DNA from: Escherichia phage Mangalyan
DNA: 64,000 nucleotides
Reading direction: 5' to 3' (one strand)
Sequence record: OR449013
Below the pieces are notes generated by a model. The model was not told where the DNA came from, did not search any database, and worked only from the letters and a program-made list of their open reading frames with translations. The position numbers and the translations under genes were made by a program. How positions within the stretch are numbered: the stretch's first letter is position 1; every line of letters starts with the position of its first letter. This document shows positions 1 to 64,000 of the stretch, one piece after another.

Positions 1-140
1 ATTCACCTTCATCTTCTAAATAATCCTCATTCATGGAACGAAAAACGAGCTTAACCTTAAACATAGCATTACCTGTAGACCTCGTAAGTTAAAATTGCAT
101 CACATCATATTGCAGATCTTATCAGGTAACACTATTTTTG

Positions 141-329
141 TCAACAGATTCCGGCCTTATCCTTCCTGTCTGCGTATTCTTTAATCGCAACCTCATCTGC
201 ATTAGTGACCAGGTCTTCAAAGTAACTCTCAAGCTCCTCGTCAATGTCAGGAGACCAGCTCTTTTTCCTGTCAGTGTGAATTGCAGACTTGTTGAACTTA
301 TTACAGTTCTTTGCTACCGGGTTGTTCAT
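141..329 (-). CDS. hypothetical small protein (62 aa)
   Basis: ORF with GAGGAG Shine-Dalgarno about 7 nt upstream of ATG; same orientation as leftward block; overlapping + strand ORF 138-332 starts at TTG without RBS. Confidence 0.4.
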   Translation of the reverse strand: MNNPVAKNCNKFNKSAIHTDRKKSWSPDIDEELESYFEDLVTNADEVAIKEYADRKDKAGIC

Positions 330-339
330 TAAGCGCTCC

Positions 340-918
340 TCAGCGTTCGTAGTAGATTTTATTTAACATTACCTCATCTTTTGCAGAAAGAATACCGAGA
401 TATGCATCACCGAATCTACCTGCAACAACCTCTGCATGATACATCACTTCGTTAATATCGTCAAGAGTGATAACTGGATGACCGTATCTCTCTGAGTATT
501 GTCTCAGAGTGCGATGTAGAGAGTCATCATCATAGGCAGACTTTTTAATATCACAAACACGACGAATAGCCTTGATGTCGAAAAACCCTGTACGATACCA
601 ACCAAGAAAAAGGTTTCGTGCAGTGTCAACATCCACATCAATACCATCAAGAACCTTATCTACAAGATAGCTGTCATCCTTTGGACCTGCTTCCTTAGTG
701 CGAATGTAGTTGCCATCTTTTCCAGGTGACAGCTCCTTCTCATCACCAACCTGCATGCCATCATTTGGCGGTGTTAACCACTTATCCGGATGCTTACGAT
801 CACGAGCGTTAGAATGATTACGCTGGAAACCGGGCTTCCACTTGAAAGTTTTCTCCATCTGTTCTTCATTCTGATAACGTTTTGCAATCTTTTCACGGTC
901 ATCTTTGCGTGAACCCAT
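340..918 (-). CDS. hypothetical protein (192 aa)
   Basis: long uninterrupted ORF co-oriented with neighbours; no motif I can name. Confidence 0.5.
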   Translation of the reverse strand: MGSRKDDREKIAKRYQNEEQMEKTFKWKPGFQRNHSNARDRKHPDKWLTPPNDGMQVGDEKELSPGKDGNYIRTKEAGPKDDSYLVDKVLDGIDVDVDTARNLFLGWYRTGFFDIKAIRRVCDIKKSAYDDDSLHRTLRQYSERYGHPVITLDDINEVMYHAEVVAGRFGDAYLGILSAKDEVMLNKIYYER

Positions 919-1423
919 AGCTGCCTCCTCTTCAAGTTATAGAAAAACTCACTGTATCGCTTTGTAACGAGCTTTTCTATCAAACTGGTGCGATTGCATT
1001 ACCTGGTATAGTTTATATAGCTGTGGAGCGATTTAGGGGCCTTCTTGTCAGTTTCCACACATAAACTTCATCCAAGCTCGCGCGGGAGACTCTCAACCGA
1101 CTCCTTACGGCGCTGGCAAGCTTTCGTCGGTGGTCCACATCAGTGCTCGGCCTTTGGCCTGCGCTATAGCTTCGCTCCCACACATGTTAACAGACCTGCA
1201 TGTGTGCACTTCTGTTATTGTGTGCACCAAGGAGGCCCGGCATCTCGCCCCTCGTAGGCGAGTGCCAATGAAGGGCCGACACTGCCCATAGTAAGTAATA
1301 AATTTAAAACATGGTACTTAGGATCTAGTATATTCTACATAAGTTAAGTATATGTACTTAGTACCATAAGTACTAGATCTTTTATTTTTTTATTATTTAG
1401 TTATTTTAGTTATATTCTTTATG

Positions 1424-1532
1424 TGTCCGTATCACGGACAGTTAGTGTCCGTATTACGGGCAGATGTGTCCGCGTGACGGACAGTAGTGTCCGTATCACG
1501 GACAGTTAATAGTATCCGTTCCATGGCGAACA
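1424..1532. repeat. array of 17-bp palindromes TGTCCGTATCACGGACA (4 good copies plus 1 degenerate), 21-22 bp centre to centre
   Basis: read directly: copies at 1424-1440, 1446-1462, 1467-1483, 1488-1504, degenerate 1513-1532; each is a 7-bp inverted repeat around a 3-bp spacer. Confidence 0.85.
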
Positions 1533-1579
1533 TAAAACATACGAATCCTTATAGTATAGATATTTAAGTTTTTACTGGT

Positions 1580-1930
1580 CTAACCAGTTGTTGACATCCG
1601 AATAACTTCTTCTGGTGGCAAAACTTTGGAAAATGTGCATCTTTTACCTCTCCCTTGTGTGGATGTTTCAACCACTCCTGCACATTCTAAAGTTTTAACG
1701 CACGCTGCTGCTTTTGTTTTCTTTATCCCAACATCTGCTGCAATTTTCCTTGTGCTTGGTGTGAAGCGTGAATTTCCTCCAAGCTTATACCAGTTGTGCA
1801 GGTAGCAGTATACGATCTTGTCATACAAGTCAAGAACAACAACCTCCCCAGTTGTGTCATTCAAAACTTTTGACATAGATAGTATTTCAAGGGGGACTTT
1901 AAGATATAGCAGCTTATCCCCATCTTTCAT
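1580..1930 (-). CDS. hypothetical protein, possible helix-turn-helix DNA-binding protein
   Basis: 116-aa ORF; segment RKIAADVGIKKTKAAACVKTLECAGVV looks like an HTH region; gene ends beside the palindrome array. Confidence 0.45.
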   Translation of the reverse strand: MKDGDKLLYLKVPLEILSMSKVLNDTTGEVVVLDLYDKIVYCYLHNWYKLGGNSRFTPSTRKIAADVGIKKTKAAACVKTLECAGVVETSTQGRGKRCTFSKVLPPEEVIRMSTTG

Positions 1931-1977
1931 ATCTCCTGATTCTCCTTGTGTGGCAATTTTCTTTAAAATAGCAGGGA

Positions 1978-2532
1978 TTACTCCCTACTGTCAATATCAA
2001 AACTCATTGCAATACGGTATGCCTCCTCTAATGGTAAGAGTCTCCCCCACACATCCCAACCGACATCAAGCTGCCTGCCAAACAACTGTTGTGTGGTTCC
2101 GTGAGCATGACCGAACAGTTGGACTGATCCGTGAGGCTTTCTGTTCCACTTTGCAAACTGGTAATGGCTCATACAGATCAAATTCTTGTTGTGGCGAAGC
2201 TCGTAATAATCTACAACCTCATGACCGAACTCTTTCATAATTCTGACAGTCGTCCTTGTGTCATGGTTGCCACGAACAAGAATAATATGTCCGTTCAACA
2301 TATTTAGAATATCTGGAAGTAAGTTGTTGATATTCTTATCATTAGTGCACGCAATATCTCCCAAGTGGAACACAGTGTCTGCAGGTGACACAACAGAGTT
2401 CCACTTGGCGATGATTCCCGCATTCATACTGTCAAGATTGTGATCATACTGAGATCTGTGTTTTTGACATGAATCAAACTCCATGACCCGCTGATGGAGA
2501 AAGTGTGTGTCGCTTGTTACAAAGTATTTCAT
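1978..2532 (-). CDS. calcineurin-like metallophosphoesterase (candidate polynucleotide 3'-phosphatase or Ser/Thr phosphatase)
   Basis: motifs SDTHF (D-x-H), HLGDIA (GD), RGNHD (GNHD), GHAHG; start placed at internal ATG 2530-2532 (MKYF) with GAGGA RBS, directly after the stop of the upstream kinase ORF. Confidence 0.85.
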   Translation of the reverse strand: MKYFVTSDTHFLHQRVMEFDSCQKHRSQYDHNLDSMNAGIIAKWNSVVSPADTVFHLGDIACTNDKNINNLLPDILNMLNGHIILVRGNHDTRTTVRIMKEFGHEVVDYYELRHNKNLICMSHYQFAKWNRKPHGSVQLFGHAHGTTQQLFGRQLDVGWDVWGRLLPLEEAYRIAMSFDIDSRE

Positions 2533-2539
2533 ACATTCC

Positions 2540-2950
2540 TCATTTAAGTTTAATGCAGTTTTTAAGCTGGCGTTCCATACGATCCACAACCTTGTCTGGA
2601 ACATCATGAATGCTTTTATTACCGTGGCGGTTTTCAACCACGATCACGGTATAACTATACCCATGACTGATTGCCATGTCAACATATTCCTGCACATGTT
2701 TTTCTTTTGTAAACGTATTACTTACCACGATACGGTCGTATCCCATACGCATCATATCTTCTACGTTATCTTTGCACCATTTTGCTGCGAGTGTTACTTT
2801 ACTTGCATCCCAGTTGTAATTGCCGTCATCGTCATACCAGAACATGTCGTTCTCAAAATGTGGATACAGACCCTCTAAAGATAGCGCATTTGCCAGTGTT
2901 GATTTGCCAGACCCTGGTAGACCACGCACGATATATAGCATTTTAGACAT
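2540..2950 (-). CDS. P-loop kinase, polynucleotide 5'-kinase-like
   Basis: Walker A GLPGSGKST near N-terminus; start placed at ATG 2948-2950 (MSKMLYIV) preceded by GGAGGG; immediately upstream of the phosphoesterase gene. Confidence 0.65.
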   Translation of the reverse strand: MSKMLYIVRGLPGSGKSTLANALSLEGLYPHFENDMFWYDDDGNYNWDASKVTLAAKWCKDNVEDMMRMGYDRIVVSNTFTKEKHVQEYVDMAISHGYSYTVIVVENRHGNKSIHDVPDKVVDRMERQLKNCIKLK

Positions 2951-3010
2951 AGTGACCCTCCGTTTTAATTTCAACGGTAGTATACCTGACTGTTTTGTTA
3001 ATTTCAAGTG

Positions 3011-3040
3011 TTGACACTAGGTTATTTGTGTGGCAGGATA
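3011..3040 (+). promoter_or_regulatory. candidate sigma70-like promoter in divergent control region
   Basis: TTGACA at 3011-3016; -10 element poor; sits between divergent kinase and RNA ligase genes. Confidence 0.3.
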
Positions 3041-3050
3041 GACTGACAAA

Positions 3051-3986
3051 ATGACAAATGAGGAACGTATAATGAAGTATTTTAATGCAGACGACCTAGT
3101 TGACAAAGGTCTTGTAACCAGTAGGTATTACCCAGATCTCGGGCTAAAGATCTATAAATATGCCAGAAAAGTATTCTACAACAATCTGTGGCATTTGTCT
3201 CCGCGTTTACTGGAGTGCCGAGGTATTGTTGTTGGCAATGAGGGGAATGTTGTGGCATGGCCTTTCACAAAAGTATTCAACTTAGGAGAAAACTCCACCA
3301 ACCTACCGGACAGTAAACTTGTTACTGCGGTAGAGAAAAAGAACGGATTCCTCGGTGTGGTATCATCTCATAAAGGTGACCTATTGTTCTCAACAACCGG
3401 GTCTCTTGATTCTCCATATTGTAACCTTGCAAAGGAAACCATCCAAGAGCAATGTGGTAATTTAGATCTTATCAAGAAGGTTATGGGCAATGAAAACATG
3501 ACATTCATGTTTGAAATTTGTCACCCTTCAGATCCGCATATTGTTCAAGAAGACCATGGCGCATATTTGATAGGTTGCAGATATAATGATTCTGGAATAA
3601 TGCTACCAGAAGCAGCTTTAGATGGGATTGCCAAATACCTTGGTGCAAAACGTCCTCACACTGTGCGTGAAATTCCGTTCAGCTATGCAAAAGAGTTAGC
3701 TGCAGAAACAAGAGGTGAAGGATATATGATTCGTAAGCCTTACTACCCTTATGATCTGCAGTTGAAGATCAAGTCTCCATACTATCTGGCACGAAAGGCC
3801 GTAATGAGGGGTAAAGCTTGGAAGATTTGGGATGATGATATCTTTAAACGTGTTGACGAAGAGTTTTACGGCATGGTAAACTTCATTCGTAACAACTACA
3901 CAGAGGATGTATGGAACTGCCTCCTGGAGCAGGAACGCCGTGAGATACTTGACTGCTATTTCCACAACGAGGACTATATGCAATGA
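3051..3986 (+). CDS. rnlA: RNA ligase, Rnl1 family (T4 gp63-like)
   Basis: nucleotidyltransferase motif I K-x-N-G (VEKKNGFLG, Lys about residue 96); blocks LECRGIV and KVFNLGEN match the N-terminal region of T4 RNA ligase 1 as I recall it. Confidence 0.8.
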   Translation: MTNEERIMKYFNADDLVDKGLVTSRYYPDLGLKIYKYARKVFYNNLWHLSPRLLECRGIVVGNEGNVVAWPFTKVFNLGENSTNLPDSKLVTAVEKKNGFLGVVSSHKGDLLFSTTGSLDSPYCNLAKETIQEQCGNLDLIKKVMGNENMTFMFEICHPSDPHIVQEDHGAYLIGCRYNDSGIMLPEAALDGIAKYLGAKRPHTVREIPFSYAKELAAETRGEGYMIRKPYYPYDLQLKIKSPYYLARKAVMRGKAWKIWDDDIFKRVDEEFYGMVNFIRNNYTEDVWNCLLEQERREILDCYFHNEDYMQ

Positions 3987-4333
3987 AGAAGTTGATTGTG
4001 TGGCTGGATGACTTGAGAGATCCGTCAAATTACGGGCTCCAAGACGCTGTTTGGCTAAAGAATTCCTCCGAGTTTATAGATTTTATTAACGATAATAGAA
4101 AGCTCTACAGACGCGTTTCTGAGTGGCACATGGACAACGACCTTGGAGAGTTGTTCGAAGGGTACGATTGCCTATCTATGTTGGAGGAAAAATTTGTATT
4201 TGGTAAGCCCCCTGTAGTTGACAACGTGAAGATTTTCGTGCATACTTCTAACCCATCAGCGGCTCGTAAATTCATGCTTGCAGCTGACTCGTTTAAAAAG
4301 TTTGGAATAGAGATTAAACAAAACATCTACTGA
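3983..4333 (+). CDS. hypothetical protein (116 aa)
   Basis: ORF overlapping stop of rnl by 4 nt (translational coupling); no motif recognised. Confidence 0.55.
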   Translation: MKKLIVWLDDLRDPSNYGLQDAVWLKNSSEFIDFINDNRKLYRRVSEWHMDNDLGELFEGYDCLSMLEEKFVFGKPPVVDNVKIFVHTSNPSAARKFMLAADSFKKFGIEIKQNIY

Positions 4334-4341
4334 GGACACTT

Positions 4342-5103
4342 ATGCGACGACTGATTATTATCTCCGGTGCTGGTTTGAGCGCTGAATCTGGTATTCCCAC
4401 TTTCCGATCTGGTAGCACTGCAATGTGGGAGAATTTCAGCATCGATGAGGTGTGCAACATCCACACCTTTGCCAAGAACTACTACAAGGTGCATGACTTT
4501 TACAATGCACGTCGTGTAGCTCTAGGCGGTGTTGAGCCTAACCTTGCACATCTTCGGATCGCTGAGTGGTATTCCCGCTGGTCTGGTCGTGTGATCAACC
4601 TTACCACCAATGTAGATGATTTGCTGGAGCGTGCTGGTGTAAAACATGAAGATATTTTACATGTTCACGGGTATTTGCCAGAAATAGTCTATGAGGACGA
4701 TGAAGGAAGTGACGTCATTAAGGACATTGGATACTCTGAGGTAGATGCAGGAAAGTATACCTGGGTTAAACCTAATGTGGTGTTCTTCGGAGAAGTAGCT
4801 CCGAAGTATACAGACATGTATGACCTGTTGACTTCTCTTACAAGCAATGATATGGTTATCCTTGTAGGGTGTTCCAACACAGTTATCAATTTTAACTGGG
4901 AGCTATTCCCTGCCTGCAATAAGGGCACCAAACTGCTGATCGTTAACAAATACGACTCACAGCATCTAGAGGAGAATGGCATTTCACGTAGTGATATTTA
5001 CCAGTACGAGGATCGCGGCATCCCGGTTTGGTTTAACGGGGCGGTTGACGCTTTCTCTGATAAAACATTCATTGAGACCGTAGAAAACTTTATGGAACTT
5101 TAA
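4342..5103 (+). CDS. Sir2-family protein (NAD-dependent deacylase / ADP-ribosyltransferase fold)
   Basis: canonical Sir2 NAD-binding motif GAGLSAESGIPTFR at residues 9-22, TTNVDDL, HVHGYL (catalytic His), VVFFGE; no zinc-ribbon cysteines. Confidence 0.8.
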   Translation: MRRLIIISGAGLSAESGIPTFRSGSTAMWENFSIDEVCNIHTFAKNYYKVHDFYNARRVALGGVEPNLAHLRIAEWYSRWSGRVINLTTNVDDLLERAGVKHEDILHVHGYLPEIVYEDDEGSDVIKDIGYSEVDAGKYTWVKPNVVFFGEVAPKYTDMYDLLTSLTSNDMVILVGCSNTVINFNWELFPACNKGTKLLIVNKYDSQHLEENGISRSDIYQYEDRGIPVWFNGAVDAFSDKTFIETVENFMEL

Positions 5104-5116
5104 AAGGAGACCTTTA

Positions 5117-5830
5117 ATGCTGAATACTAAACTGATCGACAACCTGGAAAAACTGTCTCAGCCTGAAAACTACCTTTGGTCTGCCAACTGGGTGGAAAAC
5201 TGGAACCGTGTGGCAGCTAAAGTGAAAAAATCATACACACCATTCGAATTACAGCTTAGCTTCATTGAGGAAGAGTTCAATGAGGTTTTGGAAGAGCTGG
5301 AGAAAGGTGATGGTGGAGATCACCTGCTAAAAGAGGCCTGCGATCTTCACGTTGTCACAAGTTATGCCGCTTATCTTGTTAATGATAATCACGAAAAGTG
5401 GTCAAACCTGTTTGATAATCCACGAGGTCTTAAGTTCAAGATCGGTGAGTTCTATGATACACTGATCGCTGCGAAAAACACATCCAAGCAAAGAGCGTCA
5501 GCTTACCGCTTAGCGGAGTTGTCAACAGCTTTGCTGTTCCAGCTTCGCGGCGATGTGTGTGGGATGATGCGGAAGGTTCTCAAATCTAATGACAGCAAGT
5601 TTGCACGGATCAACCATCTACGATATTCTCACGGTGCCAGTGCAGATATGTCTACTGAATTGCTCATAGAGTTAGAGATTGAAGATCTTGAGCGTCGTTT
5701 TGGTGGTCGCTACGAAGGTTTCGTTGCTAAAGAGGAGTTCTACAACGGTAATAAAGTTATTATATTCCTTGACAGTAAAGGTAAGATTATGAAGCCTTCG
5801 AGCTTCAAGGATGTAACAGAGTATATTTAA
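5117..5830 (+). CDS. MazG-like nucleotide pyrophosphohydrolase (tentative)
   Basis: acidic cluster EEEFNEVLEELEKGDGGDHLLKEACDLHVV resembles the all-alpha NTP-PPase E-x2-E ... E-x2-D metal-binding pattern; 237 aa. Confidence 0.45.
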   Translation: MLNTKLIDNLEKLSQPENYLWSANWVENWNRVAAKVKKSYTPFELQLSFIEEEFNEVLEELEKGDGGDHLLKEACDLHVVTSYAAYLVNDNHEKWSNLFDNPRGLKFKIGEFYDTLIAAKNTSKQRASAYRLAELSTALLFQLRGDVCGMMRKVLKSNDSKFARINHLRYSHGASADMSTELLIELEIEDLERRFGGRYEGFVAKEEFYNGNKVIIFLDSKGKIMKPSSFKDVTEYI

Positions 5831-5836
5831 CAACAT

Positions 5837-5860
5837 AGCCGGGATTACCCGGCTTTACTT
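5837..5860 (+). terminator. rho-independent terminator
   Basis: stem AGCCGGG / CCCGGCT with 4-nt loop followed by T-rich tract. Confidence 0.6.
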
Positions 5861-5892
5861 ATTATGGAAAGTATGCAGTGAGGTAGTTAGTT

Positions 5893-6201
5893 ATGTACAA
5901 GCATTCCAGAGATCTTGAAAAAGATGCTGTGTTTGGCGACCAGATGAAGGAGCTGATCAAACTTATAGGTAGAATGGAAGATAAGTTTGACACTAAAATC
6001 TACATCGATAGCAAGATCTTCAACCACAAAATATGGACAAATGTGTGTGTTGGGCTACATGGTGATAAAGATATTGTAAATTTGGTTGTAATAAAGTTCA
6101 TAGTGTGGCAGAATAGGACTATACGTTATTCCGATCCACACTTACTTGTTTATCCTATAAAAGACCTACTACAGAAGGAGGACTGCAATGCCGTTATTTA
6201 A
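5893..6201 (+). CDS. hypothetical protein (102 aa)
   Basis: ORF after terminator with GAGG-containing leader. Confidence 0.5.
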   Translation: MYKHSRDLEKDAVFGDQMKELIKLIGRMEDKFDTKIYIDSKIFNHKIWTNVCVGLHGDKDIVNLVVIKFIVWQNRTIRYSDPHLLVYPIKDLLQKEDCNAVI

Positions 6202-6457
6202 TCTTGCTAAACCTGTAGAAGCACACCAGTTTGATGGAAGCTCTTCATCAGTATCTGATCTGCAACGGTGGATTGATACAGGTGTGTTTACATCGTCACC
6301 TGTTCGGACCAGAGATATTCGTCGCATGTGTGAGCTTGTTGAGCCGTTTGGTAACCTTGTCCTGTACCAGGGAGATTGGCTAGTTGACTTTATGGGAGAC
6401 TGGTTGGTAATGAGTAAAGAAGAGATGTTTAAAATTTTTAAGGAAGAGGCCGAGTAA
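6188..6457 (+). CDS. hypothetical protein (89 aa)
   Basis: ORF with GAAGGAGG upstream; overlaps neighbours by a few nt. Confidence 0.5.
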   Translation: MPLFNLAKPVEAHQFDGSSSSVSDLQRWIDTGVFTSSPVRTRDIRRMCELVEPFGNLVLYQGDWLVDFMGDWLVMSKEEMFKIFKEEAE

Positions 6458-7740
6458 TGCATCAAATCAAAACAACACTGTACGCACTGAACAAAGATGG
6501 CAGCTACCAACAGTGGAAAGTATTCACTGATGGCGAAAAGGTTATCGTAGAGTTTGGCAAGCTTGACGGTAAATTGCAGTACAAAGAGACGGTATGCACA
6601 CCTAAGAACGTAGGTCGTGCCAATGAGACTACAGCTGAGCAACAGGCCGAGCTTGAGGCTATCAGCAAGTGGGAAAAACAAGTCCGTCTGGGGTATGTTG
6701 AAAACATGGAAGATTGCGAGCAGGGTGTTGATCTTTTACCCATGCTGGTGCATGACTACCTGAAGCGTGGCAAGGCACTTAAACTACCTTGCTGGATCTT
6801 GCGTAAGTTAGATGGCCTTCGTCTGCTTGTTGTTTTCCAAAATGGTGAGCCTAAATTTATTTCCCGTGGTAATAAGTCCTACCCTATTCAAGGAAAGCTT
6901 TTAGAGCAACTTCGTTCTTTCCATTCTACCACTGGGATTAAACAACTTGATGGGGAACTATACATTCATGGTCTTCCTTTGCAGAAAATAGTGTCTCTTG
7001 CTAAACGGTGGCGCACACAGGAAGAGATTCAGGCCGAGATCGATAAAGACTATGAGGCAGATAAAAAACGCCGTCATGCCGCAATTAAGTCCGGCTTATC
7101 AACATACAAAAACTTCAACAAGGTAGATATTCCTGTCGATGTTGAGCCTGTTCGTGATGATTTGCGTTACGGTGGGTACTGTAGCTACGATCTGGAGTAT
7201 CACATTTTTGATATTCCTAGCGACAAGGTGTGGTGGGATCCCGAAACAGAGTCTGGACGCTGCAAGGATCTTATGGATGCAGAGGATACCGTTACCACTC
7301 TGATGCTTGACCATATCAAGGTTGTTGACGCAGAGCTTGCGTACACAGTTGATCATTGCGAAGAATCTGTTGGTATATTCATGTCCGAAGGATATGAAGG
7401 TACCATTATGCGTAACTTCTGTGGTAAATATGAGTACGGTCAGAGAACATCTGAAGCATTGAAATGGAAAAAGTTCAACGACGCAGAGGTGAAAGTTATT
7501 GACGTTGAGAAAGATAAGAATGATGAAGGTGTTCTTATCTGTGTTGACAAGGAAGGTATTGTTGTTAAAATGAAGATGAAAGGTACGCACGAGGAGCGTA
7601 GCTATGACAGAATGCAGGAAATGATCGGCAAGTTTGTCACCTTCAAATATCAAGCAAGGACAGAAGACAACAACTACCAATTCCCTGTCGGTATCTGCGT
7701 CCGAAATGTTAACCCAGACACTTGGGAGGTGCTGGAATAA
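6457..7740 (+). CDS. ATP-dependent polynucleotide ligase (probably DNA ligase)
   Basis: motif I KxDG (LRKLDGLR), EGTIMR (motif IV-like), LKWKKF (motif V K-x-K); 427 aa. Confidence 0.7.
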   Translation: MHQIKTTLYALNKDGSYQQWKVFTDGEKVIVEFGKLDGKLQYKETVCTPKNVGRANETTAEQQAELEAISKWEKQVRLGYVENMEDCEQGVDLLPMLVHDYLKRGKALKLPCWILRKLDGLRLLVVFQNGEPKFISRGNKSYPIQGKLLEQLRSFHSTTGIKQLDGELYIHGLPLQKIVSLAKRWRTQEEIQAEIDKDYEADKKRRHAAIKSGLSTYKNFNKVDIPVDVEPVRDDLRYGGYCSYDLEYHIFDIPSDKVWWDPETESGRCKDLMDAEDTVTTLMLDHIKVVDAELAYTVDHCEESVGIFMSEGYEGTIMRNFCGKYEYGQRTSEALKWKKFNDAEVKVIDVEKDKNDEGVLICVDKEGIVVKMKMKGTHEERSYDRMQEMIGKFVTFKYQARTEDNNYQFPVGICVRNVNPDTWEVLE

Positions 7741-7882
7741 TTTAGGTATGTTTAGTAGCCAATTGAATAAGTGTTTTCAATTTGCACCTACATATGCCCT
7801 GATGTATGAACTGTGCAACCTAGCCACACCACACAGTGGTGCTGATCGGGGCTCGTTATGAGTGAACTGGAGAGTATGAAAA

Positions 7883-8353
7883 ATGAAACTTGATAAAAAT
7901 GTTCAACGAAAGGCTTTCTTGGATATGATCGCATATTCGGAAGGCACAGATAATGGTAGACAACCTACCAAGGATCGGGGATACGATGTCATAGTCGGAG
8001 GCAAGCTGTTCAGCGATTACAGCAAGCATCCCGGTGTTTACGTTAAGCTAAATGCTAAACTTACCTCCTCCGCTGCTGGGCGTTACCAGGTTTTGGAGAA
8101 GTTTGCTAAACACTACATGGAACAGTTAGGATTGCCAGATTTTGGCCCTGCCAGTCAGGACAAGATTGCGTTGCAACTGATCCGTGAGTGCAAGGCTCTC
8201 GCCGACATTGACGAAGGGCGTATCCACGAGGCTATCCATAAATGCCGTTCCCGCTGGGCTTCGTTGCCTGGTGCTGGATATGGTCAGCATGAACAGAAGA
8301 TTGAGAAGTTGATCGAGGTGTTTAAAAAGGCAGGCGGTGTTGTCCTTGATTGA
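7883..8353 (+). CDS. endolysin, lambda R-type lytic transglycosylase
   Basis: near-colinear with lambda R as recalled: QRKAFLDM, SEGTDNGRQ, GYDVIVGG, AGRYQ, WASLPGAGYGQ; catalytic Glu in SEGT. Confidence 0.9.
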   Translation: MKLDKNVQRKAFLDMIAYSEGTDNGRQPTKDRGYDVIVGGKLFSDYSKHPGVYVKLNAKLTSSAAGRYQVLEKFAKHYMEQLGLPDFGPASQDKIALQLIRECKALADIDEGRIHEAIHKCRSRWASLPGAGYGQHEQKIEKLIEVFKKAGGVVLD

Positions 8354-8416
8354 TCATTGACATAACCACACGGACGTGGTATTGTTACCTCATAAAATGT
8401 TTAGGAGGGTTTAACC

Positions 8417-8623
8417 ATGAAAGACTTTCTGTTGGCAATTTTGTTCATGGCAGCATGTCTGGCCTGTGGTGTCGTGTTTGCAGGTGAAACAGCGTATCTT
8501 GTCGATGTATATCGGGACAATGGTAAACGTATTTGCCTTTATGAGACAAGTCAAGGTGAGCTCTACGAGCTTGTGAAACAAGGCGAGGCTGGATCTTGTC
8601 CTCGCACCCATTTCTTTGAGTGA
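8417..8623 (+). CDS. small membrane-anchored or secreted protein (68 aa), possible lysis accessory
   Basis: N-terminal hydrophobic stretch FLLAILFMAACLACGVVFAG; directly downstream of endolysin. Confidence 0.45.
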   Translation: MKDFLLAILFMAACLACGVVFAGETAYLVDVYRDNGKRICLYETSQGELYELVKQGEAGSCPRTHFFE

Positions 8624-8632
8624 GGAGAATAC

Positions 8633-9097
8633 GTGGAAGACGGACGTTTAATGAAGTCTGAACGCAGGCTTATTGTGCAACTGATCCCAGAAACAGCTTG
8701 GTATAATAACCTCCGAAACGCTGTGAAGAAGAGTGAGTGGGATAAGATCCGCAAGAAGTGCTATAGAGAAGCCAACTACACCTGTGAGGTGTGCGGCGGT
8801 AAAGGCAGCAAACACCCAGTGGAGTGTCATGAACTTTACACTTTCGAAGAGGGAGTGATCCGGCTTGTCGGACTGATAGCGTTGTGCCCAGATTGTCACA
8901 CATCGGTGCATCCTGGGTTAGCAAATATCCGTGGAAAGTATGCTCAGGCAGTTAGTCAGTTAGCTAAGGTGAATAAGATCACCAAGGGTATGGCAGAGGC
9001 CTATTACCGAGACTGCTTTGCAGAGTGGCGTGAGCTTAGTAAAGTTCCAGAATGGAAGACTGACTTTTCGTGGATAGAGGGTTACCTTGATGGCTAA
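8633..9097 (+). CDS. HNH-type nuclease
   Basis: CEVCGG ... HPVECHE ... CPDCH zinc-finger / HNH pattern; GTG start 5 nt after GAGGAG. Confidence 0.6.
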   Translation: MEDGRLMKSERRLIVQLIPETAWYNNLRNAVKKSEWDKIRKKCYREANYTCEVCGGKGSKHPVECHELYTFEEGVIRLVGLIALCPDCHTSVHPGLANIRGKYAQAVSQLAKVNKITKGMAEAYYRDCFAEWRELSKVPEWKTDFSWIEGYLDG

Positions 9098-9380
9098 GAA
9101 ACCTGTAAAAGAGAAATTCGATAAGACAGCTTTTGTATTCGATACACCTCTGGACGATATCATCAGAGGTATGCAAGCCTTGTATCGGAAGGCTGAATCT
9201 GAGCAGTTGTCTGAATCAGAACTTTACTGGCTTGGTTGGTGGGAGTTAAACCTGCCTAAAGCTGAAAGTTCTTGTCTGAGAACTGTTAAAACGTGCGCCC
9301 AAGAAAACGCTGCACTTGGAATCTACCACAAAAGGAAAAGATCAACAAAAAGCTCTCCAAGAAAGACTAAAAAGTCTTGA
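9087..9380 (+). CDS. hypothetical protein (97 aa), basic C-terminus
   Basis: ORF overlapping upstream stop. Confidence 0.45.
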   Translation: MMAKKPVKEKFDKTAFVFDTPLDDIIRGMQALYRKAESEQLSESELYWLGWWELNLPKAESSCLRTVKTCAQENAALGIYHKRKRSTKSSPRKTKKS

Positions 9381-9406
9381 CAAAAGTGTTATTAATCTGA
9401 TATTAT
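9377..9406 (+). promoter_or_regulatory. sigma70-like promoter
   Basis: TTGACA 9377-9382, 17-18 bp spacer, ATATTA/TATTAT at 9400-9406. Confidence 0.6.
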
Positions 9407-9439
9407 CGGTCAGATATCTATAAACTAGGAGAACTAGAT

Positions 9440-9748
9440 ATGCTTAAAATTTTTATTATTGAAGATAAAGATATTGTCCAGTTGTATGCAAACGAGAATC
9501 ATAAAGGTATGATTCTGAAGAAGGCAAGCAACCTTCATGAAAACACAATTCAACCTGGCGATGTAATTAAGATCTGTGGTTATATGATACCAGACTCCTT
9601 GATGAAAATAACCCACCACTGGGGGTCTAATCCGTTCCTTTTTGAAAAGTATTGGGATGTTGAGTCACTTATTGCAGAGAGTGATGATGCATTCCATTAC
9701 AGCATCCAACCATCTTGCAGAATAACTAACAGGAGGGTCTTTGAGTAG
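9440..9748 (+). CDS. hypothetical protein (102 aa)
   Basis: ATG 9 nt after AGGAGAA. Confidence 0.5.
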   Translation: MLKIFIIEDKDIVQLYANENHKGMILKKASNLHENTIQPGDVIKICGYMIPDSLMKITHHWGSNPFLFEKYWDVESLIAESDDAFHYSIQPSCRITNRRVFE

Positions 9749-10880
9749 AGAATATCCACTTATTGAGTCCATAGATTGTCTGGCTGATCTTCTTGAACCT
9801 GACGCTATAGTTTATTATGACTTCGATCAGGTTGCATATCAAGCTGCAGCAAGTTGTGAAAAAAGGACAATTGAGGTAACACACAAAGCCTCCGGACGTA
9901 AGAAGATGTTTAAAACACGAACAGAGTTCTGGGGGCGGCAGAAGAACACCGTTGGTGGTTGGTTAAAAGCTGAGAATACCAACCGTGAAGCTGCATGTAA
10001 AAAGGCTGGCAAGGAGTTTATTCCGTGGACACGAGAAGATTTCGATGTCTTGGATATCCAAACCCCAGATCCTGTAGAGAACTGCTTGCACACAATTAAG
10101 TGTAAAGCTAATGCAGTCCTTAATTATCTCGGTATTCCGGAAGATCGGTGCGTTGGGGTGCTGGGAGGCACAGGTAACTTCAGACTAGATCTCCCAATGC
10201 CGGAAAGATATAAAGCCAACCGTAACAATACTCTTCGACCACTGCTGCTTGGAGATGCAAGGCAGTATCTCCAAAAGCAGTATAATGCTCAAGTGATCAA
10301 CGGTATCGAGGCTGACGACTGGTTAGCTATCCAGCAATTTGAAGGTTGGAACCACTACCAAAAAACAGGTAAGTTCAACAAGTTTATTATCTCTATTGAT
10401 AAGGACCAAAGAACACTACCGGGGCTTGTGTTCGATCCCATGCGAAATGATAAGGGAGATTTTGTAAGGGAAACCCCTATGCTGATCGATAACGGTATGG
10501 GTAACATCTTCATGAAGCCTAATGGAGAGGTTGGTGGTTACGGAATGCTGTTCTTCGGATACCAAATGCTGTGTGGTGACTCTGCTGACAACATCAAGCC
10601 GTATCAAGGACTTATCGGTAAGGGTAAGTTCGGGGATGCCTCAGCATTCTACCTACTGTCTCAGTGCAGCACTCCAAAGGAGATGTGGGCGGCTATTATT
10701 GATCAGTACAAGAAGTGGTTCCCGAAAGGTGTTGTTAAGTATACTGACTTCAATGGTATTGATCGTAGAATTTCCGTAGGTCAGTGGATGAGTATAATTT
10801 TTGACTGTTTGTATATGAAGCGAACATTCAATGATCGAACAAAACTTGTTAACGTTCTTAGAAATGTTGGAGCAATTTGA
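9741..10880 (+). CDS. 5'-3' exonuclease, T7 gp6-like (FEN/PIN fold)
   Basis: blocks ERYKANRNN, FIISIDKDQRTLP, GIEADDWLA, CGDSADNIKPYQGLIG parallel T7 gene 6 exonuclease and T5 FEN motifs as recalled. Confidence 0.75.
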   Translation: MSREYPLIESIDCLADLLEPDAIVYYDFDQVAYQAAASCEKRTIEVTHKASGRKKMFKTRTEFWGRQKNTVGGWLKAENTNREAACKKAGKEFIPWTREDFDVLDIQTPDPVENCLHTIKCKANAVLNYLGIPEDRCVGVLGGTGNFRLDLPMPERYKANRNNTLRPLLLGDARQYLQKQYNAQVINGIEADDWLAIQQFEGWNHYQKTGKFNKFIISIDKDQRTLPGLVFDPMRNDKGDFVRETPMLIDNGMGNIFMKPNGEVGGYGMLFFGYQMLCGDSADNIKPYQGLIGKGKFGDASAFYLLSQCSTPKEMWAAIIDQYKKWFPKGVVKYTDFNGIDRRISVGQWMSIIFDCLYMKRTFNDRTKLVNVLRNVGAI

Positions 10881-11212
10881 TGACTAAAAATTCTGTAGAT
10901 AATGCAATTATGGAAGCTGTTTTTGAGGATGATCATACAACAGGGACCATTAAAACAAAAAATACATTTATTGTTGCCACAGGTATGTGGCGGTTGTATG
11001 AAGATGACACTATTTCATACATCCTGTACACAGATGATTACGCAGATGACCGTGTATGGTCTGCTGTTTTAAAAGAGGATTGTGAGTTGATTGAGGGCGA
11101 GCGGTTATGCATGTTCACCAGTGTGGAAACAGATGTTAAGCTTTGCTCTCTCGTCTTGTTCAAAGATAAGGCTTATGCTCCTGATGAAGGAGAGGAGGAT
11201 GAGGAAGCATGA
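10877..11212 (+). CDS. hypothetical protein (111 aa), acidic C-terminus
   Basis: ORF overlapping upstream stop by 4 nt. Confidence 0.5.
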   Translation: MMTKNSVDNAIMEAVFEDDHTTGTIKTKNTFIVATGMWRLYEDDTISYILYTDDYADDRVWSAVLKEDCELIEGERLCMFTSVETDVKLCSLVLFKDKAYAPDEGEEDEEA

Positions 11213-11838
11213 GAGAGCGTCTATTATCCATAGACCAGTCGTTGACACACACAGCTTGCGTTGTATGGGACGATGGAAAGCCTGTTCATAAGGTTGTGTT
11301 ACGAACTCAAAGCTCATCTGCAAAAGAGAAGAAACCAGGGACGGTTTCTTTTGCAACAGCTGCTGAGCGTATTGACTGGATCTGCAAACAGGTCAGATAT
11401 TATATCCACACGCATCACGTTGACACCGTGGTTATGGAAGGGCTTTCCTTTGGATCACGCGGGGATGCCACACGTGAACTGGCTGGGTTGTTTTACGGTC
11501 TTGAAATTATGCTTTGGGATGCCTTAGCTGATTGTGAAAATGACGGCCTGTTTAAGGTCCACACAGTGACACCAACAACTGCCAAAAAGTTTGCTCGTAG
11601 TCATCTTCCTGAAGAACTTGCTTTTGAGGAGAAGAAAAAGCTTGACAAAAAGACAGGTAAAGAGCATACTGTGAAGAAACCTGTTACAATGGATAAAAAG
11701 TTGATGGTTAAGGCCTGCGAAGTATCTGAACCTGGGTTCCTAGACGGGATCAATTTGGTACAAGGTAAGGCCGATCTCGCAGATGCTTATTGGATAGGCA
11801 GGGCTCATCTGGAGGGATTATCGCAAAGCGTAAAATAA
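11209..11838 (+). CDS. RuvC-like Holliday junction resolvase (tentative)
   Basis: N-terminal LLSIDQSL (catalytic Asp position), VVMEGLSFG, ADAYWIG acidic residues in RuvC-like order. Confidence 0.55.
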   Translation: MRERLLSIDQSLTHTACVVWDDGKPVHKVVLRTQSSSAKEKKPGTVSFATAAERIDWICKQVRYYIHTHHVDTVVMEGLSFGSRGDATRELAGLFYGLEIMLWDALADCENDGLFKVHTVTPTTAKKFARSHLPEELAFEEKKKLDKKTGKEHTVKKPVTMDKKLMVKACEVSEPGFLDGINLVQGKADLADAYWIGRAHLEGLSQSVK

Positions 11839-12395
11839 GAAAGAAAGCTGTCAAAGCCCCAGTTCATAACGGGTGGTTAAAAGATTCTAAGGACATAGCC
11901 AACTTTCGAAAAGAATTGTCAGAGGAGCAGGATGGTCTTGATCCGATCTTGTGCGAGCCACTTCGTAAGCCTTGTTTAGATCATGATCATCTGACTGGTC
12001 GTTGCAGGGGTGTTTTGTCTCAATGCACTAATACCTTTGAGGGGTATGTGCTTAAATACTGGATGAAATACTGTAACGAGTATACAGATTGCAGTTTATC
12101 AGAGGCGTTGCGCCGGATGGCTGACTATTTGGAGAAAGACTACAGCGACTTCCCGCTCCACAAAAACTACAGAGATGATATGACAAAGTTCTTGAGGAGA
12201 TGCTCTAAAGCTACGATTATTGCACGAGCAGAATCAGATCTCAATCTTGTCATTAATCCAGAGTGCACCAAGCATGAGGCTATTGAGCTCTACATGCAGG
12301 AGTTTATAAAGAAAACTGAGGAGAGAGATTTCTATGGGGATGAAAAAGGTATTCAATCCTTGCGACTCAGTCCTGATCAGGATGAAATACCGTAA
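11790..12395 (+). CDS. endonuclease VII-like (T4 gp49 family) resolvase
   Basis: LCEPL ... CLDHDHLTGRCRGVLSQCTN matches the DHDH / Cys-cluster core of recombination endonuclease VII; start uncertain (overlaps upstream gene by 49 nt). Confidence 0.65.
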   Translation: MDRQGSSGGIIAKRKIRKKAVKAPVHNGWLKDSKDIANFRKELSEEQDGLDPILCEPLRKPCLDHDHLTGRCRGVLSQCTNTFEGYVLKYWMKYCNEYTDCSLSEALRRMADYLEKDYSDFPLHKNYRDDMTKFLRRCSKATIIARAESDLNLVINPECTKHEAIELYMQEFIKKTEERDFYGDEKGIQSLRLSPDQDEIP

Positions 12396-12555
12396 CTGGA
12401 AAGGTGTTGTTGCAGATCGCTGCGTTACTGAGCCTAATTTATGGTTTGGCTCTACAGAGTATCATAAAGAAGAGCAGTGGTTGATGCGTGCCTTCGATGT
12501 AGACAAGGGCGAATATCGTGACTTCGCTTTAAAAGACATTCTTCAGTTTTACTAA
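12334..12555 (+). CDS. hypothetical protein (73 aa)
   Basis: ORF with GAGGAGAGAG leader; overlaps 3' end of endo VII-like ORF. Confidence 0.4.
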   Translation: MGMKKVFNPCDSVLIRMKYRNWKGVVADRCVTEPNLWFGSTEYHKEEQWLMRAFDVDKGEYRDFALKDILQFY

Positions 12556-12567
12556 GGAATCTTAACG

Positions 12568-13551
12568 ATGATGACAAAGTTAACTCTTGAGCAAATTTTA
12601 ACACTAAAGCAACAAGGATACACTAATAGACAAATTGCTCGTGAATTTTTAGGCCGTGAGTCACGTGAGAGCTGGATCCGACTACAGCTTAAACGTGCAC
12701 AAGAGAATATGTCAGAGATTGTAGGAGAAGCAACGGAGCGCTTCCTTGAAGAGCACAAAGGTGCTAAAGTTTGGGTGTATGATACAGAGACATCCCCAAC
12801 AAACGGCTGGTTCTTTGGGCACTATAAGACCAACATTCAAACCTGTGGTATTGAAGTTATGCCCTATATGCTAACTTTCGCAGGTAAGTGGTTAGACAGC
12901 TCTAGTGTGGTTGACTGCGCTCTTCCAGATTACAAAATGTGGGATGAGGATATTCACAATGATCTCGAATTGATTCAGGATTTGTGGTATTATCTGGATA
13001 AATGCGATGTCGCAGTAGCCCACAATTCAGGTTTTGACTGCGGGTGGGCCAACCAACGATTTGCATTTCACGGGTTGCCTCCAACAAGCCCCTACAAAGA
13101 GGTTGACACCCTTAAAATGATCAAGAAGGCATTCCGTTTGAATGCAAACACTTTAGAGTATGCATGCAAATACTTCCAACTGGCCCGACAGAAACTGATT
13201 GACCACACATTTGAAATGTGGATCAAGTGTGTCCATGGCGATCTTGAGGCATTTAAACAGATGCGGGAGTATAATGTTGGTGATATCCTGTCTCTGGAAG
13301 GCTTGTATTTGCTGGCTCGCCCGTTTGCTAAGCAGCACCCAAACATGTCATTGTACTACCAGGACGAGGAGCCAAAGGTTCGTTGCCCACGCTGTGGTGG
13401 AGAACACCTTCACGAGGAAGAAGCTTTGGCGTATACTCAGCTGAGTGCATTTAAAACATACCGCTGCGAAGGTTGTGGATCTGTTGTTCGTGATCGTAAC
13501 AACATCCGTACCAGAGAAGAGATGAAAAACACCCTGATTCAGATAATCTAA
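12568..13551 (+). CDS. DEDD-type 3'-5' exonuclease with N-terminal HTH and C-terminal zinc ribbon
   Basis: Exo I VWVYDTETSP, Exo II HNSGFDCGW, Exo III YNVGDILSLEGLY; N-terminal LKQQGYTNRQIAREF; C-terminal CPRCGG ... CEGCG. Confidence 0.65.
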   Translation: MMTKLTLEQILTLKQQGYTNRQIAREFLGRESRESWIRLQLKRAQENMSEIVGEATERFLEEHKGAKVWVYDTETSPTNGWFFGHYKTNIQTCGIEVMPYMLTFAGKWLDSSSVVDCALPDYKMWDEDIHNDLELIQDLWYYLDKCDVAVAHNSGFDCGWANQRFAFHGLPPTSPYKEVDTLKMIKKAFRLNANTLEYACKYFQLARQKLIDHTFEMWIKCVHGDLEAFKQMREYNVGDILSLEGLYLLARPFAKQHPNMSLYYQDEEPKVRCPRCGGEHLHEEEALAYTQLSAFKTYRCEGCGSVVRDRNNIRTREEMKNTLIQII

Positions 13552-13557
13552 CAAGTA

Positions 13558-13587
13558 GAGGGAGGCTTGCGCCTCCCTTTTCCTTTT
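13558..13587 (+). terminator. rho-independent terminator
   Basis: stem GGGAGGC / GCCTCCC, loop TTGC, then TTTTCCTTTT. Confidence 0.55.
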
Positions 13588-13596
13588 GGAGGCACT

Positions 13597-14415
13597 TTGA
13601 GCAAGAAAGAGTCTAACGACAAGTATTACACAAACCCAGGGTATGCAGAATATCTTGTTGGTAAAGTAAAAGATAAGTATGGGAATTGTGCATACGTTGA
13701 GCCTTCTGCTGGAAGAGGTTCTTTTTCAAAACTATTTTCAGAGATACTGTCGTACGATTTAGTACCAGATCCTGAATTTGAAGGACCAACACCGTGCATT
13801 CAGGCAAACTTCTTGGAGATGCACCCCAAGGCAGATGTCTTCATAGGTAACCCACCATTTGGCAAGAATTCATCTTTAGCTTGCAAATTCTTTAACCATT
13901 GTGCATCATTGCTAGAGCTTGGCGGGGCTATAGCCTTCATCTTGCCACGGACATTTGAAAAAATATTTTTTTCAAACAAACTGGACATGTCTATGCACCT
14001 TGTCTACAGCGAAAGGTGCCCTAAGAACTCGTTTTTACTTAATGGCAAACCTTATGACGTGCCATGTGTTTTCCAAATTTGGGAGAAAAAGGCGTGCAAT
14101 AGGGATCCTGTAGAGATTGGAGAGAATAAGTTATTTTCTTTTAGCACACCGGATGACTACGACTTCTGTGTAAGACGTGTTGGGTATAACGCTGGAAAAG
14201 TATTGGGTGATGATGATCCAAAATCTGAAGAATCTACATATTTCATAAAATCTTTAGTTGACGGTGTTGACAGAGTGTTTGCTGAATGCTATTCTTCTTT
14301 TCAAGAAGAAGCAGGTAAGACTGCTGGAATGAAGAGTATAGGCAAGAAAGAACTACAATACATTTTGGAGACCCGGTATGATCAAAAGCATAGACTTGAC
14401 CAAAGAACTTGCTGA
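13597..14415 (+). CDS. N6-adenine DNA methyltransferase, gamma class (TaqI/Eco57I-like catalytic domain)
   Basis: KYYTNPGYAEYLV, motif I VEPSAGRGSF, motif IV FIGNPPFG; ORF-track start 13567 is a TTG inside the terminator hairpin, so TTG 13597 (4 nt after GGAGG) is preferred but uncertain. Confidence 0.75.
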   Translation: MSKKESNDKYYTNPGYAEYLVGKVKDKYGNCAYVEPSAGRGSFSKLFSEILSYDLVPDPEFEGPTPCIQANFLEMHPKADVFIGNPPFGKNSSLACKFFNHCASLLELGGAIAFILPRTFEKIFFSNKLDMSMHLVYSERCPKNSFLLNGKPYDVPCVFQIWEKKACNRDPVEIGENKLFSFSTPDDYDFCVRRVGYNAGKVLGDDDPKSEESTYFIKSLVDGVDRVFAECYSSFQEEAGKTAGMKSIGKKELQYILETRYDQKHRLDQRTC

Positions 14416-14836
14416 TGCAAAAGCTTTTGGTGAGACAGCGGTACAAAGAGGCCAGGCTATGGGACTGGCACTACCTTTCGTCTTAAAAGAGCACTTTACA
14501 GATTTTCAACTTATCAAGGGTGATAAGGGAATTCTTATCCTGGAGCATAAGTTGAGTAAGAAACGCTATAAAGTTGTTTTTAATTCTAAAGCTCCAACAA
14601 AACTGGGATTCAGAACTTACAATCTTAACCCATCCTACACTAAGGGTGTAGGAAGAGTAGAACAACAGCATTTCAGTGCTAGAGCTTCTTTAGCCCCCTT
14701 GATGCTAAATTTTTCAGGGGTGGCTTTAGGATACCTTGACAAGAAAAGAGTTCTTCATGTCCGTTTCACAGACTTTGTAACGCTTTTAGCTAACAATGAG
14801 GTAGATGAAAAGGGACGTGTAAAAACAAACTTCTAA
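14378..14836 (+). CDS. hypothetical protein (152 aa)
   Basis: ORF overlapping 3' end of methyltransferase gene. Confidence 0.45.
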   Translation: MIKSIDLTKELADAKAFGETAVQRGQAMGLALPFVLKEHFTDFQLIKGDKGILILEHKLSKKRYKVVFNSKAPTKLGFRTYNLNPSYTKGVGRVEQQHFSARASLAPLMLNFSGVALGYLDKKRVLHVRFTDFVTLLANNEVDEKGRVKTNF

Positions 14837-14863
14837 TAACGCATAGTATGATTGGAGACCGCA

Positions 14864-15055
14864 ATGACACTAAAGTTAACAGTTCCAGACAGCTTTTCAG
14901 AAAACTTTATCCCAGAAATGATGGATAAGATGCGATCATTGCTTGATCAGATTGAAGAGGCTGTTTGGGAAGACGATGCTGTAGTGGCTAACGAGCTGGT
15001 AGATAAGTGTAAAAGTATTATTGATGCAGTTGAAGAATACCACGGAGGTTTTTGA
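14864..15055 (+). CDS. hypothetical protein (63 aa), acidic
   Basis: ATG 14864 after GGAGACC; ORF-track TTG 14852 less likely. Confidence 0.45.
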   Translation: MTLKLTVPDSFSENFIPEMMDKMRSLLDQIEEAVWEDDAVVANELVDKCKSIIDAVEEYHGGF

Positions 15056-15669
15056 TGGATATTATTGTTCTTAACGCCCCACCTAGTAGTGGTAAGGATC
15101 ACATTGCAGATCTCTTGTTGGAAGCTATTCCTAACTCACACCATCGTGAGGTTAAGGAGATGCTCTTCAGCGTGGCAATTAAGGCAGCTGGTGTAACTCC
15201 TCAACTCTGGAATGCACTTTATGACCGCCACTACAAAGAAGAGCCTTGCCCTTTCTTAATGATAGACGGTAAGCATGTTTCTCCGCGAGAGTGGATGATC
15301 CATTGTAGTGAAAATCTGATTAAACCTATCTTTGGTGAAGATGCTTTCGGTAAGGCCGCAGTCACATCCTTGAAGAAAGATTTCCCTAAAGGTAAAGGGG
15401 TTGTTGTTTACTCCGATGGTGGATTCAAAGAGGAGCTGGCATGCCTTAGTGAGTACGCATACAGCACAGGTGGAGATCTGTTGTTGTTCCGTATTCACCG
15501 TGTCGGATATGACTGGGGAAATGATTCCAGAACCTATCTAAGTCTGGAAAAGAACGGAATAAAAGGGATTGAGTTCGATGTTGTAAACCCTGAAGGTGCA
15601 CCTTGGGAGTGTGCATCGGAGATTGTGTGCAAGTATATTGATGCTAAAGAGGCCCAAGAAGAATGTTAA
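15052..15669 (+). CDS. P-loop kinase, deoxynucleoside monophosphate kinase-like (tentative)
   Basis: N-terminal Walker A-like LNAPPSSGKD as in T4 gp1-type dNMP kinases; sits among nucleotide-metabolism genes. Confidence 0.45.
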   Translation: MMDIIVLNAPPSSGKDHIADLLLEAIPNSHHREVKEMLFSVAIKAAGVTPQLWNALYDRHYKEEPCPFLMIDGKHVSPREWMIHCSENLIKPIFGEDAFGKAAVTSLKKDFPKGKGVVVYSDGGFKEELACLSEYAYSTGGDLLLFRIHRVGYDWGNDSRTYLSLEKNGIKGIEFDVVNPEGAPWECASEIVCKYIDAKEAQEEC

Positions 15670-16256
15670 TCGGAATTGATGTAGATTTGACACTGGTAGA
15701 TTCAGGAACAGCATGGTGGGAGTGGTTGGAGCGTTTGTATGGTCCAGCCAGTAAGACAGTCGCTAAACCTTCTAATGGACTGATGTATTACGATCTGTCA
15801 AAGTATTGGCCTGATCGCCCCAAAGAAAACATCATAGGGCCTTTTGATTTCTGGAGTGACCCATTCCTCTACGACTTTCTTAAGCCTGAAGAGGGGGCTA
15901 TTGAGGTTATGAAAGATTTGGTGGCTCGTGGTCACAAGCTTGCATTTATCTCGGTATGCAAGAAAGGTCACCTTGCATCTAAATCAAGGTTCTTAAAGCG
16001 TTGGACCAGTGATTTTATGGATCTGGACGATCACACCCAGGGTCACGGCTTCTACGCCACACATTTCAAAGGAAATGTGGCTGTAGATGTTATAATTGAC
16101 GACAGGCATGAATACCTTAACCAATTCGCTTCACGACCTGAAGTTATTAAAATCCTAAAAGATACGCCTTATGAGCAATTCGAGGAGTTAAAGGTCAGTG
16201 TTGACTATACCGCCAATAGCTGGTATAAAATAGGAAAGTTTTTAGAAGGTATTTGA
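15663..16256 (+). CDS. HAD-superfamily hydrolase, probable nucleotidase
   Basis: motif I IGIDVDLTLVDS (DxDxT), late VIIDDR acidic motif. Confidence 0.6.
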   Translation: MLIGIDVDLTLVDSGTAWWEWLERLYGPASKTVAKPSNGLMYYDLSKYWPDRPKENIIGPFDFWSDPFLYDFLKPEEGAIEVMKDLVARGHKLAFISVCKKGHLASKSRFLKRWTSDFMDLDDHTQGHGFYATHFKGNVAVDVIIDDRHEYLNQFASRPEVIKILKDTPYEQFEELKVSVDYTANSWYKIGKFLEGI

Positions 16257-16257
16257 A

Positions 16258-16458
16258 ATGGGCAGATGTTCTAAAGGTGGCGATCCTGTAGTCAGATACG
16301 GTGACTGGCTGGAGGTATATGATCTGGGAGGTAAGCTAGTGTATGCCTCCAGGATCACCCAAGACATGTGCTCTGATATGTTTAACAGATACCTTGCATT
16401 TAAGGCCAACATAAACCCAGACGAAATTTCCAAAATTAAAACAAGGAGAGCTAAATAA
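16258..16458 (+). CDS. hypothetical protein (66 aa)
   Basis: ORF tightly packed between neighbours. Confidence 0.45.
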   Translation: MGRCSKGGDPVVRYGDWLEVYDLGGKLVYASRITQDMCSDMFNRYLAFKANINPDEISKIKTRRAK

Positions 16459-17441
16459 TGCTAAAACTGTGCACTGCAAAGATCATTGCTGACAGCATTT
16501 CCGAGAAAGGTAAGCGTATCACCACTTTTGAGCTAGAGTATCCTCGAATTATTCACTCAGAGCTTATGACGCACCGAGTGTTCAGCCGAAACGCCATGTC
16601 TTCCCGTGCAGTTCCTGTCGGCAAGATGCTGCAGCAGATTGTGGAGAATCCGGCAATGCCAGTTCGCTTCGGTGTAAATAAGCGAGGTATGGAAGATGGT
16701 GGAGAACACGATCAAAAGATCCGTGTAGAGTACACTGACATGGAGCTAACCCCTGAAGAGTTTTGGAAAGAAGCTGCAAAAAACGCCGCTTGGCATGCAG
16801 AGAAGTTCGCCCTTGCTGGTTACCATAAACAAGTATGTAACCGCTTAGTGGAGCCGTTTCAGCGCATGAAAACAGTTGTAACAAGCACAGAGTGGAATAA
16901 TTTTTTCCATCTCCGTTGCTGGCACGATGCGGATCCTACGATTCAGATGTTGGCTAATTGTATGTGGGAAGCTCTTGTGAATAGCACTCCTGAAATCCTT
17001 AAACCATGGCAATGGCACACTCCATATGTAGAGCACGTTTATTTGGACGGAGAGTTTAACTACGCTGTACGTGACACAGAAGGAAAGCTCTGCATTCTCG
17101 ATACTAAAGAAGCTCTGTCTATCAGTGCTAGTTGCTGTGCACAAGTATCTTATCGAAATATTGACAGCACGTTTGAAAAGGCAGACAGTGTGGCTAAAAA
17201 ATTGATTGGTGGGGATCGTATCCATGCAAGCCCTTACGAGCACCAGGCAACACCTATGGATCACGATAACGCAATGGAACGTTTAAACTACTACCTGTCT
17301 TCATGTGAAATCACACAAGACAGCTGTGTTTGGCAGGAAGGTGTAACCCATCAAGACCGTGATGGTAAATTCTGGTCTGCCAACTTTTGTGGGTGGGTTC
17401 AGCACAGACAACTGCTTAATAACCACTTCGTGAAAGGTTAA
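16458..17441 (+). CDS. thyX: flavin-dependent thymidylate synthase ThyX
   Basis: ThyX signature R-H-R-x7-S in ELMTHRVFSRNAMSSRAVP; 327 aa. Confidence 0.85.
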   Translation: MLKLCTAKIIADSISEKGKRITTFELEYPRIIHSELMTHRVFSRNAMSSRAVPVGKMLQQIVENPAMPVRFGVNKRGMEDGGEHDQKIRVEYTDMELTPEEFWKEAAKNAAWHAEKFALAGYHKQVCNRLVEPFQRMKTVVTSTEWNNFFHLRCWHDADPTIQMLANCMWEALVNSTPEILKPWQWHTPYVEHVYLDGEFNYAVRDTEGKLCILDTKEALSISASCCAQVSYRNIDSTFEKADSVAKKLIGGDRIHASPYEHQATPMDHDNAMERLNYYLSSCEITQDSCVWQEGVTHQDRDGKFWSANFCGWVQHRQLLNNHFVKG

Positions 17442-17470
17442 TCCTATCACAGCGATAGGTAACTTTTGTG

Positions 17471-17499
17471 TTGACTAATAGTATCAGATAATCTATAAT
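17471..17499 (+). promoter_or_regulatory. strong sigma70-like promoter
   Basis: TTGACT 17471-17476, 17-bp spacer, TATAAT 17494-17499. Confidence 0.7.
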
Positions 17500-17527
17500 A
17501 ATGGCTCACTTTGTTGGTGAGCCAGAA

Positions 17528-18001
17528 ATGGAGACAGATATGAGTAATGTTATGATTCCTAAAAAGACATTTATTTCAGTTACTTTAGATTTCCTAGCTA
17601 CCGTCCCTGGGTTTAACGTTCGCACACGAAACGGTCTCCGAGCTGCACTCTTTGCCGTAGGGTTTGATTTAAAAAGTATTGATGTTCTTCGTGGAAAAAA
17701 CGTTCGATGCAAAAATAAGCCAACACATTATCGAAAGGCAGATGTATTTGCTGGTGTTATGCGTGCAGACTTTAGATACCCGCAAATGTATAACGGTGTA
17801 GATATTTTAGATGTGGATAAAGCACCTGGTGAGGCAATGCTTGTTCAAGATCTCCCGTATGATATCCCAGTAGAGGATCGTGTTAATGTAAGAAAGTATA
17901 CAAAACAATCTGAAAAGGCTGAAGATATTCATATTGTTGATGAACCTTTCAATTTTGAAGATCTGCATCGCCTGGAAAAATTATTCGGTATTGAAAGCTA
18001 A
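17528..18001 (+). CDS. hypothetical protein (about 157 aa)
   Basis: ATG 17528 six nt after GGTGAG; ORF-track ATG 17501 lies next to the -10 hexamer, upstream of the likely transcription start. Confidence 0.5.
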   Translation: METDMSNVMIPKKTFISVTLDFLATVPGFNVRTRNGLRAALFAVGFDLKSIDVLRGKNVRCKNKPTHYRKADVFAGVMRADFRYPQMYNGVDILDVDKAPGEAMLVQDLPYDIPVEDRVNVRKYTKQSEKAEDIHIVDEPFNFEDLHRLEKLFGIES

Positions 18002-18011
18002 GGTGGTGAAG

Positions 18012-18242
18012 ATGAGCCATAACTCCAAGTGGAAGGATCTTGGTTTTGCAAGTCGGGCAGAGTATGTTGGTTGGCTTTGGTTCAACGGCCTGACAAACGA
18101 TATTAAAATGTATGATGATGTTTATTATGACGAGTATACAGGTAAAATTATAAATATCTCTGTAGAAGAGGATACCTTTATCCAGCAAGATACTGATACC
18201 TGCCTTGATAAATACGTTAATGAAGTGGAGGAAGCAAATTGA
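18012..18242 (+). CDS. hypothetical protein (76 aa)
   Basis: ATG 18012 after AGGTGGTGAAG; ORF-track start 17934 would overlap upstream gene. Confidence 0.45.
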   Translation: MSHNSKWKDLGFASRAEYVGWLWFNGLTNDIKMYDDVYYDEYTGKIINISVEEDTFIQQDTDTCLDKYVNEVEEAN

Positions 18243-20554
18243 TCACCAAGGTAATTAAAAGCAACGGATGTGAGGTAGCATTCGATCCAGAACGTTTAAA
18301 TAAGGCAGCTATTTTCGGTGACGACGGTAACGGCAATTGGTCACATATTGCACTGGATGCATACAAACGACTGTATGATGGATGTACAACCAAAGAAGTT
18401 AACCAAGCTATCATAGACTCCTGTGTTAGCCGTAAAGACGAAGCACATTCCCGTATGGCTGGTCGTGTTCTTATTGGTCAGATTTATAAAGAGGCTTTTG
18501 GAGGGTTTACAAAGATCCCTTCCTTACCATCATTTTACAATACCATGGTTGAGAAAGGGTATTGGGAGGATATGGGCTATAGCTTTACCGAGCTAAACAC
18601 TTTAGACGCTGTTATTGACCACAGTAAAGATCTCGGTTATGGCTATGCAGTCCTTAAACAGTTTCGCGACAAATACGGGATCAAGGATACTCTTAAAGAC
18701 ACCTTGTTTGAATCTCCCCAGATGATGTTTATGGGGATAGCAATGGCTGTCATGAAGAATATGCCGAAAGAACGTCGTATCAACGATGTTGTAAAATTAT
18801 ACACTTATCTGTCCGACTTAAAGATCAATGCCCCGACACCGTACTTAAACGGGCTGCGCACAGGTAAGACAGGGTATGCATCTTGTTGTGTAATAAAAGC
18901 TGACGATACAGCAAAATCTATTGGTGTGGCACGTGAAGTTGCGTACACAATGACGGTTAACCAAGCAGGTATCGGCTACTATTTATCATCAAGATCTGCA
19001 GGCGATGGTGTTCGTGGTAACACTATTAAACACATGGGTAAGATTCCATATTATCGAGGTATTGATGCTGGGGTTAAGGAGAACAGACAACAATCACGTG
19101 GCGGTTCTGCAACAGTATCATTTCTTGCACTAGACCCGCAGATTGATGAGCTAATCCGTTTGAGAAACCCTATGACTGTTGCTTCAAAAAGAATCAACAC
19201 CATGGACTACTCCATCGGTATTAATAGGTCGTTTATCAACCGTGTGGCTAAGAATTTGGATTGGATGCTTGTTTCTTATAAGCACGCGCCTCAACTGCAT
19301 GAGGGTATCTTCACCATGTCTATGGAGGAGTTTGATGCAGAGGTTGATCGTATTGCTAAAGATGACAGTATTCCTAAAACATGGATCCGGGCCAGAGATC
19401 TTGCTGTTGAACTGATCACGCAGCGTACTGAGGTGGGAAGGCTGTATGTATACTGGACAGATGAGATGAATAGACATACACCTTTTAAAGATGTGATCTA
19501 TTCAAGTAACCTGTGTGCAGAAATAGCCCTCCCGACAAAAGGCTATTCAGATATGCGTAATATCTTCAAGTACGATGCTGATGATGGAGAGGTTGCATTG
19601 TGCTTCCTGTCATCTCTTGTAGCTGGGAGGGTTACTCCAGAGGAGTATGAGGATGTTGCATACTATACGGTGCTTATGATTGACAATGTTATGGAAATCA
19701 TGACATATCCGTATGAAAATATGGAAAGCACAGTTAAAAAACGCAGATCCATCGGGGTTGGCCTTACCAATGTTGCACATTTTATTGCCAGCCACAAGGT
19801 TACTTACGGATCTCCTGAAAGTAAACAGCTCGTTCACGATCTTGCAGAACTTCACAGCTACAGCTTGCATAAGGCAAGTTTACGGTTGGCAAAAGAGCGT
19901 GGTGTCTGCGAGTGGATGCATAAAACAAAATATCCAGAAGGTTGGTTACCAATCGACACCTATAACAAAGAGGTCGATAGCGTGGTGAAAGATCCTTCTC
20001 TTAAACAGGATTGGGAAGGGTTACGTAAAGAAATCATTGAAAATGGTGGGCTACGTAATAGCGTTCTTGAAGCATATATGCCTAATGAAAGCTCTTCGCT
20101 GGCAACAAACACCACTAACGGGGTCTATCCTGTCCGTGAGCACATTATCTTTAAAAAGTCGCCACAAGGGCAGGTGCTGTTTATCGTTCCTGACTATGAT
20201 GAGTTGAAAGAGTATTACACTTCGGCTTGGGACGTTGATACTAACGACATGATCGATATGTATGCTGTGATTCAAAAATTCACAGGTCAGGCAATCAGCG
20301 CGGATTTGTACATAGACTACACCAAGTTGAAAGATGGTAAAATTTCAATGAAGGAGCAGCTAGGGTACCTTATCCGTGCCACTAAATTCGGAATGAAGAC
20401 ATGGTATTATTTAAACTCTAGGGTTGGTGCTGGCGACTCCTTGGCAGAGGAACTTCATGCCAAGAAACAGGCTGAAGATGAAACCAGAAAGAACTATCCT
20501 TTGAATGCAGATAGTTCAGTTGAAGATCAGTATTGCGAAAGTTGTGCACTATAA
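18239..20554 (+). CDS. nrdA: ribonucleotide reductase class I large subunit NrdA
   Basis: N-terminal ATP-cone (VIKSNGCEVAFDPERL), active-site NLCAEIALPT, C-terminal CESCAL cysteine pair; 771 aa. Confidence 0.9.
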   Translation: MITKVIKSNGCEVAFDPERLNKAAIFGDDGNGNWSHIALDAYKRLYDGCTTKEVNQAIIDSCVSRKDEAHSRMAGRVLIGQIYKEAFGGFTKIPSLPSFYNTMVEKGYWEDMGYSFTELNTLDAVIDHSKDLGYGYAVLKQFRDKYGIKDTLKDTLFESPQMMFMGIAMAVMKNMPKERRINDVVKLYTYLSDLKINAPTPYLNGLRTGKTGYASCCVIKADDTAKSIGVAREVAYTMTVNQAGIGYYLSSRSAGDGVRGNTIKHMGKIPYYRGIDAGVKENRQQSRGGSATVSFLALDPQIDELIRLRNPMTVASKRINTMDYSIGINRSFINRVAKNLDWMLVSYKHAPQLHEGIFTMSMEEFDAEVDRIAKDDSIPKTWIRARDLAVELITQRTEVGRLYVYWTDEMNRHTPFKDVIYSSNLCAEIALPTKGYSDMRNIFKYDADDGEVALCFLSSLVAGRVTPEEYEDVAYYTVLMIDNVMEIMTYPYENMESTVKKRRSIGVGLTNVAHFIASHKVTYGSPESKQLVHDLAELHSYSLHKASLRLAKERGVCEWMHKTKYPEGWLPIDTYNKEVDSVVKDPSLKQDWEGLRKEIIENGGLRNSVLEAYMPNESSSLATNTTNGVYPVREHIIFKKSPQGQVLFIVPDYDELKEYYTSAWDVDTNDMIDMYAVIQKFTGQAISADLYIDYTKLKDGKISMKEQLGYLIRATKFGMKTWYYLNSRVGAGDSLAEELHAKKQAEDETRKNYPLNADSSVEDQYCESCAL

Positions 20555-20560
20555 TTTTAA

Positions 20561-20582
20561 AGGGGCTTCGGCCCCATTTTAG
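20561..20582 (+). terminator. rho-independent terminator / attenuator between nrdA and nrdB
   Basis: GGGGC TTCG GCCCC hairpin followed by ATTTT. Confidence 0.6.
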
Positions 20583-20593
20583 AGGTTAGAATA

Positions 20594-21682
20594 ATGGCTG
20601 TATTTAATGCTGAGAACACCGCTCATAAAACTGGTGACTATCCGCTGTTTCTAGGACAGCAAATGGGTATGTACGACTCTATCAACAAAAAATATCCACA
20701 ACTGTTTGAACTATACAAAAAACAAAAAGAACAAGACTGGGCAGAGGATGAAGTGGATTTGTCGCAATCTATTTCAGATTTTGTAACATGCTCAAAGTCA
20801 ACTTATGACGTGATGGTGCAGACCTTGATGTGGCAATGGGAGGCTGATAGCGTTGCGGCAAGATCTATCATTTGTCTGTTTTCACCATTTATCACCAATA
20901 GTGAGCTTTTCACTCTATTGATGAAACAGTCAGAGATTGAAGTTCTTCACGCACTAACTTACTCAGAGATTGTTAGACAATGCCTCCCCAATGCCCGTGA
21001 GATTATAGAAGAGATTCAGGAAAACCAAAACGTTCTGAGCAGATCCGGCGTTATTGTCAAATACATGCAAGAGCTTGAGGTTATTGGTGCAAAATACCGA
21101 CTGGATCCTTCTAGTGTTGAAGAAGATGTTGTGCGGAAATGCATTCTTAGAGCGCTTTTTGCACTTTTAGCTCTGGAAAGTATTGAGTTTATTGCAAGTT
21201 TTGCATGCACTTTCGCAGTAGCTGAGCAGGGTATCTTTGTTCAGGTGGCGCAGCTTGTTCAAAAAATCATGCTTGACGAAATGCTACATTCGAAAGGTGA
21301 TTTTGCCATCATTGATATCCTGCTTAATGATCCCGCATGGGAGAAAAGCTTCCTTGAGATAAAAGGGGAGTTAAAAGAGATTCTTGATGAAGTACGAACC
21401 AAAGAGTACGGTTGGAGTGACTATATTTTCAGCGAAGGAAGAGCGATTATAGGTCTTAACTCACCGTTGCTTAAAGAATGGGTTGACTATAACTGCTCAC
21501 CGATTTATGATTACTACGACATCGACAAAGACTTTGTGCCGCCAACAAAGGACCCTCTACCGTTTATGCAGGTGTGGATGAAACCTTCATTGCAACAGAC
21601 GGCGAACCAAGAAATGTCGAACACTGACTACCGCGTCAACACAACTGTTAACGACGCTGAAGAAGAAATTTGGGAGTTTTAA
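20594..21682 (+). CDS. nrdB: ribonucleotide reductase class I small subunit NrdB
   Basis: SFACTFAVAE block as in E. coli NrdB (SFACSFAFAE), acidic C-terminal tail; follows nrdA. Confidence 0.85.
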   Translation: MAVFNAENTAHKTGDYPLFLGQQMGMYDSINKKYPQLFELYKKQKEQDWAEDEVDLSQSISDFVTCSKSTYDVMVQTLMWQWEADSVAARSIICLFSPFITNSELFTLLMKQSEIEVLHALTYSEIVRQCLPNAREIIEEIQENQNVLSRSGVIVKYMQELEVIGAKYRLDPSSVEEDVVRKCILRALFALLALESIEFIASFACTFAVAEQGIFVQVAQLVQKIMLDEMLHSKGDFAIIDILLNDPAWEKSFLEIKGELKEILDEVRTKEYGWSDYIFSEGRAIIGLNSPLLKEWVDYNCSPIYDYYDIDKDFVPPTKDPLPFMQVWMKPSLQQTANQEMSNTDYRVNTTVNDAEEEIWEF

Positions 21683-21685
21683 TAC

Positions 21686-21964
21686 ATGAGCTGTGAAAAA
21701 TCTTTTTTCTTTATTATTTACGGTAAAGATAACTGCCCACATTGTGTAAGAGCAAAAGAATTTGCAGTCAGTAAGGGTCTGCCTTTTGTATATAAGACAC
21801 TTGGCGAGGGTTACACAAAAGAAGAGCTTATTGAGAAGTGCAGTCCAATCGTACCCAGAACGTTGCCGCAGATCTTCTTAGAAAGTAATCTTGAAAGTGT
21901 CCATATAGGCGGTGCCGACGATTTCATCTCTTTTGTTAAGAATGGTTTTGGAGAGAAAAAGTGA
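21686..21964 (+). CDS. glutaredoxin-like redoxin (RNR electron donor)
   Basis: CPHC active-site motif near N-terminus; 92 aa; between nrdB and nrdD. Confidence 0.75.
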   Translation: MSCEKSFFFIIYGKDNCPHCVRAKEFAVSKGLPFVYKTLGEGYTKEELIEKCSPIVPRTLPQIFLESNLESVHIGGADDFISFVKNGFGEKK

Positions 21965-22821
21965 AAGTTGTAAAACGGGACGGTAGAGAAGAGGTCTATA
22001 ACGGAATTAAGGTGATCAAGGCGGCAGAGTCCGCCTTACTTGAGTCTGGACATACTGAAGAAGAAGCTTACCGGATCGCCTGCGCGGTTAATGAAGTTGT
22101 TGCTAACACTCTACCAACCGACCAGTGCACGATCTCTGTAAAAAATATCCATATCCTTGTTGAAGACGCTCTTATGGATATGGGTTTAAAATGTGCAGCC
22201 AGAGAATACATCCAGTATAGGCAGACAAGAGATAATAATAGAGAGGCAGGTGGAAAACTGCTTGCAGATATTAGTGGCTTCTTGGATCGCACTTGTGATG
22301 AATTTACAAAAGAAAACGCAAATAAGCCTACCAATCATGTACACACTCATCGTGACCTGCTTGCAGGCATCCTTAGCAAACACCTTGCATCAACACAGAT
22401 CCTGCCAGACCGTGTCTCAGAAGAGCACAATAGAGGCTTCATCCATGTGCATGATCTTGACTACTTGATCAGTCCGTTAACAAACTGTTGTTTGGTAAAT
22501 TATCCAGATATGTTGGAAAACGGATTCAACATTGGTAACGCCCATGTCAGTAAGCCGAAGTCAATAGGGGTTGCAACAACAATCCTTAGCCAAATCTCTA
22601 GTGCAGTAGCTAGTGCTCAATATGGTGGTCAGACTATGAGCCATATTGATCATTATCTGGCACAGTATGCTGAAGCGACCTATGAGAAGAACCTTAAATT
22701 TTGCCAGGAACATTGGTTGCCAGATGCTGAGACTGTTGCAATGCAAATGACAGATAAAGACGTATTTGACAGCATGCAGACTTTGCTCTATCAAATCAAT
22801 ACGTTAACTTCTGTCAACGGT
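21961..22821 (+). CDS. nrdD: anaerobic ribonucleotide reductase NrdD, exon 1
   Basis: GTG start overlapping upstream stop; ATP-cone MKVVKRDGREEVYN; reading frame hits TAA at 22822 exactly where a P1 helix and intron core begin. Confidence 0.8.
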
Positions 22822-23618
22822 TAACAAACTGGCCGTTGTAAAACTCTCCTAACCTCATAAGAGGGGTCGGTAAATCCGGCTAACGGGGAACGCTAAGGCG
22901 AAAGCTATGCCAATCCCGTGACTAGTTCTTACAGGAGTTGGAACGGTTGTAACGACTAACGAAAGGCAGAGATGCTTGACAAACATTTCTGAACCAAGTA
23001 GTGTAGGGGTTAGTTGAAATACTAACTTCGAAATGGAGAGGCTCTATGAAAAAGATCATTCTTAATGGTGAAGAATCAAACTATGTGATTGATGAGGTTG
23101 GAAACGTATACGGAAAACGTGGAATGCTACACCCAATATTGTGGGGAGGTTATGGAAAAGGTAAAAAGCATGTTAAACGCCGTTATATGTACTCTTTCAA
23201 CCACAAAGGTAAAAAGATTCGAATCCAAACCTCAAGGATTGTTGCCTTGTATTGTTTGCCGGATGTCCCAGAAGACCCTGAAAACTGGGAAGTGAATCAT
23301 AAAGATGGCAATACATTGAATGATCATCCGTCTAACCTAGAGTGGGTTTTGCCGGAAGATAATAAGAGACATGCTTTCCGAACAGGACTTTGTCCAGGTA
23401 AGTGCTATAGGAAAGTGCAGGCATACAAAGGGAAAACCTTGGTGGGTGAATATCCTTCACTCTATGCCTGTGCAAAAGCCTTAAATTTGAACGTAGGTAA
23501 CGTTCATAGGGCTATCGAAGGAAATGCCGAAGGTAAGCATCTCACAATAAAGGGTTATTATCTTATTGAAGTAGAGTAAGAGATAGTCTGGCCCTGTGGA
23601 AACACAGGGAGGAGACAG
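22822..23618 (+). mobile_element. group I intron (IA-like) interrupting nrdD, carrying an HNH homing endonuclease ORF
   Basis: P1: exon CAACGGU (22815-22821) pairs perfectly with intron GCCGUUG (22832-22838), U-G at splice site; core-like AACGGGGAAC and CAATCCCGTG; omega G at 23618 restores frame ...SVNG|QTPFITLSLGLDTS. Confidence 0.8.
23046..23579 (+). CDS. HNH homing endonuclease (intron-encoded)
   Basis: HNH_3-like EVNHKDGNTLNDHPSNLEWVLPEDNKRHA; strong RBS GGAGAGG before ATG; located inside the intron. Confidence 0.75.
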   Translation: MKKIILNGEESNYVIDEVGNVYGKRGMLHPILWGGYGKGKKHVKRRYMYSFNHKGKKIRIQTSRIVALYCLPDVPEDPENWEVNHKDGNTLNDHPSNLEWVLPEDNKRHAFRTGLCPGKCYRKVQAYKGKTLVGEYPSLYACAKALNLNVGNVHRAIEGNAEGKHLTIKGYYLIEVE

Positions 23619-24881
23619 CAGACTCCATTCATCACATTGAGTTTAGGACTGGATACCTCGGTCTTTGGTAGAATGATTACCAAAAACTACTTGAAAGTCC
23701 ACAAAATGGGTCTTGGTGAAGAACGTATTACACCTGTATTCCCTAAAGTGCTGTTCTTCCTGGAAGAGGGTGTTAACATGAACCCTGGGGATCCTAACTA
23801 TGATTTGAAACGATTAGCTCTGGAATGCTGTGCAGAACGTATCTACCCTGACTTCGTATCTGTACCACTAAATAGAAAAGTGACAGGCTCGACAGATGGC
23901 AAAGTAACGAGCATGGGTTGCCGGAGTTTTCTTAGCAAATATAATGACTTGGAAACAGGTGAGGAAAAATACCTTGGCAGATTCAACTTGGGTGTTGTTA
24001 GCCTTAACCTGCCAATGATTGCGGCAAAAGCTAAGACGGAAGGTGTTGATTTCTTTGCAGTTCTTGACGAATACTTGGATCTTGCATACGAGGCTCACCT
24101 TGTAAGGGTTAACCGTCTAAAAGGAACAAAGGCAGGGCAGAACCCCATCATGTGGTGTGAAGGCGCTCTTGCTCGCCTGGATCCTGAAGAAAGTATTGAT
24201 AAACTCTTCTATGACGGGTACGCTTCCATCAGCATTGGGTATATTGGTGTGTATGAAACCTGTCAGATTTTGGGCAGAGAGGGTGACAAGGCTTTAGCTC
24301 TTGGAATCCTTCAGCACATGAGAGATGCTTGTGAGCGATACAAGAAGGAAAGTAGACTAGCGTTTAGCTTGTACGGCACCCCTTCTGAGAGTCTATGCTA
24401 TAAAGCTGCAACCTGTCTGGATCGTGAATATCCTGAAGTGTTGAAGCACGAGCATGAATATCTCACCAACAGTTTCCATCAGCCAGTATGGATCAATAGC
24501 TCTCCTTTTGATAAGTGGGCGTATGAGGAAGGTTTTGCTATGATCTCCTCTGGTGGCAACATCGGATATGTAGAGACACCGAATCTGAAAAACAACTTAG
24601 ATGCTTTAGAGGCTCTTGTTGACTTCGGGTATAAACACATTATGTATTTTGGTATTAACCAACCTGTGGATAAATGTCTCAAGTGTGGTTTCTCTGGGGA
24701 GTTCAGTGCAACAGCTAAAGGCTTTGTATGCCCAGAGTGTGGAAACCATGAAGAGGGAACGATCAGTGTGATCAGACGTGTGTCTGGATACCTTTCCAGT
24801 CCTAACTCCCGTCCTTATAATAAAGGTAAGCAAGCGGAAGTTATCGAGCGAGTTAAGCACTATGGAAGTTGTAGTTGCTGA
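23619..24881 (+). CDS. nrdD: anaerobic ribonucleotide reductase NrdD, exon 2
   Basis: glycyl-radical motif RRVSGYL near C-terminus, zinc ribbon CLKCG ... CPECG; frame open from 23580; 5' boundary set by inferred 3' splice site. Confidence 0.8.
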   Translation, partial: QTPFITLSLGLDTSVFGRMITKNYLKVHKMGLGEERITPVFPKVLFFLEEGVNMNPGDPNYDLKRLALECCAERIYPDFVSVPLNRKVTGSTDGKVTSMGCRSFLSKYNDLETGEEKYLGRFNLGVVSLNLPMIAAKAKTEGVDFFAVLDEYLDLAYEAHLVRVNRLKGTKAGQNPIMWCEGALARLDPEESIDKLFYDGYASISIGYIGVYETCQILGREGDKALALGILQHMRDACERYKKESRLAFSLYGTPSESLCYKAATCLDREYPEVLKHEHEYLTNSFHQPVWINSSPFDKWAYEEGFAMISSGGNIGYVETPNLKNNLDALEALVDFGYKHIMYFGINQPVDKCLKCGFSGEFSATAKGFVCPECGNHEEGTISVIRRVSGYLSSPNSRPYNKGKQAEVIERVKHYGSCSC

Positions 24882-24945
24882 TACTTGACAAAAGCCACAA
24901 GGATGTGGCACCATACAGATGTTTAGGGAAGTTAGGAAACAAGAG

Positions 24946-26079
24946 ATGGCTAAATTATCGACAGAAGAGTTTATAGAGAAGGCGAAAATCATTCACGGTT
25001 ATAAATACAATTACAAGAAAACAGTGTACGTGGATTGCTATGCGAAGGTTTGCATTACCTGTCAAATCCATGGAGATTTTATGCAAGCACCTTGTCAACA
25101 CTTGCAAGGTCGTGGTTGTCCTTTTTGTGCAAAACTTTCTCGTGCTACAAAGTGTAATAAAGGTCTTAAATTTGTAGAAAGAGCCAAAGAAATCCATGGA
25201 GATAACTATGACTACTCTCTCGTATACTACAAGACTTGCAAAGATAAAGTAGAAATAATCTGCAATACTTGTGGAAATCACTTTACACAGACACCTGACA
25301 ATCATATAAATTTGAAAAGAGGTTGTCCAGTTTGCAAGGGGTCAAGAATCTCACAAAGCAAAACCAAACCTCATGAAAAGTGGGTTGAGGACATAGAGAA
25401 GAAAAATACTTATATTGAAATATTAGAAGAGATCACCACTGGGTGGAATAAAGTATTATGTCGTTGCAAAGTTTGCAACCACGAATGGTCAGCTACGCCT
25501 GTTATCCTTAAGCGTGGTCACGGCTGCCCCGGATGTGGCGGATCTATGAAAAAGACCACTGAAGAGTTTATCCAGGACGCTGTGGCTATCCACGGGAACA
25601 AGTATGATTACTCTAAAGTGAGGTATGTGAATTCACACATCAAGGTTACAATTGTTTGCACAGATCATGGAGATTTCTGTCAATCCCCTACCCAGCATTT
25701 AGGAGGGGGAGGGTGTCCTAAATGCACCAAAAGAGGATTTTTATCCCACGATTGTGGTAAACTTTACATTATGGTTGATGATCCGGAAGTGCCTACATTT
25801 ATGAAAATAGGTGTCAGTCATAATGAAAGTAAGCGAAGAGACCAGATACTTAAAAGTGCACAAAGATCTGGAGCTGGTATCTGCGATCTGTACATAGTGA
25901 AAACGTTGGAAGGATCAACTGAAAACATGCTGGCTGTAGAAAAATCTATGCACAAAGCCTTCAGTAAATATAAAATAAACTTCCCTGTAAAATTTGATGG
26001 TAGCACCGAATTCTTCTACTACAGGCCTGAGGTGTTCAGCACAGTGGAAGCAGCGTACAAAGAGATCTGCGGTAAATGA
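24946..26079 (+). CDS. GIY-YIG-like (T5orf172-type) domain protein with four N-terminal zinc-ribbon repeats; putative free-standing homing endonuclease
   Basis: four repeats of H-G-x-x-Y-x-Y ... I-x-C ... HG-x-F ... GCP-x-C; C-terminal LYIMVDDPEVPTFMKIGVS ... RR ... E resembles GIY-(10)-YIG spacing. Confidence 0.6.
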   Translation: MAKLSTEEFIEKAKIIHGYKYNYKKTVYVDCYAKVCITCQIHGDFMQAPCQHLQGRGCPFCAKLSRATKCNKGLKFVERAKEIHGDNYDYSLVYYKTCKDKVEIICNTCGNHFTQTPDNHINLKRGCPVCKGSRISQSKTKPHEKWVEDIEKKNTYIEILEEITTGWNKVLCRCKVCNHEWSATPVILKRGHGCPGCGGSMKKTTEEFIQDAVAIHGNKYDYSKVRYVNSHIKVTIVCTDHGDFCQSPTQHLGGGGCPKCTKRGFLSHDCGKLYIMVDDPEVPTFMKIGVSHNESKRRDQILKSAQRSGAGICDLYIVKTLEGSTENMLAVEKSMHKAFSKYKINFPVKFDGSTEFFYYRPEVFSTVEAAYKEICGK

Positions 26080-26131
26080 TCGTAGAAAGATACACATATC
26101 TTAAACATGCTATAAACTAAGGAGGTACAGT

Positions 26132-26248
26132 ATGTCTACAGGCATTTATAAAATTTGCAAGTGTGGTTGTCGTTGCAATCTTCGTTGGTGCAAGGCACTG
26201 GACGATTTTATTTGGCATTGTCCTGAATGCGATGCAGAGTACTTATAA
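26132..26248 (+). CDS. small Cys-rich protein (38 aa), zinc-ribbon-like
   Basis: below ORF-track cutoff; ATG 8 nt after TAAGGAGGT; MSTGIYKICKCGCRCNLRWCKALDDFIWHCPECDAEYL. Confidence 0.55.
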   Translation: MSTGIYKICKCGCRCNLRWCKALDDFIWHCPECDAEYL

Positions 26249-26263
26249 GCATAAGGGGTCGAA

Positions 26264-26368
26264 ATGCGGAAATCTATCAAGAAAATCAAGATAAAATTGT
26301 TAGCACTGAAGCGTAAGTATAAAAAGTTATACGGCTTCATCAAATGGACTTTTATAAGTTTATCTTGA
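26264..26368 (+). CDS. small basic protein (34 aa)
   Basis: below ORF-track cutoff; ATG after AAGGGG; Lys-rich. Confidence 0.35.
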   Translation: MRKSIKKIKIKLLALKRKYKKLYGFIKWTFISLS

Positions 26369-26399
26369 ATAGAAGCACACCACAGAAGAGAGGTTCCTT

Positions 26400-26636
26400 A
26401 TGGTAGGTGTCTGTGTAAAAGCTAACAGATGGTTTACATTCGGCAAGGATTACGAAATTATCTTTCATTCGGACAGAGCCACAACAGTAGAAAGCGATGA
26501 TGGGTGCTACTGGTTCGTTAGTTACCAGGGTGATGGGTATTATAGATCTACTGATTCCAGAGGGGAAGAAGCTGTTTTCTTAGATAGAGCTTATTGTGGG
26601 CCTGAATATCCCTACCTCAAAGAGGGTAAGGAATGA
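26400..26636 (+). CDS. hypothetical protein (78 aa)
   Basis: ATG after AGAGAGG; overlaps nrdG start by 4 nt. Confidence 0.5.
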   Translation: MVGVCVKANRWFTFGKDYEIIFHSDRATTVESDDGCYWFVSYQGDGYYRSTDSRGEEAVFLDRAYCGPEYPYLKEGKE

Positions 26637-27106
26637 ATGTTGTTAATATTATAGAGTGTAGCATGGTTGACGGCCCAGGCATTAGGACAACGGTGTTCTG
26701 TTCTGGTTGTCCACATCACTGCGTTGGTTGCCAAAACAAAAGTGTTTGGTCACCCGCTAAAGGGGAACCGTTAACAAATGACACAATTGAGAGTATACTT
26801 CACTCTATAGAGCCGAAACATATTACTGGCGTTACATTATGCGGTGGCGAACCTTTAGCGCCTTACAATATCGATGGTATGTACTCGATCATTCTCGCTA
26901 TCCGTGAACGCTTCGGCAACACAAAAACTATCTGGGTGTACACAGGGTATTTGTTTGAAGAAGTCCCAGGTTATATTAAAGATAGTGTCGATTACATTAT
27001 GGATGGTAAGTACGAAAAAGATAACCCCACCAAAAAACCATTCAGAGGTAGTGATAACCAAAGAATGTTTAAAAAAGTATCAGGCGGTTGGGTTCAGGTA
27101 GACTAG
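26633..27106 (+). CDS. nrdG: anaerobic ribonucleotide reductase activating protein NrdG (radical SAM)
   Basis: Cys cluster FCSGCPHHCVGCQN (C-x3-C-x2-C) near N-terminus, GGEP motif; 157 aa. Confidence 0.85.
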   Translation: MNVVNIIECSMVDGPGIRTTVFCSGCPHHCVGCQNKSVWSPAKGEPLTNDTIESILHSIEPKHITGVTLCGGEPLAPYNIDGMYSIILAIRERFGNTKTIWVYTGYLFEEVPGYIKDSVDYIMDGKYEKDNPTKKPFRGSDNQRMFKKVSGGWVQVD

Positions 27107-27109
27107 CTG

Positions 27110-27139
27110 TTGACAAAGCTTTGTTTAGATAGGTATAAT
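27110..27139 (+). promoter_or_regulatory. sigma70-like promoter
   Basis: TTGACA 27110-27115, 18-bp spacer, TATAAT 27134-27139. Confidence 0.65.
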
Positions 27140-27170
27140 TATCGTAAAATGAAAGCAGAGGAGGTGCCAA

Positions 27171-27284
27171 ATGGCTAAAAAAGCCTTGAAGAAGGCGTAC
27201 AAAAAAGAAATTGCGCTTGAGCTCAAGAAAAAACACAAGCGTGAAAAGAAACATCATGAGGATGAAGAGGAGCTGCAACAGTGA
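27171..27284 (+). CDS. small basic protein (37 aa)
   Basis: below ORF-track cutoff; ATG 7 nt after GAGGAGG; Lys-rich then acidic tail. Confidence 0.5.
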   Translation: MAKKALKKAYKKEIALELKKKHKREKKHHEDEEELQQ

Positions 27285-27631
27285 CACAAGAACGTATCGA
27301 TTTGGCTAATAAGTTTGTAGATCTCATTTTGCCACGGTTAGTTACTCAACATGCAGACGCTATTTCTACTAATCTTGATGGCTTACGCCTAATGCTGAAT
27401 CGCACAGATGACCCTCGCATTCGGGCTGATTTAGAAGCCTCTGCCAACAAACTGGAAAAGTTCTTGCAAGTAGATACGCAAGAAGCCTTACACAAGATTA
27501 TGGTGGAAGGTTTCTCTAAAGAATTTACCATTAAAGAGCTTAAGGAGCTGATCCACCAAGAAGAGATGAATATCCGAGTTCAGGCTGTTGCAAGCAGCAT
27601 GGAAGCGGCTATTGAAAAACTGTTGCAGTAA
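27281..27631 (+). CDS. hypothetical protein (116 aa)
   Basis: GTG start overlapping upstream stop. Confidence 0.45.
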   Translation: MTQERIDLANKFVDLILPRLVTQHADAISTNLDGLRLMLNRTDDPRIRADLEASANKLEKFLQVDTQEALHKIMVEGFSKEFTIKELKELIHQEEMNIRVQAVASSMEAAIEKLLQ

Positions 27632-27669
27632 AAGTACTTGGCACATCTCAATCTGAAAGGAGTCCCAAC

Positions 27670-28458
27670 ATGGGTCGAGCTAAAGAAACAAAACGCATGC
27701 GTGATGAAGCTAGAGAGGCTCGCAAATCTGATCGCCTGCGCAAGGCTGCTGAGAAATTTGCTGACGAAAGAGAGCACACCGCTCCAGCTCTCCGACCAAT
27801 GAATAAGAAGCAGCAAAAGTATCTTGATTATCTAGGGTCACGTAAGATTATCATTGTAAACGGTGTGTTTGGATCCGGTAAGACATTCATGGCATCTGCA
27901 TATGCAGGTGATCTTCTGCGTAAGAACGAGATTGATAAGATCATTGTTGCACGTCCTTACGTTCAGACAGGAAAGACTTCAGGATTTAAACCTGGAAATG
28001 CAATGCAGAAACTGTGGCCCTATCTTCGAAGCATGATGGACACGATTTGTCGTCGTGTTGGCAAAGGTGCTTTTGCCGCAATGCTGGGAGACGGTCAGAA
28101 CAGTCGTATCGAGATTTGTGAAGTTGAAAGCATTCGTGGTCGTAGTTTCGATGAGCGATGCTTTGTCCTGATTGACGAGGCACAGCAAACTAACCCTGAA
28201 GAAATGTTGTCAATTATCACAAGGATCTCTGATCAGGCCACCCTTGTAATCATGGGCGATAATAGCCAACGTGACATCCCTGGTAAATCTGGACTTGCAT
28301 GGGTGACGGATTTCTTTACTCGTCATCCAGATCCTGAGGTTGGAATGATCAGCTTTGATAGTCCAGACGATGTCGTTCGTTCCGGATTGGGTCGTCAGAT
28401 TGCACTCAATCTTATTGAGGATCGTGCAAATCATATTTGGACCCCTGTTTCCGAGTAA
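27670..28458 (+). CDS. phoH: PhoH-like ATPase
   Basis: Walker A GVFGSGKT, Walker B-like VLIDEAQ, PhoH-type GDNSQRD; 262 aa. Confidence 0.85.
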   Translation: MGRAKETKRMRDEAREARKSDRLRKAAEKFADEREHTAPALRPMNKKQQKYLDYLGSRKIIIVNGVFGSGKTFMASAYAGDLLRKNEIDKIIVARPYVQTGKTSGFKPGNAMQKLWPYLRSMMDTICRRVGKGAFAAMLGDGQNSRIEICEVESIRGRSFDERCFVLIDEAQQTNPEEMLSIITRISDQATLVIMGDNSQRDIPGKSGLAWVTDFFTRHPDPEVGMISFDSPDDVVRSGLGRQIALNLIEDRANHIWTPVSE

Positions 28459-28502
28459 CACAGAAGGGTGGTTATTCCACCCTTAGATATCTAAAACAGT
28501 TG

Positions 28503-28531
28503 TTGACAAACAGGTAAGCTTTAGATATTAT
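28503..28531 (+). promoter_or_regulatory. sigma70-like promoter
   Basis: TTGACA 28503-28508, 17-bp spacer, TATTAT 28526-28531; preceded by hairpin GGGTGG-TTATTCC-ACCC at 28467-28483. Confidence 0.65.
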
Positions 28532-28556
28532 TATCGGACAAGGAGAAGGAGATAGT

Positions 28557-28868
28557 ATGGCTACAGTACAAGAGAAACTGAATAAAATATACTGCCTGTT
28601 TGTCTATAACGGCGAGACAATTCTGGCATATAAAGGATCCAAGAATGTATGGATCAAGGACAGTGGTGGTAATATAATCAACTTAGCGTTGCTACGTGAG
28701 CGCCGACACAGATTCTTTATCGAGTCTCGGATTATTGAAAGCAGCACCTGCTACAGAACAGGCGATAAAGTAATTGTTGACAATGATACGTGGTATGTGG
28801 TAGACTGGCAATCACTGAGCTGTGATGCTTCTGACAATCGTAAGTACTCTATAGTGATTGCTAAATAA
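28557..28868 (+). CDS. hypothetical protein (103 aa)
   Basis: ATG after AAGGAGAAGGAG. Confidence 0.55.
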   Translation: MATVQEKLNKIYCLFVYNGETILAYKGSKNVWIKDSGGNIINLALLRERRHRFFIESRIIESSTCYRTGDKVIVDNDTWYVVDWQSLSCDASDNRKYSIVIAK

Positions 28869-28928
28869 AGGTAAATGTGAATCAGGTTTAAATAAATAGC
28901 TTTCAACTTCCAATATTAAGGATCTCTC

Positions 28929-29978
28929 ATGAATTTAACACCTCGCAGCACCATGGTACACGGCATGAAAGAAAAACAGAACGGTTTCGAACCTATGAGT
29001 AATAAAATGTTTGGTATGCCGGGGGGTATTATGGAAACATATAGCTACCCAACACCTGTTGTTGACCACGTTCTTTATATCGACGATTTGGAAGACTTAC
29101 AAGATCATATGTCTCGTCTGCAGACGATCCGTATGGCTCAGCCGGAAGAAAGCATTCGGGTGATCATCAATAGCCCAGGGGGCTGCGTGCACATTGCAAT
29201 GGCTTATTTGCAGGCATTCCGCGAGTCTCAGGCAAGCGTTGTTGCACACGCTGAAGGGATGTGCTGCTCGGCAGGAACAATCTTATGGCTGGGCTGCAAA
29301 GAACGAACTGTGGCTCCGGACACAGAATTTATGTTCCACTACTATCAAGGTGGCACCTATGGTAACGGTGTGAACATGAATACCCAGATCAACTACTGGA
29401 AGAAACGTTTTGAACGCCTGATCGAAAAATACTACGGTGGGGTGTTAACAGAAGATGAGATCGCATCCATCACAGCTGGCGGTGAAGTGTGGTTAGATGG
29501 AGAAGAACTGGCATCTAGAACTGGTGCTATCATTCTGGACGATGAAAACATTCAGCGCATTCAGAATGGACAGAAACCGAAAAAGCTTTTGGCAAAAAGT
29601 GATGAAGAAGGTGTGCTAGGCGAAGCAGGCCTGCCAGAGATTCACCAATGCACATCTCTGGACGAGCTGGTTCATGCTGTTGAGTCTGCAAAAGCAAATG
29701 GTATGAAAGATGATGTTCACACTGTGTTCCTGAATCTGCAGATGGAAAGTGGCGAGACCGTCCGGATCGCCCTGGGTGAAATTACTTCAGAAGATCTGCA
29801 GCGATTCTCTGTCGTCGAACTTCAGGATATTCTGTCTCAATTGAAGACTACTCTGAACGGCGGTGAAGAGGTTAAGGTGAAAGACAAGACCCGCAAGCGT
29901 CTGATGGACAATATCATTAAAACAGCAAAAGAGCTCAATGAAAAAATCCTGGGTGCAGGAATTGTCGAAGAAGCTTAA
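28929..29978 (+). CDS. ClpP-like serine peptidase (S14 fold) with C-terminal extension
   Basis: IRVIINSPGG, GMCCSAGT (Ser in G-x-S-x-G-like context), FMFHYYQ (His) in ClpP order; 349 aa. Confidence 0.65.
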   Translation: MNLTPRSTMVHGMKEKQNGFEPMSNKMFGMPGGIMETYSYPTPVVDHVLYIDDLEDLQDHMSRLQTIRMAQPEESIRVIINSPGGCVHIAMAYLQAFRESQASVVAHAEGMCCSAGTILWLGCKERTVAPDTEFMFHYYQGGTYGNGVNMNTQINYWKKRFERLIEKYYGGVLTEDEIASITAGGEVWLDGEELASRTGAIILDDENIQRIQNGQKPKKLLAKSDEEGVLGEAGLPEIHQCTSLDELVHAVESAKANGMKDDVHTVFLNLQMESGETVRIALGEITSEDLQRFSVVELQDILSQLKTTLNGGEEVKVKDKTRKRLMDNIIKTAKELNEKILGAGIVEEA

Positions 29979-29991
29979 ACATTAATTCTAA

Positions 29992-30014
29992 AGCCCTCTT
30001 CGGAGGGCTTTTAT
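29992..30014 (+). terminator. rho-independent terminator
   Basis: AGCCCTC TTCG GAGGGCT followed by TTTTA. Confidence 0.65.
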
Positions 30015-30029
30015 GATCTGGAGATTTGC

Positions 30030-30563
30030 ATGACTTGTGCTAGAAAACCTGATGAACAACGTAACGCCTACGATGAGTATGTGACACCGGAGTGGTGTGC
30101 AGAAGGGCTGTATGACCTTATTCCGTTCCCAGAAGACTGGACCTACTTAGAGCCTTGCAGGAATAGTGCCTCAGGTGTGTTCTACTCCCGTATGCCGTTA
30201 GGATCTGCATGGGGAGAAATACAAGAAGGTGTTGACTATCTGAATACAGAATACAACCATGTTGACTGTATTATCACCAACCCACCATACAGCCTGGCTC
30301 GTGAGTTTGTAGACAAGGCGTTGAAAGATGCTGACGTAGTTATTATGCTTTTGCGTCTTAATTTTCTGGAAAGCAAAGCCAGATTTGAATGGTGGCTTGA
30401 TAATGCACCTACTACTGTGATCACAATATCTAAGCGTCCATCATTTCAATCAAACGGCAGAACTGACGGGCAAGCATATGCATATTTTGTGTGGGATAAG
30501 AAAAACCGTTTAGACTTGCCGCCGTTTATGTGGTTGGCACCCCCAGAGGTAGACCTGAAATGA
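30030..30563 (+). CDS. short gamma-class methyltransferase catalytic domain (NPPY motif)
   Basis: YVTPEW, LEPCRNSASG (motif I-like), IITNPPYS (motif IV); only 177 aa, no obvious target-recognition domain. Confidence 0.6.
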   Translation: MTCARKPDEQRNAYDEYVTPEWCAEGLYDLIPFPEDWTYLEPCRNSASGVFYSRMPLGSAWGEIQEGVDYLNTEYNHVDCIITNPPYSLAREFVDKALKDADVVIMLLRLNFLESKARFEWWLDNAPTTVITISKRPSFQSNGRTDGQAYAYFVWDKKNRLDLPPFMWLAPPEVDLK

Positions 30564-30844
30564 AAATGAGTGCTAAGGACAAATTACACCAGCTAGCGCT
30601 AAAACGCCCTGTAACGCTCCCTGACGAGCTTAACTCCATTTATGATGCGATTGTAGGGGAGATACAAAATAAAGCGTTAGCAGGCTTTCTGGGGTGCGGA
30701 TTTTCGATAAATCTACCCTCGCATCTCTCAGATTACTTCCCGCACATTGTTGGAGATTTAAGGGCAGGAGGTCTGCAGGTAGATGTTGTTGGCATCTCCC
30801 CAGAGAAAAATAATACGGTTGCCTACTTGACAGTAACCTGGTAG
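30560..30844 (+). CDS. hypothetical protein (about 94 aa)
   Basis: ATG 30560 overlaps stop of methyltransferase ORF (ATGA), GAGG upstream. Confidence 0.45.
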   Translation: MKMSAKDKLHQLALKRPVTLPDELNSIYDAIVGEIQNKALAGFLGCGFSINLPSHLSDYFPHIVGDLRAGGLQVDVVGISPEKNNTVAYLTVTW

Positions 30845-30880
30845 TTGTGTATTGTTGTTTTCAACAAGAGGGGGTCATTT

Positions 30881-31120
30881 ATGTACAAGTCATTTTCAAT
30901 CTACTCAAGACAGGCGAAACACTACACAGAGATCCTGATCACTCAGAAAAAATCTGTGGAAGGTGAGTGGGAATATCACCATAAAATGTTGCGTCCAGAC
31001 TGGGTTTTTGATAGACTTATTGCTATGATCCCTCTCGGAGAAGTATACCCTCTGACAGCCCATCGCGATGCTTGGGATTTAATTGATTACATAGATTCAT
31101 TTAAGGAGCCTAGATTATGA
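30881..31120 (+). CDS. hypothetical protein (79 aa)
   Basis: ATG after AGAGGGGG. Confidence 0.5.
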   Translation: MYKSFSIYSRQAKHYTEILITQKKSVEGEWEYHHKMLRPDWVFDRLIAMIPLGEVYPLTAHRDAWDLIDYIDSFKEPRL

Positions 31121-31515
31121 AGATTGAGATTACTAAAGAAGGTAAGAAAGTGTCCGGCAACTATGCAACAGTAATTCGGGATTTAATGTTTGAAGCCACC
31201 AAGATCGGTACATCTAAAGTTGGTCAAACTGTTAGTGTGAAAAGTAATATCTCCACAGGAGAGAAGGTATTCATTGTGGTCAAAGGGCAGGATCCCGTGG
31301 AAGGAACAGTGGGCCGAGGTGGCTACCTGTGCATTTCTGAAGAGCCGCGTATGTTAGTGGCTGACGCTACTATGGGTGGGAAACGTGTGTGCGAGGCGGA
31401 TGAGGTAATGATTATCCAACCTGTTGATCCAGATGACCCAGCAACTTGGGTGGTAGGAAATGAAATCTTCTCTTTAGAAGAGTTATCCTTCCCAGCACCG
31501 CGCTCTGTTCAGTAA
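31117..31515 (+). CDS. small acidic protein (132 aa), MKIEI-type family
   Basis: starts MKIEIT; AAGGAG RBS; overlaps upstream stop. Confidence 0.55.
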   Translation: MKIEITKEGKKVSGNYATVIRDLMFEATKIGTSKVGQTVSVKSNISTGEKVFIVVKGQDPVEGTVGRGGYLCISEEPRMLVADATMGGKRVCEADEVMIIQPVDPDDPATWVVGNEIFSLEELSFPAPRSVQ

Positions 31516-31554
31516 TAATTTATCTTACCAGGGACGGTAGAAGCAGGAGGTAGC

Positions 31555-31788
31555 ATGAAAGTTAAATTTCTTACAGATTTAGGGTACCCTTCCTTGGTTG
31601 ACTGCGTTGGTAAAATTGTGGAAGCAAAACGGCTATCTGCAAACGAGAATGTTGTCCTGGTTAAGGGAAAGGATTTACTAGCTGCAGGTGCAGAGTCTGG
31701 CAGGATCTCTCCTGACTATACATATTACCTATCTTTAAGTAATCTGCCAGAACGAGGCGGCAAAGGCCTTGAAGTTGTGGAGGAGTGA
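31555..31788 (+). CDS. small protein, paralogue family A (77 aa)
   Basis: MKVKFL ... VLVKGKDLLAAGAESG shared with 35212, 35429, 37304. Confidence 0.6.
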   Translation: MKVKFLTDLGYPSLVDCVGKIVEAKRLSANENVVLVKGKDLLAAGAESGRISPDYTYYLSLSNLPERGGKGLEVVEE

Positions 31789-31793
31789 CAGGT

Positions 31794-32318
31794 ATGCTTC
31801 TTATTAACTGGGAAGACCTCTATGGGGACAAAGACCCTGTTGCGTTTGTTGATCGTAGATGGAGATATACTGAAGAACAACTGGCTGCAAAAAATTTAAC
31901 TGCGAAACGCAGAAAGATTATCCAGTGCAAGTACAAATACGCACAGTTTGCTGCAAAAGTGTCTCCACAAATCGAGAGCTTTGTACTTAAATTGTATGAC
32001 GAGTATCTCAAATTCAAATTGGATTTTGTGCAGGTATACCGTGCACAGGTACGCCCAGATACCAGCATTTGCAGATGGAAGGTTGTTTGTGACGGTAAAG
32101 CTTTGCCGATCAGCTTGACAATTGAGCAGCGTTGGGGGTATCATGAGTGTGGTCTGTATGAGACTTGGGATGTCATTGTAGATCCTGCTAAGTACCTGAA
32201 CACAGAGGAGCTGGAATATATCAATAAGGTTATTCTAGATATGTTTTTCAACTACACCCGTGAAAACTCTGAGAAAGAACGAGATAATTTTCTTGACACC
32301 ATCAGCAACCATCTGTAG
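31794..32318 (+). CDS. hypothetical protein (174 aa)
   Basis: ATG 31794 nine nt after GGAGGA. Confidence 0.5.
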   Translation: MLLINWEDLYGDKDPVAFVDRRWRYTEEQLAAKNLTAKRRKIIQCKYKYAQFAAKVSPQIESFVLKLYDEYLKFKLDFVQVYRAQVRPDTSICRWKVVCDGKALPISLTIEQRWGYHECGLYETWDVIVDPAKYLNTEELEYINKVILDMFFNYTRENSEKERDNFLDTISNHL

Positions 32319-32348
32319 TATATAATTTAACCTACAAAGAGAGGACTA

Positions 32349-32585
32349 ATGAGTATAGATGTTGCGCTAATAGGTTACCTGGTAATAGCCGTTATAACGG
32401 CAGTATTCTTGACAGGTGTATGCATCGTGTCCACACGAAGGGTGAAGTTTGATGATTTTATCACTATCATCACTGCTGCACCTTTTTGGCCTGTTGTTAT
32501 CTTCATCGTGATAATGTGCCTGGTGGATTACTACAAGAATACCCGTAAGGAGAAAAAGGAGAGTAGGGATGGAGACTGCACCTAA
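32349..32585 (+). CDS. small membrane protein (78 aa, two hydrophobic segments)
   Basis: hydrophobic IGYLVIAVITAVFLTGVCIV and FWPVVIFIVIMCLV. Confidence 0.5.
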   Translation: MSIDVALIGYLVIAVITAVFLTGVCIVSTRRVKFDDFITIITAAPFWPVVIFIVIMCLVDYYKNTRKEKKESRDGDCT

Positions 32586-32804
32586 AACTGTTTATACTGT
32601 TCTTAAAGAGATTGCGTTCTACGCAGATCTTAGCCAGGCACCTTTATGGGAAAAGAGCATGTATTTAAAATGGTGCATTAATTTAGGGAGATCTTCCAGT
32701 GTTTCAAGCCATGTTTATTGAAATGCTATCTGGGGTATTGTTACTGGTAACCATCTTAGGTGGTGCAGTTCTGATGTATAACTATCTTGAAAAAGGAGAC
32801 AGCA

Positions 32805-32990
32805 ATGGTAAAAAATAAATCTTTAGAGCAGGCTGAAAACCTTCTCCACGAGCTGGTAAAGGAGTGGAAAGTTGAATACTCAGATTTTAATGCAAGAGAG
32901 GGGGAAGATTATTGGCCTACGGAGCGCTCAGAGGGAGAGTGGTATCAAGATTTCATAGAATGGTTATATCAGACGTGTGATGAGGGGTGA
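32805..32990 (+). CDS. hypothetical protein (61 aa)
   Basis: ATG 32805 after AAAGGAGAC. Confidence 0.45.
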   Translation: MVKNKSLEQAENLLHELVKEWKVEYSDFNAREGEDYWPTERSEGEWYQDFIEWLYQTCDEG

Positions 32991-32992
32991 CG

Positions 32993-33448
32993 ATGTTTGT
33001 TAAATATGTAAAAACGTGCCTCAACAACCTTGGTAGAGAGCATTGGTACACCTTGCTTGAAAAAGGAGAAATTTTAACAAAATCTGGAAAGATAACTTTG
33101 ATACCCTTGGATGATAAAGACCCGTCACTACTTGTCATAGATGATTACGTTACAGGTGTGTCGTACGAGGTCTCTGTGGAGAGGTTAATACGCAGATCTG
33201 GAGGGCCTTATGACCGAAGAGAGTATGTTTTCGATTCTGTTACAGAGAAGGAGGATCCGTCTCTAATGTTTAGGATGGTAATCAGGGATATGAAATCATC
33301 TATAAATAGGATCGTAAAGGACATTAAAGAGCCTTTTAGGGTAAAAGTTAAGAAGTTTTTTGATTCTAAGATTAACATACTCGCCGTTGTACTAGGCGTA
33401 ATTCAACTTCTGTTAATTTTGCACTATCTTGAACTGTTGTTCAAGTAG
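32993..33448 (+). CDS. hypothetical protein with C-terminal membrane anchor
   Basis: ATG after GAGGGG; C-terminal ILAVVLGVIQLLLILHYL. Confidence 0.45.
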   Translation: MFVKYVKTCLNNLGREHWYTLLEKGEILTKSGKITLIPLDDKDPSLLVIDDYVTGVSYEVSVERLIRRSGGPYDRREYVFDSVTEKEDPSLMFRMVIRDMKSSINRIVKDIKEPFRVKVKKFFDSKINILAVVLGVIQLLLILHYLELLFK

Positions 33449-33508
33449 TGTGCAACAAGGCACAAAGGAGGTGCCATGATTAAATAAACTAAGAAAGAGG
33501 TAGAGAGA

Positions 33509-33856
33509 ATGCCAAAGATTAAGTCGGTATTAATGTGGGCAGCTGTTGTAGCTTTTGTAGGATACTGGACTTGGGAAACTGAATTAAAAGATATCGGATA
33601 TACCAGTCTTGAGAGCAAGGCATGCATTGGCATAACCGATGCATTCAGGCAAAATGCTATGGATCACGAATGTGTTGATGCAGATATAGATGAGAAACTG
33701 TCTAAGGACAAGGATTTTTACCATGGTCATGCCTTGCTTGATAGTGGTGACACTGTGGAATTCTGGTCGTGGTTCCGTGAAGATGGAACAATAAAGACAG
33801 CAGTAAAGATTTCCAACAAAGAGTTAATGCTGTTGCAGCAGAAGGAGGTGCAATGA
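33509..33856 (+). CDS. hypothetical protein with N-terminal signal/anchor (115 aa)
   Basis: AGAAAGAGG RBS; N-terminal VLMWAAVVAFVGYW. Confidence 0.5.
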   Translation: MPKIKSVLMWAAVVAFVGYWTWETELKDIGYTSLESKACIGITDAFRQNAMDHECVDADIDEKLSKDKDFYHGHALLDSGDTVEFWSWFREDGTIKTAVKISNKELMLLQQKEVQ

Positions 33857-34140
33857 TTTGGATATCCTACACTGATGGCACCATGCTGTATACCGCAGGT
33901 ACTAGGTATGAAGTTCAGGAGGACGATAAAAAATTTATCGTAAAAACATTTGACAAGGACGACAACCTTTTGCTAGAGTTAACTTACAAAGTTGGAGAGG
34001 TATCCAATATCCAGCTGGATTGCGGTCATAAAGATAATCCACTCAAAAAACCTGGGATAGGCAAGGCTTCAGAAGAACGTTTGTCTCGTGTTGCAGAAAG
34101 CGTTTCTCCCCAAAAATCTAAGAAGAGGATTAGAAAATGA
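33853..34140 (+). CDS. hypothetical protein (95 aa)
   Basis: AAGGAGG RBS, overlaps upstream stop. Confidence 0.5.
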   Translation: MIWISYTDGTMLYTAGTRYEVQEDDKKFIVKTFDKDDNLLLELTYKVGEVSNIQLDCGHKDNPLKKPGIGKASEERLSRVAESVSPQKSKKRIRK

Positions 34141-34337
34141 GTGACAAAATTCTTAAATTTAATACCTACTATGAGAATGATTTGAACGATCTGTATTATA
34201 TAGTGCGTAGCGAAAACCCAAATGTAGTACTGTTTTGTCGAGAACCTTTCAAAAAAGAGGAGATTGAATCTACCATGAATGTGGATCAGATTTCACACCT
34301 GCTGCTCCTTGGATCATTAAAAGAGGCTGTATTCTAA
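34137..34337 (+). CDS. hypothetical protein (66 aa)
   Basis: overlaps upstream stop by 4 nt. Confidence 0.45.
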   Translation: MSDKILKFNTYYENDLNDLYYIVRSENPNVVLFCREPFKKEEIESTMNVDQISHLLLLGSLKEAVF

Positions 34338-34356
34338 ACCAGGGTGGAGGGTTTTT

Positions 34357-34542
34357 ATGAAGCACTACTGTCTGTCTGGTAGAATGGGTGCAGATTGTGA
34401 TTGGGTTTTCTTGAAACTTGTCAGTATTCGAGAGTTCATTCCAGAGGAAGAGCAAGAAAGCGAGCTGATGTCATGGATCAACCATTACGGTAACACTTTT
34501 AGGCATGTTAAGGTGGAAGAGTTGCCAAGCGAGGCTGATTGA
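34357..34542 (+). CDS. hypothetical protein (61 aa)
   Basis: ATG after GGGTGGAGGG. Confidence 0.45.
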   Translation: MKHYCLSGRMGADCDWVFLKLVSIREFIPEEEQESELMSWINHYGNTFRHVKVEELPSEAD

Positions 34543-34544
34543 CT

Positions 34545-34634
34545 ATGATTGCATCAATATTAACGTTTATGGGTGGCGTGGCATTCGGATTCATTGTTTG
34601 CCTGTTTATAGTGATTATGTCTATGCGAGGCTGA
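34545..34634 (+). CDS. hydrophobic mini-protein (29 aa, single TM)
   Basis: below ORF-track cutoff; MIASILTFMGGVAFGFIVCLFIVIMSMRG; packed between neighbours. Confidence 0.35.
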   Translation: MIASILTFMGGVAFGFIVCLFIVIMSMRG

Positions 34635-34637
34635 ATT

Positions 34638-34931
34638 ATGAAACTTTTTGAGTGGTTTAAAAAGTTTAAATATAAAGCTGTAGCCATCGTGCCGTGGTCC
34701 ATTCAGTGGGTGGACGATGAGGGATTACCAATTCCAGGTGATAAAGACACGGGATACTGGATCATGCTTGAGAACGGGTTCGGTAAACGGAAATATTCCT
34801 GCACGGATACCTCAGGAGCATCTTTTAGGAGAATTCCTGGGTATAAATGTATGATTGTGTGGAAGATGTCTGGTGTACCTCCGGCTAATGCACAATATCT
34901 TACTACCAATCCAACCACAGAAGAGGACTAG
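34638..34931 (+). CDS. hypothetical protein (97 aa)
   Basis: ORF in packed array. Confidence 0.45.
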   Translation: MKLFEWFKKFKYKAVAIVPWSIQWVDDEGLPIPGDKDTGYWIMLENGFGKRKYSCTDTSGASFRRIPGYKCMIVWKMSGVPPANAQYLTTNPTTEED

Positions 34932-34933
34932 TA

Positions 34934-35215
34934 ATGAAAAAGATTTGCGATACAGATGTGGAGTTCAAGGTGTGTAGTAAGGAGACCTATTGGGAAGTGA
35001 GACAAAAGGTATATTTGTTTGGACTTATCCCATATTGGTCTAAATTCTACTGGGGAGCAGATGAATTAGGGAGATATGCCACCAAAGCTATGGCGCTTAT
35101 AGGTATAGCTGAATATATTGCTGCTAGGGACAGGGCTGGAAAAACCTGCTACTACACTGCTGACGAGATTCGTAACAGTGTTTACGTCCCCCAACCACCT
35201 GAAGGAGACCGTTGA
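34934..35215 (+). CDS. hypothetical protein (93 aa)
   Basis: ATG after AGAGGA. Confidence 0.5.
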   Translation: MKKICDTDVEFKVCSKETYWEVRQKVYLFGLIPYWSKFYWGADELGRYATKAMALIGIAEYIAARDRAGKTCYYTADEIRNSVYVPQPPEGDR

Positions 35216-35439
35216 TGAAAGTTAAAGTTTTAGATTCAAGCTTCTATATTGGTCAGGAGCCTTTAGTGGGTAAAGTGTTTACCGCTGTCCCTAACGAAGA
35301 TTACCCTGACCTTTTAAAAATAAAGGGTGCAGATCTTATTGCCGCTGGTGCATCTCAGGACTGCTTTGACAGCCAGTGGACCTACAACTTTGCCCTAGGT
35401 GAGGATGTGGAGATAATGGAGGACGATCATGAAGGTTAA
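35212..35439 (+). CDS. small protein, paralogue family A (75 aa)
   Basis: MMKVKVLDSSFYIGQEPLVGKV ... LKIKGADLIAAGASQD. Confidence 0.6.
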   Translation: MMKVKVLDSSFYIGQEPLVGKVFTAVPNEDYPDLLKIKGADLIAAGASQDCFDSQWTYNFALGEDVEIMEDDHEG

Positions 35440-35683
35440 AATTCTTGATTCTAACGTCTACTTGGGGCAATCCTTTCTTAAAGGGAAGGTTGTACCTGCG
35501 GTATACTTCGAAGGGTTGCCGTGGGATGATCCTGTGCGGCAACATCACAGTTATGTAGGCCACAACGTGGTGTTTATCTTAGGATCAGACCTGATCACCG
35601 CTGGTGCACCTGAATATTATTTCGGGGAAGAGTCCTATTATGCCTTTGGGGTAGGTTCAGATGCAGATATTGTAGAGCTGTGA
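35429..35683 (+). CDS. small protein, paralogue family A (84 aa)
   Basis: MKVKILDSNVYLGQSFLKGKV ... ILGSDLITAGAPEY. Confidence 0.6.
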   Translation: MKVKILDSNVYLGQSFLKGKVVPAVYFEGLPWDDPVRQHHSYVGHNVVFILGSDLITAGAPEYYFGEESYYAFGVGSDADIVEL

Positions 35684-35695
35684 TGGGTAACCGTT

Positions 35696-36094
35696 GTGAA
35701 AAATAAACTGTTCAAAGTTACAATGAAAATTCGCGGAGCTTGGAGCGTAAAGCAAGGGCGTATTCCGGAATTTGAGAAAGACTTCTACGTAGTCTCCACC
35801 TCGGAGGAGGCTGCATGCTGGCAGGCTGGCTATGCCTATGCAAGAACCTGGTACGAAGGATACCAGACTGGGGGCTATGACGGAGAAATTGTCAGCAAGG
35901 GTGTAGAAGAAATTAATGTGTTGACAAGTGAAAAAGTTTTTGTTATAGTGCATCCAGATTCCAGAGTGAAGCATTACTGGAATGCCAGAACAAAAACTTG
36001 GACACCGTTTGCAGACTCTGCTACACCACTTTTAAACCAAAAAGCTCTTGACTCTGCCCCGAGCTATGGGGTTGTTGAAGAAAAGCTAAACTGA
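35696..36094 (+). CDS. small protein, paralogue family B (132 aa)
   Basis: VHPDSRVKHYWNARTKTWTPFADSATPLL parallels RHPHSNIAYYWDVLNNEWTPDLQKATVLTPFL in 37904-38299. Confidence 0.6.
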   Translation: MKNKLFKVTMKIRGAWSVKQGRIPEFEKDFYVVSTSEEAACWQAGYAYARTWYEGYQTGGYDGEIVSKGVEEINVLTSEKVFVIVHPDSRVKHYWNARTKTWTPFADSATPLLNQKALDSAPSYGVVEEKLN

Positions 36095-36111
36095 AACAGT
36101 GAGGTGTCACT

Positions 36112-36402
36112 ATGATGGATTTAATTCTAAATATTGATAACGCAGAAGAGGTTAAAGACGATGGTGTAACAAGCATGGACCAACCATGCCCTGCCAAGAT
36201 TGACTCAAAATGGACATATAAGTTTGACGGAGAGATCTCTGCAAATGATGAAAAGGTTGTAGATGCTGCAGCCATTTTGAACGCTCTAGGGTACGACCCT
36301 GTAAATTCTTTGATCAAGGATCCTGTTGAGTTTGCAGAGTATGTTCGAAAAATGGCAGATCTTGCTGTAGATATTTTAAATACTATCGACAACAATCTGT
36401 AA
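36112..36402 (+). CDS. hypothetical acidic protein (96 aa)
   Basis: ATG after GAGGTG. Confidence 0.5.
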   Translation: MMDLILNIDNAEEVKDDGVTSMDQPCPAKIDSKWTYKFDGEISANDEKVVDAAAILNALGYDPVNSLIKDPVEFAEYVRKMADLAVDILNTIDNNL

Positions 36403-36408
36403 AAACTG

Positions 36409-36437
36409 TTGACACAACGCTTCAGCTATAGTATTAT
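36409..36437 (+). promoter_or_regulatory. sigma70-like promoter upstream of hpf homologue
   Basis: TTGACA 36409-36414, 17-bp spacer, TATTAT 36432-36437. Confidence 0.65.
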
Positions 36438-36484
36438 TGTTTTCAAAGAGAGAGTTATTCCCTCTTCTTTAAAAGGAACACGTT

Positions 36485-36802
36485 ATGCAAATTGAGATCA
36501 CTGGCAACGTAGAAATCACCGAAGGTATGGTGTCTTTCATTTCCCACAAAATGTCAAAACTGGAGCGTCTACATCCTTCTGTAAATCATGCACGTGTAAG
36601 TGTAAAAGTTGAAAATGATCACCAGGAAGTTATGGCGTTCATTTTTGACACTTCTGGAAAAGAAGTTATTGCCAAAGCTAAAGGCAGTGATGCTTACGAG
36701 GCAACTGACCGTATGGTAGATGTTGCAGCACGTCAGCTGGCTAAATGCGGTGGAAAGAAAGGTAAAGGGAAAGGAAAAGTAAAGATTGACTTTGGAGAAT
36801 GA
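36485..36802 (+). CDS. hpf: ribosome hibernation promoting factor / RaiA-family protein (HPF homologue)
   Basis: MQIEITGNVEITEGM ... KLERL ... VSVKVE ... GSDAYEATDRMVDVAARQLAK parallels E. coli HPF (MQLNITGNNVEITEAL ... KLARQLTK) over its whole length; Lys/Gly-rich tail. Confidence 0.8.
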   Translation: MQIEITGNVEITEGMVSFISHKMSKLERLHPSVNHARVSVKVENDHQEVMAFIFDTSGKEVIAKAKGSDAYEATDRMVDVAARQLAKCGGKKGKGKGKVKIDFGE

Positions 36803-36939
36803 GGTGCTACAATGGGCGTGATTAAGAAATTAGTCCCAAGTGTATAGATTGCATGCTTTGAAATTATGTTTGCAATCGCAGTTGTAGTTAATGTGTTAGG
36901 TTACGGCTATTAATATCAAATAATTGAGGAGACCTCTAA

Positions 36940-37209
36940 ATGAAAATTAAATTATTCAAAACCGAGCTGGCAGACAAAAACTGTGGACTGGTTGAAGGCA
37001 TGATCGTTGAAGCACAACCAGTGGACTACATGAAGGTAGTTCGTGATGCCTTGGGTGAAGGTTTTGATCTGATGGAACCAGCTCTGCGAGAAGATGTTAT
37101 TGAGATGGCTAAAAAGCACACACCTGAAGGTTTGGTGGTGTTTGTTGCACCTGGTAACGGAGAAGAGTTGATTGTAACCCCTGATGTGTATGAGATTGTA
37201 GAAGAGTAA
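36940..37209 (+). CDS. small acidic protein (89 aa), MKIK-type family
   Basis: GAGGAGAC RBS; starts MKIKLF, ends YEIVEE. Confidence 0.55.
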   Translation: MKIKLFKTELADKNCGLVEGMIVEAQPVDYMKVVRDALGEGFDLMEPALREDVIEMAKKHTPEGLVVFVAPGNGEELIVTPDVYEIVEE

Positions 37210-37303
37210 TCCTGCTCGGATCAGCATACTCCTTCAATAAAAAGAAAAGTTTGTAATTATTTGTGGGAAAGGAGTCCCCATCTCTTGCCAGAGGTGATAC
37301 TAT

Positions 37304-37567
37304 ATGATTATTTATTTTAAAACTTCAGGTGGATACCCTGATTCTCAAAGCTTGATCGGAAAAACGTGCACAGCATACTCACCTCTTGATGAGGAGGTAA
37401 GCGATATCATACGAGATATGTATCGGATTGACCCCCAAGAAGCTTTTGATCAAAACCTTGTATTTGTCAAGGGCTCAGACATGAAGTCTTTGGGAGCATT
37501 TCCTGAAGCAGATGATGATGCCGTTTATTCGTTTATGGCCCCTTTTGAAGCTATGGTTGTTGGGTGA
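37304..37567 (+). CDS. small protein, paralogue family A (87 aa)
   Basis: LIGKTCTAYSP ... VFVKGSDMKSLGAFPE. Confidence 0.55.
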   Translation: MIIYFKTSGGYPDSQSLIGKTCTAYSPLDEEVSDIIRDMYRIDPQEAFDQNLVFVKGSDMKSLGAFPEADDDAVYSFMAPFEAMVVG

Positions 37568-37571
37568 GAAT

Positions 37572-37904
37572 ATGAAAGTACGATTTATTGGTGAAACAAT
37601 TCCTGTGCATCTCCGGTCGCCTGAAGATTCTGCAGATCTTGCATCTCAGAAGGCGAGAGGTTATGATAAGAAAGTAATCTCAACCGATGTAGAACTTGAG
37701 GCTACTAGTTTACCTGACCCTGCTGCATTCTTTAATCATTATGGATACTATTTCAGCAATCTGATGAATATCGGTGAGCTTGTGTTTATTAGTGGTGGAG
37801 AAATTGTCAGCAAGCTTGGCGGCGATCCGGATGTCTTTCATGAAACCTGTCCTTTTGCATTTGTGGTGGGTTCAGATGTGGAAGTTATTGAGGAGGTGCG
37901 GTAA
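37572..37904 (+). CDS. small acidic protein (110 aa), family A-related
   Basis: ATG 37572 after GGGTGAG; MKVRFIGETIP ... FISGGEIVSKLGGDP ... VEVIEEVR. Confidence 0.5.
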   Translation: MKVRFIGETIPVHLRSPEDSADLASQKARGYDKKVISTDVELEATSLPDPAAFFNHYGYYFSNLMNIGELVFISGGEIVSKLGGDPDVFHETCPFAFVVGSDVEVIEEVR

Positions 37905-38299
37905 TGGTAAGCCTATACCGTGTTGAGTATAGCTCAGATACTGTGTACAACGTAAGAAGCAAAGATCGCAGCGACAGAGTGCAAGAAATGTATGTTCTTG
38001 CCGACAGTCAGTTATCTGCAGCGTTCAAGGCAGGGGCTCTTGCATCTCGTTGGAAATTTGAAGGCGGATCTTTCTATGAAGAAACCCTTGAAGATTCTGT
38101 TGTTATTTCTTCTGTAGAGGTTTCAGATGACTACGAAGGGAAAAAGTTCGTAATGCGGCACCCACACAGCAACATTGCGTACTACTGGGATGTTCTGAAC
38201 AACGAGTGGACCCCAGATCTTCAGAAGGCTACTGTGCTAACACCGTTTTTGGCAGATAAGTTCCCACCAGAAGGTAATTTATCCGCACTGTTTCAGTAA
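37904..38299 (+). CDS. small protein, paralogue family B (131 aa)
   Basis: see 35696-36094. Confidence 0.6.
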   Translation: MVSLYRVEYSSDTVYNVRSKDRSDRVQEMYVLADSQLSAAFKAGALASRWKFEGGSFYEETLEDSVVISSVEVSDDYEGKKFVMRHPHSNIAYYWDVLNNEWTPDLQKATVLTPFLADKFPPEGNLSALFQ

Positions 38300-38317
38300 T
38301 TTTCTTGCACACAGGTG

Positions 38318-38346
38318 TTGACAACACCAACCCTGTGTGAAATAAT
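38318..38346 (+). promoter_or_regulatory. sigma70-like promoter
   Basis: TTGACA 38318-38323, 17-bp spacer, AATAAT with upstream TGTGTG. Confidence 0.5.
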
Positions 38347-38375
38347 ACCTTCATCTTAACAAGACAGGAGACTGA

Positions 38376-38636
38376 TTGATGAAGATTAAACTGAAAAACC
38401 TTGAAATGGCAGAGATTCAGGATGGTGTTGATTTCCGCTCTAAAGATGGTGACATCTTAGAGGTAAATCTTCCAACCTACAAGCTGATTAAAGGTTTTGG
38501 CAACGTTCCGGAAGAGGATATTCCAGAAATTCTTATGATGTTGATTCTTGACGGAACTGTGTTTGTAGGTGAAGGTGAGAACGCTATTGCAATCCCAAGC
38601 CATTTTTATGAAGTAGTTGACGAAGAGGTGCTGTAA
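38376..38636 (+). CDS. small acidic protein (86 aa), MKIK-type family
   Basis: AGGAGAC RBS; MMKIKLKNL ... FYEVVDEEVL. Confidence 0.55.
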   Translation: MMKIKLKNLEMAEIQDGVDFRSKDGDILEVNLPTYKLIKGFGNVPEEDIPEILMMLILDGTVFVGEGENAIAIPSHFYEVVDEEVL

Positions 38637-38987
38637 ATGAAAGTAGAAATTACCGGTTTTGATGTGAATGCGGTTCCGGAAGATATTTTATCTAAATTGC
38701 CGGAAGGTTTTGGTAACGGTGTTGTGGTGGACGCTGTTCCTCCTACCAAAGACATTCTGCTGCAGTATGGTGTAGCAGAGGAAGATGTTGATAAAGTTCT
38801 TACAATGATGGCAATCGATCGTGTTGTCGTTGTTAAAGGTCTCGATAATTTTGAGAGTGATCCTCTGATTATTCGTGGAGATGACTACAAAATCATCGAT
38901 AATGAAGGCCAAGAGTTCTATGAGCCTTGTGCAGAAGATATTCTTAACTTATTACTGGAAGCAGGCACCGAAGAGGAGGACGAATAA
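38637..38987 (+). CDS. small acidic protein (116 aa), MKVEI-type
   Basis: ATG one nt after upstream stop; ends EEEDE. Confidence 0.55.
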   Translation: MKVEITGFDVNAVPEDILSKLPEGFGNGVVVDAVPPTKDILLQYGVAEEDVDKVLTMMAIDRVVVVKGLDNFESDPLIIRGDDYKIIDNEGQEFYEPCAEDILNLLLEAGTEEEDE

Positions 38988-39316
38988 TGAAGATTGACCC
39001 GTTACTGAAGGCTCGTGCAGAAAAAGCGTACACCATTAAGCTGACCAACCTAGTTCCTACTTGTCATCCAGATGTAGGTTGGCCCGAAGGTTTGGTGGAA
39101 GGAACTGTAACAGCTGCATACCTTCCTAACATCAAATACCTCATGGAGATCTTAGAGATGGATGAGGAAACTGCAGAACAGTTCCAGTTGGATATGAAAC
39201 AGAGTGGGACTCTGGTTATTCACGGGTGGTATAATACTAAAGATGCAGAAGACCCTCTGGTAACTTCTAATCTGGCATATGAAATCTTAGGGCCTTTGAA
39301 CCTGGAGGAAGACTAA
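38987..39316 (+). CDS. small acidic protein (109 aa)
   Basis: overlapping stop/start ATAATGA; GAGGAGGA upstream. Confidence 0.55.
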   Translation: MKIDPLLKARAEKAYTIKLTNLVPTCHPDVGWPEGLVEGTVTAAYLPNIKYLMEILEMDEETAEQFQLDMKQSGTLVIHGWYNTKDAEDPLVTSNLAYEILGPLNLEED

Positions 39317-39603
39317 TGAAAGATCTGGTTAAGATTAAGATTAAAGATACCAATGGGGAGCTCAGCCATTTTGGAATTAATGATGGTGACGAGCTGATCG
39401 CACACCTGCCTACCAAGGAGGTTGTAAGCAAAGCAGTTGCCGGAGAAGAAGCTGCAATGCAGGCTGCAGGTGTGGATGAAAACTATGTAGCTATGTGCAT
39501 GTGCCGAGATCAGGTTGTTCTGTATAAAGCGTATAGACCAAACGGAGCCACGGAGTGGCTTGTATTCCGACCCGAAGGATATGAAATCTTAGAGGCACTA
39601 TGA
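39316..39603 (+). CDS. small acidic protein (95 aa)
   Basis: overlapping stop/start; GGAGGAAG upstream; ends YEILEAL. Confidence 0.55.
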   Translation: MKDLVKIKIKDTNGELSHFGINDGDELIAHLPTKEVVSKAVAGEEAAMQAAGVDENYVAMCMCRDQVVLYKAYRPNGATEWLVFRPEGYEILEAL

Positions 39604-39692
39604 TAAATCTTGCCAAGGTTGCAACGGCACTGTTAATTATTTGCTGGTCAGTAACCTTAACACTGTGTCTTGTATTTCAGTGAGGTGCTTGT

Positions 39693-39956
39693 ATGAACAT
39701 CCTGATGTGGGTTGTAGCAGTGGCGTTTGTTGCATGTTTTTGCTGCTGGGTTGCGGTGAGGATTTCTGTAGCTACCCTTCGGAAGTTGGGGTTCTCAGAG
39801 TGGGATATTAATATCCTTTCTTTTCGCAATGAAACAATCTCAGCCGCCCTGCTCTGTAAGAAATTCAAGTGGGAACCTTGCGAGGTCATGAACTATCTAA
39901 GAACGGGAGATATCCCTGAAAGATTTAAAAAAGTTCTTGACGACAAGGATAAATGA
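39693..39956 (+). CDS. small membrane protein (87 aa)
   Basis: AGTGAGGTG RBS; N-terminal ILMWVVAVAFVACFCCWVAV. Confidence 0.5.
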   Translation: MNILMWVVAVAFVACFCCWVAVRISVATLRKLGFSEWDINILSFRNETISAALLCKKFKWEPCEVMNYLRTGDIPERFKKVLDDKDK

Positions 39957-39984
39957 TAGTATAGTGACTAACAAGAGGTGAGGA

Positions 39985-40125
39985 ATGACTGATTTTACTG
40001 AAGCTTTAATGATGGCCTTGTCTGTTTTAGCGCTATCGGTGTGTTTTGGGGCGTTATTCACATCTCTGGTTAAAGTTTTACATACAGTATTATTACCCAA
40101 GGAGCGCAGTAATGACGAAGATTGA
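39985..40125 (+). CDS. hydrophobic mini-protein (46 aa)
   Basis: below cutoff; ATG after AGAGGTGAGGA; ALMMALSVLALSVCFGALF. Confidence 0.4.
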   Translation: MTDFTEALMMALSVLALSVCFGALFTSLVKVLHTVLLPKERSNDED

Positions 40126-40363
40126 CTTAAATGCTGGAGACCATGTTGTTGTCAAATGCATCGGAGATTATCTTGGATTCACAATCGGCAATACTTACGA
40201 GGCGGTAGTGGCGAAGGTTTACCATGATAAAGTCCTCAGTCTTGTATTTGACTGCGATGATGATGGGGATGACCGATACGTCTGTGAGGTGCTGGCACGA
40301 GACGATAGTGAAGACCAGAAATTCCTGGTTATTGAACTGAACGGTATTTTTGTAGAACGTTAA
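40112..40363 (+). CDS. hypothetical protein (83 aa)
   Basis: ATG 40112 after CAAGGAGCG; ORF-track start 40046 less likely. Confidence 0.5.
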   Translation: MTKIDLNAGDHVVVKCIGDYLGFTIGNTYEAVVAKVYHDKVLSLVFDCDDDGDDRYVCEVLARDDSEDQKFLVIELNGIFVER

Positions 40364-40391
40364 TTTAAAACAACATAAGGAGACTCTTACT

Positions 40392-40697
40392 ATGGCTAAA
40401 TCTAAAGTTGAACTGTTCACCTCTCTTCCTTCTGACACTGCAGAGCGTGATCGCCTTCGCAAAACAATCGAAGAACTGGTAGAACTCCAACTTCAGATTA
40501 AAGATCTGAAAGATGCCATTAAGGATATCATTCTCGTTGAGAAGCAGGATCACCTGTATTCTCCTAAATTCATCAAATCTCTGGTGGCTACCGAGTTCGA
40601 TATTCGCTATGAGGCTGAAAAACGTCGAGCTAAAATCGAAGAAGAGGTTGAGCACATGTCCGAGGCAGACATTCTGTTCAAACGCTCTGTAGAATAA
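40392..40697 (+). CDS. hypothetical coiled-coil protein (101 aa)
   Basis: ATG after AAGGAGAC; heptad-like charged sequence. Confidence 0.55.
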   Translation: MAKSKVELFTSLPSDTAERDRLRKTIEELVELQLQIKDLKDAIKDIILVEKQDHLYSPKFIKSLVATEFDIRYEAEKRRAKIEEEVEHMSEADILFKRSVE

Positions 40698-40704
40698 TGA
40701 CAAA

Positions 40705-40730
40705 AAGAGGGGCTTGGGCCCCTCTTTTTA
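40705..40730 (+). terminator. rho-independent terminator
   Basis: GAGGGGC TTGG GCCCCTC followed by TTTTT. Confidence 0.75.
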
Positions 40731-40752
40731 CTATCTATGAAGGAGATTTGAG

Positions 40753-41085
40753 ATGGGTATACCGATCACTGTAAAAGAATTGAATGAACGTGATGCAGGT
40801 GGTCTATGGCCTGCACGAAAAATACGCTGCATCCGTATGAAAGAGAACCTTGAGCATCTTGAGCAACAGAAACGGATTGAGGTTGGTGATATTTTCGAAG
40901 TATTTTATTCTGATCGCCGTAACTGGGAAACCATTCAACCTTCCGGTTTTGTTCTTGCTAAGCTTGACACTGGAGAAGTGATTGTTCCTGGGTTGGATAT
41001 TGTCTTCGAAATTATCCAGGAGTGGGATCCGGACAAGATTAGATACGAAGAGCTATTCGGTGAAGGTATTATCAAACCTGTGTGA
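40753..41085 (+). CDS. hypothetical protein (110 aa)
   Basis: ATG after GAAGGAGA. Confidence 0.55.
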   Translation: MGIPITVKELNERDAGGLWPARKIRCIRMKENLEHLEQQKRIEVGDIFEVFYSDRRNWETIQPSGFVLAKLDTGEVIVPGLDIVFEIIQEWDPDKIRYEELFGEGIIKPV

Positions 41086-41393
41086 GGTGGATTATGTCTA
41101 CAAAGGCGGCTAAATACTCCTACATGCCATCAACCTCTGCAGAGGTAGACTTTAGTTTCGATGTGTTTCCACTGTTTGAGGTGGTTCTGGCATACCCAAC
41201 AATACTATCTACTCCTGAATCACTTGTGCCTGTTAAGTTGCAGAACGCTATGCATTCCATGCACTACAACAACAAATGTAGGCACAGATGGTGTCAGGAC
41301 GAGGAAAAAGATTTGGATAGTTTGAGAGATTTTGACAGTCACCTTTTGACACCTTTCAGCTACTCCAACCTTGATAAGCCTTCGTGGGTATAG
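41082..41393 (+). CDS. hypothetical protein (103 aa)
   Basis: ATG after GAGGTGGA, overlaps upstream stop. Confidence 0.5.
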   Translation: MRWIMSTKAAKYSYMPSTSAEVDFSFDVFPLFEVVLAYPTILSTPESLVPVKLQNAMHSMHYNNKCRHRWCQDEEKDLDSLRDFDSHLLTPFSYSNLDKPSWV

Positions 41394-41417
41394 CAAAATA
41401 TCAAATTTAAGACACCT

Positions 41418-41446
41418 AGGACGCTCTGTGGCGTCCTTTTCTTTAT
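41418..41446 (+). terminator. rho-independent terminator
   Basis: AGGACGC TCTGTG GCGTCCT followed by TTTTCTTT. Confidence 0.7.
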
Positions 41447-41616
41447 CTGGTGCACGATTGCATACCTTGGGCAGTTAATCTCATTACAGAGCGTTTAAGA
41501 GCTCCCTACAAACAACTCCATATTTCGAGCGTAGCGAGAACGCACGTCCGTTTTGACCCAAATCACCATACGCTCGGATTTTAACCAAACCCTCGCGGCG
41601 TTTCTGTTGACACATT

Positions 41617-41645
41617 ACCGATCCAGTGATAGTATCCACACATAG
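41617..41645 (+). promoter_or_regulatory. sigma70-like promoter
   Basis: TTGACA 41617-41622, 17-bp spacer, TAGTAT 41640-41645. Confidence 0.55.
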
Positions 41646-41667
41646 TTTGTAGAATATGGAGTACACA

Positions 41668-41757
41668 ATGAGAACATTGTCCGAAGTTTTAGTGGTGATC
41701 CTGATGATCATTACGTCCATAGCGGCTGTTGCCGGAATACTCACGGGTGGAACATGA
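41668..41757 (+). CDS. hydrophobic mini-protein (29 aa)
   Basis: below cutoff; ATG 8 nt after GGAG; MRTLSEVLVVILMIITSIAAVAGILTGGT. Confidence 0.35.
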   Translation: MRTLSEVLVVILMIITSIAAVAGILTGGT

Positions 41758-41966
41758 TAAACACACATGCATCTGAAGAGACATCCAAAGGAGTGACTAT
41801 ATGTCCCTTGGCTGAGCCAGTGAAAGAGGAAAACTTAGATTCTGAAGATTCTCCATCTTCGCTCCAGGTAGATCCTGAGGCTGATGACCTAACGTGGGAA
41901 GACATCGTAGACATCTGGTTCTCCATTATGCCTGAGCACGAAGAGTTCAGAGGTGGTAGACTATGA
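41754..41966 (+). CDS. hypothetical acidic protein (70 aa)
   Basis: ORF only; weak RBS. Confidence 0.3.
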   Translation: MINTHASEETSKGVTICPLAEPVKEENLDSEDSPSSLQVDPEADDLTWEDIVDIWFSIMPEHEEFRGGRL

Positions 41967-42087
41967 AGCACCGAGCCCACACAGGTTCCTCATGCTAAAG
42001 CATGGCCTGAAGAGGCAAACGTGTATAATTCCTGTGCATTAGAACGTATAAAACCCTGTTCACACTTTCATTCCCAGAGGAGATTTT

Positions 42088-42303
42088 ATGAAGATAGAGA
42101 TATTTGGTGGAGCTGACAACACTCGTGGCCTGATTTACCTTGAATTCGATGAATCATACCTGCCAGAGGTGTTAAATATGGACTCTGTTGCTGAGGCTTT
42201 GGGAGTAAGTCCTAAAGATCTCCACTCTGGTGCTGAGATTGATGGTTGGGAGGAGACCATGAACATCGATTTCAGTGAAGTAGGGGATGAACCACTGGAC
42301 TGA
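42088..42303 (+). CDS. small acidic protein (71 aa), MKIEI-type
   Basis: ATG after CAGAGGAG; last rightward gene. Confidence 0.55.
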   Translation: MKIEIFGGADNTRGLIYLEFDESYLPEVLNMDSVAEALGVSPKDLHSGAEIDGWEETMNIDFSEVGDEPLD

Positions 42304-42430
42304 CACACAATTAGTTGCCCGGCTAAAGTGCTGGGAGCACCCATAACACATCTTTCAACTAAATTTTCTACCACCACAATCACTTACCTCCCACACATGA
42401 CTGTTTGCTTGTTTAGTGAGCAGTCATGCC

Positions 42431-42458
42431 TTGACATTCTTGCCTATCCTGATAAAAT
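42431..42458 (+). promoter_or_regulatory. candidate sigma70-like promoter at entry to ORF-free zone
   Basis: TTGACA 42431-42436, 16-bp spacer, TAAAAT 42453-42458; no ORF downstream. Confidence 0.4.
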
Positions 42459-42654
42459 TAAGTTCTTCTCTTTTCTTTTACCGAGTAATTCGGGTTTTCT
42501 GTTCTCTTCGGTTTGAAGGGGTATGGAGATACACCTGAGTGAACAGGGTGAACAACCGAACCATTGGCTATGGCATTAGCATGGCGAAGCGGACGGGTGA
42601 CGAAAGAGGGGCCGGAGGACACCAGTCACTGCCATATGATATATGGGTGATAAC

Positions 42655-43193
42655 CTGAAGAGTCTGAATAAGTGTTTAAGTACCAGTCAGAGGAAAAGGT
42701 GAATGGTAGCCGAAGGGGGAGGGGGGTTACCTGCTTCTGTAAACATGCATCTGAAATACTACTTTAGATAACCTGAACCTGCCTTTCTGACAAATATTCC
42801 CTATTAAACTTGAATTATTTATAGAAAATACCACAACACCACTTAAGTCTTTGATTTTACACACAAATCTTACAGATATTAAACCTCTCTATTTAACATA
42901 CCTGTAACATATACTATACTCCACCTGTCTGATCAATTTCCCCAACTACATCCCCATATTTTCCCTGTCTGTACTACCCCTGCCCCGCCGGGAGTCCCGT
43001 CATATCTGGCTTTCCAGCAAATATCACACCCACAAATATCATCACCTGAAGAGGGTTTCATCCCATAATACATGCCTTACCTGAAGAGCGCTTCATACAC
43101 CACATAAATTTTTTAATTGACCCCCTCCCCGCCGCCGGAGAGGTTGGCTTTTCCCACACAGACCTGGAGAGTCAGCCAGAAATATCTGAAGAG
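42655..43193. repeat. four dispersed copies of about 15-bp motif CCTGAAGAG(G/C)G(T/C)TTCA
   Basis: CTGAAGAG at about 42655, 43046, 43081, 43186. Confidence 0.7.
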
Positions 43194-43750
43194 GGTCTAG
43201 TTCTGCCCTGTCATAAGCGGTAGCGACTGGAGTGCTGCTAGGCGGACGAAATGGGAATACTTCTCATTCTTATAACAATTCTCAAATATCGAGGCAGTGA
43301 GGCAAATTAATAGGTGAGGCCGTTCACACAGTGGCACAACATTTGCAACCTATCTTGTGGGATTGAATGAGAATACCTATCATTGTGAGAACTGTTATCA
43401 TTACGGGCAATTTAACATAATACCCATTATGCGCACCACTGGCGATACATACAGGGATTGATAACATGGGTTACTGTTTACGCACATAACAATTATATTT
43501 CTTACTATTTGTGTGGGATATAGTTAGCAGCCGATAGATTAGATATTAACCTGCAGACTTCTGACCGTCCAGACGTCTAAACGCCCACACACCAAGGATT
43601 ATACATACACTCCTGAATGTAAACAGGGCCGCAAAAATGCTACCATACAAGCTTGTAAATTTTTCATGCAGCACTTGACAAAGAGGAGAAAAACTTGTCT
43701 GACATAATGTGACCTAACTGACACAACATGACACTTTTACACACCTATTA

Positions 43751-43820
43751 GTTTACACACTGGATTGTTTACATTCCTGATTGTTCACATGCTAACCATT
43801 TACATGATTGACTGTTTACA
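43751..43820. repeat. iteron-like array: five copies of GTTTACA (variants GTTCACA, ATTTACA) at 15-16 bp spacing
   Basis: copies starting about 43751, 43767, 43783, 43798, 43814. Confidence 0.75.
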
Positions 43821-43833
43821 CACCGATAATCAG

Positions 43834-44083
43834 CCATGCCATTCGTTTGCATGACAATAATTATACATGACAATAATCGCACTGATCATAATTAGCATGA
43901 CATAATATAAAAGCAGGGCAACTATTAGCAGATCTATAGTTGCCTTGCTTGTTATGTCATGATTAACTAAATACAAGGCAACTATGATCTGATTAATAGT
44001 TTGCAGACAAACTATCACGGGGGTGATGGTTACTGCTTTTATATTATGTCGCGACTCCGTCGCGCCATGCCATTCGTTTGCAT
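43834..44083. repeat. direct 19-bp repeat CCATGCCATTCGTTTGCAT (two copies) flanking inverted repeats GGCAACTAT / ATAGTTGCC
   Basis: 19-mer at 43834-43852 and 44065-44083; palindrome arms at 43917-43925 / 43936-43944; second related palindrome about 43977-44005. Confidence 0.7.
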
Positions 44084-44697
44084 AGTTGCCTTATTGTTAC
44101 AGATAAAATAATTGTATTGTTAATTATTTCTTATCTTTCTATTAGTCATCTAATGATTTCAGTTAATATAGTAACGTACAGTAAACATTAGACGACTAAA
44201 GATTTCTATGCTTATGGTAACCTAACGTGACAATTCCAGACTGTTTACGAAAAATGTTGACACCTGGGCCGATTTATGTTATGCAGTTTACACGAATAAT
44301 TATTTTATGCAGGTATTGACTATTCCGTTATTCTATGGTTGGAATAAATGCTTAGCAGGCTATAGAATGGCGAGCGTACGTAAATTCTGAGATCTGGCGG
44401 CTATAGTTATACTCGATTTTTCACGTAGAAAACGCTTTTGTAGTTATGTAAGTGTATGACTTATAAAGTTGACAAGCTATTGAATATATGCATCAGGTTA
44501 AATTTTGTGCAAATGCTGCATTACGTGCAATTTTGGAAGGAAAAACGTGTAAAAATGGCCCTGCTACCACACAATGAAAAATTATGCAATAGTTATTTTA
44601 TATGTATGTTTGTACAGTGTGTGGGATTGATGGCTCGTCAATTATTCCACTTGCCAGGTAGGGCCGTTTATGGTAGGGGGAAGAGCAGACAAAAAGA

Positions 44698-44715
44698 AAG
44701 GGGCCTAAGCCCCTT
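44698..44715 (-). terminator. rho-independent terminator for leftward transcripts
   Basis: AAGGGGC CTAA GCCCCTT; on minus strand followed by UCUUUUUGUC. Confidence 0.65.
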
Positions 44716-44733
44716 GATAATTCAGTTAAAAAA

Positions 44734-45153
44734 TTATAATGATTCGTATATTTCAAAAATCCGATTTGCCAGGTCGTTACGGTAGCGGAATTTTTCCTCG
44801 CGTTTGATCATAAGATCTTTATAGCCGTACTCTTTAAGCACTTCATTAACTTTATGGCGGCATACTTTCATATTATCCTGCGCGTCACCAATAAATCTGT
44901 TGCTATGGTGCATGGCTTTAATTTCTTCTTCCAGGACCAGGGCAACTATGCGGACCGGATCAAGCTGATAGGCGGTAACATCCATGCGGCATTGTAGACG
45001 GCTTTTAACGTCTGCCACCGGATATACTGCAACCTCTTCCCCGTCAACATTGACAATAATTAGTTTACCATCGATTTCGAATCCTTTCGCCGCCGGACCG
45101 TGACAAAAAGCGTTATCAAAGCTATATGCCGGATTATTAGATTTAATGTTCAT
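44734..45153 (-). CDS. hypothetical protein (139 aa)
   Basis: ORF followed by terminator. Confidence 0.55.
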   Translation of the reverse strand: MNIKSNNPAYSFDNAFCHGPAAKGFEIDGKLIIVNVDGEEVAVYPVADVKSRLQCRMDVTAYQLDPVRIVALVLEEEIKAMHHSNRFIGDAQDNMKVCRHKVNEVLKEYGYKDLMIKREEKFRYRNDLANRIFEIYESL

Positions 45154-45296
45154 GGTGTTTTTACCTCTTAGTTAATTTTCTTACAACTCCCCTTCAAAAA
45201 AGAATATAGCAAAACTGCCGATCCCTGTCAACCAGGGATAGCATAATTTTTATGTGATCAAGGGGCTTTATTACCCCCTGACCGTAACTTGTTGTA

Positions 45297-45632
45297 TTAT
45301 TTGTTGCTCATCCAGTTTTCCCAAGCTGCCTGATAATCTGCCTCACTGCGGCGGATCTCTTCTTGTTCTTCAAGCCGGATCTCTTCTTCCAGGTACCCCA
45401 GGATATCGGATTTTTTGGTCTGGCGTAGCATCCAGTCATCTTTTTTGCGAGTAAAGATCTTATAAGCTTTCTCGCAAACCTCTTTTTTGCTACCTTTTTG
45501 GACTTCAAGAATTCTGTAGGCCATGTACTGAACTAATTTAAGCTGATCCAGACGTTTCATGATGTTTTCCTCTTTATGCGGTTCGTTTTGATTAGTTGAT
45601 AATACAGCAGTTCGCAGATCAGTCTTTAGCAA
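45297..45632 (-). CDS. hypothetical protein (111 aa)
   Basis: ORF in leftward block. Confidence 0.5.
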   Translation of the reverse strand: MLKTDLRTAVLSTNQNEPHKEENIMKRLDQLKLVQYMAYRILEVQKGSKKEVCEKAYKIFTRKKDDWMLRQTKKSDILGYLEEEIRLEEQEEIRRSEADYQAAWENWMSNK

Positions 45633-45638
45633 TTCATG

Positions 45639-45857
45639 CTATTTACTCACAACGGTGTCGAAAACAAATTTTTCTTTGTTGTCTAAACTCACGTATCCGA
45701 TTCGACCACGCAAGCCGCAAGTAGTGCCGTACTCGTAACCATTAAGGCCTTTAACCTTCCAATCCGTACCCATTAAAACCGCATTATATTCCTGACCAAC
45801 TACAAAAGCGCCCCCAGTCGATTCAATGCAAACAACTTTAATTTTACGGGTTGTCAT
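45639..45857 (-). CDS. hypothetical protein (72 aa)
   Basis: ATG preceded by AAAGAGAGAAAG and upstream GC hairpin. Confidence 0.5.
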   Translation of the reverse strand: MTTRKIKVVCIESTGGAFVVGQEYNAVLMGTDWKVKGLNGYEYGTTCGLRGRIGYVSLDNKEKFVFDTVVSK

Positions 45858-45917
45858 TTTCTTTCTCTCTTTGTGTGGTTCTGATTAGTGGGCCTTTTGG
45901 CCCGTGTCATTATCTTA

Positions 45918-46190
45918 TTACTTACGGCGGCAGAATTCAAGCGTTTTTAATTGATAATCTTCCTCAGCCTGGAGTACAACCGCCTCGATCATTTCGTTGG
46001 CATTGTTGAAGCCATACCCTTTAGCGAACTCATCCGCACCACCTTCGTGATCATGTTCTGCGTTCATCGCTTCCACGAAATGGAATTCAAGATTATTGAG
46101 ATAAGGGCTTGATGTTCCGTCCTCTTTTTCGATGAGATCCCAAATAGCATTAAAACGTGATTCGACTTCTTGATTAATCCAGCTTGACAT
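45918..46190 (-). CDS. hypothetical acidic protein (90 aa)
   Basis: ATG preceded by AGAAGAGAGGAAA and GC hairpin. Confidence 0.5.
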   Translation of the reverse strand: MSSWINQEVESRFNAIWDLIEKEDGTSSPYLNNLEFHFVEAMNAEHDHEGGADEFAKGYGFNNANEMIEAVVLQAEEDYQLKTLEFCRRK

Positions 46191-46401
46191 AATGTTTTCC
46201 TCTCTTCTGGTTGTTGTGTGGGCACTTTTGCCCCTTCAAGATAAATGTTACCCCACCACCTGGCAGATGTCAACGGTTTTTATAGTTCTTATATGACAGG
46301 CAGGCCCGGTGATTGTCTCCACCCGTCGCCAGGTGCCTGCCGTGAAACAAGTATAACAAAAAACAGGACCATTGCAAGCCCTGTTTTGTAGTTTATAAGG
46401 A

Positions 46402-46593
46402 TTATATTTTTTCGCCTATGTAGTCCGGTCGGTTTTTCTCTGTCATGCGCTTGAGCAATTCTTGCATGTTGCTTATGGCTTGCAGTGTATCCCCTTCCAG
46501 GCTTGAATCGACATAATCAGGATCGTCTATGACCTTTCTATGATTATGATAACGCAGTACCGCCAATACCTTTCTAACTTGTTCGATATTCAT
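46402..46593 (-). CDS. hypothetical protein (63 aa)
   Basis: ORF only. Confidence 0.4.
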   Translation of the reverse strand: MNIEQVRKVLAVLRYHNHRKVIDDPDYVDSSLEGDTLQAISNMQELLKRMTEKNRPDYIGEKI

Positions 46594-46607
46594 TTTTTAT
46601 CGCTCTT

Positions 46608-46741
46608 TAAAACAAGGTGCCAACCGTTTCCAATAGATCACTGACCATCAGGACAATACTGATCAGCACATATCTAACCATAAGGGGAAAGAGCGCCAGC
46701 GATCCCGCCACGATCCCCATGGTAATAATTATCTTTCTCAT
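46608..46741 (-). CDS. hydrophobic mini-protein (44 aa)
   Basis: below cutoff; start overlaps stop of upstream gene; MRKIIITMGIVAGSLALFPLMV. Confidence 0.3.
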
Positions 46742-46743
46742 GG

Positions 46744-47028
46744 TTAACGGTTCACGTAAGTTTTCCCGTTTACGGTTATCGGCAGATCCTCCAGGTCTGG
46801 ATCTTCTTTAAGGTCGCGAGCAAGCTCACCGCACCGGATACCCTCGAATCCGTAGTACTCTGTTGTGCCGTCCTTAAAAGTTTTTGCGGCAAGGCATAAC
46901 CGATAAGTAACACCGATTTGATTGACTGCATGAATATCTGTTAGATTAACCTCTTTTGCCAGCTCTTTGGCCATTGCAGGCGCATTAAGTCCAACAACCA
47001 GGGCAACCACTGCGATCATCTTTTTCAT
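46744..47028 (-). CDS. secreted or periplasmic protein (94 aa)
   Basis: N-terminal signal-peptide-like MKKMIAVVALVVGLNAPAMA. Confidence 0.55.
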   Translation of the reverse strand: MKKMIAVVALVVGLNAPAMAKELAKEVNLTDIHAVNQIGVTYRLCLAAKTFKDGTTEYYGFEGIRCGELARDLKEDPDLEDLPITVNGKTYVNR

Positions 47029-47117
47029 TGTGTCTATCCTCTTTCTGCTGCGTTTAAGGCGGTCACCGCCGCCTGTTTATGCTTTGTTAGTTAATGGGGC
47101 GCACGGTATAGATTAAA

Positions 47118-47342
47118 CTATGCTGTACGCTCAACTATAACAACGGCTTGAGGGATCTCACCTTCCACCACTATCAAGGCTTTTTTCTGCGTAATGGATA
47201 TCTTTACCCGTTGCAGCGTGGCGGTGAAGTCTTTCATTTCGTCACGTGGTGTTTTAGTGCAATGCCAGATCTCAGGTTTGCCGATCTGCAAGCCGCGTAA
47301 AAATTCCGTTTTGCCTGTTTTGTTAGTTATCATTTGATTCAC
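47118..47342 (-). CDS. hypothetical protein (74 aa)
   Basis: ORF in leftward block. Confidence 0.45.
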   Translation of the reverse strand: MNQMITNKTGKTEFLRGLQIGKPEIWHCTKTPRDEMKDFTATLQRVKISITQKKALIVVEGEIPQAVVIVERTA

Positions 47343-47347
47343 CTCAA

Positions 47348-47452
47348 CCGATACCGTGGGAAGATAGGATCATGTTAGCCATAGTTGCAACCAATCCAAC
47401 CAATAATGCCAGGCCAACTACTACAACCGTGAAAATTTTTTCTAACATGATT
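47348..47452 (-). CDS. hydrophobic mini-protein (about 34 aa)
   Basis: below cutoff; MLEKIFTVVVVGLALLVGLVATMANMIL; preceded by GC hairpin and GAGGG. Confidence 0.3.
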
Positions 47453-47525
47453 CTACCCTCAGTAATGGCGGGAAGTATTCCCGCGCTATGTAGTACACTT
47501 TACCAGATTGTTGACTGTTGTCAAA

Positions 47526-47750
47526 CTAATTTTTACAAGGGATCAGTAAACTTCTTGCTACTGCTTCACGTAGTCCTTGACTTTTTATCAGATCTATTGT
47601 TGCAGGATGGCAAGTAAAAGCCTTTGACCATTTTTGATCCCCTGGTTTACGGGCAAAAATGTAAACTTCCCCGTCGATTTCATCCCAACGAGTATTGCTT
47701 GTTAGTTTTTTAAGCGCCATGATGATTTCTCTTTTAGTTGTGAGCGGCAC
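47526..47750 (-). CDS. hypothetical protein (about 64-74 aa)
   Basis: ORF; alternative internal start MALKKL. Confidence 0.4.
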   Translation of the reverse strand: MPLTTKREIIMALKKLTSNTRWDEIDGEVYIFARKPGDQKWSKAFTCHPATIDLIKSQGLREAVARSLLIPCKN

Positions 47751-47808
47751 TATTGCCGCCCTATATGATAAACTATACCAGAATAAAAAACAGTGTCAAG
47801 CTATTTTA

Positions 47809-48048
47809 TCACATTCCAACCATCGCGGCACGGATCGCCGTAGTGCTGTACTTGAAGCCGTCCGGGGTCTTATCTTGTCCGGTTAGCTCCAGAAAAAGCA
47901 TCATATCCCGCGCCGCATCATTACGATTAGCATTAGCGTTAATAAAGCCTTGGGCCAACCGGTACAATGACTCATCGTTATTAATCCAAAGGCTTACATT
48001 CCAATGAGTTTTGTTTTTGTAACCGTTATAACCTTTATTGCTTTTCAT
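47809..48048 (-). CDS. hypothetical protein (79 aa)
   Basis: ATG preceded by AAAGAAGAGG. Confidence 0.5.
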   Translation of the reverse strand: MKSNKGYNGYKNKTHWNVSLWINNDESLYRLAQGFINANANRNDAARDMMLFLELTGQDKTPDGFKYSTTAIRAAMVGM

Positions 48049-48394
48049 GGTGTTTACCTCTTCTTTGTTCCGGGTGGAGGATCATTCTACCACCTTATGT
48101 ATTATGCTTTGTTAGATGGTTGTTTGTTGCCAAACTATTTTAACGATAATCATCATATGCTTTATTTACCTGGCGAATATAACATTCAAAAGCCAGATCA
48201 ATAGATTTATATTCACGGATATACTCACCATAGGAAACCACATACATTTCTATAGCTTCCTCATATGCGAGGAGAATAGAATCTAAGCCTACGATCTCAG
48301 TTTTTGCAATAATAGCCATGATTTTTATCCTCTTTGTGGTTGGTGGGGCTTGTTGCCCCCTTTGATTTATATACTACAGTTTTATATGGTCATG

Positions 48395-48628
48395 TCAACA
48401 CTTTTCAAAAAATTTTTCTGCCGTGATATTCTTCCCGGTAGGGTTCGCTACTTTCAAAATTTTATCATGCACTGGACGCCCAAAAGAATAAGATCCGTAT
48501 ACAGTAAACCAATAATCTCCGTCAGGCTGTACTATTACCGCCGCATATGGTACGCCTTTTTCGTTTTTGCTGACAAAATAGATCACATTACCATTAATAG
48601 CCTCAGCGCGTTTAATTTGTTCCATCAT
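48395..48628 (-). CDS. hypothetical protein (77 aa)
   Basis: ATG preceded by AAAGAGAGG and GC hairpin. Confidence 0.5.
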   Translation of the reverse strand: MMEQIKRAEAINGNVIYFVSKNEKGVPYAAVIVQPDGDYWFTVYGSYSFGRPVHDKILKVANPTGKNITAEKFFEKC

Positions 48629-48695
48629 GATGATTTGCCTCTCTTTATTTTTTTTATGATTTTATGCTGTAGGGGCCTTTTCGGCCCCGCCAGGT

Positions 48696-48980
48696 TTATT
48701 TATTGATAGCGTGCAGCGGGAAAGCTACGCCAGGTTGATAGATAACCTTTACAACCTCATCAGGACAAAAGAAATTGCAGAACTCACCGCAATAGGCCTC
48801 ATCCTCTTTTAATTCTTCATCAACATACTCAAAAAAGTAGTCGATGCTTGGATAATCCTGGCCGGGATTATAGTCGACCATCGTTAATAATAACTCTTGA
48901 TCATTCCGTAAGATATGCATACCCGCTTTTAAGTATTTTGCTTCCATTTCTACTGCATCGCCAGCGGTAACAATAGCCAT
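48696..48980 (-). CDS. hypothetical protein (94 aa)
   Basis: ATG preceded by ATAGGAG and GC hairpin. Confidence 0.5.
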   Translation of the reverse strand: MAIVTAGDAVEMEAKYLKAGMHILRNDQELLLTMVDYNPGQDYPSIDYFFEYVDEELKEDEAYCGEFCNFFCPDEVVKVIYQPGVAFPLHAINK

Positions 48981-49203
48981 GGTTTTAACTCCTATCTATC
49001 CGGTTAATGATTTGGGGCCGCCCCCTGATGCGTCCTATTATCCATATTGTGGGGCTTGATGCAAGTACTTCTTTAAAAATTTTTTAAGCGCCTTGGGGCC
49101 GCTGTAACGCTAAAATAATAAAGACCATGCAACCGCATAGCCTTAATGTGATTATATCGCTGCAGGCCCTGCTAGGGGCCTTATTTTGCATCATTTACCG
49201 GAA

Positions 49204-49512
49204 CTATACAGAGAAAACATCGTTCACAATAGCGATCACAATGCCGCCCACCTTGTCACGGTCAACAATGCACAAATCACCATAGATCATGTGGTAGTCT
49301 GGATGATCTTTCACAGAATAGTCAATAAGCGTTTTCTTGTCGTCCAGCTTCGTAACTTCCATTCTCATAACGATATGAGAATCATCAAAGGCATTATTCC
49401 GAAAAATCATAGCCTGGCCGCCAGGGCACCCGGTGATCTCCACTTCCACACCATCTACGATCTGACCATCAAAGAAATAAAGATTATTAGCCTGGATAAA
49501 CATGCCTATCAC
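49204..49512 (-). CDS. hypothetical protein (102 aa)
   Basis: ATG preceded by AAGGAG. Confidence 0.5.
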   Translation of the reverse strand: MIGMFIQANNLYFFDGQIVDGVEVEITGCPGGQAMIFRNNAFDDSHIVMRMEVTKLDDKKTLIDYSVKDHPDYHMIYGDLCIVDRDKVGGIVIAIVNDVFSV

Positions 49513-49549
49513 TCCTTGTTAACTGCGTGGTATTTTAACAGGGTTTAAA

Positions 49550-49598
49550 TTTACTTTATTGATGGCCTTGGAGTCAAGGCCATCTAAAAATAAATTTT
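49550..49598 (-). promoter_or_regulatory. conserved about 46-bp element (copy 1 of 3): hairpin GATGGCC-N10-GGCCATC with TTGACT in loop, leftward promoter-like
   Basis: near-identical copies at 53291-53337 and 53912-53957; on minus strand reads TTGACT, 18-bp spacer, TAAATT. Confidence 0.5.
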
Positions 49599-49797
49599 AC
49601 AGGCCTACAATCTCTTTAATTCGTTTTACTGCTGCCTCAGCGCCTTGAGGGTAAAAATTATGGTAACCAATCACGCGAGTGATACTAATCGCCGTTTGAT
49701 GATCTTCATAATCACCTTTAAAGATTTCTTGACCGTCAATCAGCACGGCAATTTTTTCTTCTTTTTTGAAGTTAATAACGCGGATATTGTTGCTCAT
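49597..49797 (-). CDS. hypothetical protein (66 aa)
   Basis: ATG preceded by GAAAGGAGAAAC and 5' GC hairpin 49829-49843. Confidence 0.5.
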   Translation of the reverse strand: MSNNIRVINFKKEEKIAVLIDGQEIFKGDYEDHQTAISITRVIGYHNFYPQGAEAAVKRIKEIVGL

Positions 49798-49851
49798 TTT
49801 GTTTCTCCTTTCTGGTTTTTGTGGTGGTGGGGATTAGCTCCCCGTTGATTG

Positions 49852-49881
49852 TTATTATCCACATTCCGGACCGGATTGCAA
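49852..49881 (-). promoter_or_regulatory. leftward sigma70-like promoter followed by 5'-proximal GC hairpin
   Basis: minus-strand TTGCAA (49876-49881), 17-bp spacer, ATAATA (about 49853-49858); hairpin GGGGA-TTAGC-TCCCC at 49829-49843. Confidence 0.45.
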
Positions 49882-49928
49882 CACCCCGGAAGAATTTTTT
49901 TTTTTTTAAAGATAGGCCCCCATGATCG

Positions 49929-50048
49929 GGGGCCGTTCTTAGTTACTTACAGCGATAAAGTACATCCCTACGCCTAGCAATATTTCAAGGGCGATAATCT
50001 CAAGCCATACCATAACGCGGCGCACCTTATCGGTGCGGGGCTTATCCT
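49929..50048 (-). CDS. hydrophobic mini-protein (39 aa)
   Basis: below cutoff; GGGGGAG RBS; MTPKDKPRTDKVRRVMVWLEIIALEILLGVGMYFIAVSN. Confidence 0.35.
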
Positions 50049-50224
50049 TGGGTGTCATCGTCTCCCCCTTCCCTTCTGGTAGTAGTGACGTGGTTTACAA
50101 TGGCCCCCAGGAGTATTATCACCACGCACATTACAAGAAAAATTATCTCTGTCGTTGTTCGATCCATTGTTATAAAATTCCTTAAGATCAGGCCTGAAAA
50201 TAAAGCTTTCATTATTGAATCCAT
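50042..50224 (-). CDS. small membrane protein (up to 60 aa)
   Basis: ORF with hydrophobic core IIFLVMCVVIILLGAIV; start uncertain. Confidence 0.3.
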   Translation of the reverse strand: MDSIMKALFSGLILRNFITMDRTTTEIIFLVMCVVIILLGAIVNHVTTTRREGGDDDTQG

Positions 50225-50277
50225 CCCGCCAGGCGGCTGGCCTCAAATCTTCACTAAATGGATTAATTAACGTGGTA

Positions 50278-50682
50278 TTATTTAAACGGCTGGCCCACAT
50301 ATTTTCTATTCCTCTCAAATAAGCGATCCGCCTCAGTTAAACAAATCTCATGGGCGTGATCTCTGGTTTTAGCTTCATCGAAAACCTGTTGTGCAAGGCT
50401 GCAACGTAGGGAGACTGGAAGATCACTATAATAGGCGTTGACAAACGTTTGAGCGTCGTACAGGTCGGAAAATACTTTACCCTTTCTATTATTCCCCTTG
50501 TCAACAATTGCAAGGATAACCAATACAATAGTTGCAACCACCCCCAGGAAAATAGATATAATAAACCATAAAAAGGCGGATCTTCCCATCTTGCCAGCGA
50601 TCCAGGCGTTAAACAAGGCAACCAATACAGCCAAAATAATAAATTCCATTCTATGTACCTCTTTTACAGTTCTGATTAACAA
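50278..50682 (-). CDS. membrane protein (134 aa, two TM segments)
   Basis: FIILAVLVALFNAWIAG and FLWFIISIFLGVVATIVLVILAIV. Confidence 0.55.
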   Translation of the reverse strand: MLIRTVKEVHRMEFIILAVLVALFNAWIAGKMGRSAFLWFIISIFLGVVATIVLVILAIVDKGNNRKGKVFSDLYDAQTFVNAYYSDLPVSLRCSLAQQVFDEAKTRDHAHEICLTEADRLFERNRKYVGQPFK

Positions 50683-50713
50683 TAAGGCGGCAAATATGCC
50701 GCCTGTTACCTGA

Positions 50714-51094
50714 TTAAAAATTATCGCCGTAAATCTTTCCGCTTTCTACCCATACCACCACGCGAGGCATACTATCCCACACGTCTTGTTTTAGATTGAG
50801 CGCGTGCAATTCTTCGGTGGTGCTCATACCGGGCACGGGCTGATTGTATACTGCAAAACGACCGCCTGCATAATCATAGGCCAGGGTTAAATCACACTGG
50901 ATCATCTTTTTGATCATGGCATTAAGCATGGCGTTAGCCGCATATTGGTCACGTTTTAAAGGCAACTCTTTGATTAGTTTGCGATAGTTTTCGATATGGT
51001 CGCACACTGTTTCACGCGGAAGATCTTTCATATCCTCGCGAAAGGTAACCAGGTTAAACATAACGGTGTCAATAGCCTTGGTAGTGTTTTTCAT
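50714..51094 (-). CDS. hypothetical protein (126 aa)
   Basis: ATG preceded by AAAGAGGATAAAATC, 5' hairpin 51119-51139 and promoter. Confidence 0.55.
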   Translation of the reverse strand: MKNTTKAIDTVMFNLVTFREDMKDLPRETVCDHIENYRKLIKELPLKRDQYAANAMLNAMIKKMIQCDLTLAYDYAGGRFAVYNQPVPGMSTTEELHALNLKQDVWDSMPRVVVWVESGKIYGDNF

Positions 51095-51148
51095 GATTTT
51101 ATCCTCTTTGTTTTGTGTGGGGGCAAACGTCTTGCCCCCTTGAGTTTT

Positions 51149-51176
51149 AATATAGCAGGTTTTTAGGTTATTGCAA
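51149..51176 (-). promoter_or_regulatory. leftward sigma70-like promoter followed by 5'-proximal GC hairpin
   Basis: minus-strand TTGCAA (51171-51176), 16-bp spacer, TATATT (51149-51154); hairpin GGGGGC-N9-GCCCCC at 51119-51139. Confidence 0.5.
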
Positions 51177-51184
51177 CACTTTAT

Positions 51185-51808
51185 TTATGAAAAAGTCATC
51201 TCGCCATATTCATCCACATCAAACCGCCAATCATTGGCCTCGATAAGGCCGATCAGGTTTTCGGTAGTGAATTGTTCAAGATAGGCCCCCTCCAGGTCTA
51301 CGTAAACCTTGCGGGATAGCTCCCGTACCGTCTCGGTGATCAGCTCTTCCAGGTCTTCCACTTTGTTTTCTTGTTTGGCGGTCAGATCTAGCCAGGTGGT
51401 ATCAATGTATCCGCTTACAGTGTTTTCATGGCTGTAATGGCTGTACTTGTCGCGTTCAACACTGGCCGATAACTCGCCATCGTGCATTGTGCCGAACAAG
51501 TGACGAATTGATCGGAACTTGGTCAGGGCCTTGACTTTACGCAAGAATTTTTCTAAGTCTACATTTTCAGCACTAATCGATGCGCCATCGCCTTGACACC
51601 AAAAGCCGGACCAATGTACTTCGGTATCTTCAAGGCCGTACTCTGGAAAAACTTGTTCTTTATAGTATTCAATTACATTTTCTGCAAAAAAGTTATCCCC
51701 GCTGTGTTCTTCTCTTTCGCGTACCATTTCAATGGCTTTTTCTTTTTGTTCGTCGGTCAGCACGTCGAAAGATAAATTGTAACCTGTGGTAATGTTAACG
51801 GTGGTCAT
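51185..51808 (-). CDS. hypothetical protein (207 aa)
   Basis: ATG preceded by AACAGGAGAAAA; contains HWSGFWCQGDGASI block that I cannot assign. Confidence 0.55.
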   Translation of the reverse strand: MTTVNITTGYNLSFDVLTDEQKEKAIEMVREREEHSGDNFFAENVIEYYKEQVFPEYGLEDTEVHWSGFWCQGDGASISAENVDLEKFLRKVKALTKFRSIRHLFGTMHDGELSASVERDKYSHYSHENTVSGYIDTTWLDLTAKQENKVEDLEELITETVRELSRKVYVDLEGAYLEQFTTENLIGLIEANDWRFDVDEYGEMTFS

Positions 51809-51865
51809 GATATTTTCTCCTGTTTTCTTTGTTAGTGGCGGGAAGTTTTCCCGCCTATGTTTTTA

Positions 51866-51893
51866 ATTATACTTATCAAGATTTACTTGTCAA
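51866..51893 (-). promoter_or_regulatory. leftward sigma70-like promoter
   Basis: minus-strand TTGACA (51888-51893), 16-bp spacer, TATAAT (51866-51871). Confidence 0.6.
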
Positions 51894-52143
51894 CACTATT
51901 TTTTAAATTATTGTGGCGCAAAATGTTTAAAATCTCCTCAACGTCATCAACACGGCGGCAATTTTTAAACGCTACCAATTGCCCCAAGATTTTAATTACT
52001 GGGCGGCCTTGCCAGTGACCTTGAAGAAAGCGCGCTTTAACTTTATCGGTGGAACTATCACGCCACCAAATAGCCTTGTTGTTGCAGTAGTAAAAATTAT
52101 TCAGGATAACATCAACCTTATCAAAATTTTTTAATTTACGCAT
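51883..52143 (-). CDS. hypothetical protein (86 aa)
   Basis: ATG preceded by AAAGGAGTAAACGCC. Confidence 0.5.
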   Translation of the reverse strand: MRKLKNFDKVDVILNNFYYCNNKAIWWRDSSTDKVKARFLQGHWQGRPVIKILGQLVAFKNCRRVDDVEEILNILRHNNLKNSVDK

Positions 52144-52175
52144 GGCGTTTACTCCTTTCTCTCTTTGATGTGGTT

Positions 52176-52203
52176 AGTATAGCTAACCTGTTTAAGATGT
52201 CAA
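52176..52203 (-). promoter_or_regulatory. leftward sigma70-like promoter
   Basis: minus-strand TTGACA (52198-52203), 16-bp spacer, TATACT (52176-52181). Confidence 0.55.
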
Positions 52204-52386
52204 GCTTTAAATAAAATCACTGTCAATAATATTTTTAACGCCATAAAACGGTCCTGGGCGATGTTTTCAGGTTAAAGGGGGCGATTTTGCATAGGTGGGG
52301 GCCTTTTTGGCGCTTACAGGGCCAACCAGGGGCGCTATTCGTAGGATAGAAACAAAAAGCCCCGCACAATGGCGGGGCGTTGGTTG

Positions 52387-52584
52387 TTATTTGTCTTTAT
52401 GGCGGTACCGTTCCGCCTGTCGTTCACGTTCCAAAAGTAGGCTGGGCAATTTACGATCATAATGATTGCGCCAGATCTTCCCAAACCTTTTTGGCTTATT
52501 CAGTTTATTGTTACGCTGGCGGCGTTCCGGCAGCTCTTCGGAATCATGAGGGCGCTTTACAATTTTCTCGAAATTAATTTTCAT
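52387..52584 (-). CDS. hypothetical basic protein (65 aa)
   Basis: ORF overlapping upstream stop. Confidence 0.45.
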   Translation of the reverse strand: MKINFEKIVKRPHDSEELPERRQRNNKLNKPKRFGKIWRNHYDRKLPSLLLERERQAERYRHKDK

Positions 52585-52991
52585 ATATTCCCCCCCTTGC
52601 TAACTTCAATATTGGCCTGAATGGCCCGGATACGGCGCTTTATAACTTCCTGATCTGTGTGATCGTATCCCCAAAAGTCCACAATTTTTGCGCCCCCCGC
52701 CTCCAGGCGGTATAGTGTTTCCTGCATTTTGTAAGCCGGGATCGGTCGCGGTGTTACTTGGTCACCTTCTTTATTTTTATACTTTATAATATAATCTTCG
52801 TTATCGTTAAATGTCCAAAATGGATATTCTGCAAGGGCGGTACTTCCTCTTTCCTTTTTATCCTGGATCTTGTTTACAATTAAAGCCGTAGCAATAGCGC
52901 CAATAATAAAACTAGCCCCGCTAATCATGTACTTTCTCCTTTCATTGTATTGATAAACTATCTTTATAGATGGCCCTGCAACCAGGACCAC
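52581..52991 (-). CDS. hypothetical protein with N-terminal TM anchor (136 aa)
   Basis: ISGASFIIGAIATALIV hydrophobic segment. Confidence 0.5.
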   Translation of the reverse strand: MVLVAGPSIKIVYQYNERRKYMISGASFIIGAIATALIVNKIQDKKERGSTALAEYPFWTFNDNEDYIIKYKNKEGDQVTPRPIPAYKMQETLYRLEAGGAKIVDFWGYDHTDQEVIKRRIRAIQANIEVSKGGNI

Positions 52992-53002
52992 CGAAAAAAT
53001 AA

Positions 53003-53248
53003 CTATTTCACAATGCCTACAAAACAGATTCCGCCTTCACCTATATAGGCAATATCGGTAATTTTATAATTTGTCAAGATCCGCGTGTTCAGCTCATTAA
53101 TAAAATCGGTCATCGCGTTGGTGTAGTTGTCTTCCGTATCTAAGGCATAATCCCAGGTGTAAACCTTTTTACGTCCGAAGCCTTTTACCATGATACGGGC
53201 GCTTTTGGTGTTGGTAGGGGCATAATATTTGGTGATTAGTGCTGCCAT
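53003..53248 (-). CDS. hypothetical protein (81 aa)
   Basis: ATG preceded by ATAGGAG. Confidence 0.5.
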   Translation of the reverse strand: MAALITKYYAPTNTKSARIMVKGFGRKKVYTWDYALDTEDNYTNAMTDFINELNTRILTNYKITDIAYIGEGGICFVGIVK

Positions 53249-53290
53249 GGTTTTAACTCCTATGCATTAGTTCAGTGTTAACAGTATAAA

Positions 53291-53337
53291 GTTTACTTTA
53301 TTGATGGCCCTGGTGTCAAGGCCATCTAAAAATAAAT
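53291..53337 (-). promoter_or_regulatory. conserved about 46-bp element (copy 2 of 3)
   Basis: TTTACTTTATTGATGGCCCTGGTGTCAAGGCCATCTAAAAATAAA; minus strand TTGACA, 18-bp spacer, TAAACT. Confidence 0.5.
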
Positions 53338-53679
53338 TTACTCGTTTTCTTCCAGTTCTGCAAGCTCTTCTTTCACTTCTTCCAGCTCTGTCTGCAATTC
53401 TTGGTACTCTTCATCGTCCTCAATATCCAGGCTGTCGATGTAGTCGCTAAATCCGCAGCGGTAAGCGATAGGATCTAACTCCTTGAGGATACGCGACGGA
53501 AGAAAAGAAATGTTTCCGATCATAATTTCGCCATAGATCTCGTCTAGCCATTCATCATAGTTTTCGTCGTACTTGTCCTCGTCGATTTCAAAGTTATCGA
53601 TCTTGTTCTCAAGGTCTGCGATCTGTTTTTTCAGCGCGGCGATCTGAATAGCTTTTTCTGCGGCGGTCATAGTAGTCAT
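53338..53679 (-). CDS. hypothetical acidic coiled-coil protein (113 aa)
   Basis: ATG preceded by AAAGGAGAAAACACC. Confidence 0.5.
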   Translation of the reverse strand: MTTMTAAEKAIQIAALKKQIADLENKIDNFEIDEDKYDENYDEWLDEIYGEIMIGNISFLPSRILKELDPIAYRCGFSDYIDSLDIEDDEEYQELQTELEEVKEELAELEENE

Positions 53680-53729
53680 GGTGTTTTCTCCTTTTTGTGT
53701 TTTGGGAAGTTTTCCCGTTTACGTGTTTA

Positions 53730-53757
53730 AGTATACCGATTTGGGTTAGCTTGTCAA
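53730..53757 (-). promoter_or_regulatory. leftward sigma70-like promoter
   Basis: minus-strand TTGACA (53752-53757), 16-bp spacer, TATACT (53730-53735). Confidence 0.55.
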
Positions 53758-53911
53758 TTAAAAATTTAAGAAAAATTTTGCAAAACTGTTGGCGCTACCC
53801 ATCAACATTTGCGCCAGGATGTACCCAATGATGCAAACGATGATGGTTACCTTTGTGTGCTGGCGTGTAGTGCTCATCTTTAAGCCTCCTTTTCCGCTCA
53901 ACTGTGGTTAG

Positions 53912-53957
53912 TTTACTTTATTGATGGCCCTGGAGTCAAGGCCATCTAAAAATAAAC
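53912..53957 (-). promoter_or_regulatory. conserved about 46-bp element (copy 3 of 3)
   Basis: TTTACTTTATTGATGGCCCTGGAGTCAAGGCCATCTAAAAATAAA. Confidence 0.5.
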
Positions 53958-54353
53958 TCAATAAGTTTTTAGTACTTTCCCGTCCAATCTGTCAAGCTGG
54001 ATCTCGATAGCTGCAGAAAACCTATTGTAAACCACATCGCCCAGGGAGTCCAGCCAATCTATGACGTTATATACCTGCTCTTTATTCTTGCAAGTCCGGA
54101 TCCGTTTCATTACGTAAGACGGATCAATATTAGCGCTCTCGTTGTTGTGGTCCTGCGCCTGGCCTGCTGCGCTAATTATAGATTTTACAACCACCTGAAA
54201 GGGCTTTAAGGTGCCTTTTGCGTTCATCTCACGCGCTTTTGCGGCGCGGTTGTTATATGTTACACAACGGCGGCAAATGTTGACCAAATGCATATCAATA
54301 ATTTTTTCATCGTTTGCCAGTTCGTTCATGATGCGGCGTACGTTCTTATTCAT
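53958..54353 (-). CDS. hypothetical protein (131 aa)
   Basis: ATG preceded by AAAGGAAAAAGATC and GC hairpin. Confidence 0.5.
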   Translation of the reverse strand: MNKNVRRIMNELANDEKIIDMHLVNICRRCVTYNNRAAKAREMNAKGTLKPFQVVVKSIISAAGQAQDHNNESANIDPSYVMKRIRTCKNKEQVYNVIDWLDSLGDVVYNRFSAAIEIQLDRLDGKVLKTY

Positions 54354-54435
54354 GATCTTTTTCCTTTGTGCTGGCGGGAAACATTCCCGCCTTTTGTGTC
54401 TAGTTTACTTAAATTTTGCAGCGTGTCAATGATTT

Positions 54436-54834
54436 TTATTCGTGGGCGCATGTTACAATGTGTTTTTTATAGCCCAGGTGGTCAGCAAGTGCCGACAAAA
54501 ACTCTTCTTCGTAGATCCAGCCGTCGGCAGTGATCCCCATAGCATTTAATGCGCTCTCAAGTGCTGCGTTAGCTTTATCGTAACCGTGACCGCTCGCCTT
54601 GCCGCCAGTATAACCGTACTTATTGTTCTTGTTGTCGTGAATCCAAAACACGCAGTAGTGAGTGTTCCCGCTGGCGGCGGCATAATACCGGATCTCAGCT
54701 ACTTCGTGCAAATTATTGTCATCGTCCAGGCCCACCAGATTATAAGCCTTGTAAAATCCACGATCACGGCGGCAGTTCTTGACATCAGAAAAAGAAAAGT
54801 CCGCATTATCAAAATTAAAGGTAGTGGTTTTCAT
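54436..54834 (-). CDS. hypothetical protein (132 aa)
   Basis: ATG preceded by AAGAGGATAAAATC. Confidence 0.5.
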   Translation of the reverse strand: MKTTTFNFDNADFSFSDVKNCRRDRGFYKAYNLVGLDDDNNLHEVAEIRYYAAASGNTHYCVFWIHDNKNNKYGYTGGKASGHGYDKANAALESALNAMGITADGWIYEEEFLSALADHLGYKKHIVTCAHE

Positions 54835-54898
54835 GATTTTATCCTCTTAGTGTCTTTTGTGCTTTTAGTGTATTTGGTGTCTGACTATATGTCAATAC

Positions 54899-55096
54899 TT
54901 ATTTTTTATTAAACCAGTGGTTGATCTGGCCTTTTGTCAGGGCGCAACGATTAAGCTGTTGCCGGGTATAGCTCTGACCGCGACGGAATTTATAAAGGCC
55001 TTGCCCGTTGTTGATGGTTACGTCCACCTGGCAAACCATTTGATCGGTGACGGCCTGGCGAGTGTTGCGACGTACTTTAATTCCGTAGGCGTTCAT
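54899..55096 (-). CDS. hypothetical basic protein (65 aa)
   Basis: ATG preceded by AGAGAGGATAAAAAATC. Confidence 0.45.
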   Translation of the reverse strand: MNAYGIKVRRNTRQAVTDQMVCQVDVTINNGQGLYKFRRGQSYTRQQLNRCALTKGQINHWFNKK

Positions 55097-55465
55097 GATT
55101 TTTTATCCTCTCTGTTAATTAGTGTGGTGTTGTTCACCTTGCGAGGATAAGAATAACAGAACTATCCGAGCTGTCAACCATTAGTTAGAATTATTTTTTG
55201 GGCAGAATTCTCCAGCCGCCGCCCCTGCCAGGTTAACCATCATTTTTTCGTACTCTTCTTTATGTTCCAACGCTCCCGCCATAGCCTTTTCAACCAGGGC
55301 GATAACTTCAGCGGCATTGATCGCTACATTTTCCAGGGGATTATATTACTTTTCATTTTTGTACCTCTTCTGTAGCTGCTTACTTTATAGCGTGGACCTG
55401 CCAGGCTGGCCCCGCCAGGTTGCAACGGTTAGCGCATCAGGTTAGAATTTTTTTTTTGAAAAGTG

Positions 55466-55494
55466 TTGACAGCGGCCCCGCCAGGTGGCACAAT
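55466..55494 (+). promoter_or_regulatory. candidate rightward promoter driving tandem structured units
   Basis: TTGACA 55466-55471, 17-bp spacer, CACAAT; GC-rich spacer GGCCCCGCCAGGTGG. Confidence 0.4.
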
Positions 55495-55510
55495 ATACCT
55501 ATCGAAAGGA

Positions 55511-55735
55511 CGGCAGGCACCGGTGACGGGGGAGACAACCACCGGGGATGGGCGCTGCATAAAATGAGAACGGTTATCATTATCATTTAAAAATTTATGC
55601 AAAAAGTCCTTGCTTTCTTTGTCCTGTGTGATACTATAATAACAAGCCGGGGCAACAGGGGCCGGGAGACAATCACCGGGGGTGCCCGTTATTCTGCAAA
55701 CGAGAATGATTATCATTCAAAATTCTAAATGAGAA
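55511..55735 (+). ncRNA. two tandem about 85-nt related units (candidate small structured RNAs or regulatory elements)
   Basis: unit A about 55511-55600 and unit B about 55649-55735 share GGGAGACAAYCACCGGGG and GAGAAYGRTTATCATT; second unit preceded by TATAAT 55635-55640; no ORF with RBS. Confidence 0.3.
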
Positions 55736-55899
55736 CTCCTCGCATTTAATAAATTTAATTAGCATGCTAATTACCCTCCGTAACAATTTCCTATAAAACA
55801 GTATCCCATAAAATATTCCCATATAGAAATTTTAAAAATCCATTTCTGAAAACGAAAAATCGATTTCGTCCCCAAAAATTTCAGGTCGAGATCCGGAAC

Positions 55900-56025
55900 G
55901 ATTTCCAGAAAATCCGATTTAGAAAACGAAAAACAGATCGAGTACTGAGAAATTTATCGAGAAAAATTTTCAGAAAATCCAAGCCATGAAATGAAAAGTA
56001 GATCGAGTACTGGAAAAATTGTACC
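55900..56025. repeat. tandem about 65-bp AT-rich direct repeat (two units) within a larger repeat-rich spacer
   Basis: AGATCGAGTACTG at about 55935 and 56000; CAGAAAATCC at about 55908 and 55971; GAAAACGAAAAA at about 55849 and 55922. Confidence 0.7.
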
Positions 56026-56319
56026 GCAACCCACTGATAGTGATGGGTTTTCCGTCATAAATCACTAAGAGTGAGTGGAGAAAGGTATGGTGGAGAGGTG
56101 TGTATGTGTGGGAAATATGGAACGGTGATCTCGAGTATGGTGCAAACGGCTAGATAGATTGGCACAATTTTCCGCGCTTGTGTTGAAAAAATCCATTTTA
56201 GTTTTCGATCCATTTTCTGATTTTCTAAGAATTTTAAAATATCTATGTGTTCAAAATATCAGGAGAAAATACATTTTAGAAATTCCCCTGATTTCTGGCA
56301 ACTTGGCAATTTAAAAATA

Positions 56320-56652
56320 TCAGGTGCCCAGTTTGTTCTTTCCTTTATATAAACGCAAGGGTATAGTTTTTGTAACAGTCCACCTTCCCACACCTTCCCA
56401 GTTCCAGTTGTAGGCATGGTACCCGGTTACGCATGCACTGCTAGAGTGGTCATAGGCATAAGAGAACGCTATACGCACCAAATGGAACCAGTCTTTCCAC
56501 GGTTGTGGTCCGTAAGCTTTTCTCCAACACCGACACAAACTAAATGTCTCAAGAATAGGCAGGATAACAAATCCATACACCGCCACCAGAATAGCCAGCG
56601 CAATGATTGTCAGGAATACATACCCTGCAGTTGAAACGATGATCTCTGTCAT
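56320..56652 (-). CDS. membrane protein (110 aa)
   Basis: N-terminal YVFLTIIALAILVAVYGFVILPIL. Confidence 0.5.
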   Translation of the reverse strand: MTEIIVSTAGYVFLTIIALAILVAVYGFVILPILETFSLCRCWRKAYGPQPWKDWFHLVRIAFSYAYDHSSSACVTGYHAYNWNWEGVGRWTVTKTIPLRLYKGKNKLGT

Positions 56653-56852
56653 TTGTCGTCCCCTTTCTTACGGATATAGATGTGAGAGCCTGCCTGTATA
56701 TAAATTTCTCGACCATCTTCTGCAAAGATATGAAATACACGATCACCTTCATACTCGATACGTGATATCTTCATAATGGTCTTTCCACCTGGGATGCGGA
56801 TCTCGTCCCCCACAGCGATGTTCCATGCAGATTTAAGCTTAAACATCTGCAC
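56649..56852 (-). CDS. hypothetical protein (67 aa)
   Basis: ORF overlapping neighbours by 4 nt. Confidence 0.5.
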   Translation of the reverse strand: MQMFKLKSAWNIAVGDEIRIPGGKTIMKISRIEYEGDRVFHIFAEDGREIYIQAGSHIYIRKKGDDK

Positions 56853-57084
56853 CCTCCTTTGGGAACTTAAACTCTGGCATAGCCATATACGCTACAACAG
56901 GGTTGTGATCAAAGTAGAACTGACCGTTAATTATCCCGGTTTTACTCACATAGTTACCAGATCCTGCAAGAACAACCTCGCAAGCTCCGAAATCTACATT
57001 GCCATCCTCATCAGCCATGGCTACGATATACTTTCCAAGAGGCATGTTTTTAACGCCATCTACAAATGTCCACTCTGTGTTCAT
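56839..57084 (-). CDS. hypothetical protein (81 aa)
   Basis: ORF in packed array. Confidence 0.5.
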   Translation of the reverse strand: MNTEWTFVDGVKNMPLGKYIVAMADEDGNVDFGACEVVLAGSGNYVSKTGIINGQFYFDHNPVVAYMAMPEFKFPKEGADV

Positions 57085-57093
57085 ACTTTACCC

Positions 57094-57426
57094 TTAAGGT
57101 AGCCAGTAAACAATCTCGCCTTTCAGCTTCATGTCGTTTCCAACATAAATTTCCCAGCCATCCATCTTAGCAACTGTAGGCCCAAAGTCATCCGCACCCC
57201 TTACCTCTTTCCAGGTCCCGTAGTCAGGTTGCCAGATATAGAATCCACCCTCTTTATCCCATGCTCCGTACACTACGTTTAACAGGTTTCCCATTGCAAC
57301 AATGGTGGGCCGTGGGAATAATACATCTACAGATGCGCCACAATTTCTGGTATCTTTTAAGTTGCAATCCCAAAAGATGTCTGCCAGTGTGGCGGCGATA
57401 GCTTTACGTCTTTCCAATGTTACCAT
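57094..57426 (-). CDS. hypothetical protein (110 aa)
   Basis: ORF in packed array. Confidence 0.5.
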   Translation of the reverse strand: MVTLERRKAIAATLADIFWDCNLKDTRNCGASVDVLFPRPTIVAMGNLLNVVYGAWDKEGGFYIWQPDYGTWKEVRGADDFGPTVAKMDGWEIYVGNDMKLKGEIVYWLP

Positions 57427-57433
57427 ATCATAC

Positions 57434-57625
57434 TCACTTGTTGTTAATAAGTTCTAAAACTTTCTGTCTTACTTTGTCAAGGTCTGTGGATTCAAAAACT
57501 GTACGGTATCCCCAACTTTGCCCATAGGAGTGACTGCAATCCCCGTAGCACCATTGCTCAATTTGATAGTATTCAAGGAACGGGTGCTGTCTAACTATGA
57601 TACCATCTCGGTTAAAAATTACCAT
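57434..57625 (-). CDS. hypothetical protein (63 aa)
   Basis: ORF in packed array. Confidence 0.45.
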   Translation of the reverse strand: MVIFNRDGIIVRQHPFLEYYQIEQWCYGDCSHSYGQSWGYRTVFESTDLDKVRQKVLELINNK

Positions 57626-57688
57626 AATACATCGCTCTCTGTTAGTTTATGCGTATATTATACACTGCAGTTTTCAGATGTCAACCTC

Positions 57689-57940
57689 TTACAGATTGCT
57701 CCAGTACAATCGGCATTTACATTTTGGGCAATGAGGTTCTTTTATATAATAACCATCAGTCTTTGGAACACTTTTTGGTGCAGTTTTAAGATTGTACCTG
57801 GTAAAACATCGGAAGCAGGTTACCTCTCCCACCTGTTGATCGTTGATCCACTCACCAGAGTAAAGTTCTTTCTTGTTTCTCATAATTCTCTCCCAAATCA
57901 TCTGCAATCTTATACCAAAATCTCCAGCCAGAAAGCACAC
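57689..57940 (-). CDS. hypothetical zinc-ribbon protein (83 aa)
   Basis: CFRCF ... CPKCKC cysteine pairs; start uncertain. Confidence 0.4.
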   Translation of the reverse strand: MCFLAGDFGIRLQMIWERIMRNKKELYSGEWINDQQVGEVTCFRCFTRYNLKTAPKSVPKTDGYYIKEPHCPKCKCRLYWSNL

Positions 57941-58115
57941 GGGAACACTTTGAGGATTGAATCTTTACTTGGCTCGGAAGTTCTTTTTCCGTATGATAGG
58001 TAGAAATACCCTCCTGCAGATTCGAATATAGCTCCTTCGGTTGTATCTACCACAGCAAGAATTAAGATTTTAGTCTCCACAGTGCTCTCCTCTCTTAGTT
58101 GTTGTGGAAACTATA

Positions 58116-58631
58116 TCACCTCAGAAGATGGTCGTCAACACTTTTGTACTCTACTACAACCACATCAATATCTGTGGTTGCAAGATTAATTACATCTTCT
58201 ACATGTTCCCACTTTAGACCTCCAATACCGCATCCGATTTTAGGAATGTAGAACGGCAATGACATACCTTTGAATACCTCGTTGACTCGCTCAAAACCTT
58301 TCATGATTGAGAAGTATTCAGCATTGGGCCCTGGGTAGAACTGGGTATACAGGTTGATTCCATATACGACCCTGGCCTTGGCAAAATGCTCCCAACAAGA
58401 AAACATACCCAGCTTGTCTAGATTACCATAAGCAGTCTCTTTGTCGGCTGCCAGTGCTTGAGGGAACTCACGGGCAATATCTTTCGCTATACCTGCACCC
58501 ATTGTGTGAAAGCAGTTACAACCGTGGATCATGTGGCCTGACCCTTTCTTGAAAATGGAGATTAGATCTCCCTTTACAGTATCAATAATCACGGTATTCC
58601 AGCTCCTCTTCTGCAATTTCCAAAAACTCAT
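58116..58631 (-). CDS. macro-domain protein (ADP-ribose binding / processing)
   Basis: GDLISIF ... IHGCNCFHTMGAGIAKDI and IPKIGCGIGGLKWEHV match macro-domain N-x6-GxG-I-A and G-x-G-G loops; start placed at internal ATG 58631 to limit overlap. Confidence 0.65.
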   Translation of the reverse strand: MSFWKLQKRSWNTVIIDTVKGDLISIFKKGSGHMIHGCNCFHTMGAGIAKDIAREFPQALAADKETAYGNLDKLGMFSCWEHFAKARVVYGINLYTQFYPGPNAEYFSIMKGFERVNEVFKGMSLPFYIPKIGCGIGGLKWEHVEDVINLATTDIDVVVVEYKSVDDHLLR

Positions 58632-59007
58632 CCCAACCCTGTGGCATATTTGAGTTGCCGAAGTGGCTTTCGTAGTAGAGATTTTTACCACTTGGAAGGT
58701 AGAAATCTGTTACCTCATAGAATCCACAATCGTCGCACTCACCTTCTTCAAACTTGGCCTCAACCTTAATACCGAGGAAGGTGAAAAGTTTATGGATATC
58801 TTCAGTTTCGAACTCCCAGTGAATGTTGTTTTCCGCATCGGTGTAGAACTGGATCAGCAGACCATTGTCCAGTTTACCAAAATACTCTGTGAAGTAACTT
58901 CCTTCCCAGAAATCTTTATGACAAATAATATCCATGCGTTTGCCCATAATAATGGTGTGAGCGTTTTGGGCATCGTCACGAATCAGTTTTGGCATTTCAT
59001 AGGTCAT
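58582..59007 (-). CDS. hypothetical acidic protein (141 aa)
   Basis: ORF; ATG preceded by GGAGAAC. Confidence 0.5.
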   Translation of the reverse strand: MTYEMPKLIRDDAQNAHTIIMGKRMDIICHKDFWEGSYFTEYFGKLDNGLLIQFYTDAENNIHWEFETEDIHKLFTFLGIKVEAKFEEGECDDCGFYEVTDFYLPSGKNLYYESHFGNSNMPQGWDEFLEIAEEELEYRDY

Positions 59008-59075
59008 CTTAGTTCTCCGGGTTCAACAGGTGGTGGCGCTATAGGAAGATCATAAAACATGGCTATCACATCCTC

Positions 59076-59273
59076 TTACACAGGAATTGCTTCAAATAGA
59101 CCGTTATCTATACCGTCCTTCAGATAGAGATTATATTCTATGTCGGTATCTGTATAAAGGGCAGCATCCAGCATTCTATCTGTGAGTCCATCCATCGGGT
59201 GGAGAAACCACCACCCACGCCAGTCAAAGTAACAGCCTGGTGCATCTTCTCTTACACGGATTCGATAAATCAT
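59076..59273 (-). CDS. hypothetical protein (65 aa)
   Basis: ATG preceded by AGGAGG. Confidence 0.5.
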   Translation of the reverse strand: MIYRIRVREDAPGCYFDWRGWWFLHPMDGLTDRMLDAALYTDTDIEYNLYLKDGIDNGLFEAIPV

Positions 59274-59368
59274 GGGCAGTGGCCTCCTGTTAGTTATACA
59301 TCCCAGTTTTCTTCGTTCATCACGTCCTCCCGTCTATGAAGTTATAATTGCACACCTTTCAACCTGTG

Positions 59369-59785
59369 TCAACAGAAAACTTCAACAAACTCTTCCACAG
59401 TTTTAATGTCGTGGGAAAAAGGTTTACGGCTATAACGGGCAATAGCACTATCAACCACCGCTCGGTACTCAAGATCTTCAGAGTATTTCATGAAGCATTG
59501 CAGTGTTTCTGGACAGATAGCTAGATAGCTCCACCACCCTTCATCAGATTGATAGTCAAAGCCCATGCTCTCCAACCATGAAGCATATACGCCTGCACCT
59601 TCCAGCCAGTGAGTATTTTCATCCAGAAACTTGTTAACAGACATGTGAGCTTCTAAGCACTTGTCCAGCTCTTTTCCGTTAACCAGCCACGCACTAACTG
59701 TGGCGCATCCAAGGTCTACAGATTGAGTTGACAGGTTGTATTGGTCATAGTTCTCAGGTTTAACAATGATATCTTCTAATGTCAT
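59369..59785 (-). CDS. hypothetical protein (138 aa)
   Basis: ATG preceded by AAGGAGATC. Confidence 0.5.
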   Translation of the reverse strand: MTLEDIIVKPENYDQYNLSTQSVDLGCATVSAWLVNGKELDKCLEAHMSVNKFLDENTHWLEGAGVYASWLESMGFDYQSDEGWWSYLAICPETLQCFMKYSEDLEYRAVVDSAIARYSRKPFSHDIKTVEEFVEVFC

Positions 59786-59847
59786 TTTTCAGATCTCCTT
59801 ATACAAAAATGCCCCACCCTTTCGGGCAGGGCTATGTTAGTTAGGTG

Positions 59848-60471
59848 CTAAAAGTATTCATAGAGGTATCCATCGGGGGCTGGAATTTTTTCATGAATGT
59901 AGTAATCAACACATATTCCGGTTTCTCTTCTACAAGAATTGTGGGATACCCATTCTTTAAGAACGTTTCCATTCATGTCCAGCCTTCTTACATTTTTACA
60001 CCGTCTACCGCTGGTGCTTCTATGCAACAGAATATCCTCCGTCTGCTTGTCTTTATTTTCTCCCCAGGTCGTTAAACGGATATTATCAAAAGAGTACCCT
60101 TTGAAATCATCTATCCTGTCACAAGAAGGCTTTTTCCTTTTGTCGTATCCGCTGGCTACCCACTGATCATACAACTCTTTGTAACCGTTCAGGTATAGCC
60201 ACTCCTTAAACTCTTTTTTGGTGTAAGTCGGAGGAGGGTGGCCTCTTTGCTTGCTGTTGCACTTTTGAGCCTTGTACAGCACGCGTATTACACCTTTTTC
60301 TGAAGAGTCGTGGGAAAACCTGTCAGCCTCCCTGCTGGCCTTCTTGCAACACTCTTTGCACTTATTAAGATGACCGTCAGACATCTTTGGGTGTTTGTAG
60401 AACTCGGAGAGGTTTTTCACCTCTCCGCACTTGATGCACCTCTTACAATGCGTGGATTCTGCTTTTTCCAT
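59848..60471 (-). CDS. HNH-type homing endonuclease-like protein (free-standing)
   Basis: N-terminal zinc ribbon CKRCIKCG ... CKEC and [28 protein letters not shown]-like core; start placed at MEKAE (ATG 60471); overlaps 3' end of upstream gene. Confidence 0.55.
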
Positions 60472-61714
60472 ATTGCAAACCCACCGGAGCGAAAGGTATG
60501 TCATCACAGAAGTCATACTGTGCTGGATTCTGATCCATCGGGTCATCTTCCTCGTCATTTACAGGAGGAGCGTCTACAGTGTTTTGCTGTGGAGCTGCTT
60601 CCTGTTTGGCAGCTTGAGGTTCTTGATGGTCAGTGGACCCAGCACCGTTCTTGATCCAATCGTACAACGGCTCAGCCAGATTAGTCAAGACATCTTTTGC
60701 TTCTGCAGTAATTGCCGCTGCAAAATCATCAACTTTCGTTTTCTTGTCAATACGGCGACAAGCGTTCAACACCGCATTGCCGACACTGGCACCTACTTCA
60801 TCTTCAGTTCGGTTGGTGGCTTGAGCATACTCTTTCTTAAGCTCGATGGTGACTACGTGCAGTGTTTTAGCCACGCCTAGTGGGTCGTCTACCTTAAACC
60901 CACGATCCAGGATGATCTGCAACGCATTGATGCTATGCCCCGTCTCCACACCAATAGGGTCGTAAGAGGATTTACGCTTGCCACCAGGGCCTTGAGTGCC
61001 GTTCTCTGCCTTAGGTGGGTAGGCTTTGAAACCACTGATAATGTTTCCGGTGTCTTTGTCCACAATGGCTGCAACACGACCGCCTACCACCAGGTCTTTA
61101 AGCTGCTCATCAGTTACAACCATAGCACCTTCGCCAATCTTGTGGTCATTTACAGTAACCACGTTGCCAACAATCTGAGTCACATCACCATAGATGCGTA
61201 AAACGTCCTGATTGGCATTCTGCTGAGGTTTCTGCTTCTGGCCTTGTGATTGTGCACCTTGTTGCTGTTTTTGCTGCTGAGTCGCTGCTGGAGCCTCTCC
61301 TGCGCCCAGCTTAACCATCTTAGCCAGTGAGCCTTTGTAGTAGGTCTTACCGTTATGCTCGTTTGCCTTCAAAGGGATATTTACGATCCATCCTGGCGTT
61401 ACGGTTTCCCACTTGTCATCAATCTTAACAGAGACAGAGTCTTGATGACCCGGTTTAAGCAGTTTATCACCCATGCTGATCCAGACTTCTTCACCACCTT
61501 GAAGCAGGTTATCAGAGGAATCCAGTTCAGAAATCAGTAAAGAGATGGTGTGGCTGGACTCAATTTTCTTACCTTGCCACACAGTGGTTTTAATACCTGT
61601 TGTAGGATCAGCACCTTTGATAGGCTTGATGCTGACGCGTTTAATCATGCCGTGAGCCAGTAAAACAGTTTCACGCGGATTCATCGGGTTAGCGAATTGT
61701 TGAATAACGCTCAT
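60443..61714 (-). CDS. hypothetical protein with Gln-rich linker and SSB-like acidic motif DFCDDIPF (possible ssDNA-binding protein)
   Basis: 423 aa; low-complexity [22 protein letters not shown]; DDIPF (the conserved SSB C-terminal tip) lies 15 codons before the stop. Confidence 0.5.
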
Positions 61715-62079
61715 TATTTGTCTCCTTGTTCTTCGTTAGTGTTTGCCGTGTGTGCAAACCCTGCTTGAATTAATTTGTCCTGAACTTGAGCCAACAGGCC
61801 CATTGCAAAACTTGTGGTCCCAGAGAGGGCCATCAGCATATCTCGTTGTTGAGCTACCCAACCTAAGGCATAGTCCAAACGACGATATTTTTCTTCTTCA
61901 CGCAGAGCCTGAAATAATTGTTCAGCCTCCGGTTGTTGTGTGAGCTCCTGAAGTCTTCCCATGAAAGAAGAAAGCACTAGCAAAAGAGACACTTGATCTT
62001 TACTTAACCCTAAGAAAAATTCTTGAGGTTGTTCTTGCTCGTTCATCGCAACCGACGCTTGATCGTTCATTTGTTCCAT
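61714..62079 (-). CDS. hypothetical protein (121 aa)
   Basis: ATG preceded by ATCGGAGATTCC; overlaps downstream start. Confidence 0.5.
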   Translation of the reverse strand: MEQMNDQASVAMNEQEQPQEFFLGLSKDQVSLLLVLSSFMGRLQELTQQPEAEQLFQALREEEKYRRLDYALGWVAQQRDMLMALSGTTSFAMGLLAQVQDKLIQAGFAHTANTNEEQGDK

Positions 62080-62162
62080 TATGGAATCTCCGATTTTATT
62101 TGAACAACATAGAAGGAGACACTATTTTAGCATCCCCTTCTGTAAATTACAATAGGTATTTG

Positions 62163-62408
62163 TTAGCCAATCACTTCGAAAGTTCCCCAATTCCCGTCCA
62201 GCAGGCAGGTGATCGGATCCCCATCGTCGTCAAAGATTTCAAAGTTTTCAGCATCCAGGATGTGGCCCTCGAACACAATACTTTCGTCGCCACCACCAGA
62301 AATAACAGCGTATTCCTTACCTTGAGTCAAGTTTTGACACCCTTTGCCACCAAAACCTACTTCAACACAACGTACTTTCTGTCCTGCGCGAGCAACTACT
62401 TCAGTCAT
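62163..62408 (-). CDS. hypothetical protein (81 aa)
   Basis: ATG preceded by TCAGGAGACC. Confidence 0.5.
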   Translation of the reverse strand: MTEVVARAGQKVRCVEVGFGGKGCQNLTQGKEYAVISGGGDESIVFEGHILDAENFEIFDDDGDPITCLLDGNWGTFEVIG

Positions 62409-62425
62409 CTTAAGGTCTCCTGATA

Positions 62426-62746
62426 TTAATCGTCAAGTTCAAAATAGATTTTAACAGCTTCATCAAAGATTGGAATCCCGATGTTGTTAATAAGCTGCCA
62501 AACTACCATATCTTTACCTGGGTCGGGGAGAATGTCAACCTTTCTCCATGCGCTGTATATCCAGTTCGGACCACCTTCTGCACTAACTGGCAGATTTTCA
62601 CCAGCCTCCTGCAGATACTTATACAGCAAAAGATATTCTGGATACTCTAGAACACTGTCCTCTGTAGTATATAGCAGTTCACGGTATACTTTTAAGAACC
62701 CTGCGGGGGTGATGTTTTCAGTCTTCATTTGCTGCTTCTCCTGCAT
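62426..62746 (-). CDS. hypothetical protein (106 aa)
   Basis: ATG preceded by AGGAGAAGCAGC. Confidence 0.5.
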   Translation of the reverse strand: MQEKQQMKTENITPAGFLKVYRELLYTTEDSVLEYPEYLLLYKYLQEAGENLPVSAEGGPNWIYSAWRKVDILPDPGKDMVVWQLINNIGIPIFDEAVKIYFELDD

Positions 62747-63110
62747 TCATCAGATCTGCCATAGCGTCACCCACGAAGAGAACAACCACATCGTTGACAG
62801 CGTCAGCATCATCTTTGTTGACGTTGCTGAATTTAGGACACACAGCAATGATCATATAGACACCGTTACCAACTTGAACTGTCCGTGTGGTGCACATCAT
62901 GGCGGTATTTGTGCCTTCTTTGAAGGCGAAGCCTTGAAGACGCTCCTCTAAAGTGTTACCGGTAGATTTCAGAAGCGCCAGCTCGTCCAAGGCATAGATG
63001 ATATCTCCGGAAGTTAGTGTTGCCTTGCCATCAGACACCATAATCACTCCATCAGCACCATCAAACTTAGAGGCTTCAAAGATATCGATATCCCAAATAT
63101 TTTTCATCAC
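62718..63110 (-). CDS. hypothetical protein (130 aa)
   Basis: ATG preceded by GAGGAAGCG. Confidence 0.5.
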   Translation of the reverse strand: MMKNIWDIDIFEASKFDGADGVIMVSDGKATLTSGDIIYALDELALLKSTGNTLEERLQGFAFKEGTNTAMMCTTRTVQVGNGVYMIIAVCPKFSNVNKDDADAVNDVVVLFVGDAMADLMNAGEAANED

Positions 63111-63439
63111 GCTTCCTCATCATCTAAGTAATCATCAAGAGAGGTGAAGATTTCACCGAAGTATTCTAAGATTTCTAGCTCACGTGTGGTGCAGCAAACA
63201 TAATCGCCTTGGTCGTCCTTAATAGTGGCCTCTTTACCCAGAATATCTACTTCAAGTTCATCGTTCAACAGGACGGCCCCTGTGTAAACTTTGTCAGCTG
63301 TGCAGTCCCGAAAAGCAGAGTCCTTCTCCAGATAGTCTGGCTTAACCTTGGCTTTAATTCGTTGATATTGTTTGGTCATTGCTGTGGTCCCCTTTCGTTT
63401 TGATAGGGCCATTATAGTAGGCCCTATGACTGTTGTCAA
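63107..63439 (-). CDS. small protein, tandem paralogue family C (110 aa)
   Basis: KPDYLEKDSAFRDCT ... DDQGDYVCCT parallels KPECVENDRAFKDCT ... DDEGDSVWCT of 63443-63697. Confidence 0.55.
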   Translation of the reverse strand: MTTVIGPTIMALSKRKGTTAMTKQYQRIKAKVKPDYLEKDSAFRDCTADKVYTGAVLLNDELEVDILGKEATIKDDQGDYVCCTTRELEILEYFGEIFTSLDDYLDDEEA

Positions 63440-63442
63440 GCA

Positions 63443-63697
63443 TTAATGTTCAGGTTTTACAAAAACTACTTCATTAACAGTGCACCAGACAGAGTCTCCT
63501 TCATCATCTTTAAAGGTAAGGCACTGTGCTGAGTTTTCCAACTCATCAAGCTCTTCCTGTGATAGAGGAGCTCCTTCTTCCAGAAGGGCTTTTACCAAAG
63601 GGTTCTCACAAAACTCTGCTTCATAAATTGCACCGATTGTGCAATCTTTAAAAGCTCGGTCATTTTCAACGCATTCTGGCTTCAGAGTAATTTTCAT
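63443..63697 (-). CDS. small protein, tandem paralogue family C (84 aa)
   Basis: see 63107-63439; ATG preceded by AAGGAGACCGC. Confidence 0.55.
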   Translation of the reverse strand: MKITLKPECVENDRAFKDCTIGAIYEAEFCENPLVKALLEEGAPLSQEELDELENSAQCLTFKDDEGDSVWCTVNEVVFVKPEH

Positions 63698-63797
63698 CTT
63701 AGCGGTCTCCTTAAGTGTTAAACAATCAACGCTCTGTTTGTGTGAAGCATCTTATATCTAATCTTACTTCCTGTCAACGACTATTTTCGATCATCCA

Positions 63798-64000
63798 CTA
63801 AGGATCAAGATAAGTTTGTTGACTTTTTGCCCACTGACAAACTTCATTGTACATCTGAACCTCGTTGTCCGTCAATTCACGAATAGGTTCATCTATACCC
63901 TCATTTTTATGGTAATCCCATTCTGCGTCTATCTCCCACAGCCATGACTTGTTGTCACCACGCTTACGCACACAGAAATCACCAGGGCGGCCTGCCAGTG
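63798..64000 (-). CDS. hypothetical protein, 3' portion only (gene start lies beyond window edge)
   Basis: frame open from window edge to TAA at about 63798; not in ORF track because its start is outside the window. Confidence 0.35.
   Translation of the reverse strand, partial: LAGRPGDFCVRKRGDNKSWLWEIDAEWDYHKNEGIDEPIRELTDNEVQMYNEVCQWAKSQQTYLDP

Follow-up and report, generated by a model that had tools for sequence, protein, structure and literature searches.

PeSL-type promoter-stem-loop cassettes in the early region of an rV5-like phage: candidate 5'-terminal mRNA protectors and sites of module exchange

Why are so many leftward genes of Escherichia phage Mangalyan preceded by a short G-run/C-run hairpin, and what might this hairpin do? 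Here, we describe these hairpins as parts of repeated cassettes, present before most of the small early genes, that occupy the gaps between genes of a leftward early hyperplastic region. The window, i.e., the whole 64,000-nucleotide stretch analyzed, is 93-95% identical to Vequintavirus phages in sequence comparisons, and judged by its sequence the source phage is an rV5-like Vequintavirus infecting E. coli. The cassette design itself has already been described, as promoter-early stem-loop (PeSL) cassettes, in the T4-like phages RB49/phi1, T4/PST, and KVP40/nt-1 (Arbiol 2010, PMC2839356; Comeau 2014, PMC4122927); the phage studied here mostly uses a subclass whose hairpin follows the -10.

Common plan of the class A cassettes

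Twelve intergenic regions of the window share a plan of 75-90 bp. It opens with an AT-rich UP-like tract and a sigma-70 promoter; a G-run/C-run stem-loop comes next, and an A/C-only leader then runs to a strong Shine-Dalgarno site and ATG. These class A cassettes, 12 of ~20, are the dominant class in this phage. They are listed with promoter, gap from the -10 hexamer to the hairpin, hairpin, and folding z-score.

54354..54429, minus strand: TTGACA-16-TAAACT, 10 nt, hairpin 54373-54391 GGCGGGAAtgtTTCCCGCC, z -2.75; 19-nt leader including the Shine-Dalgarno site, ATG at 54353; hairpin unchanged across 7 relatives and annotated as a terminator in phage EdH4
53680..53757, minus strand: TTGACA-16-TATACT, 13 nt, weak hairpin 53704-53716 GGGAAaacTTCCC, z -1.1; leader of A/C only; hairpin constant and flanking bases variable among relatives
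51809..51893, minus strand: TTGACA-16-TATAAT (12/12), 10 nt, hairpin 51837-51855 GGCGGGAAaacTTCCCGCC, z -3.98; loop AAC reads GTT (inversion) in phage A51.2
51095..51176, minus strand: TTGCAA-16-TATATT, 9 nt, hairpin 51119-51139 GGGGGCAAgacgtTTGCCCCC, z -3.66; leader ACACAAAACAAAGAGGA; compensatory variant GGCGGGCGA..TTGCCCGCC in HMD-6, inverted loop in FV3
49798..49881, minus strand: TTGCAA-16-GATAAT, 10 nt, hairpin 49829-49843 GGGGAgctaaTCCCC, z -1.94; relatives carry GGGGAGacaCTCCCC, so that the structure is kept
48981..49064, minus strand: TTGCAT-16-GATAAT, 11 nt, short G-run/C-run hairpin 49014-49025 GGGGgcggCCCC, z +0.64, not significant by itself; lengths of G-run and C-run co-vary among relatives
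48320..48398, minus strand: TTGACA-16-TAGTAT, 11 nt, hairpin 48345-48359 GGGGCaacaaGCCCC, z -1.74; labelled a terminator in the EdH4 record
47721..47799, minus strand: TTGACA-16-TATAGT, 10 nt, hairpin 47742-47761 GGGCGGCAatagTGCCGCTC, z -3.89; its family is the commonest in Phapecoctavirus
47449..47524, minus strand: TTGACA-16-TAAAGT, 12 nt, hairpin 47468-47484 GCGGGAAtacTTCCCGC, z -1.25; holds indel breakpoints 47468-47477 and 47501-47507
46191..46273, minus strand: TTGACA-17-TAACAT, 11 nt, hairpin 46220-46233 GGGCAaaagTGCCC, z -1.88
45858..45940, minus strand: TTGAAT-17-TAAGAT, 8 nt, hairpin 45890-45903 GGGCCaaaaGGCCC, z -3.94; leader with a second copy at 45561-45600 and an inserted gene between the copies
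55097..55177, minus strand: weak cassette, TTGACA-16-TATTCT, 11 nt, 4-bp hairpin 55126-55138, z -1.08

Most cassette promoters have the form TTGACA-16/17-TAnnnT with 10-12 of 12 consensus matches. A consensus scan also recovered the two promoters named in an earlier note on this DNA (49881..49854 and 51176..51149), which are weaker than most of the others. In the 12 cassettes, the hairpin begins 8-13 nt after the -10 and ends 19-33 nt before ATG (43 nt for 48672-48688, below). With transcription assumed to start, as is usual, at the 7th or 8th base after the -10, 2-6 unpaired 5' nucleotides (once up to 8) are predicted to precede the hairpin. This geometry agrees with the note's placement of the hairpin at the transcript start, a 5'-terminal position that is predicted from the promoter consensus. 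In the predicted 5' UTRs, folding finds the hairpin as the sole stable element, and 10 of 12 have an unpaired Shine-Dalgarno region (P 0.68-0.99); the Shine-Dalgarno site lies 5-15 nt beyond the hairpin 3' end, with no overlap. Upstream of this site, the leader is 84% A+C compared to a background of 52%, and the first 10 nt 3' of the hairpin contain on average 1.08 T against ~2.5 expected, with zero T in seven of the 12 cassettes. This A/C-rich, T-depleted composition argues for selection against self-termination.

The hairpins are 10-fold enriched. In the studied interval, 14 of the 26 leftward gene starts are preceded, inside the 60 nt upstream, by a hairpin of ≤-6.5 kcal/mol, while 200 dinucleotide-preserving shuffles scored with the same threshold and distance gave 1.35 ± 1.16 (maximum 5). 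Individually, several hairpins are weak: folding z-scores span -4.0 to -1.1, apart from +0.6 for the 4-bp hairpin 49014-49025. All eleven hairpins reported earlier are present on the minus strand at the positions given; to these we add 47742-47761, 47057-47074, and the weak 55126-55138.

Sister classes, promoterless hairpins, and terminators

The same region contains sister classes in which the hairpin lies over the -35 (class B) or the -10 (class C); the earlier note overlooked these as well as the existing PeSL description. In total, four intergenic hairpins in the window are promoterless, and at least one strong promoter (54895..54867) has no hairpin.

53909..53959, minus strand: class B cassette, hairpin GATGGCCttgactccaGGGCCATC with -35 TTGACT in the loop, -10 TAAACT; one copy of a 51-nt repeat (family D1, 90-94% identity)
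53289-53339, 52955-53005 (69% identical), and 49547-49597: further copies of the 51-nt repeat
45203..45239, minus strand: class B cassette of distinct sequence, hairpin ATCCCTGgttgaCAGGGAT overlapping the -35 of TTGACA-17-TATATT
52172..52203, minus strand: class C cassette, TTGACA-16-TATACT, -10 within hairpin GGTTAGctataCTAACC
63403-63427 and 62111-62141: similar class C units
48672..48688, minus strand: intercistronic hairpin GGGGCCgaaaaGGCCCC, ATG 48628 43 nt downstream; no recognisable promoter or T-tract found
47057..47074, minus strand: intercistronic hairpin AGGCGGcggtgaCCGCCT, ATG 47028 28 nt downstream; no clear promoter found
52359..52378, minus strand: canonical terminator, for contrast, GCCCCGCcattgtGCGGGGC then TTTTTGTTTC
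49915-49934, 50685-50704, 49121-49144, 46360-46387, and 44698-44715: other T-tailed terminators

The suggestion that these genes form monocistronic units does not fit a scan of the leftward strand, which gave ~17 promoters versus ~6 T-tailed terminator-like hairpins. This excess suggests that transcripts are probably nested and co-terminal, with every hairpin also lying inside read-through RNAs. By contrast, the claim that the hairpins are not intrinsic terminators stands in so far as they have no T-tract and, thus, are not canonical ones.

The PeSL authors favored an attenuator or insulator, in which the stem-loop stops or damps RNA polymerase that comes from promoters further upstream, leaving a gene mainly driven by its own promoter (PMC2839356). 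In their assays, the PeSL211/210 stem-loop matched rrnB T1 in lowering lacZ expression (PMC2839356); it likewise lacks a T-tract. RB49 reference cassettes analyzed identically to ours have the same parts but carry the stem-loop in the -35/-10 spacer in 11 of 12, and Certrevirus CR3 shares this arrangement; such a hairpin lies upstream of the start site and is present in read-through RNA only, as an attenuator would be. The promoterless intergenic hairpins and the two hairpins labelled as terminators by GenBank annotators point the same way. However, the class A hairpin is located downstream of its own strong promoter, where efficient termination would silence the gene served. Moreover, its 3' flank is A/C-only, and separate canonical T-tailed terminators exist in the same region. 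We consider attenuation rather unlikely.

Terminators acting on the opposite strand are barely credible. On the plus strand, the A-rich bases that separate the -10 from the hairpin would read as a T-rich tail, and the scan calls several hairpins plus-strand terminator-like, e.g., 54373-54391 followed by TTTTGTGT. However, T's adjoin the stem directly in just one or two of 12, the promoter discriminator and start region account for the A-richness, and the scan found neither plus-strand genes nor strong plus-strand promoters in the cassette stretch.

Conservation of pairing and the proposed role

Among close relatives, 14% of alignment columns are variable in the stem, 58% in the loop, 11% in the -35, and 9% in the Shine-Dalgarno site. 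Compensatory stem variants and two loop inversions were found, and ~22 of 24 variants altering a hairpin remain foldable. Stems are thus conserved to the same degree as the -35 and Shine-Dalgarno sites, unlike the drifting loops, as expected if pairing is under direct selection. In these alignments, the conserved property is structure rather than sequence.

These data also bear on the proposal of a shared translational operator. More broadly, a palindromic DNA site for a phage or host protein at ~+4 to +22, or a common RNA operator, could shut off early genes jointly; the location is typical of repressor sites, and some families recur (GGCGGGAA..TTCCCGCC three times within the window, GGGCGGCAATGGTGCCGCTC many times in Phapecoctavirus). 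However, the window contains at least eight different stems, the loops of 3 to 5 nt are variable, fast evolving, and inverting, the Shine-Dalgarno site is not overlapped by the hairpin, and no match to an Rfam family was found. An operator is, therefore, very improbable.

We suggest instead that the hairpin works as RNA, through its shape alone. Host RNA polymerase would start at the cassette's own promoter, giving an mRNA with 2-6 free nucleotides immediately followed by the hairpin. This 5'-terminal stem-loop would hinder decay by RppH and RNase E that depends on the 5' end, and the A/C leader, incapable of pairing, would leave the ribosome site open. Within read-through transcripts, the hairpin would act as a structured barrier separating cistrons. 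It would neither terminate transcription from its own promoter nor serve as a sequence-specific operator. An mRNA-stabilizing role is plausible. Stem-loop protection tolerates an unpaired 5' tail of roughly 4 nt, and some of the predicted tails surpass this limit. The promoterless hairpins, the hairpin-free promoter 54895..54867, and a distant orthologue without a hairpin also speak against this explanation. Because the hairpins of CR3 and RB49 lie outside their own transcripts, 5'-end protection cannot be the one function of all classes.

In phage T7, the leader of gene 10 carries an mRNA-stabilizing stem-loop at its 5' end. Other such stabilizers are those of E. coli mRNAs, including the ompA and papA 5' UTRs (Emory 1992; Bouvet & Belasco 1992; Bricker & Belasco 1999; as cited in PMC3997798), which share with our cassettes a short hairpin a few nucleotides from the 5' end, sequence-independent action, and an adjacent open ribosome site. 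They differ in that they concern single genes and half-life experiments, while here a design repeated genome-wide is read from geometry, with predicted tails sometimes longer than known protective ones. An Srd homologue has been reported in the rV5 paper (PMC3606486), and T4 Srd makes RNase E more active towards host mRNA (PMC4980113).

Related cassettes and module exchange

As in PeSLs, the unit consists of the same ordered parts, fills the whole 65-90 bp separating small genes without known function within a hyperplastic early region, has its stem-loop in several position classes, and coincides with the indels of close relatives. In contrast to PeSLs, it occurs in Vequintavirinae, a group unrelated to T4-like phages, mostly with the stem-loop inside the transcript, and its class A copies (60% mean column identity in the window) are less alike than those of RB49. 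Intrinsic, Rho-independent terminators share the GC-rich intergenic hairpin of 5-9 bp and, in some GenBank records, the label, but not the missing U-tract or the position 3' of the gene's own promoter.

Phapecoctavirus and Asteriusvirus phages likewise have early regions filled with these cassettes. Measured over 113 distinct cassettes in 19 sequences, the distance from the -10 end to the hairpin is 11.0 ± 2.0 nt and that from the hairpin to ATG 23.4 ± 4.6 nt, which ties hairpin position to the promoter; cassette copying, instead of selection, could explain this constancy. Each lineage has its own favored hairpin, regardless of the downstream gene. Moreover, of 20 indel breakpoints, 17 fall between genes or at the end of one; intergenic DNA makes up 24% of this region. 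One gene insertion lies between duplicated leader copies.

Could the hairpin be a DNA feature only, i.e., quasi-palindromes and repeated promoters that persist by favoring the recombination and template switching by which modules are shuffled, with no role for the RNA hairpin? Breakpoints in cassettes, loop inversions typical of palindrome template switching, and lineage-specific hairpins fit this idea. However, it leaves stem conservation equal to that of the -35 and Shine-Dalgarno sites unexplained, recombination does not need T-depletion 3' of the hairpin, and breakpoints would fall between genes in any case if genes are to stay intact. We regard it as improbable. Lambdoid morons, as discussed in PMC2839356 (Hendrix 2000), are likewise single genes travelling with their own promoter and hairpin, but they have a real terminator and unrelated flanks and insert through illegitimate recombination, whereas the flanks here are repeated cassettes and provide the homology themselves.

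At the DNA level, comparison of related phages shows the repeated cassettes as sites of module gain, loss, and swapping. Altogether, we favor, at about even confidence, a model in which PeSL-type cassettes with the stem-loop mostly after the -10 would most likely act as 5'-terminal protectors of early mRNAs while serving as sites of module exchange.

Class A cassettes and their surroundings

At 12 leftward gene starts of Mangalyan we find a common plan, the class A cassette, in which a sigma-70 promoter is followed by a hairpin past the -10 box, an A/C leader, a Shine-Dalgarno site and the ATG, all on the minus strand. For each leftward gene start, a script searched the preceding 110 nt for the best perfect stem-loop and also picked out the best sigma-70-like promoter. 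All eleven GC hairpins that an earlier note had listed before leftward genes were found, at or within 10 nt of where it had placed them, and three were added; the two promoters that it had named were recovered, like the other class A promoters, by an independent consensus scan. Each of the 12 units has TTGACA or TTGCAA, a spacer of 16-17 nt and TAnnnT, with 9-12 of 12 consensus matches. There follow 8-13 nt, a hairpin with a G-rich 5' arm (stem 4-8 bp, loop 3-5 nt, -4 to -14 kcal/mol) and 19-33 nt to the ATG. The 20 nt preceding the -35 box are 76% A+T against a background of 58%, and the stretch from hairpin to Shine-Dalgarno site, rightly described before as a CA-rich spacer, is 84% A+C against 52%. 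The cassette takes up the whole of intergenic gaps of 63-95 nt, and alignment A1 gives the consensus. The copies have only motifs in common, with a mean column identity of 60%, and common descent of copied cassettes may be a partial cause of the constant spacing.

Cassettes, other hairpins and promoters in the window
55096, 54353, 53679, 51808, 51094, 49797, 48980, 48319, 47720, 47448, 46190, 45857: minus strand, gene starts preceded by a class A cassette
49547-49597, 52955-53005, 53289-53339, 53909-53959: four copies of the 51-nt class B repeat, hairpin over -35; three copies 90-100% identical
45221-45239: hairpin over -35, unrelated to the class B repeat
52172-52188, 63403-63427, 62111-62141: class C, -10 within the hairpin loop
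48672-48688, 47057-47074, 50685-50704 (T-tailed), 59811-59832: intergenic hairpins without a convincing promoter
54895..54867: strong promoter without a hairpin

A hairpin of -6.5 kcal/mol or lower lies within 60 nt upstream of 14 of the 26 starts, compared with 1.35 +/- 1.16 (maximum 5) in dinucleotide-preserving shuffles, a 10-fold enrichment. Taken singly, five hairpins have strong z-scores (-2.75 to -3.98) and six modest ones (-1.1 to -1.9), while the 4-bp hairpin at 49014-49025 falls short of significance (z +0.64). Because single hairpins are often weak, our case is built on recurrence and position and not on any individual hairpin.

The cassettes stand in a stretch (45858-54398) that is 93-95% identical to Vequintavirus (rV5-like) coliphages, among them JES2013, FFH2, EdH4 and FV3, in which the genes beneath the match are all annotated as hypothetical. 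Its minus strand carries 26 densely packed small genes (34-207 aa), and PHROGs of unknown function are the sole matches of all ten of the largest proteins of the early region. No class A cassette lies upstream of the plus-strand (replication) genes in 1-44 kb of the window. About 22 GenBank records (MG0656xx) that match this E. coli rV5-like region at 92-94% identity are titled 'Campylobacter phage', and their host assignment looks doubtful. The neighboring 55200-56320 (~1.1 kb) has no ORFs longer than 95 aa; within it, a degenerate 65-nt direct repeat occurs three times at 55817-56020 (62-74% identity). This block is probably the 'non-coding' one of the rV5 genome map and might be an origin or regulatory region. 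At 52144-52386, GC-rich segments and a canonical terminator (52359-52378) lie in a 240-nt non-coding gap, together with a tandem pair of TTGACA boxes upstream of a -10 that sits within a hairpin.

Between 44.7 and 55.2 kb, only ~6 T-tailed, terminator-like hairpins serve the minus strand, compared with ~17 promoters. Therefore, the transcripts are probably nested and co-terminal, and the monocistronic units proposed in the earlier note are not what this ratio suggests.

Pairing and position of the hairpins

For eleven cassettes, we made comparisons with the orthologous units of seven close relatives. The alignments were anchored on the flanks, because anchoring on detected hairpins would be circular for covariation. 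Variable columns made up 9% of the Shine-Dalgarno site, 11% of the -35 box, 14% of the stem and 15% of coding sequence, rising to 22% in the leader, 26% in the spacer plus -10 region and 58% in the loop. Stem substitutions were largely compensated, as in HMD-6, where GGGGGCAA..TTGCCCCC became GGCGGGCGA..TTGCCCGCC. Likewise, GGGGA..TCCCC was extended to GGGGAG..CTCCCC in relatives, and the G-run and C-run at 49014-49025 co-varied in length. Two loops were exactly inverted with the stem unchanged, GACGT to ACGTC in FV3 (51119-51139) and AAC to GTT in A51.2 (51837-51855); such inversions are what template switching or flipping inside a palindrome leaves behind. Among ~24 hairpin-altering variants, one hairpin was lost and one weakened. 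Altogether, these alignments indicate that selection maintains pairing and that loop sequence is irrelevant.

Several candidate roles can be judged against these patterns. Free and inverted loops with pairing kept rule out a protein that reads the loop, as boxB-binding or coat proteins do. A single sequence-specific operator is ruled out by the same variable and inverted loops together with at least eight different stems in one genome; the shared translational operator that the earlier note had suggested is not supported, and we regard an operator role as very improbable. Stems are too short for RNase III sites, and the loops lack the GGA of CsrA sites. A permissive Rfam search of 44-64 kb returned one chance-level match (E = 0.62, far under the gathering score); with no usable match and unconserved loops, a nut/boxB-like antitermination site was rejected. 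A strand test on mismatches within stems counted 8 G.T versus 5 A.C, with strand-symmetric detection and much noise. A purely DNA-level role is improbable in our estimate.

The absence of a U-tract reported before is borne out: the 10 nt 3' of the hairpin contain 1.08 T on average and none in seven of the 12 units, with a mean of 1.22 in a pool of 113 distinct cassettes from several phages. The hairpins thus do not have the form of canonical intrinsic terminators. Termination on antisense transcripts was also considered and rejected as a reading, and we give it hardly any credence. In EdH4, two class A hairpins (3597-3611 and 9944-9962, equivalent to 48345-48359 and 54373-54391 of the window) are labelled 'putative transcriptional terminator'. 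Neither is followed by a T-tract, and a consensus -10 lies 10-11 nt upstream of each.

We tentatively propose, at somewhat less than even confidence, that the hairpin is a 5'-terminal stem-loop stabilizer. First, with transcription starting 7-8 nt past the -10, each cassette's own promoter would yield an mRNA with 2-6 free 5' nucleotides, followed by the hairpin. Second, the hairpin would act through structure and not through sequence, as stems are conserved or compensated and loops are free or inverted. Third, the ribosome site past the hairpin would stay open; in predicted folds, the Shine-Dalgarno region is unpaired (P 0.68-0.99) in 10 of the 12 units. A 5' stem-loop of the ompA type protects when preceded by about 4 or fewer unpaired nucleotides, lengthening mRNA half-life with a dependence on RNase E and RppH; the predicted starts place class A hairpins at 2-6 nt. 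Shielding of E. coli mRNAs against RNase E-dependent decay by 5'-terminal stem-loops is attributed to Emory 1992 and Bouvet & Belasco 1992 in the reference list of PMC3997798. For Vequintavirus and Phapecoctavirus, a literature search brought up neither mapped start sites nor RNA-seq, the one candidate preprint being on a T5-like phage.

A homologue of Srd has been reported in rV5 (PMC3606486). In T4, Srd stimulates the action of RNase E on host mRNA (PMC4980113), and 5' hairpin protection would then have a purpose. The hairpin could then be a 'self' mark, by which early phage mRNA closed at its 5' end escapes while an Srd-like protein boosts RNase E against host mRNA; we consider this a long shot.

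Resemblance to PeSL cassettes and occurrence in other phages

In the promoter-early stem-loop (PeSL) cassettes of T4-like phages, a polyG/polyC stem-loop is joined to a strong sigma-70 promoter that has an AT-rich tract upstream. PeSLs occur in hyperplastic regions beside genes of unknown function, fall into five stem-loop position classes and mediate modular shuffling (Arbiol et al., PMC2839356; Comeau et al., PMC4122927). Promoter and terminator/attenuator activity in reporters and the formation of mini-circles, addressed by lacZ fusions and inverse PCR (PMC2839356), also belong to their definition. The window has the same sigma-70 consensus early promoter in all 12 class A units, a stable G-tract/C-tract stem-loop adjoining or overlapping it, and an AT-rich tract ahead of the -35 box. 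It also has the hyperplastic setting with small genes of unknown function, indels and replacements at cassettes among close relatives, and hairpins after -10, over -35 and over -10. These sequence-level defining features of PeSLs are therefore present, and the cassettes are very probably of PeSL type. Promoters and terminators are listed in the paper on the rV5 genome, which does not mention such a design, and none of the four papers found to use the term deals with rV5-like phages.

One difference stands out. In PeSLs, the stem-loop is commonest in the spacer or over -10, and in the RB49 reference region the same script found 11 cassettes of these kinds and one with the hairpin after -10, the position that predominates in the window. 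PeSL copies are alike over ~100 bp, enough for homologous exchange; here, class B copies are 90-94% identical over 51 nt, and class A copies have a mean column identity of 60%. The design is known from T4-like phages, and what is notable here is the dominance of the transcribed position. In all RB49 cassettes the leader that follows is CA-rich, and the Shine-Dalgarno site reads AGGAGA. The leader of PeSL193/192 of RB49 (7897-7967, CCCAACACAAAACAAAAGGAGAA) has a 12-nt run identical to that of the window at 51095-51120 (CCCCCACACAAAACAAAGAGGATAA), which could reflect convergence in A/C-rich leaders or cassette exchange between unrelated coliphages.

Cassettes with the hairpin after -10 also predominate in the early arrays of Phapecoctavirus REC, ZCKP1 and SKA64 (15-20 per 13 kb), in Vequintavirus ZYD and in the jumbo Asteriusvirus A4. 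The 113 pooled cassettes have 11.0 +/- 2.0 nt from -10 to hairpin and 23.4 +/- 4.6 nt from hairpin to ATG. The favored hairpins are lineage-specific, e.g., GGGCGGCAATGGTGCCGCTC and GGCGGGAA-N3-5-TTCCCGCC. A search with a 126-aa protein gave five loci, too few for statistics and used as distant orthologues; before these genes the hairpin differs per phage and is typical of the lineage, one locus (L135) having none. This pattern points to concerted evolution or cassette replacement. Scanning IMG/VR with a degenerate pattern (promoter plus GGCGGGAA) gave mostly chance single matches and was informative only at Mycobacterium phage Thonko. There, a unit of cTTGACAa-N17-TAACTT, 11 nt, GGCGGGA-N4-CCCGCC, 13-17 nt and ATG recurs at least six times within 61850-69471, with an inverted repeat in the promoter spacer as well. 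Thonko, whose host is an actinobacterium, is an unrelated phage of high GC content, and its units are a convergent look-alike of a promoter and 5' hairpin cassette.

Cronobacter phage CR3 (Certrevirus, same subfamily; NC_017974, 81768-97964) has 15 early-gene cassettes with a GC hairpin filling the -35/-10 spacer (e.g., GGGGCCgataGGCCCC), exactly the RB49 arrangement; hairpin position therefore varies between genera within one subfamily. These hairpins of CR3 and RB49 lie outside the cassette's own transcript, which favors attenuation of read-through transcription, the main rival to the stabilizer, as does a published reporter result: the PeSL211/210 hairpin of RB49, which has no T-tract, behaved like a terminator according to its authors (PMC2839356). 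An efficient terminator in class A would, however, silence the cassette's own strong promoter, and the flank past the hairpin is purged of T; we consider attenuation unlikely, if the least unlikely of the rivals. Stabilizer, attenuator, DNA-level, operator and antisense roles are mutually compatible.

Probable exchange at cassettes and its consequences

Gene content of the cassette region varies among relatives. Against the seven close relatives, 44.7-55.2 kb shows 20 distinct alignment breakpoints, 17 of them intergenic or no more than 12 nt from where a gene ends, in a stretch that is only 24% intergenic; 47468-47477, 47501-47507, 47770 and 48393 fall within promoter or hairpin elements. The gene at 45857-45639 (72 aa) is present in the window and missing from all seven. 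In relatives, cassette 45858-45940 leads straight into the gene orthologous to 45560; in the window, the extra gene is inserted between the two, with a copy of the leader ACTAATCA(G/A)AAC..AAAGAG on either side. These comparisons support exchange at cassettes without proving it, as selection for intact genes would give the same intergenic bias. The best candidate site for homologous exchange is the class B repeat, whose hairpin (GATGGCC..GGCCATC) bears the -35 (TTGACT/TTGACA) in its loop, the -10 being TAAACT.

Public records label some of these hairpins terminators although they lie just 3' of strong promoters, and reading them as cassettes alters the predicted transcription map. If the hairpins protect 5' ends, each genome would offer ~12 natural, compact (75-90 bp) units of promoter, stabilizer, leader and ribosome site, which could serve as building parts and for testing 5'-end-dependent decay in infection. 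If the 'self'-mark idea were true, the cassette would be a general means by which phages let their own mRNAs survive selectively, spanning Vequintavirinae, Stephanstirmvirinae and Asteriusvirus, with a convergent look-alike in a mycobacteriophage. Cassette-mediated module shuffling, described only in T4-like phages, would extend to three or more further groups of large coliphages and would account for the single small genes that such groups have in common at 70-84% identity.

Follow-up and report, generated by a model that had tools for sequence, protein, structure and literature searches.

The early control region and its repeated GC-rich word

The 64,000-nt stretch analysed here (Escherichia phage Mangalyan, OR449013; hereafter the window) derives from a Vequintavirus, that is, an rV5-like coliphage. 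It includes a leftward block of tiny ORFs, in which GC hairpins are abundant, many of them with + strand T-tracts, and promoter plus stem-loop cassettes are repeated (families D1, D2 and D7). It also includes a gene-free region of ~1 kb that is conserved across Vequintavirinae and Stephanstirmvirinae and provides the setting of a promoter, P1. This region holds two or more families of RNAs that appear to be structured and lack annotation; some records call it a hypothetical protein (e.g., rV5 ORF198). The covariance models of Rfam 15 gave no match at gathering score in the window, chance-level hits only at E ≤ 5 across 45.5–57 kb, and nothing at E ≤ 1 in 42–45.5 kb or in four related loci.

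P1 is a rightward promoter of the early type (55446–55494, + strand), composed of an UP-like A/T run with GAAAAGTG, a −35 hexamer TTGACA (55466–55471) that is invariant in 16 sequences, a 17-nt spacer and a TG-extended −10 hexamer CACAAT (55489–55494). The hexamers show 10 of 12 matches, with the TG in addition, and the 20-nt UP/−35 segment is identical to that of a leftward early promoter at 48393–48412. E1 (55506–55565, + strand; nhmmer E = 5e-7), a GC-rich hairpin-forming element, begins some 5 nt past the inferred start of P1; the genome has three paralogous copies of this element, E1 being one, and E1 is nearly invariant among Vequintaviruses. A further + strand module (55610–55701) comprises promoter P2 (TTGCTT 55610–55615, TACTAT 55632–55637) and E2 (55638–55701; E = 1e-15), the copy that is orthologous across genera. 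Downstream of P1 and P2 lies an AT-rich stretch (67–71% A+T) with 65–74-nt repeats. The related leftward module (46245–46377, − strand) is made up of a promoter (TTGCAA-16-TATACT, 46377–46350) upstream of E3 (46347–46285; E = 1e-12), which contains ACCTGGCG, and a second promoter after E3 (TTGACA-tctGCCAGGTGGtgggg-TAACAT, 46273–46245), with the half-box GCCAGGTGG in its spacer.

Embedded in these surroundings is a 13-base GC-rich word, GGCCCCGCCAGGT, which we refer to as the box. Exactly three exact copies occur in the window, all on the + strand, at 48683–48695 (copy 1), 55408–55420 (copy 2) and 55474–55486 (copy 3). The complete genome of rV5 (137,947 bp) likewise contains exactly three, each homologous to one in the window, and the box is conserved at the same three sites in every Vequintavirus genome examined. 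It is non-palindromic, with only a 3-bp dyad (GGC...GCC). The flanks of the three copies share no homology, and similarity stops at the 13-mer (copies 2 and 3 agree at 17 of 18 positions). A preliminary description of the sequence had located the word at about 48684, 55436 and 55472; the outer two positions are essentially right, whereas the middle one is wrong by 28 nt, the true copy starting at 55408. It had also put one copy inside a promoter spacer, which is where copy 3 lies, between TTGACA and CACAAT of P1. The two variants that it had added do not belong to the box. That near 55217 is GCCCCTGCCAGGT at 55221–55233, a coding-sequence coincidence in the − strand reading frame of an ORF197 homologue (AAC CTG GCA GGG GC), in which third-codon changes of relatives break the box (CTAGG in Gotham). 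The supposedly reverse variant near 50226 is CCCGCCAGG at 50225–50233, situated on the + strand in the same orientation as the boxes; as a single extra 9-mer in coding sequence it is compatible with chance.

That the repetition itself is not due to chance, as had been claimed, is fully borne out by the statistics and by its conservation across all Vequintaviruses examined. A first-order Markov model predicts 4.8e-4 exact copies in the window, with a P(≥3) of ~2e-11; at up to two mismatches there are 5 hits, compared with 0.57 expected, and none of 100 shuffles reached 5. When the look-elsewhere effect is corrected for, some 13-mer occurs three times in 70 of 400 Markov-3 simulations (17%), and the window does contain other 13-mers found three times by coincidence, among them TGCAAACGAGAAT (one non-coding and two coding sites). 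However, no triple with a GC content of at least 10/13 arose in the 400 simulations, the observed word has 11/13, and the same three sites are kept in all Vequintavirus genomes examined. Chance, or a compositional coincidence among GC-rich hairpin stems, is thus refuted as explanation of the box.

Sequence context and conservation of the three copies

Copy 1 is intergenic and adjoins the stop codon (48696–48698) of a leftward ORF (48696–48980); no promoter is recognisable near it. It provides the 3′ arm (GGCCCC) and part of the lower stem (GCCAGG) of a hairpin at 48667–48693 (CTG-TA-GGGGCC / TTTTC / GGCCCC-GC-CAG), with a folding energy of −18.1 kcal/mol (z = −3.7; none of 200 shuffles did as well). 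The upper stem is conserved; the lower one is longer in Gotham and carries compatible changes in IMGVR_b. The loop reads GAAAA on the − strand. With GTTTATTTATT located 3′ of it on the + strand, the hairpin looks like a rightward-facing terminator, and it shares with intrinsic terminators a GC-rich stem of 6 bp, or of 9 bp if the lower part is counted, a 5-nt loop and a T-rich tract on the + strand. It differs in that GTTTATTTATT, which adjoins the extended stem, begins 7 nt past the 6-bp upper stem; for the tract to follow the stem, the interrupted lower part must form. A U-tract is lacking on the − strand, and the hairpin is not among the sites called by a consensus terminator scanner. Homology to phage phi92 ends at 48631, just before the hairpin, which therefore marks a mosaic junction. 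Copy 1 is adequately explained as primarily an RNA/DNA hairpin arm at a gene junction, to which a putative factor may or may not bind.

Copy 2, together with an adjacent TGCA (55408–55424, + strand), forms a conservation island whose centre is ~87 bp upstream of where P1 is inferred to start. Among 16 unique Vequintavirus sequences, two of its 13 columns vary, both by singletons, and the TGCA is invariant; the variation of the copy amounts to 0.010 per column per sequence, compared with 0.074 and 0.116 in the flanks. The island is ~7–10 times less variable than its flanks, and it overlaps neither a conserved promoter hexamer nor an ORF. A degenerate box, GGACCTGCCAGGC (55394–55406, + strand; three mismatches), directly abuts copy 2 at the right end of an indel-rich stretch and is absent in phage ECP26. 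The indels beside copy 2 are bounded by box-like repeats, and such deletions set the window apart from isim and rV5.

Copy 3 (+ strand) takes up 13 of the 17 nt of the P1 spacer and stands as a direct repeat to copy 2, at a distance of 66 bp in the window and of 65–68 bp among relatives, implying that strict helical phasing is not kept. It raises the GC content of the P1 spacer to 0.88, compared with 0.25–0.71 in the other strong promoters of the block; the spacers of these are 25–59% GC, except for one at 71% which bears the half-box GCCAGGTGG. Variation in copy 3 is 0.019 per column per sequence, against 0.045 downstream, with singleton substitutions at four positions in the 16 unique sequences. 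Since identity in the control region is 95–98% overall, conservation of copy 3 taken alone carries little information.

Counterparts of the box, located in the corresponding region of other genera, are genus-specific. GC-rich spacers characterise all P1 orthologues in Mydovirus, Seunavirus, Certrevirus, Phapecoctavirus and an Acinetobacter phage. The Mydo P1 spacer, ACGGCCCCGGCCTGGGA, equals that of the window at eight of the first nine positions, and GCCCCGGCCTGG occurs twice in Mydovirus, in two promoter spacers. Seunavirus shows a parallel change of CTGGG to ACGGG in two direct copies flanking the −35 and −10 of P1, and Certrevirus has two or three copies of the palindrome GCCCGSCGGGC. PBES02 contains CGGCCCGGCGGG three times and F4M1E contains GCCCGCCGGGC twice; these words are a perfect 11-bp palindrome which, with a 1-nt loop, could not form a hairpin and would suit a dimeric protein.

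A proposed operator function weighed against other explanations

Repressor operators that overlap a sigma-70 promoter at or between −35 and −10 are known from lambda OR/OL, the Mnt/Arc operators of P22 and the LexA boxes, and MerR-type sites lie in the spacer itself. With these the box has in common that two to four copies of a short sequence stand in a control region, one of them within the promoter core and another upstream by a few helical turns, and that related phages have lineage-specific versions. It differs from them in showing no clear dyad, in its extreme GC richness, in a spacing that is not fixed and in having one copy far from promoters. Our tentative interpretation, to which we give somewhat less than even confidence, is that the box serves as a genus-specific, operator-like protein-binding site of the Vequintavirus early control region and controls P1. 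A sequence-specific DNA-binding factor, encoded by the phage or the host, would recognise GGCCCCGCCAGGT; positioned on copy 3, between −35 and −10, it would gate the access of RNA polymerase to P1 and so affect E1 and, further on, E2 and the AT-rich repeat region, which P1 is proposed to drive. Copy 2 would act as an auxiliary site. What the data show is that the word is non-random and conserved at the positions given, that P1 has the architecture described and that other genera have their own counterparts; binding by a protein, a repressing or modulating effect of it on P1 and activity of P1 in vivo are inferred. Three exact 13-mers lacking flanking similarity are typical of recognition sites rather than of duplicated segments; this, the island at copy 2 and the boxes of other genera, the 11-bp palindrome included, make binding by a protein plausible. 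Copy 3 overlaps the core promoter as an operator would, and copies 2 and 3 are conserved beyond the neighbouring non-coding sequence. The high GC content that copy 3 gives to the P1 spacer, the GC-rich spacers of the P1 orthologues and the parallel change in Seunavirus speak for an operator as well. A search for a cognate DNA-binding protein in ten ORFs on the flanks of the control region, which make up little of the proteome, found no candidate: Pfam domains gave no significant match there, the only two hits, both on one ORF, falling below the cut-offs. Beside P1 in CB7 and ukendt lie small rightward ORFs of HTH-like type, of which neither the window nor rV5 has homologues. Set against operator function are also the 3-bp dyad, the hairpin that explains copy 1, the variable spacing of copies 2 and 3, the substitutions tolerated in copy 3, and the loss of two of the five sites first listed as coding-sequence coincidences.

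The main rival, which we consider rather unlikely, sees in the boxes the arms, intact or vestigial, of GC-rich hairpins of terminator type, which in this phage group are joined to early promoters in terminator/promoter cassettes. The word would then recur through cassette duplication and recombination, no dedicated binding protein being involved; the loss of an upstream rightward ORF would have left copies 2 and 3 behind as half-hairpins. Copy 1 is indeed a genuine arm, with a lower stem that varies compatibly in relatives, and its hairpin sits at the phi92 junction; the leftward block is rich in GC hairpins and promoter/stem-loop cassettes, and box-like repeats bound the deletions by which the window differs from isim and rV5. 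The P1 spacer of CB7, ABPH49 and ukendt, moreover, is a complete and perfect hairpin with a T-rich tract behind it, and a rightward ORF ends shortly before; this points to a promoter-embedded terminator rather than an operator. In Mydo the spacer GCCCCG pairs with CGGGGC upstream of the −35. Yet copies 2 and 3 lack a complementary arm, and their folds on either strand are no better than those of shuffles (z = −0.41, 0.18, 0.11). RNAalifold on 11 sequences revealed no covarying helix, a neutral relic would not give the sharp conservation island of copy 2, and homology does not extend past the 13-mer, unlike in the cassette families D1 and D2 with their 50–67 nt.

Action of the box at the level of RNA, as ACCUGGCGGGGCC in leftward transcripts or in rightward read-through transcripts, appears quite improbable. 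It could there provide a site of processing, stability or base pairing, for example with the G-rich E RNAs, and it would account for the single strand orientation of all copies, for the hairpin of copy 1 directly after a stop codon and for ACCUGGCG within the stem of the E3 RNA. But copy 3, being in a promoter spacer, is transcribed only by read-through, and no significant or covarying structure surrounds copies 2 and 3. A complementary partner at three mismatches or fewer is absent within the window, an apparent partner ~1 kb downstream in relatives is coding sequence not conserved in the window, and in Certrevirus the GC boxes, which occupy the spacers of divergent promoters, are repeated directly on a single strand. 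The idea that the functional core is the Dcm site CCWGG, with methylation of the spacer tuning P1 and marking parental as opposed to newly replicated DNA, strikes us as very improbable. CCAGG is present in every box copy; CCWGG occurs, by an eyeball count rather than a computed one, in most of ~15 control-region spacers across genera; and the 500-nt bin from 55001 holds eight such sites, the maximum of the window, compared with a mean of ~1 per 500 nt. Genome-wide, however, CCWGG is neither avoided nor enriched (126 observed, against 75 from base composition and 137 from a maximal-order Markov model), the conserved word is much longer, and the P1 orthologues of GE_vB_MG, ABPH49 and PBES02 lack the site.

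Known cassette and origin systems

The box as found is real, previously undescribed and modest. It marks the regulatory core of the gene-free region kept in two phage subfamilies, and if an operator, it would offer a handle, as pull-down bait and mutational target, toward the regulator and toward the question of an origin or RNA control centre; if only a hairpin relic, it amounts to a minor annotation note. Phages of the rV5 type are widely isolated and are candidates for therapy and biocontrol, yet their early regulation and origin are undefined. For rV5 this holds explicitly for the replication origin, and its genome paper offers on regulation and origin only lists of promoters and terminators and an inconclusive skew analysis (PMC3606486). 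GC skew at the P1/P2 locus of the window is uninformative on an origin.

Resemblance to a cassette system concerns mainly the surroundings of the box. Arbiol, Comeau and Krisch reportedly described in 2010 the PeSL cassettes (promoter-early plus stem-loop) of T4-type phages and proposed that these shuffle early-gene modules. Alike are the hyperplastic early block of tiny ORFs with its repeated promoter/stem-loop modules (D1, D2, D7) and the location at sites of recombination, copy 1 at the phi92 junction and copy 2 beside indels, with deletions between box-like repeats. The box itself differs, having 13 bp, no shared flanks and, in two of three copies, no stem partner; its copies do not lie within homologous cassettes of ~50–70 nt, whereas the genuine families of the block share 51–67 nt. 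The stem-loops here are, furthermore, downstream of promoters and not upstream.

A wider proposal, which we regard as a long shot, is that the GC boxes are operators of a switch gating a transcription-primed replication origin or a dedicated ncRNA locus common to Vequintavirinae and Stephanstirmvirinae. The tandem sigma-70 promoters with GC-box spacers would fire G-rich hairpin RNAs (E1 and E2; ‘RNA-X’ in other genera) that run into Fur-box-like palindromes and AT-rich iterons, and the box-binding factor would set the timing. The primary replication origin of T7 consists of two tandem promoters followed by an AT-rich region, and transcription primes replication there. The likeness is one of the locus and not of the box. 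P1 and P2, in tandem and rightward, point into the AT-rich repeat stretch, and among the phage genes are those for a T7-type DNA polymerase and a primase-helicase; different are the promoters, here of the host sigma-70 type, and their transcripts, which are GC-rich hairpins.

Recurrence and setting of the GC-rich box

The exact 13-mer GGCCCCGCCAGGT occurs in the window at 48683 (copy 1), 55408 (copy 2) and 55474 (copy 3) only, on the + strand each time, against an expectation of 4.8e-4 exact copies; with up to two mismatches allowed, there are five matches where 0.57 are expected. Some 13-mer is found in triplicate in 17% of Markov-3 simulations, and the window contains one such chance triple (TGCAAACGAGAAT) that lies in coding sequence at two of its three sites. 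A GC-rich triple 13-mer arose in 0 of 400 simulations. The preliminary description had considered the recurrence unlikely by chance, and the counts and simulations bear this out: chance origin is excluded. Two variants that it had added to the family fall away, one at 55221 because it lies in frame of the ORF197 homologue and is broken by synonymous-position variation, the other, at 50225, being a lone 9-mer which has the same orientation as the boxes and not the reverse one. The complete rV5 genome has the same three copies and no further ones, and a scan of IMG/VR with GGAGACAAYCACCGG returned lone matches only, apparently due to chance.

The window derives from an rV5-like myophage of E. 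coli (Vequintavirus), and its 48.0-56.5 kb portion is 92-94% identical to naam, isim, rV5 and more than 100 other phages. The boxes belong to a leftward (- strand) block of ~45-64 kb, composed of tiny ORFs of unknown function and dense in GC-rich hairpins and in sigma-70 promoters of consensus type; in the records of rV5 and Gotham, promoters and terminators are the only features annotated there.

Copy 3 occupies the 17-nt spacer of P1, a rightward sigma-70-type promoter that shares an identical 20-nt segment, covering UP-like tract and -35 element, with the leftward early promoter at 48398. With a GC fraction of 0.88, the P1 spacer lies far beyond the range of 0.25-0.59 in ordinary promoters of the block. 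Copy 2 is located 66 bp upstream of copy 3 and is preceded by a degenerate copy (b1). One more degenerate copy is present in isim, rV5 and PDX, relative to which the window shows a deletion with box-like repeats at its bounds. Among 16 unique Vequintavirus sequences, copy 2 plus TGCA has two singleton changes in 17 columns, set between an indel-rich upstream side and 21 downstream columns of which 11 are variable. In the same sequences, singleton changes in copy 3 number four; the -35 hexamer of P1 does not vary, and the -10 hexamer does so at its third base.

Other assignments considered for these two copies were rejected. A class-II activator site for a promoter at 55420-55448 is discounted because the -10 TAGAAT reads TAGAAA in most relatives. 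A leftward promoter using the TTGCAA beside copy 2 has no -10 at a workable distance and falls in an indel-rich stretch, and for a sigma-54 promoter at copy 3 the TGGCAC is present, the correctly spaced TTGC being absent by inspection. A complementary partner ~1 kb rightward in relatives (GGCCCCACCTGGT, - strand) proves to be part of a coding sequence, and the window's version is divergent. The neighboring ORF197 homologue (55205-55365, - strand) has a 1-nt deletion in a G-run at ~55338 compared to isim, Gotham and rV5, yielding ATG...AAA ATG TAG, and is either a pseudogene or affected by a sequencing error. Since the rV5 copy has three other indels, this small reading frame is perhaps not a genuine gene.

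Copy 1 directly adjoins the leftward ORF 48696-48980 at its stop codon and supplies the 3' arm of a hairpin (GGGGCC-TTTTC-GGCCCC plus a short lower stem; z = -3.7). On the + strand a T-rich tract comes next, as at many other hairpins of the block. The hairpin is kept in relatives; the lower stem spans nearly the whole box in Gotham, and one metagenomic relative has a G-to-T change in the box opposite an A of the other arm. A leftward ORF at 48395-48628 shows 92-96% identity to a gene of phi92-like phages (Stephanstirmvirinae), and the phi92 homology (48500-48631) breaks off abruptly just before the hairpin, a sign of recent mosaic exchange with the hairpin as its boundary.

Counterparts of the P1 locus in other genera

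P1 lies at the left edge of a gene-free region of ~1 kb (55366-56319), whose position and part of whose sequence are kept in Mydovirus, Seunavirus, Certrevirus, an Acinetobacter phage and the Stephanstirmvirinae (L127:1878-3140, from ukendt, L129:2204-3163, L128:1891-2610 and L130 ~1950-3200). Across Vequintavirinae and Stephanstirmvirinae, rightward promoters occur in the region together with structured GC-rich elements, palindromes and AT-rich repeats. An IMG/VR search by protein returned two Vequintavirus contigs only.

The spacer of the P1 orthologue is GC-rich in every case compared. Mydo agrees with the window at 8 of the first 9 spacer positions and has GCCCCGGCCTGG repeated in two promoter spacers, while PBES02 and F4M1E carry the 11-bp palindrome GCCCGSCGGGC two or three times, once in the P1 spacer and otherwise in the repeat field. 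The spacer of CB7, ABPH49 and ukendt is a perfect hairpin, succeeded by a T-rich tract and placed right after a small rightward ORF, a combination suggestive of a terminator inside the promoter. In CB7 (Certrevirus; CB7_124, L138:1362-1784) and ukendt (Phapecoctavirus; unannotated, L127 ~2067-2333), a small rightward ORF with the HTH-like motif GWQGGTVHQVA..TGL is situated between the GC-box promoters P0 and P1. This slot is filled by an unrelated ORF in Mydo and 4MG, by a third type in ABPH49 and by none in Vequintavirus; it may encode a regulator in some genera.

In genera other than Vequintavirus, P1 is followed by a different, strongly conserved RNA of ~95 nt (GCCACCCCACGGCGAAAAGGCGGGGCUAAC...GGAAGGUGGAUCGCCGGUAG; L129:2327-2421, L128:2316-2410, L127:2376-2470, L130:2339-2433 and 10 further loci). 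A consensus fold was obtained for it, in which one pair clearly covaries (AU in place of GC in 5 of 14 sequences); a CCCC/GGGG pseudoknot may form as well. Rfam gave no match. The pseudo-ToxI anti-toxin locus of PhiTE is a separate matter, located in another intergenic region, phiTE_202/203 (PMC3475682).

Interpretation of the box

The best-supported reading, adopted tentatively, is that the box represents an operator-like site. It is suggested by a word of recognition length lacking shared flanks, by the conservation island at copy 2, by the placement of copy 3 in a promoter spacer and by the lineage-specific, partly palindromic counterparts elsewhere. Against it, the box is without clear symmetry and the spacing from copy to copy is not fixed. 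A search of 10 flanking ORFs for a candidate binding protein gave no significant Pfam match, the two matches obtained, both to one ORF, being below Pfam's cut-offs. The main rival, which we regard as rather unlikely, derives the boxes from the terminator/promoter hairpin cassettes that characterize the group, either as arms of them or as relics. Repeated cassettes of 51-67 nt, reminiscent of the PeSL cassettes of T4-type phages, are found in the window at 49547-49597, 52955-53005, 53289-53339 and 53909-53959 and also at 48332-48398, 51827-51893 and 53691-53757, each with a hairpin (GATGGCCTTG...CAAGGCCATC or GGCGGGAA...TTCCCGCC) joined to an early promoter. Many of these hairpins have their T-tract on the + strand, and antisense (rightward) transcription would thus be terminated. 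Derivation from cassettes accounts for copy 1 and for the spacers that form hairpins in other genera, but not for copies 2 and 3, which are conserved and yet have no partner.

Weaker than both is action of the box at the RNA level, which appears improbable; on either strand, folding around copies 2 and 3 was no better than that of shuffles and no covarying helix was found there. A Dcm-based reading seems about as improbable, and no avoidance of CCWGG was found. The window has no Chi sites, and the box resembles GCTGGTGG only loosely. Although undescribed, the box falls into a familiar class, the cis-regulatory boxes that recur in early control regions of phages. The conserved non-coding locus surrounding it is of greater interest, with an origin, regulatory RNAs or both as candidate functions.

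The gene-free regions

Three paralogous GC-rich hairpin elements each sit just downstream of a sigma-70-type promoter: E1 (55506-55565, +) directly after P1, E2 (55638-55701, +) after the second rightward promoter, P2, and E3 (46285-46347, -) at 46.3 kb, flanked by two leftward promoters; the half-box GCCAGGTGG lies in the spacer of the second one. By nhmmer, there are exactly three copies in the window and the same in rV5. A near-invariant AGACAAWCACC segment is common to them, placed in E2 between complementary GC-rich runs. E2 is the copy conserved across genera; RNAalifold on its orthologues gave no robust consensus, and hand inspection shows hairpin potential seemingly kept in shifted registers. 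Neither the E elements nor other elements of the locus had an Rfam match. A metagenome scan with a 20-mer of E1 was dominated by unrelated gut-metagenome sequence sharing that 20-mer and provided three useful loci. A hypothetical protein is annotated over E1, P2 and E2 in rV5 (ORF198, 116782-117060; counterpart in the window at 55429-55716, - strand), APCEc02, Pr121LW and others. The stretch shows near-invariance at the nucleotide level, constitutes an internal repeat and, in AlexBoehm, a viable phage, has a 134-bp deletion (not a multiple of 3) by which E1 is joined to E2; on these grounds 'ORF198' is almost certainly spurious and non-coding.

Palindromes resembling Fur boxes (TGAGAAnnnTTATCA; perfect TGATAATGATTATCA in phage 4MG) are located at 55565-55585, 55701-55715 and 55730-55750, with a second cluster at 43250-43400. 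The 7-1-7 Fur core with up to three mismatches has 22 matches compared to 6.2 expected, clustered in the two gene-free regions; they may be sites for host Fur, or else serve a phage protein as operators or iterons. At 55817-56020, in sequence of 67-71% A+T, an iteron-like unit of 65-74 nt with GATCGAGTACTG and TTTTCGTTTTC motifs is present in three tandem copies; analogous repeats with GATCGAG occur in PBES02 and GE_vB_MG. GATC is not clustered in the region, its five sites per ~1 kb equaling the genome average. The replication origin of rV5 is undefined (PMC3606486), and the conserved locus might serve as an origin or in RNA-based control. No mention of the box, the region that carries it, the E elements or a Vequintavirus origin was found in the searchable literature.

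A second gene-free region of ~2.4 kb (42350-44700), where the rightward block meets the leftward one, matches the 'non-coding' box of the rV5 paper. No Rfam match and no tRNA were found in it. It features a strong rightward promoter (42431), GC-rich patches, the short repeat families ACCTGAAGAG, TGTTTACA and CATGACA, and two tandem GAGAA...TATCATT motifs.

Follow-up and report, generated by a model that had tools for sequence, protein, structure and literature searches.

A family of four two-stem hairpins at cistron junctions of an rV5-like coliphage, candidate intercistronic mRNA signals

The stretch of DNA analyzed here (the window) comprises 64,000 nucleotides of sequence record OR449013, from Escherichia phage Mangalyan, an rV5-like coliphage (Vequintavirus). 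It contains a leftward cluster of small genes equipped with multiple promoters. The cluster is presumed to be early in timing, given its many consensus sigma-70 promoters and its small genes; the rV5 paper lists transcription units without timing. A literature search found transcript-end, RNA-seq or nuclease data for no rV5-like phage. Four junctions in this cluster (A/39-aa ORF, B/C, C/D and E/F) carry a member of a repeat family that is predicted to fold into a two-stem hairpin on the sense strand. The relevant features are as follows.

53958-53960, minus strand: stop codon of gene A, within the 5' strand of the lower stem of copy 3
53909-53959, minus strand: copy 3, extended two-stem hairpin (lower stem 53959-53949 / 53919-53909; upper stem 53946-53937 / 53932-53923; tetraloop ACUC, 53936-53933)
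53758-53877, minus strand: 39-aa ORF between copies 3 and 2, with its own strong promoter at 53757-53730
53338-53679, minus strand: gene B, 113 aa, with its stop codon (53338-53340) at copy 2
53337-53956, minus strand: cassette between copies 3 and 2 (39-aa ORF, its promoter and gene B), deleted in some relatives
53289-53339, minus strand: copy 2, extended two-stem hairpin (upper stem 53303-53326, loop ACAC)
53003-53248, minus strand: gene C, 81 aa, the cassette between copies 2 and 4
52955-53005, minus strand: copy 4, diverged member (upper stem GGUGGUCCUG/CAGGGCCAUC, 52969-52992, loop GUUG)
49597-49599, minus strand: stop codon of gene E, at copy 1
49547-49597, minus strand: copy 1, extended two-stem hairpin (upper stem 49561-49584, loop ACUC)

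An earlier note on this DNA had reported three near-identical hairpin elements, each directly after the stop codon of a leftward gene. An exact pattern search of the window confirms the three repeats, placing a 45-nt element on the plus strand at 49550-49594, 53292-53336 and 53912-53956, with no matches to the pattern in 100 shuffles. The end coordinates first given for the elements were 1-4 nt too long, but the position relative to the genes was correct, as copies 1-3 each start 2 nt past a leftward stop codon (49597-49599, 53338-53340 and 53958-53960). A fourth, diverged copy is present at 52955-53005, which has 69% identity and lacks TTGAC. The stop codon of the upstream gene occupies alignment columns 8-12 in all four copies, and the next start codon lies 25-45 nt past the end of the hairpin. 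A covariance model detects exactly four elements in the window (82.1, 85, 87.8 and 70.7 bits for copies 1-4, respectively) and exactly four in the complete rV5 genome. All four family members are found within 4.4 kb of a 138-kb genome, which is more suggestive of a history of local duplications than of a processing signal in general use.

The sense (minus) strand of each element folds into a hairpin of ~52 nt whose 5' end is at the upstream stop codon. A G+C-rich upper stem of 10 bp, capped by a tetraloop, is separated by a 2x3-nt internal loop from an A/U lower stem of 11 bp. The arms of the upper stem in copies 1-3 are GAUGGCCUUG / CARGGCCAUC, joined by the 4-nt loop. This architecture replaces the 7-bp stem with a 10-nt loop that had been proposed originally. 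The -35 hexamer, which had been assigned to the loop, is located there only with its AC(N), whereas its TTG is inside the upper stem. Pair 8 of copy 1 is U-A and not U.G, which is seen in this window only. The sense folds range from -23 to -26.5 kcal/mol with z scores of -5.4 to -6.4 (copy 1, -25.5 and z -6.0; copy 2, -23.3 and z -6.4; copy 3, -26.5 and z -5.4; copy 4, -26.0 and z -6.0). Folding of the antisense strand is less stable, and the difference is clearest for copy 4 (-11.9 kcal/mol, z -2.2). No credible Rfam match was found over positions 46000-58000; the best overlapping hit, to a snoRNA, has an E value of 1.9 and is attributable to chance.

To assess conservation in relatives, 49 distinct copies, taken from about 20 genomes and contigs of Vequintavirus, were aligned. 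These sequences are closely related (85-95% identity), so that many pair-count cells descend from few events. In this alignment, 95.5% of the pair cells are paired compared to 36-55% when the partners are slid by 1-3 columns. For the upper stem, the value is 99.6%. Four pairs have changes on both sides, and the covariation score of 0.170 (0.113 in shuffles) was reached in 0 of 500 shuffles. We estimate that roughly five to eight independent compensatory events have occurred. The pairing is also specific to one strand: G.U cells that pair only in the sense strand number 123, versus 10 for the antisense strand, and overall pairing is 95.5% for sense versus 84.5% for antisense. Copy 4 maintains both stems through compensatory and wobble changes. 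Likewise, both stems are kept in L006, an 85%-identical relative in which the loop and TTGAC are altered. Diversity is lower in the elements than in their flanks (pi of 0.027-0.072 vs 0.067-0.136). The near-identity of copies 1-3 is partly a product of gene conversion and to that extent overstates selection.

From these characteristics we infer that the hairpins function at the RNA level. Our preferred reading, to which we assign about an even chance, is that the four elements are cis-acting intercistronic mRNA hairpins for processing or stability, that copies 1-3 may also include a weak promoter, and that the copies recombine. The hairpin would form in the sense-strand mRNA of the leftward cluster at the four cistron junctions and would govern the fate of read-through transcripts there. 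The most likely route would be cleavage by an endonuclease of the RNase III type. When the hairpin is aligned with the R1.1 site of phage T7, the 3'-side cut is predicted to occur after the AAU of the internal loop, and the upstream mRNA would then end in a protective 3' hairpin. Without such cutting, the structure could simply block 3' exonucleases. The DNA of copies 1-3 also reads as a weak sigma-70 promoter, from which transcription of the downstream gene could restart. A sense-strand function in single-stranded DNA is also possible, because G.T pairs are tolerated in DNA hairpins as well. The original description of a dedicated regulatory element is probably right, with the promoter being at most one part of it.

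An RNase III site consists of about two helical turns interrupted by an internal loop, and such loops restrict cleavage to one strand, leaving a protective 3' hairpin (PMC1540722). The elements have these dimensions (11 bp, 2x3 loop, 10 bp). The canonical distal box for the E. coli enzyme is U.G and U-A, and position 2 of the proximal box is required to be A-U (PMC1540722). Over positions 1 to 4, the proximal box calls for G-C, A-U/U-A, A-U and A-U/U-A. Among 37 distinct versions of copies 1-3, U31-A39 is present in all 37 and U30.G40 in 35; this distal box adjoins the loop-closing pair in a register identical to that of T7 R1.1. Copy 4 carries C-G at the U.G position, as does the T7 R0.5 hairpin. 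In the proximal box, position 2 is A-U as required, and position 4 is a non-G-C mismatch that is acceptable, as in natural R1.1. Positions 1 (U-A) and 3 (G-C) deviate from the preferred G-C and A-U. Judging from these two positions and from the C-G pair of copy 4, the family fits the RNase III consensus only in part.

The early RNase III sites of T7 are R0.3, R0.5, R1, R1.1 and R1.3; they are unannotated in the RefSeq record, and their coordinates reportedly originate with Dunn and Studier in 1983. We folded conserved hairpins from the early intergenic spaces of T7 that we take to be such sites. The hairpin in the gap between T7 genes 0.4 and 0.5 (R0.5) has a lower stem of 8 bp and an upper stem of 10 bp, separated by a 4x5 internal loop, and its terminal loop is 5 nt long. 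The T7 early sites resemble the elements in being a small family of mutually similar, ~50-nt intergenic hairpins in a phage cluster with sigma-70 promoters, and in both phages promoters occupy the same intergenic spaces as the hairpins. In both families, a lower stem is followed by an internal loop and by a 10-bp upper stem that ends in a loop of 4-5 nt. T7 R1.1 and copies 1-3 additionally share closure of the upper stem by a tetraloop and a UA/UG distal box, with U.G and U-A as pairs 8 and 9. In contrast, sequence homology is absent, the internal loop is 2x3 here and 4x5 in T7, and the element has a pure A/U lower stem and proximal-box positions 1 and 3 that are off the optimum.

The REP (repetitive extragenic palindromic) elements of E. 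coli are likewise repeated imperfect palindromes located just past stop codons inside operons. As RNA hairpins they shield upstream mRNA from 3' exonucleases, and they are also recombination substrates. Unlike the elements described here, REP elements lie on the chromosome, where there are hundreds of them; they are unrelated in sequence and lack embedded promoter hexamers.

The earlier reading of the minus strand as TTGAC(T/A), 18 nt and TAAA(C/T)T is borne out at copies 1-3, with 9-10 of 12 positions matching the consensus.

53910-53939, minus strand: promoter-like hexamers of copy 3, TTGACT (53939-53934), 18-nt spacer, TAAACT (53915-53910); 9/12 consensus positions
53290-53319, minus strand: promoter-like hexamers of copy 2, TTGACA, 18-nt spacer, TAAACT; 10/12
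49548-49577, minus strand: promoter-like hexamers of copy 1, TTGACT, 18-nt spacer, TAAATT; 9/12

The elements might be nothing but sigma-70 promoters for the downstream genes, with a palindrome that is incidental or that tunes promoter strength, although we judge this to be unlikely. An A/T-rich stretch does lie upstream of the hexamers in copies 1-3, and PhagePromoter calls in the GenBank record of phage Gotham overlap the orthologous sites of copies 1 and 2. Moreover, loop positions 1 and 2, which correspond to the A and C of TTGAC, show little or no variation in the 37 distinct versions of copies 1-3, and positions 3 and 4 vary freely, a pattern as would be expected of a -35 hexamer. The T at column 30 is retained despite pairing solely by wobble. 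All four junctions are also among the intergenic spaces of the stretch that lack a TTGACA-16/17-TATAAT-type promoter. However, the -35 hexamer is close to TTGACA only in copies 1-3; copy 4 has CTGGTT and yet forms the hairpin. Copy 3 of L006, the most divergent relative, reads TTGATA with 20-nt spacing to TAAATT and keeps both stems, and copy 3 of Gotham carries a 6-nt deletion, so that hexamers and spacing are not conserved across all orthologues and family members. The putative -10 hexamer (TAAACT or TAAATT) matches TATAAT at 4 of 6 positions, A2 and T6 included. This match and the 18-nt spacer are poor by the standard of the clear promoters of this phage, which have TTGACA, a 16-17-nt spacer and TATAAT or TATACT. 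Compensatory changes occur in the lower stem, whose 3' strand is this same hexamer, so that conservation of the hexamer is no evidence for a promoter. A promoter would leave the restriction of wobble pairs to one strand unexplained, and these sites are not among the 33 promoters of the rV5 authors. It is the hairpin that defines the family, and the idea that the element looks like a promoter survives in the form that a weak sigma-70 promoter may overlap copies 1-3.

Recombination between copies, which is part of the preferred reading, is seen in rearrangements in related phages. The cassette between copies 3 and 2 is precisely deleted in phiWec189, ECP32 and L004 (an IMG/VR contig), with one hybrid element left behind. 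Similarly, the gene C cassette (53003-53248) is deleted in phage 241Ecol014PP, leaving a hybrid of copies 2 and 4. Judging from these sequences, recombination between copies has deleted genes in related phages. In phiWec193, a rare T-to-C change is common to copies 2 and 3, which indicates gene conversion. Because the copies are near-identical direct repeats, phage recombination deletes the intervening cassettes, probably inserts them as well, and homogenizes the copies. A second explanation is that the elements are recombination linkers only, left over from cassette insertion by homologous recombination and kept alike by gene conversion, with a hairpin that has no RNA function. The two kinds of precise deletion with hybrid junctions, the variant shared within one genome, and the clustering of just four copies within 4.4 kb are all in line with this possibility, for which the promoter-early stem-loop (PeSL) cassettes of T4-type phages provide a precedent (Arbiol et al. 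2010, PMC2839356; Comeau et al. 2014, PMC4122927). We nevertheless consider it improbable. Gene conversion cannot explain the compensatory changes of copy 4, which is too diverged for full-length conversion. Nor does it account for the strand bias of the wobble pairs, or for the fact that at 85% genome identity the loops have changed and both stems are still there.

It is very unlikely that the 24-bp palindrome GATGGCCYTG-N4-CARGGCCATC is a DNA operator at which a dimeric protein, from the phage or the host, represses the overlapping promoters. The inverted repeat is strictly conserved and overlaps a -35-like hexamer at three sites, but its common form is an imperfect DNA palindrome (C.A at pair 8 on the plus strand). 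Copy 4 alters three arm positions asymmetrically, in a manner that preserves RNA pairing and not half-site sequence. The lower stem covaries too, which an operator would not need, and no DNA-binding family was found among the neighboring genes tested. Even less credible is that each upstream gene ends in a terminator or attenuator. Although a stable G+C-rich hairpin sits directly past the stop codon, a U tract is absent 3' of the stem on both strands, where AAUAAAGUAAA (sense) or UAAAAAUAAA (antisense) follows, and the U-rich run is upstream of the stem instead. A terminator scan reports none of the four elements, yet detects canonical ones nearby (e.g., 52378-52359 and 49934-49915). Promoters of the N4 type have a 5-7-bp stem and a 3-nt loop on the template strand and go with a gene for a giant virion RNA polymerase; here, the stem is 10 bp, the loop is 4 nt and the hairpin is stronger on the non-template (sense) strand, and no such polymerase is annotated in rV5.

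Returning to the mRNA hairpins, the repeats also resemble the junctions of PeSL cassettes in their behavior. In both systems, a composite motif with a sigma-70-like promoter, a stem-loop and an A/T-rich stretch is repeated between small genes of unknown function, and recombination between copies deletes intervening ORFs in close relatives. The indel junctions of phiWec189, ECP32, L004 and 241Ecol014PP fall inside the motif. In contrast to the four copies here, PeSLs occur in many copies per genome, with a strong, near-consensus promoter and, beside it, a stem-loop that works as a terminator. All of the components are present in the elements described here but overlap rather than lying side by side: the hairpin covers the hexamers, has a second, covarying stem and no U tract that would point to termination, and the promoter match is weak. 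One tentative possibility, which we hold to be unlikely, is that each element is a self-contained 52-bp cassette junction, comprising an RNase III-type hairpin that would cut read-through mRNA, a sigma-70 promoter from which transcription would resume ~16 nt downstream of the cut, and a homology patch for cassette excision and insertion. If true, this family would be an independently evolved analogue of the T4 PeSLs, in which promoter and RNA signal are superimposed on the same bases.

At its conserved core, the repeat is a covarying two-stem hairpin, specific to one strand and present at four cistron junctions. The repeat itself is real and non-random: a 45-nt pattern recurs at 49550-49594, 53292-53336 and 53912-53956, the three sites reported in the earlier note, and has 0 matches in 100 shuffles. 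A repeat search revealed a fourth copy, 69% identical, and a covariance model of the family returned exactly four members in the window, including this diverged copy. The complete rV5 genome also carries exactly four by the same model, all inside 4.4 kb, and the model detected no further member in either the window or the whole rV5 genome. The sense strand is the minus strand in each case.

49547..49597, minus strand: copy 1, between genes E and F
53289..53339, minus strand: copy 2, between genes B and C
53909..53959, minus strand: copy 3, between gene A and a 39-aa ORF
52955..53005, minus strand: copy 4, diverged, between genes C (81 aa) and D

In copies 1-3, the 45-nt pattern starts 2 nt past the stop of a leftward ORF and ends 25-45 nt ahead of the next start codon. 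They lie within a run of small leftward genes that corresponds by synteny to the rV5 transcription unit "genes 10-1-238-164." Near-consensus TTGACA-16/17-TATAAT promoters are numerous in the same stretch, which also has several canonical terminators; all of these point leftward. From this layout we assume that the gene cluster is transcribed early; the rV5 paper gives no timing, and a literature search for transcriptomes of rV5-like phages gave nothing relevant.

The element family is confined to one phage genus. Relatives of the 49000-54500 region were found by megablast in 123 phage records at 90-96% identity, all of them rV5-like myoviruses of ∼137 kb in the genus Vequintavirus, some mislabeled "Campylobacter phage." When one element was used as a blastn query, it matched 120 of 50,697 phage records, all Vequintavirus and nearly all at three places per genome. 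A pattern scan of IMG/VR matched only 2 viral contigs, and a metagenome scan yielded 19 loci, about half of which were chance matches and were left out. Homologs of the 81-aa neighboring gene occur only in unrelated phages and in no other Vequintavirinae genus, and therefore a synteny comparison beyond the genus is impossible. One relative, rV5_ev146 (LR699804), carries a single near-identical copy, and the gene content on either side of its locus is unlike that of other Vequintavirus genomes. The elements are not annotated in the rV5 paper, its supplement or the rV5 RefSeq record, and the paper lists consensus promoters and terminators only. No Rfam family was matched. In the Gotham record (MT682716), PhagePromoter predictions cover two of the elements.

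Where the earlier note saw a hairpin of 7 bp, which would leave a 10-nt loop, folding of the sense RNA gives a longer structure with two stems in all four copies.

Parts of the hairpin in the sense-strand fold
Lower stem: 11 bp, A/U; in copy 1, AAAUUUAUUUU / AAAGUAAAUUU
Internal loop: UA on the 5' side, AAU on the 3' side
Upper stem: 10 bp, GAUGGCCUUG / CAGGGCCAUC
Apical loop: tetraloop

The four sense folds have energies of -23.3 to -26.5 kcal/mol (z-scores -5.4 to -6.4). Antisense folding is poorer, above all in copy 4 (-11.9 kcal/mol, z -2.2). In all four copies, the upstream stop codon is within the lower stem, on its 5' strand (alignment columns 8-12). The longer stems also change where the promoter-like hexamers fall. 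Only AC(N) of the -35 hexamer is in the loop, where the earlier note placed the hexamer as such; TTG is part of the upper stem, and the "-10" hexamer TAAAYT forms the 3' side of the lower stem.

The structure was examined in 49 distinct sense-strand copies, aligned from the locus of ∼20 relatives and metagenomic contigs. Standard pairs fill 95.5% of the 1029 pair cells, a slightly pessimistic figure because two copy-4 sequences, whose U run is one base shorter, are misregistered in the ungapped alignment and scored as unpaired. Sliding the partners by 1-3 columns lowers the value to 36-55%, and the antisense strand reaches 84.5%. Four lower-stem pairs vary on both sides (e.g., A-U to U-A, U-A to C-G, G-C to A-U), and the covariation score of 0.170, compared with 0.113 in shuffles, was reached by none of 500 shuffles. 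The upper stem is 99.6% paired, with five pairs that vary on one side only, each time to a wobble. There are 123 G.U cells that pair on the sense strand only versus 10 on the antisense strand only. Because the sequences are close relatives, many of these cells trace to few events, and we put the number of compensatory or wobble changes that arose independently at five to eight.

Copy 4 differs from copies 1-3 by three changes in the upper stem (A to G, C to U and U to C), each of which preserves or improves sense-strand pairing. In its lower stem, both strands have changed at two A-U pairs, which are flipped or shifted. Both stems are also retained in the most divergent relative (L006, 85% identical). 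Nucleotide diversity is 0.027-0.072 in the elements versus 0.067-0.136 in the mostly coding flanks, and the variable sites are mainly at loop positions 3-4 and in the outer lower stem.

The promoter is not what the family conserves, but three copies may double as weak promoters. The minus-strand sequence TTGAC(T/A)-18 nt-TAAA(C/T)T that led to the promoter reading is present in copies 1-3, where the hexamers match at 9-10 of 12 positions and are preceded by an A/T-rich run. Among 37 distinct sequences of these copies, the loop bases of TTGAC are A in 37 and C in 36, and the next two loop bases have four and two states, a pattern predicted by a -35 hexamer rather than by loop stability. T30 is kept as a wobble partner, where copy 4 has C. 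However, an 18-nt spacer with TAAAYT is atypical for this phage, copy 4 lacks the hexamer, and copy 3 of L006 has lost the promoter geometry (loop AUAAC, hexamer TTGATA, altered spacing). The "-10" is confounded with the lower stem, and its conservation results at least partly from base-pairing. Promoter firing by copies 1-3 in vivo is possible but somewhat doubtful.

Other readings were rejected. An intrinsic terminator is rejected since, on both strands, a U-rich run comes ahead of the stem and an A-rich run after it, and a scan that gives canonical terminators nearby gives none of the four elements. CRISPR-like or ToxI-like repeats are rejected as the copies are dispersed rather than tandem, and so is a Dcm/EcoRII site: CCWGG is found in most copies but has been lost from copy 1 of the window. 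An N4-type hairpin promoter and a single-strand promoter were also considered and rejected.

The two-stem hairpin matches the shape of the T7 early intergenic hairpins, which we take to be the RNase III sites of Dunn and Studier (1983); the T7 record carries no such annotation. In the T7 gene 0.4/0.5 gap, the hairpin (R0.5) folds with a lower stem of 8 bp and an upper stem of 10 bp, separated by a 4x5 internal loop and capped by a loop of 5 nt; in R1.1, which follows gene 1, a tetraloop caps an upper stem of 10 bp. On the numbering of the minimal RNase III substrate (middle box U12:G27 and C13:G26, proximal-box position 2 at 9:30), the distal box of R1.1 consists of its pairs 8 and 9 (U.G and U-A), and a stringent U.G requirement has been reported for this box (PMC1540722). 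These two pairs, U.G and U-A, recur in copies 1-3 at matching positions, as far from the loop and from the internal loop as in R1.1. Copy 4 has C-G in place of U.G, as does R0.5. In the proximal box of the elements, position 2 is A-U as an RNase III site requires and position 4 is mismatched, which is also the case in natural R1.1, whereas positions 1 (U-A) and 3 (G-C) both deviate.

Internal loops limit RNase III cleavage to one strand, and the remaining 3' hairpin protects upstream RNA (PMC1540722). Judged by register, cleavage on the 3' side would follow AAU of the internal loop, near 53920/53919 in copy 3 and ∼16 nt upstream of where transcription from the putative promoter would begin. 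The T7 intergenic spaces that hold the hairpins also hold T7 promoters and minor E. coli promoters. The most likely reading, though with chances only about even, is that the element acts in the mRNA, in processing or stabilization, and the leading candidate mechanism is an RNase III-type site. The RNase III step, proposed by analogy, is on its own rather less likely than not. Pfam and PHROGs searches revealed no candidate binding protein among the ten neighboring genes. Nine gave "unknown function" only, and a 65-aa ORF (52387-52584, minus strand) matches the phage T7 gene 1.1 protein family (PF08200, E 1.8e-11).

All copies are recombination junctions for small gene cassettes. phiWec189, ECP32 and one IMG/VR contig lack the ∼620 bp that hold the 39-aa ORF and gene B between copies 3 and 2, and the single element that each retains has the upstream flank of copy 3 and the downstream flank of copy 2. 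Gene C is absent from 241Ecol014PP, where a hybrid element matches copy 2 on its upstream side and copy 4 on its downstream side, and the crossover lies in GGCCAUC-AUAAAG. In phiWec193, a rare T-to-C change common to copies 2 and 3 points to gene conversion. The copies therefore serve as active substrates for recombination, and the near-identity of copies 1-3 is partly due to homogenization. The same behavior has been described for PeSL cassettes of T4-type phages (PMC2839356, PMC4122927). Both kinds of element that the repeat resembles, T7-type processing hairpins and PeSL-type junctions, are already known.

Other variants were seen among the relatives. Copy 3 of Gotham has lost 6 nt, and with them most of the 3' arm (GATGGCCTTGACTCCAATCAATAAAG). 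Neither the hairpin nor the -35/-10 spacing survives this deletion, which may reflect a sequencing error or a natural knockout. Relatives L001, L024 and L027-L030 carry an extra ∼365 bp (a 351-nt ORF) ∼370 nt downstream of copy 1, absent from the window (49204-49191 region), and its junction is not at the element.

The window contains other repeats. Four tandem 21-22-nt units at 1423-1508 (GTGTCCGTATCACGGACAGTTA), each an inverted repeat, form its most stable 60-nt fold (-34 kcal/mol). This array adjoins the counterpart by rV5 synteny of a "replication initiation protein" gene (rv5_gp075), and so may be an iteron-like origin or operator. A second hairpin family, GGCGGGAAnnnTTCCCGCC, occurs at 47463-47484, 51833-51854 and 54369-54390, each 10-15 nt past a leftward sigma-70 promoter that is close to consensus. 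This would place the hairpins at transcript 5' ends; on the plus strand they resemble terminators. Three A/T-rich direct repeats of ∼65 nt each lie at 55817-56020, in a stretch without long ORFs.

Phages related to rV5 are widely used in E. coli O157 work and phage therapy, yet to our knowledge hardly any work has addressed how they are regulated. For post-transcriptional control in the genus, a concrete and cheap hypothesis comes from an mRNA hairpin that is conserved, covaries and has RNase III-like geometry. Promoter-like hexamers that overlap structured RNA are a caution for promoter predictors. The deletion junctions reveal how small genes without known function are gained and lost, and they extend the PeSL idea beyond T4-type phages.
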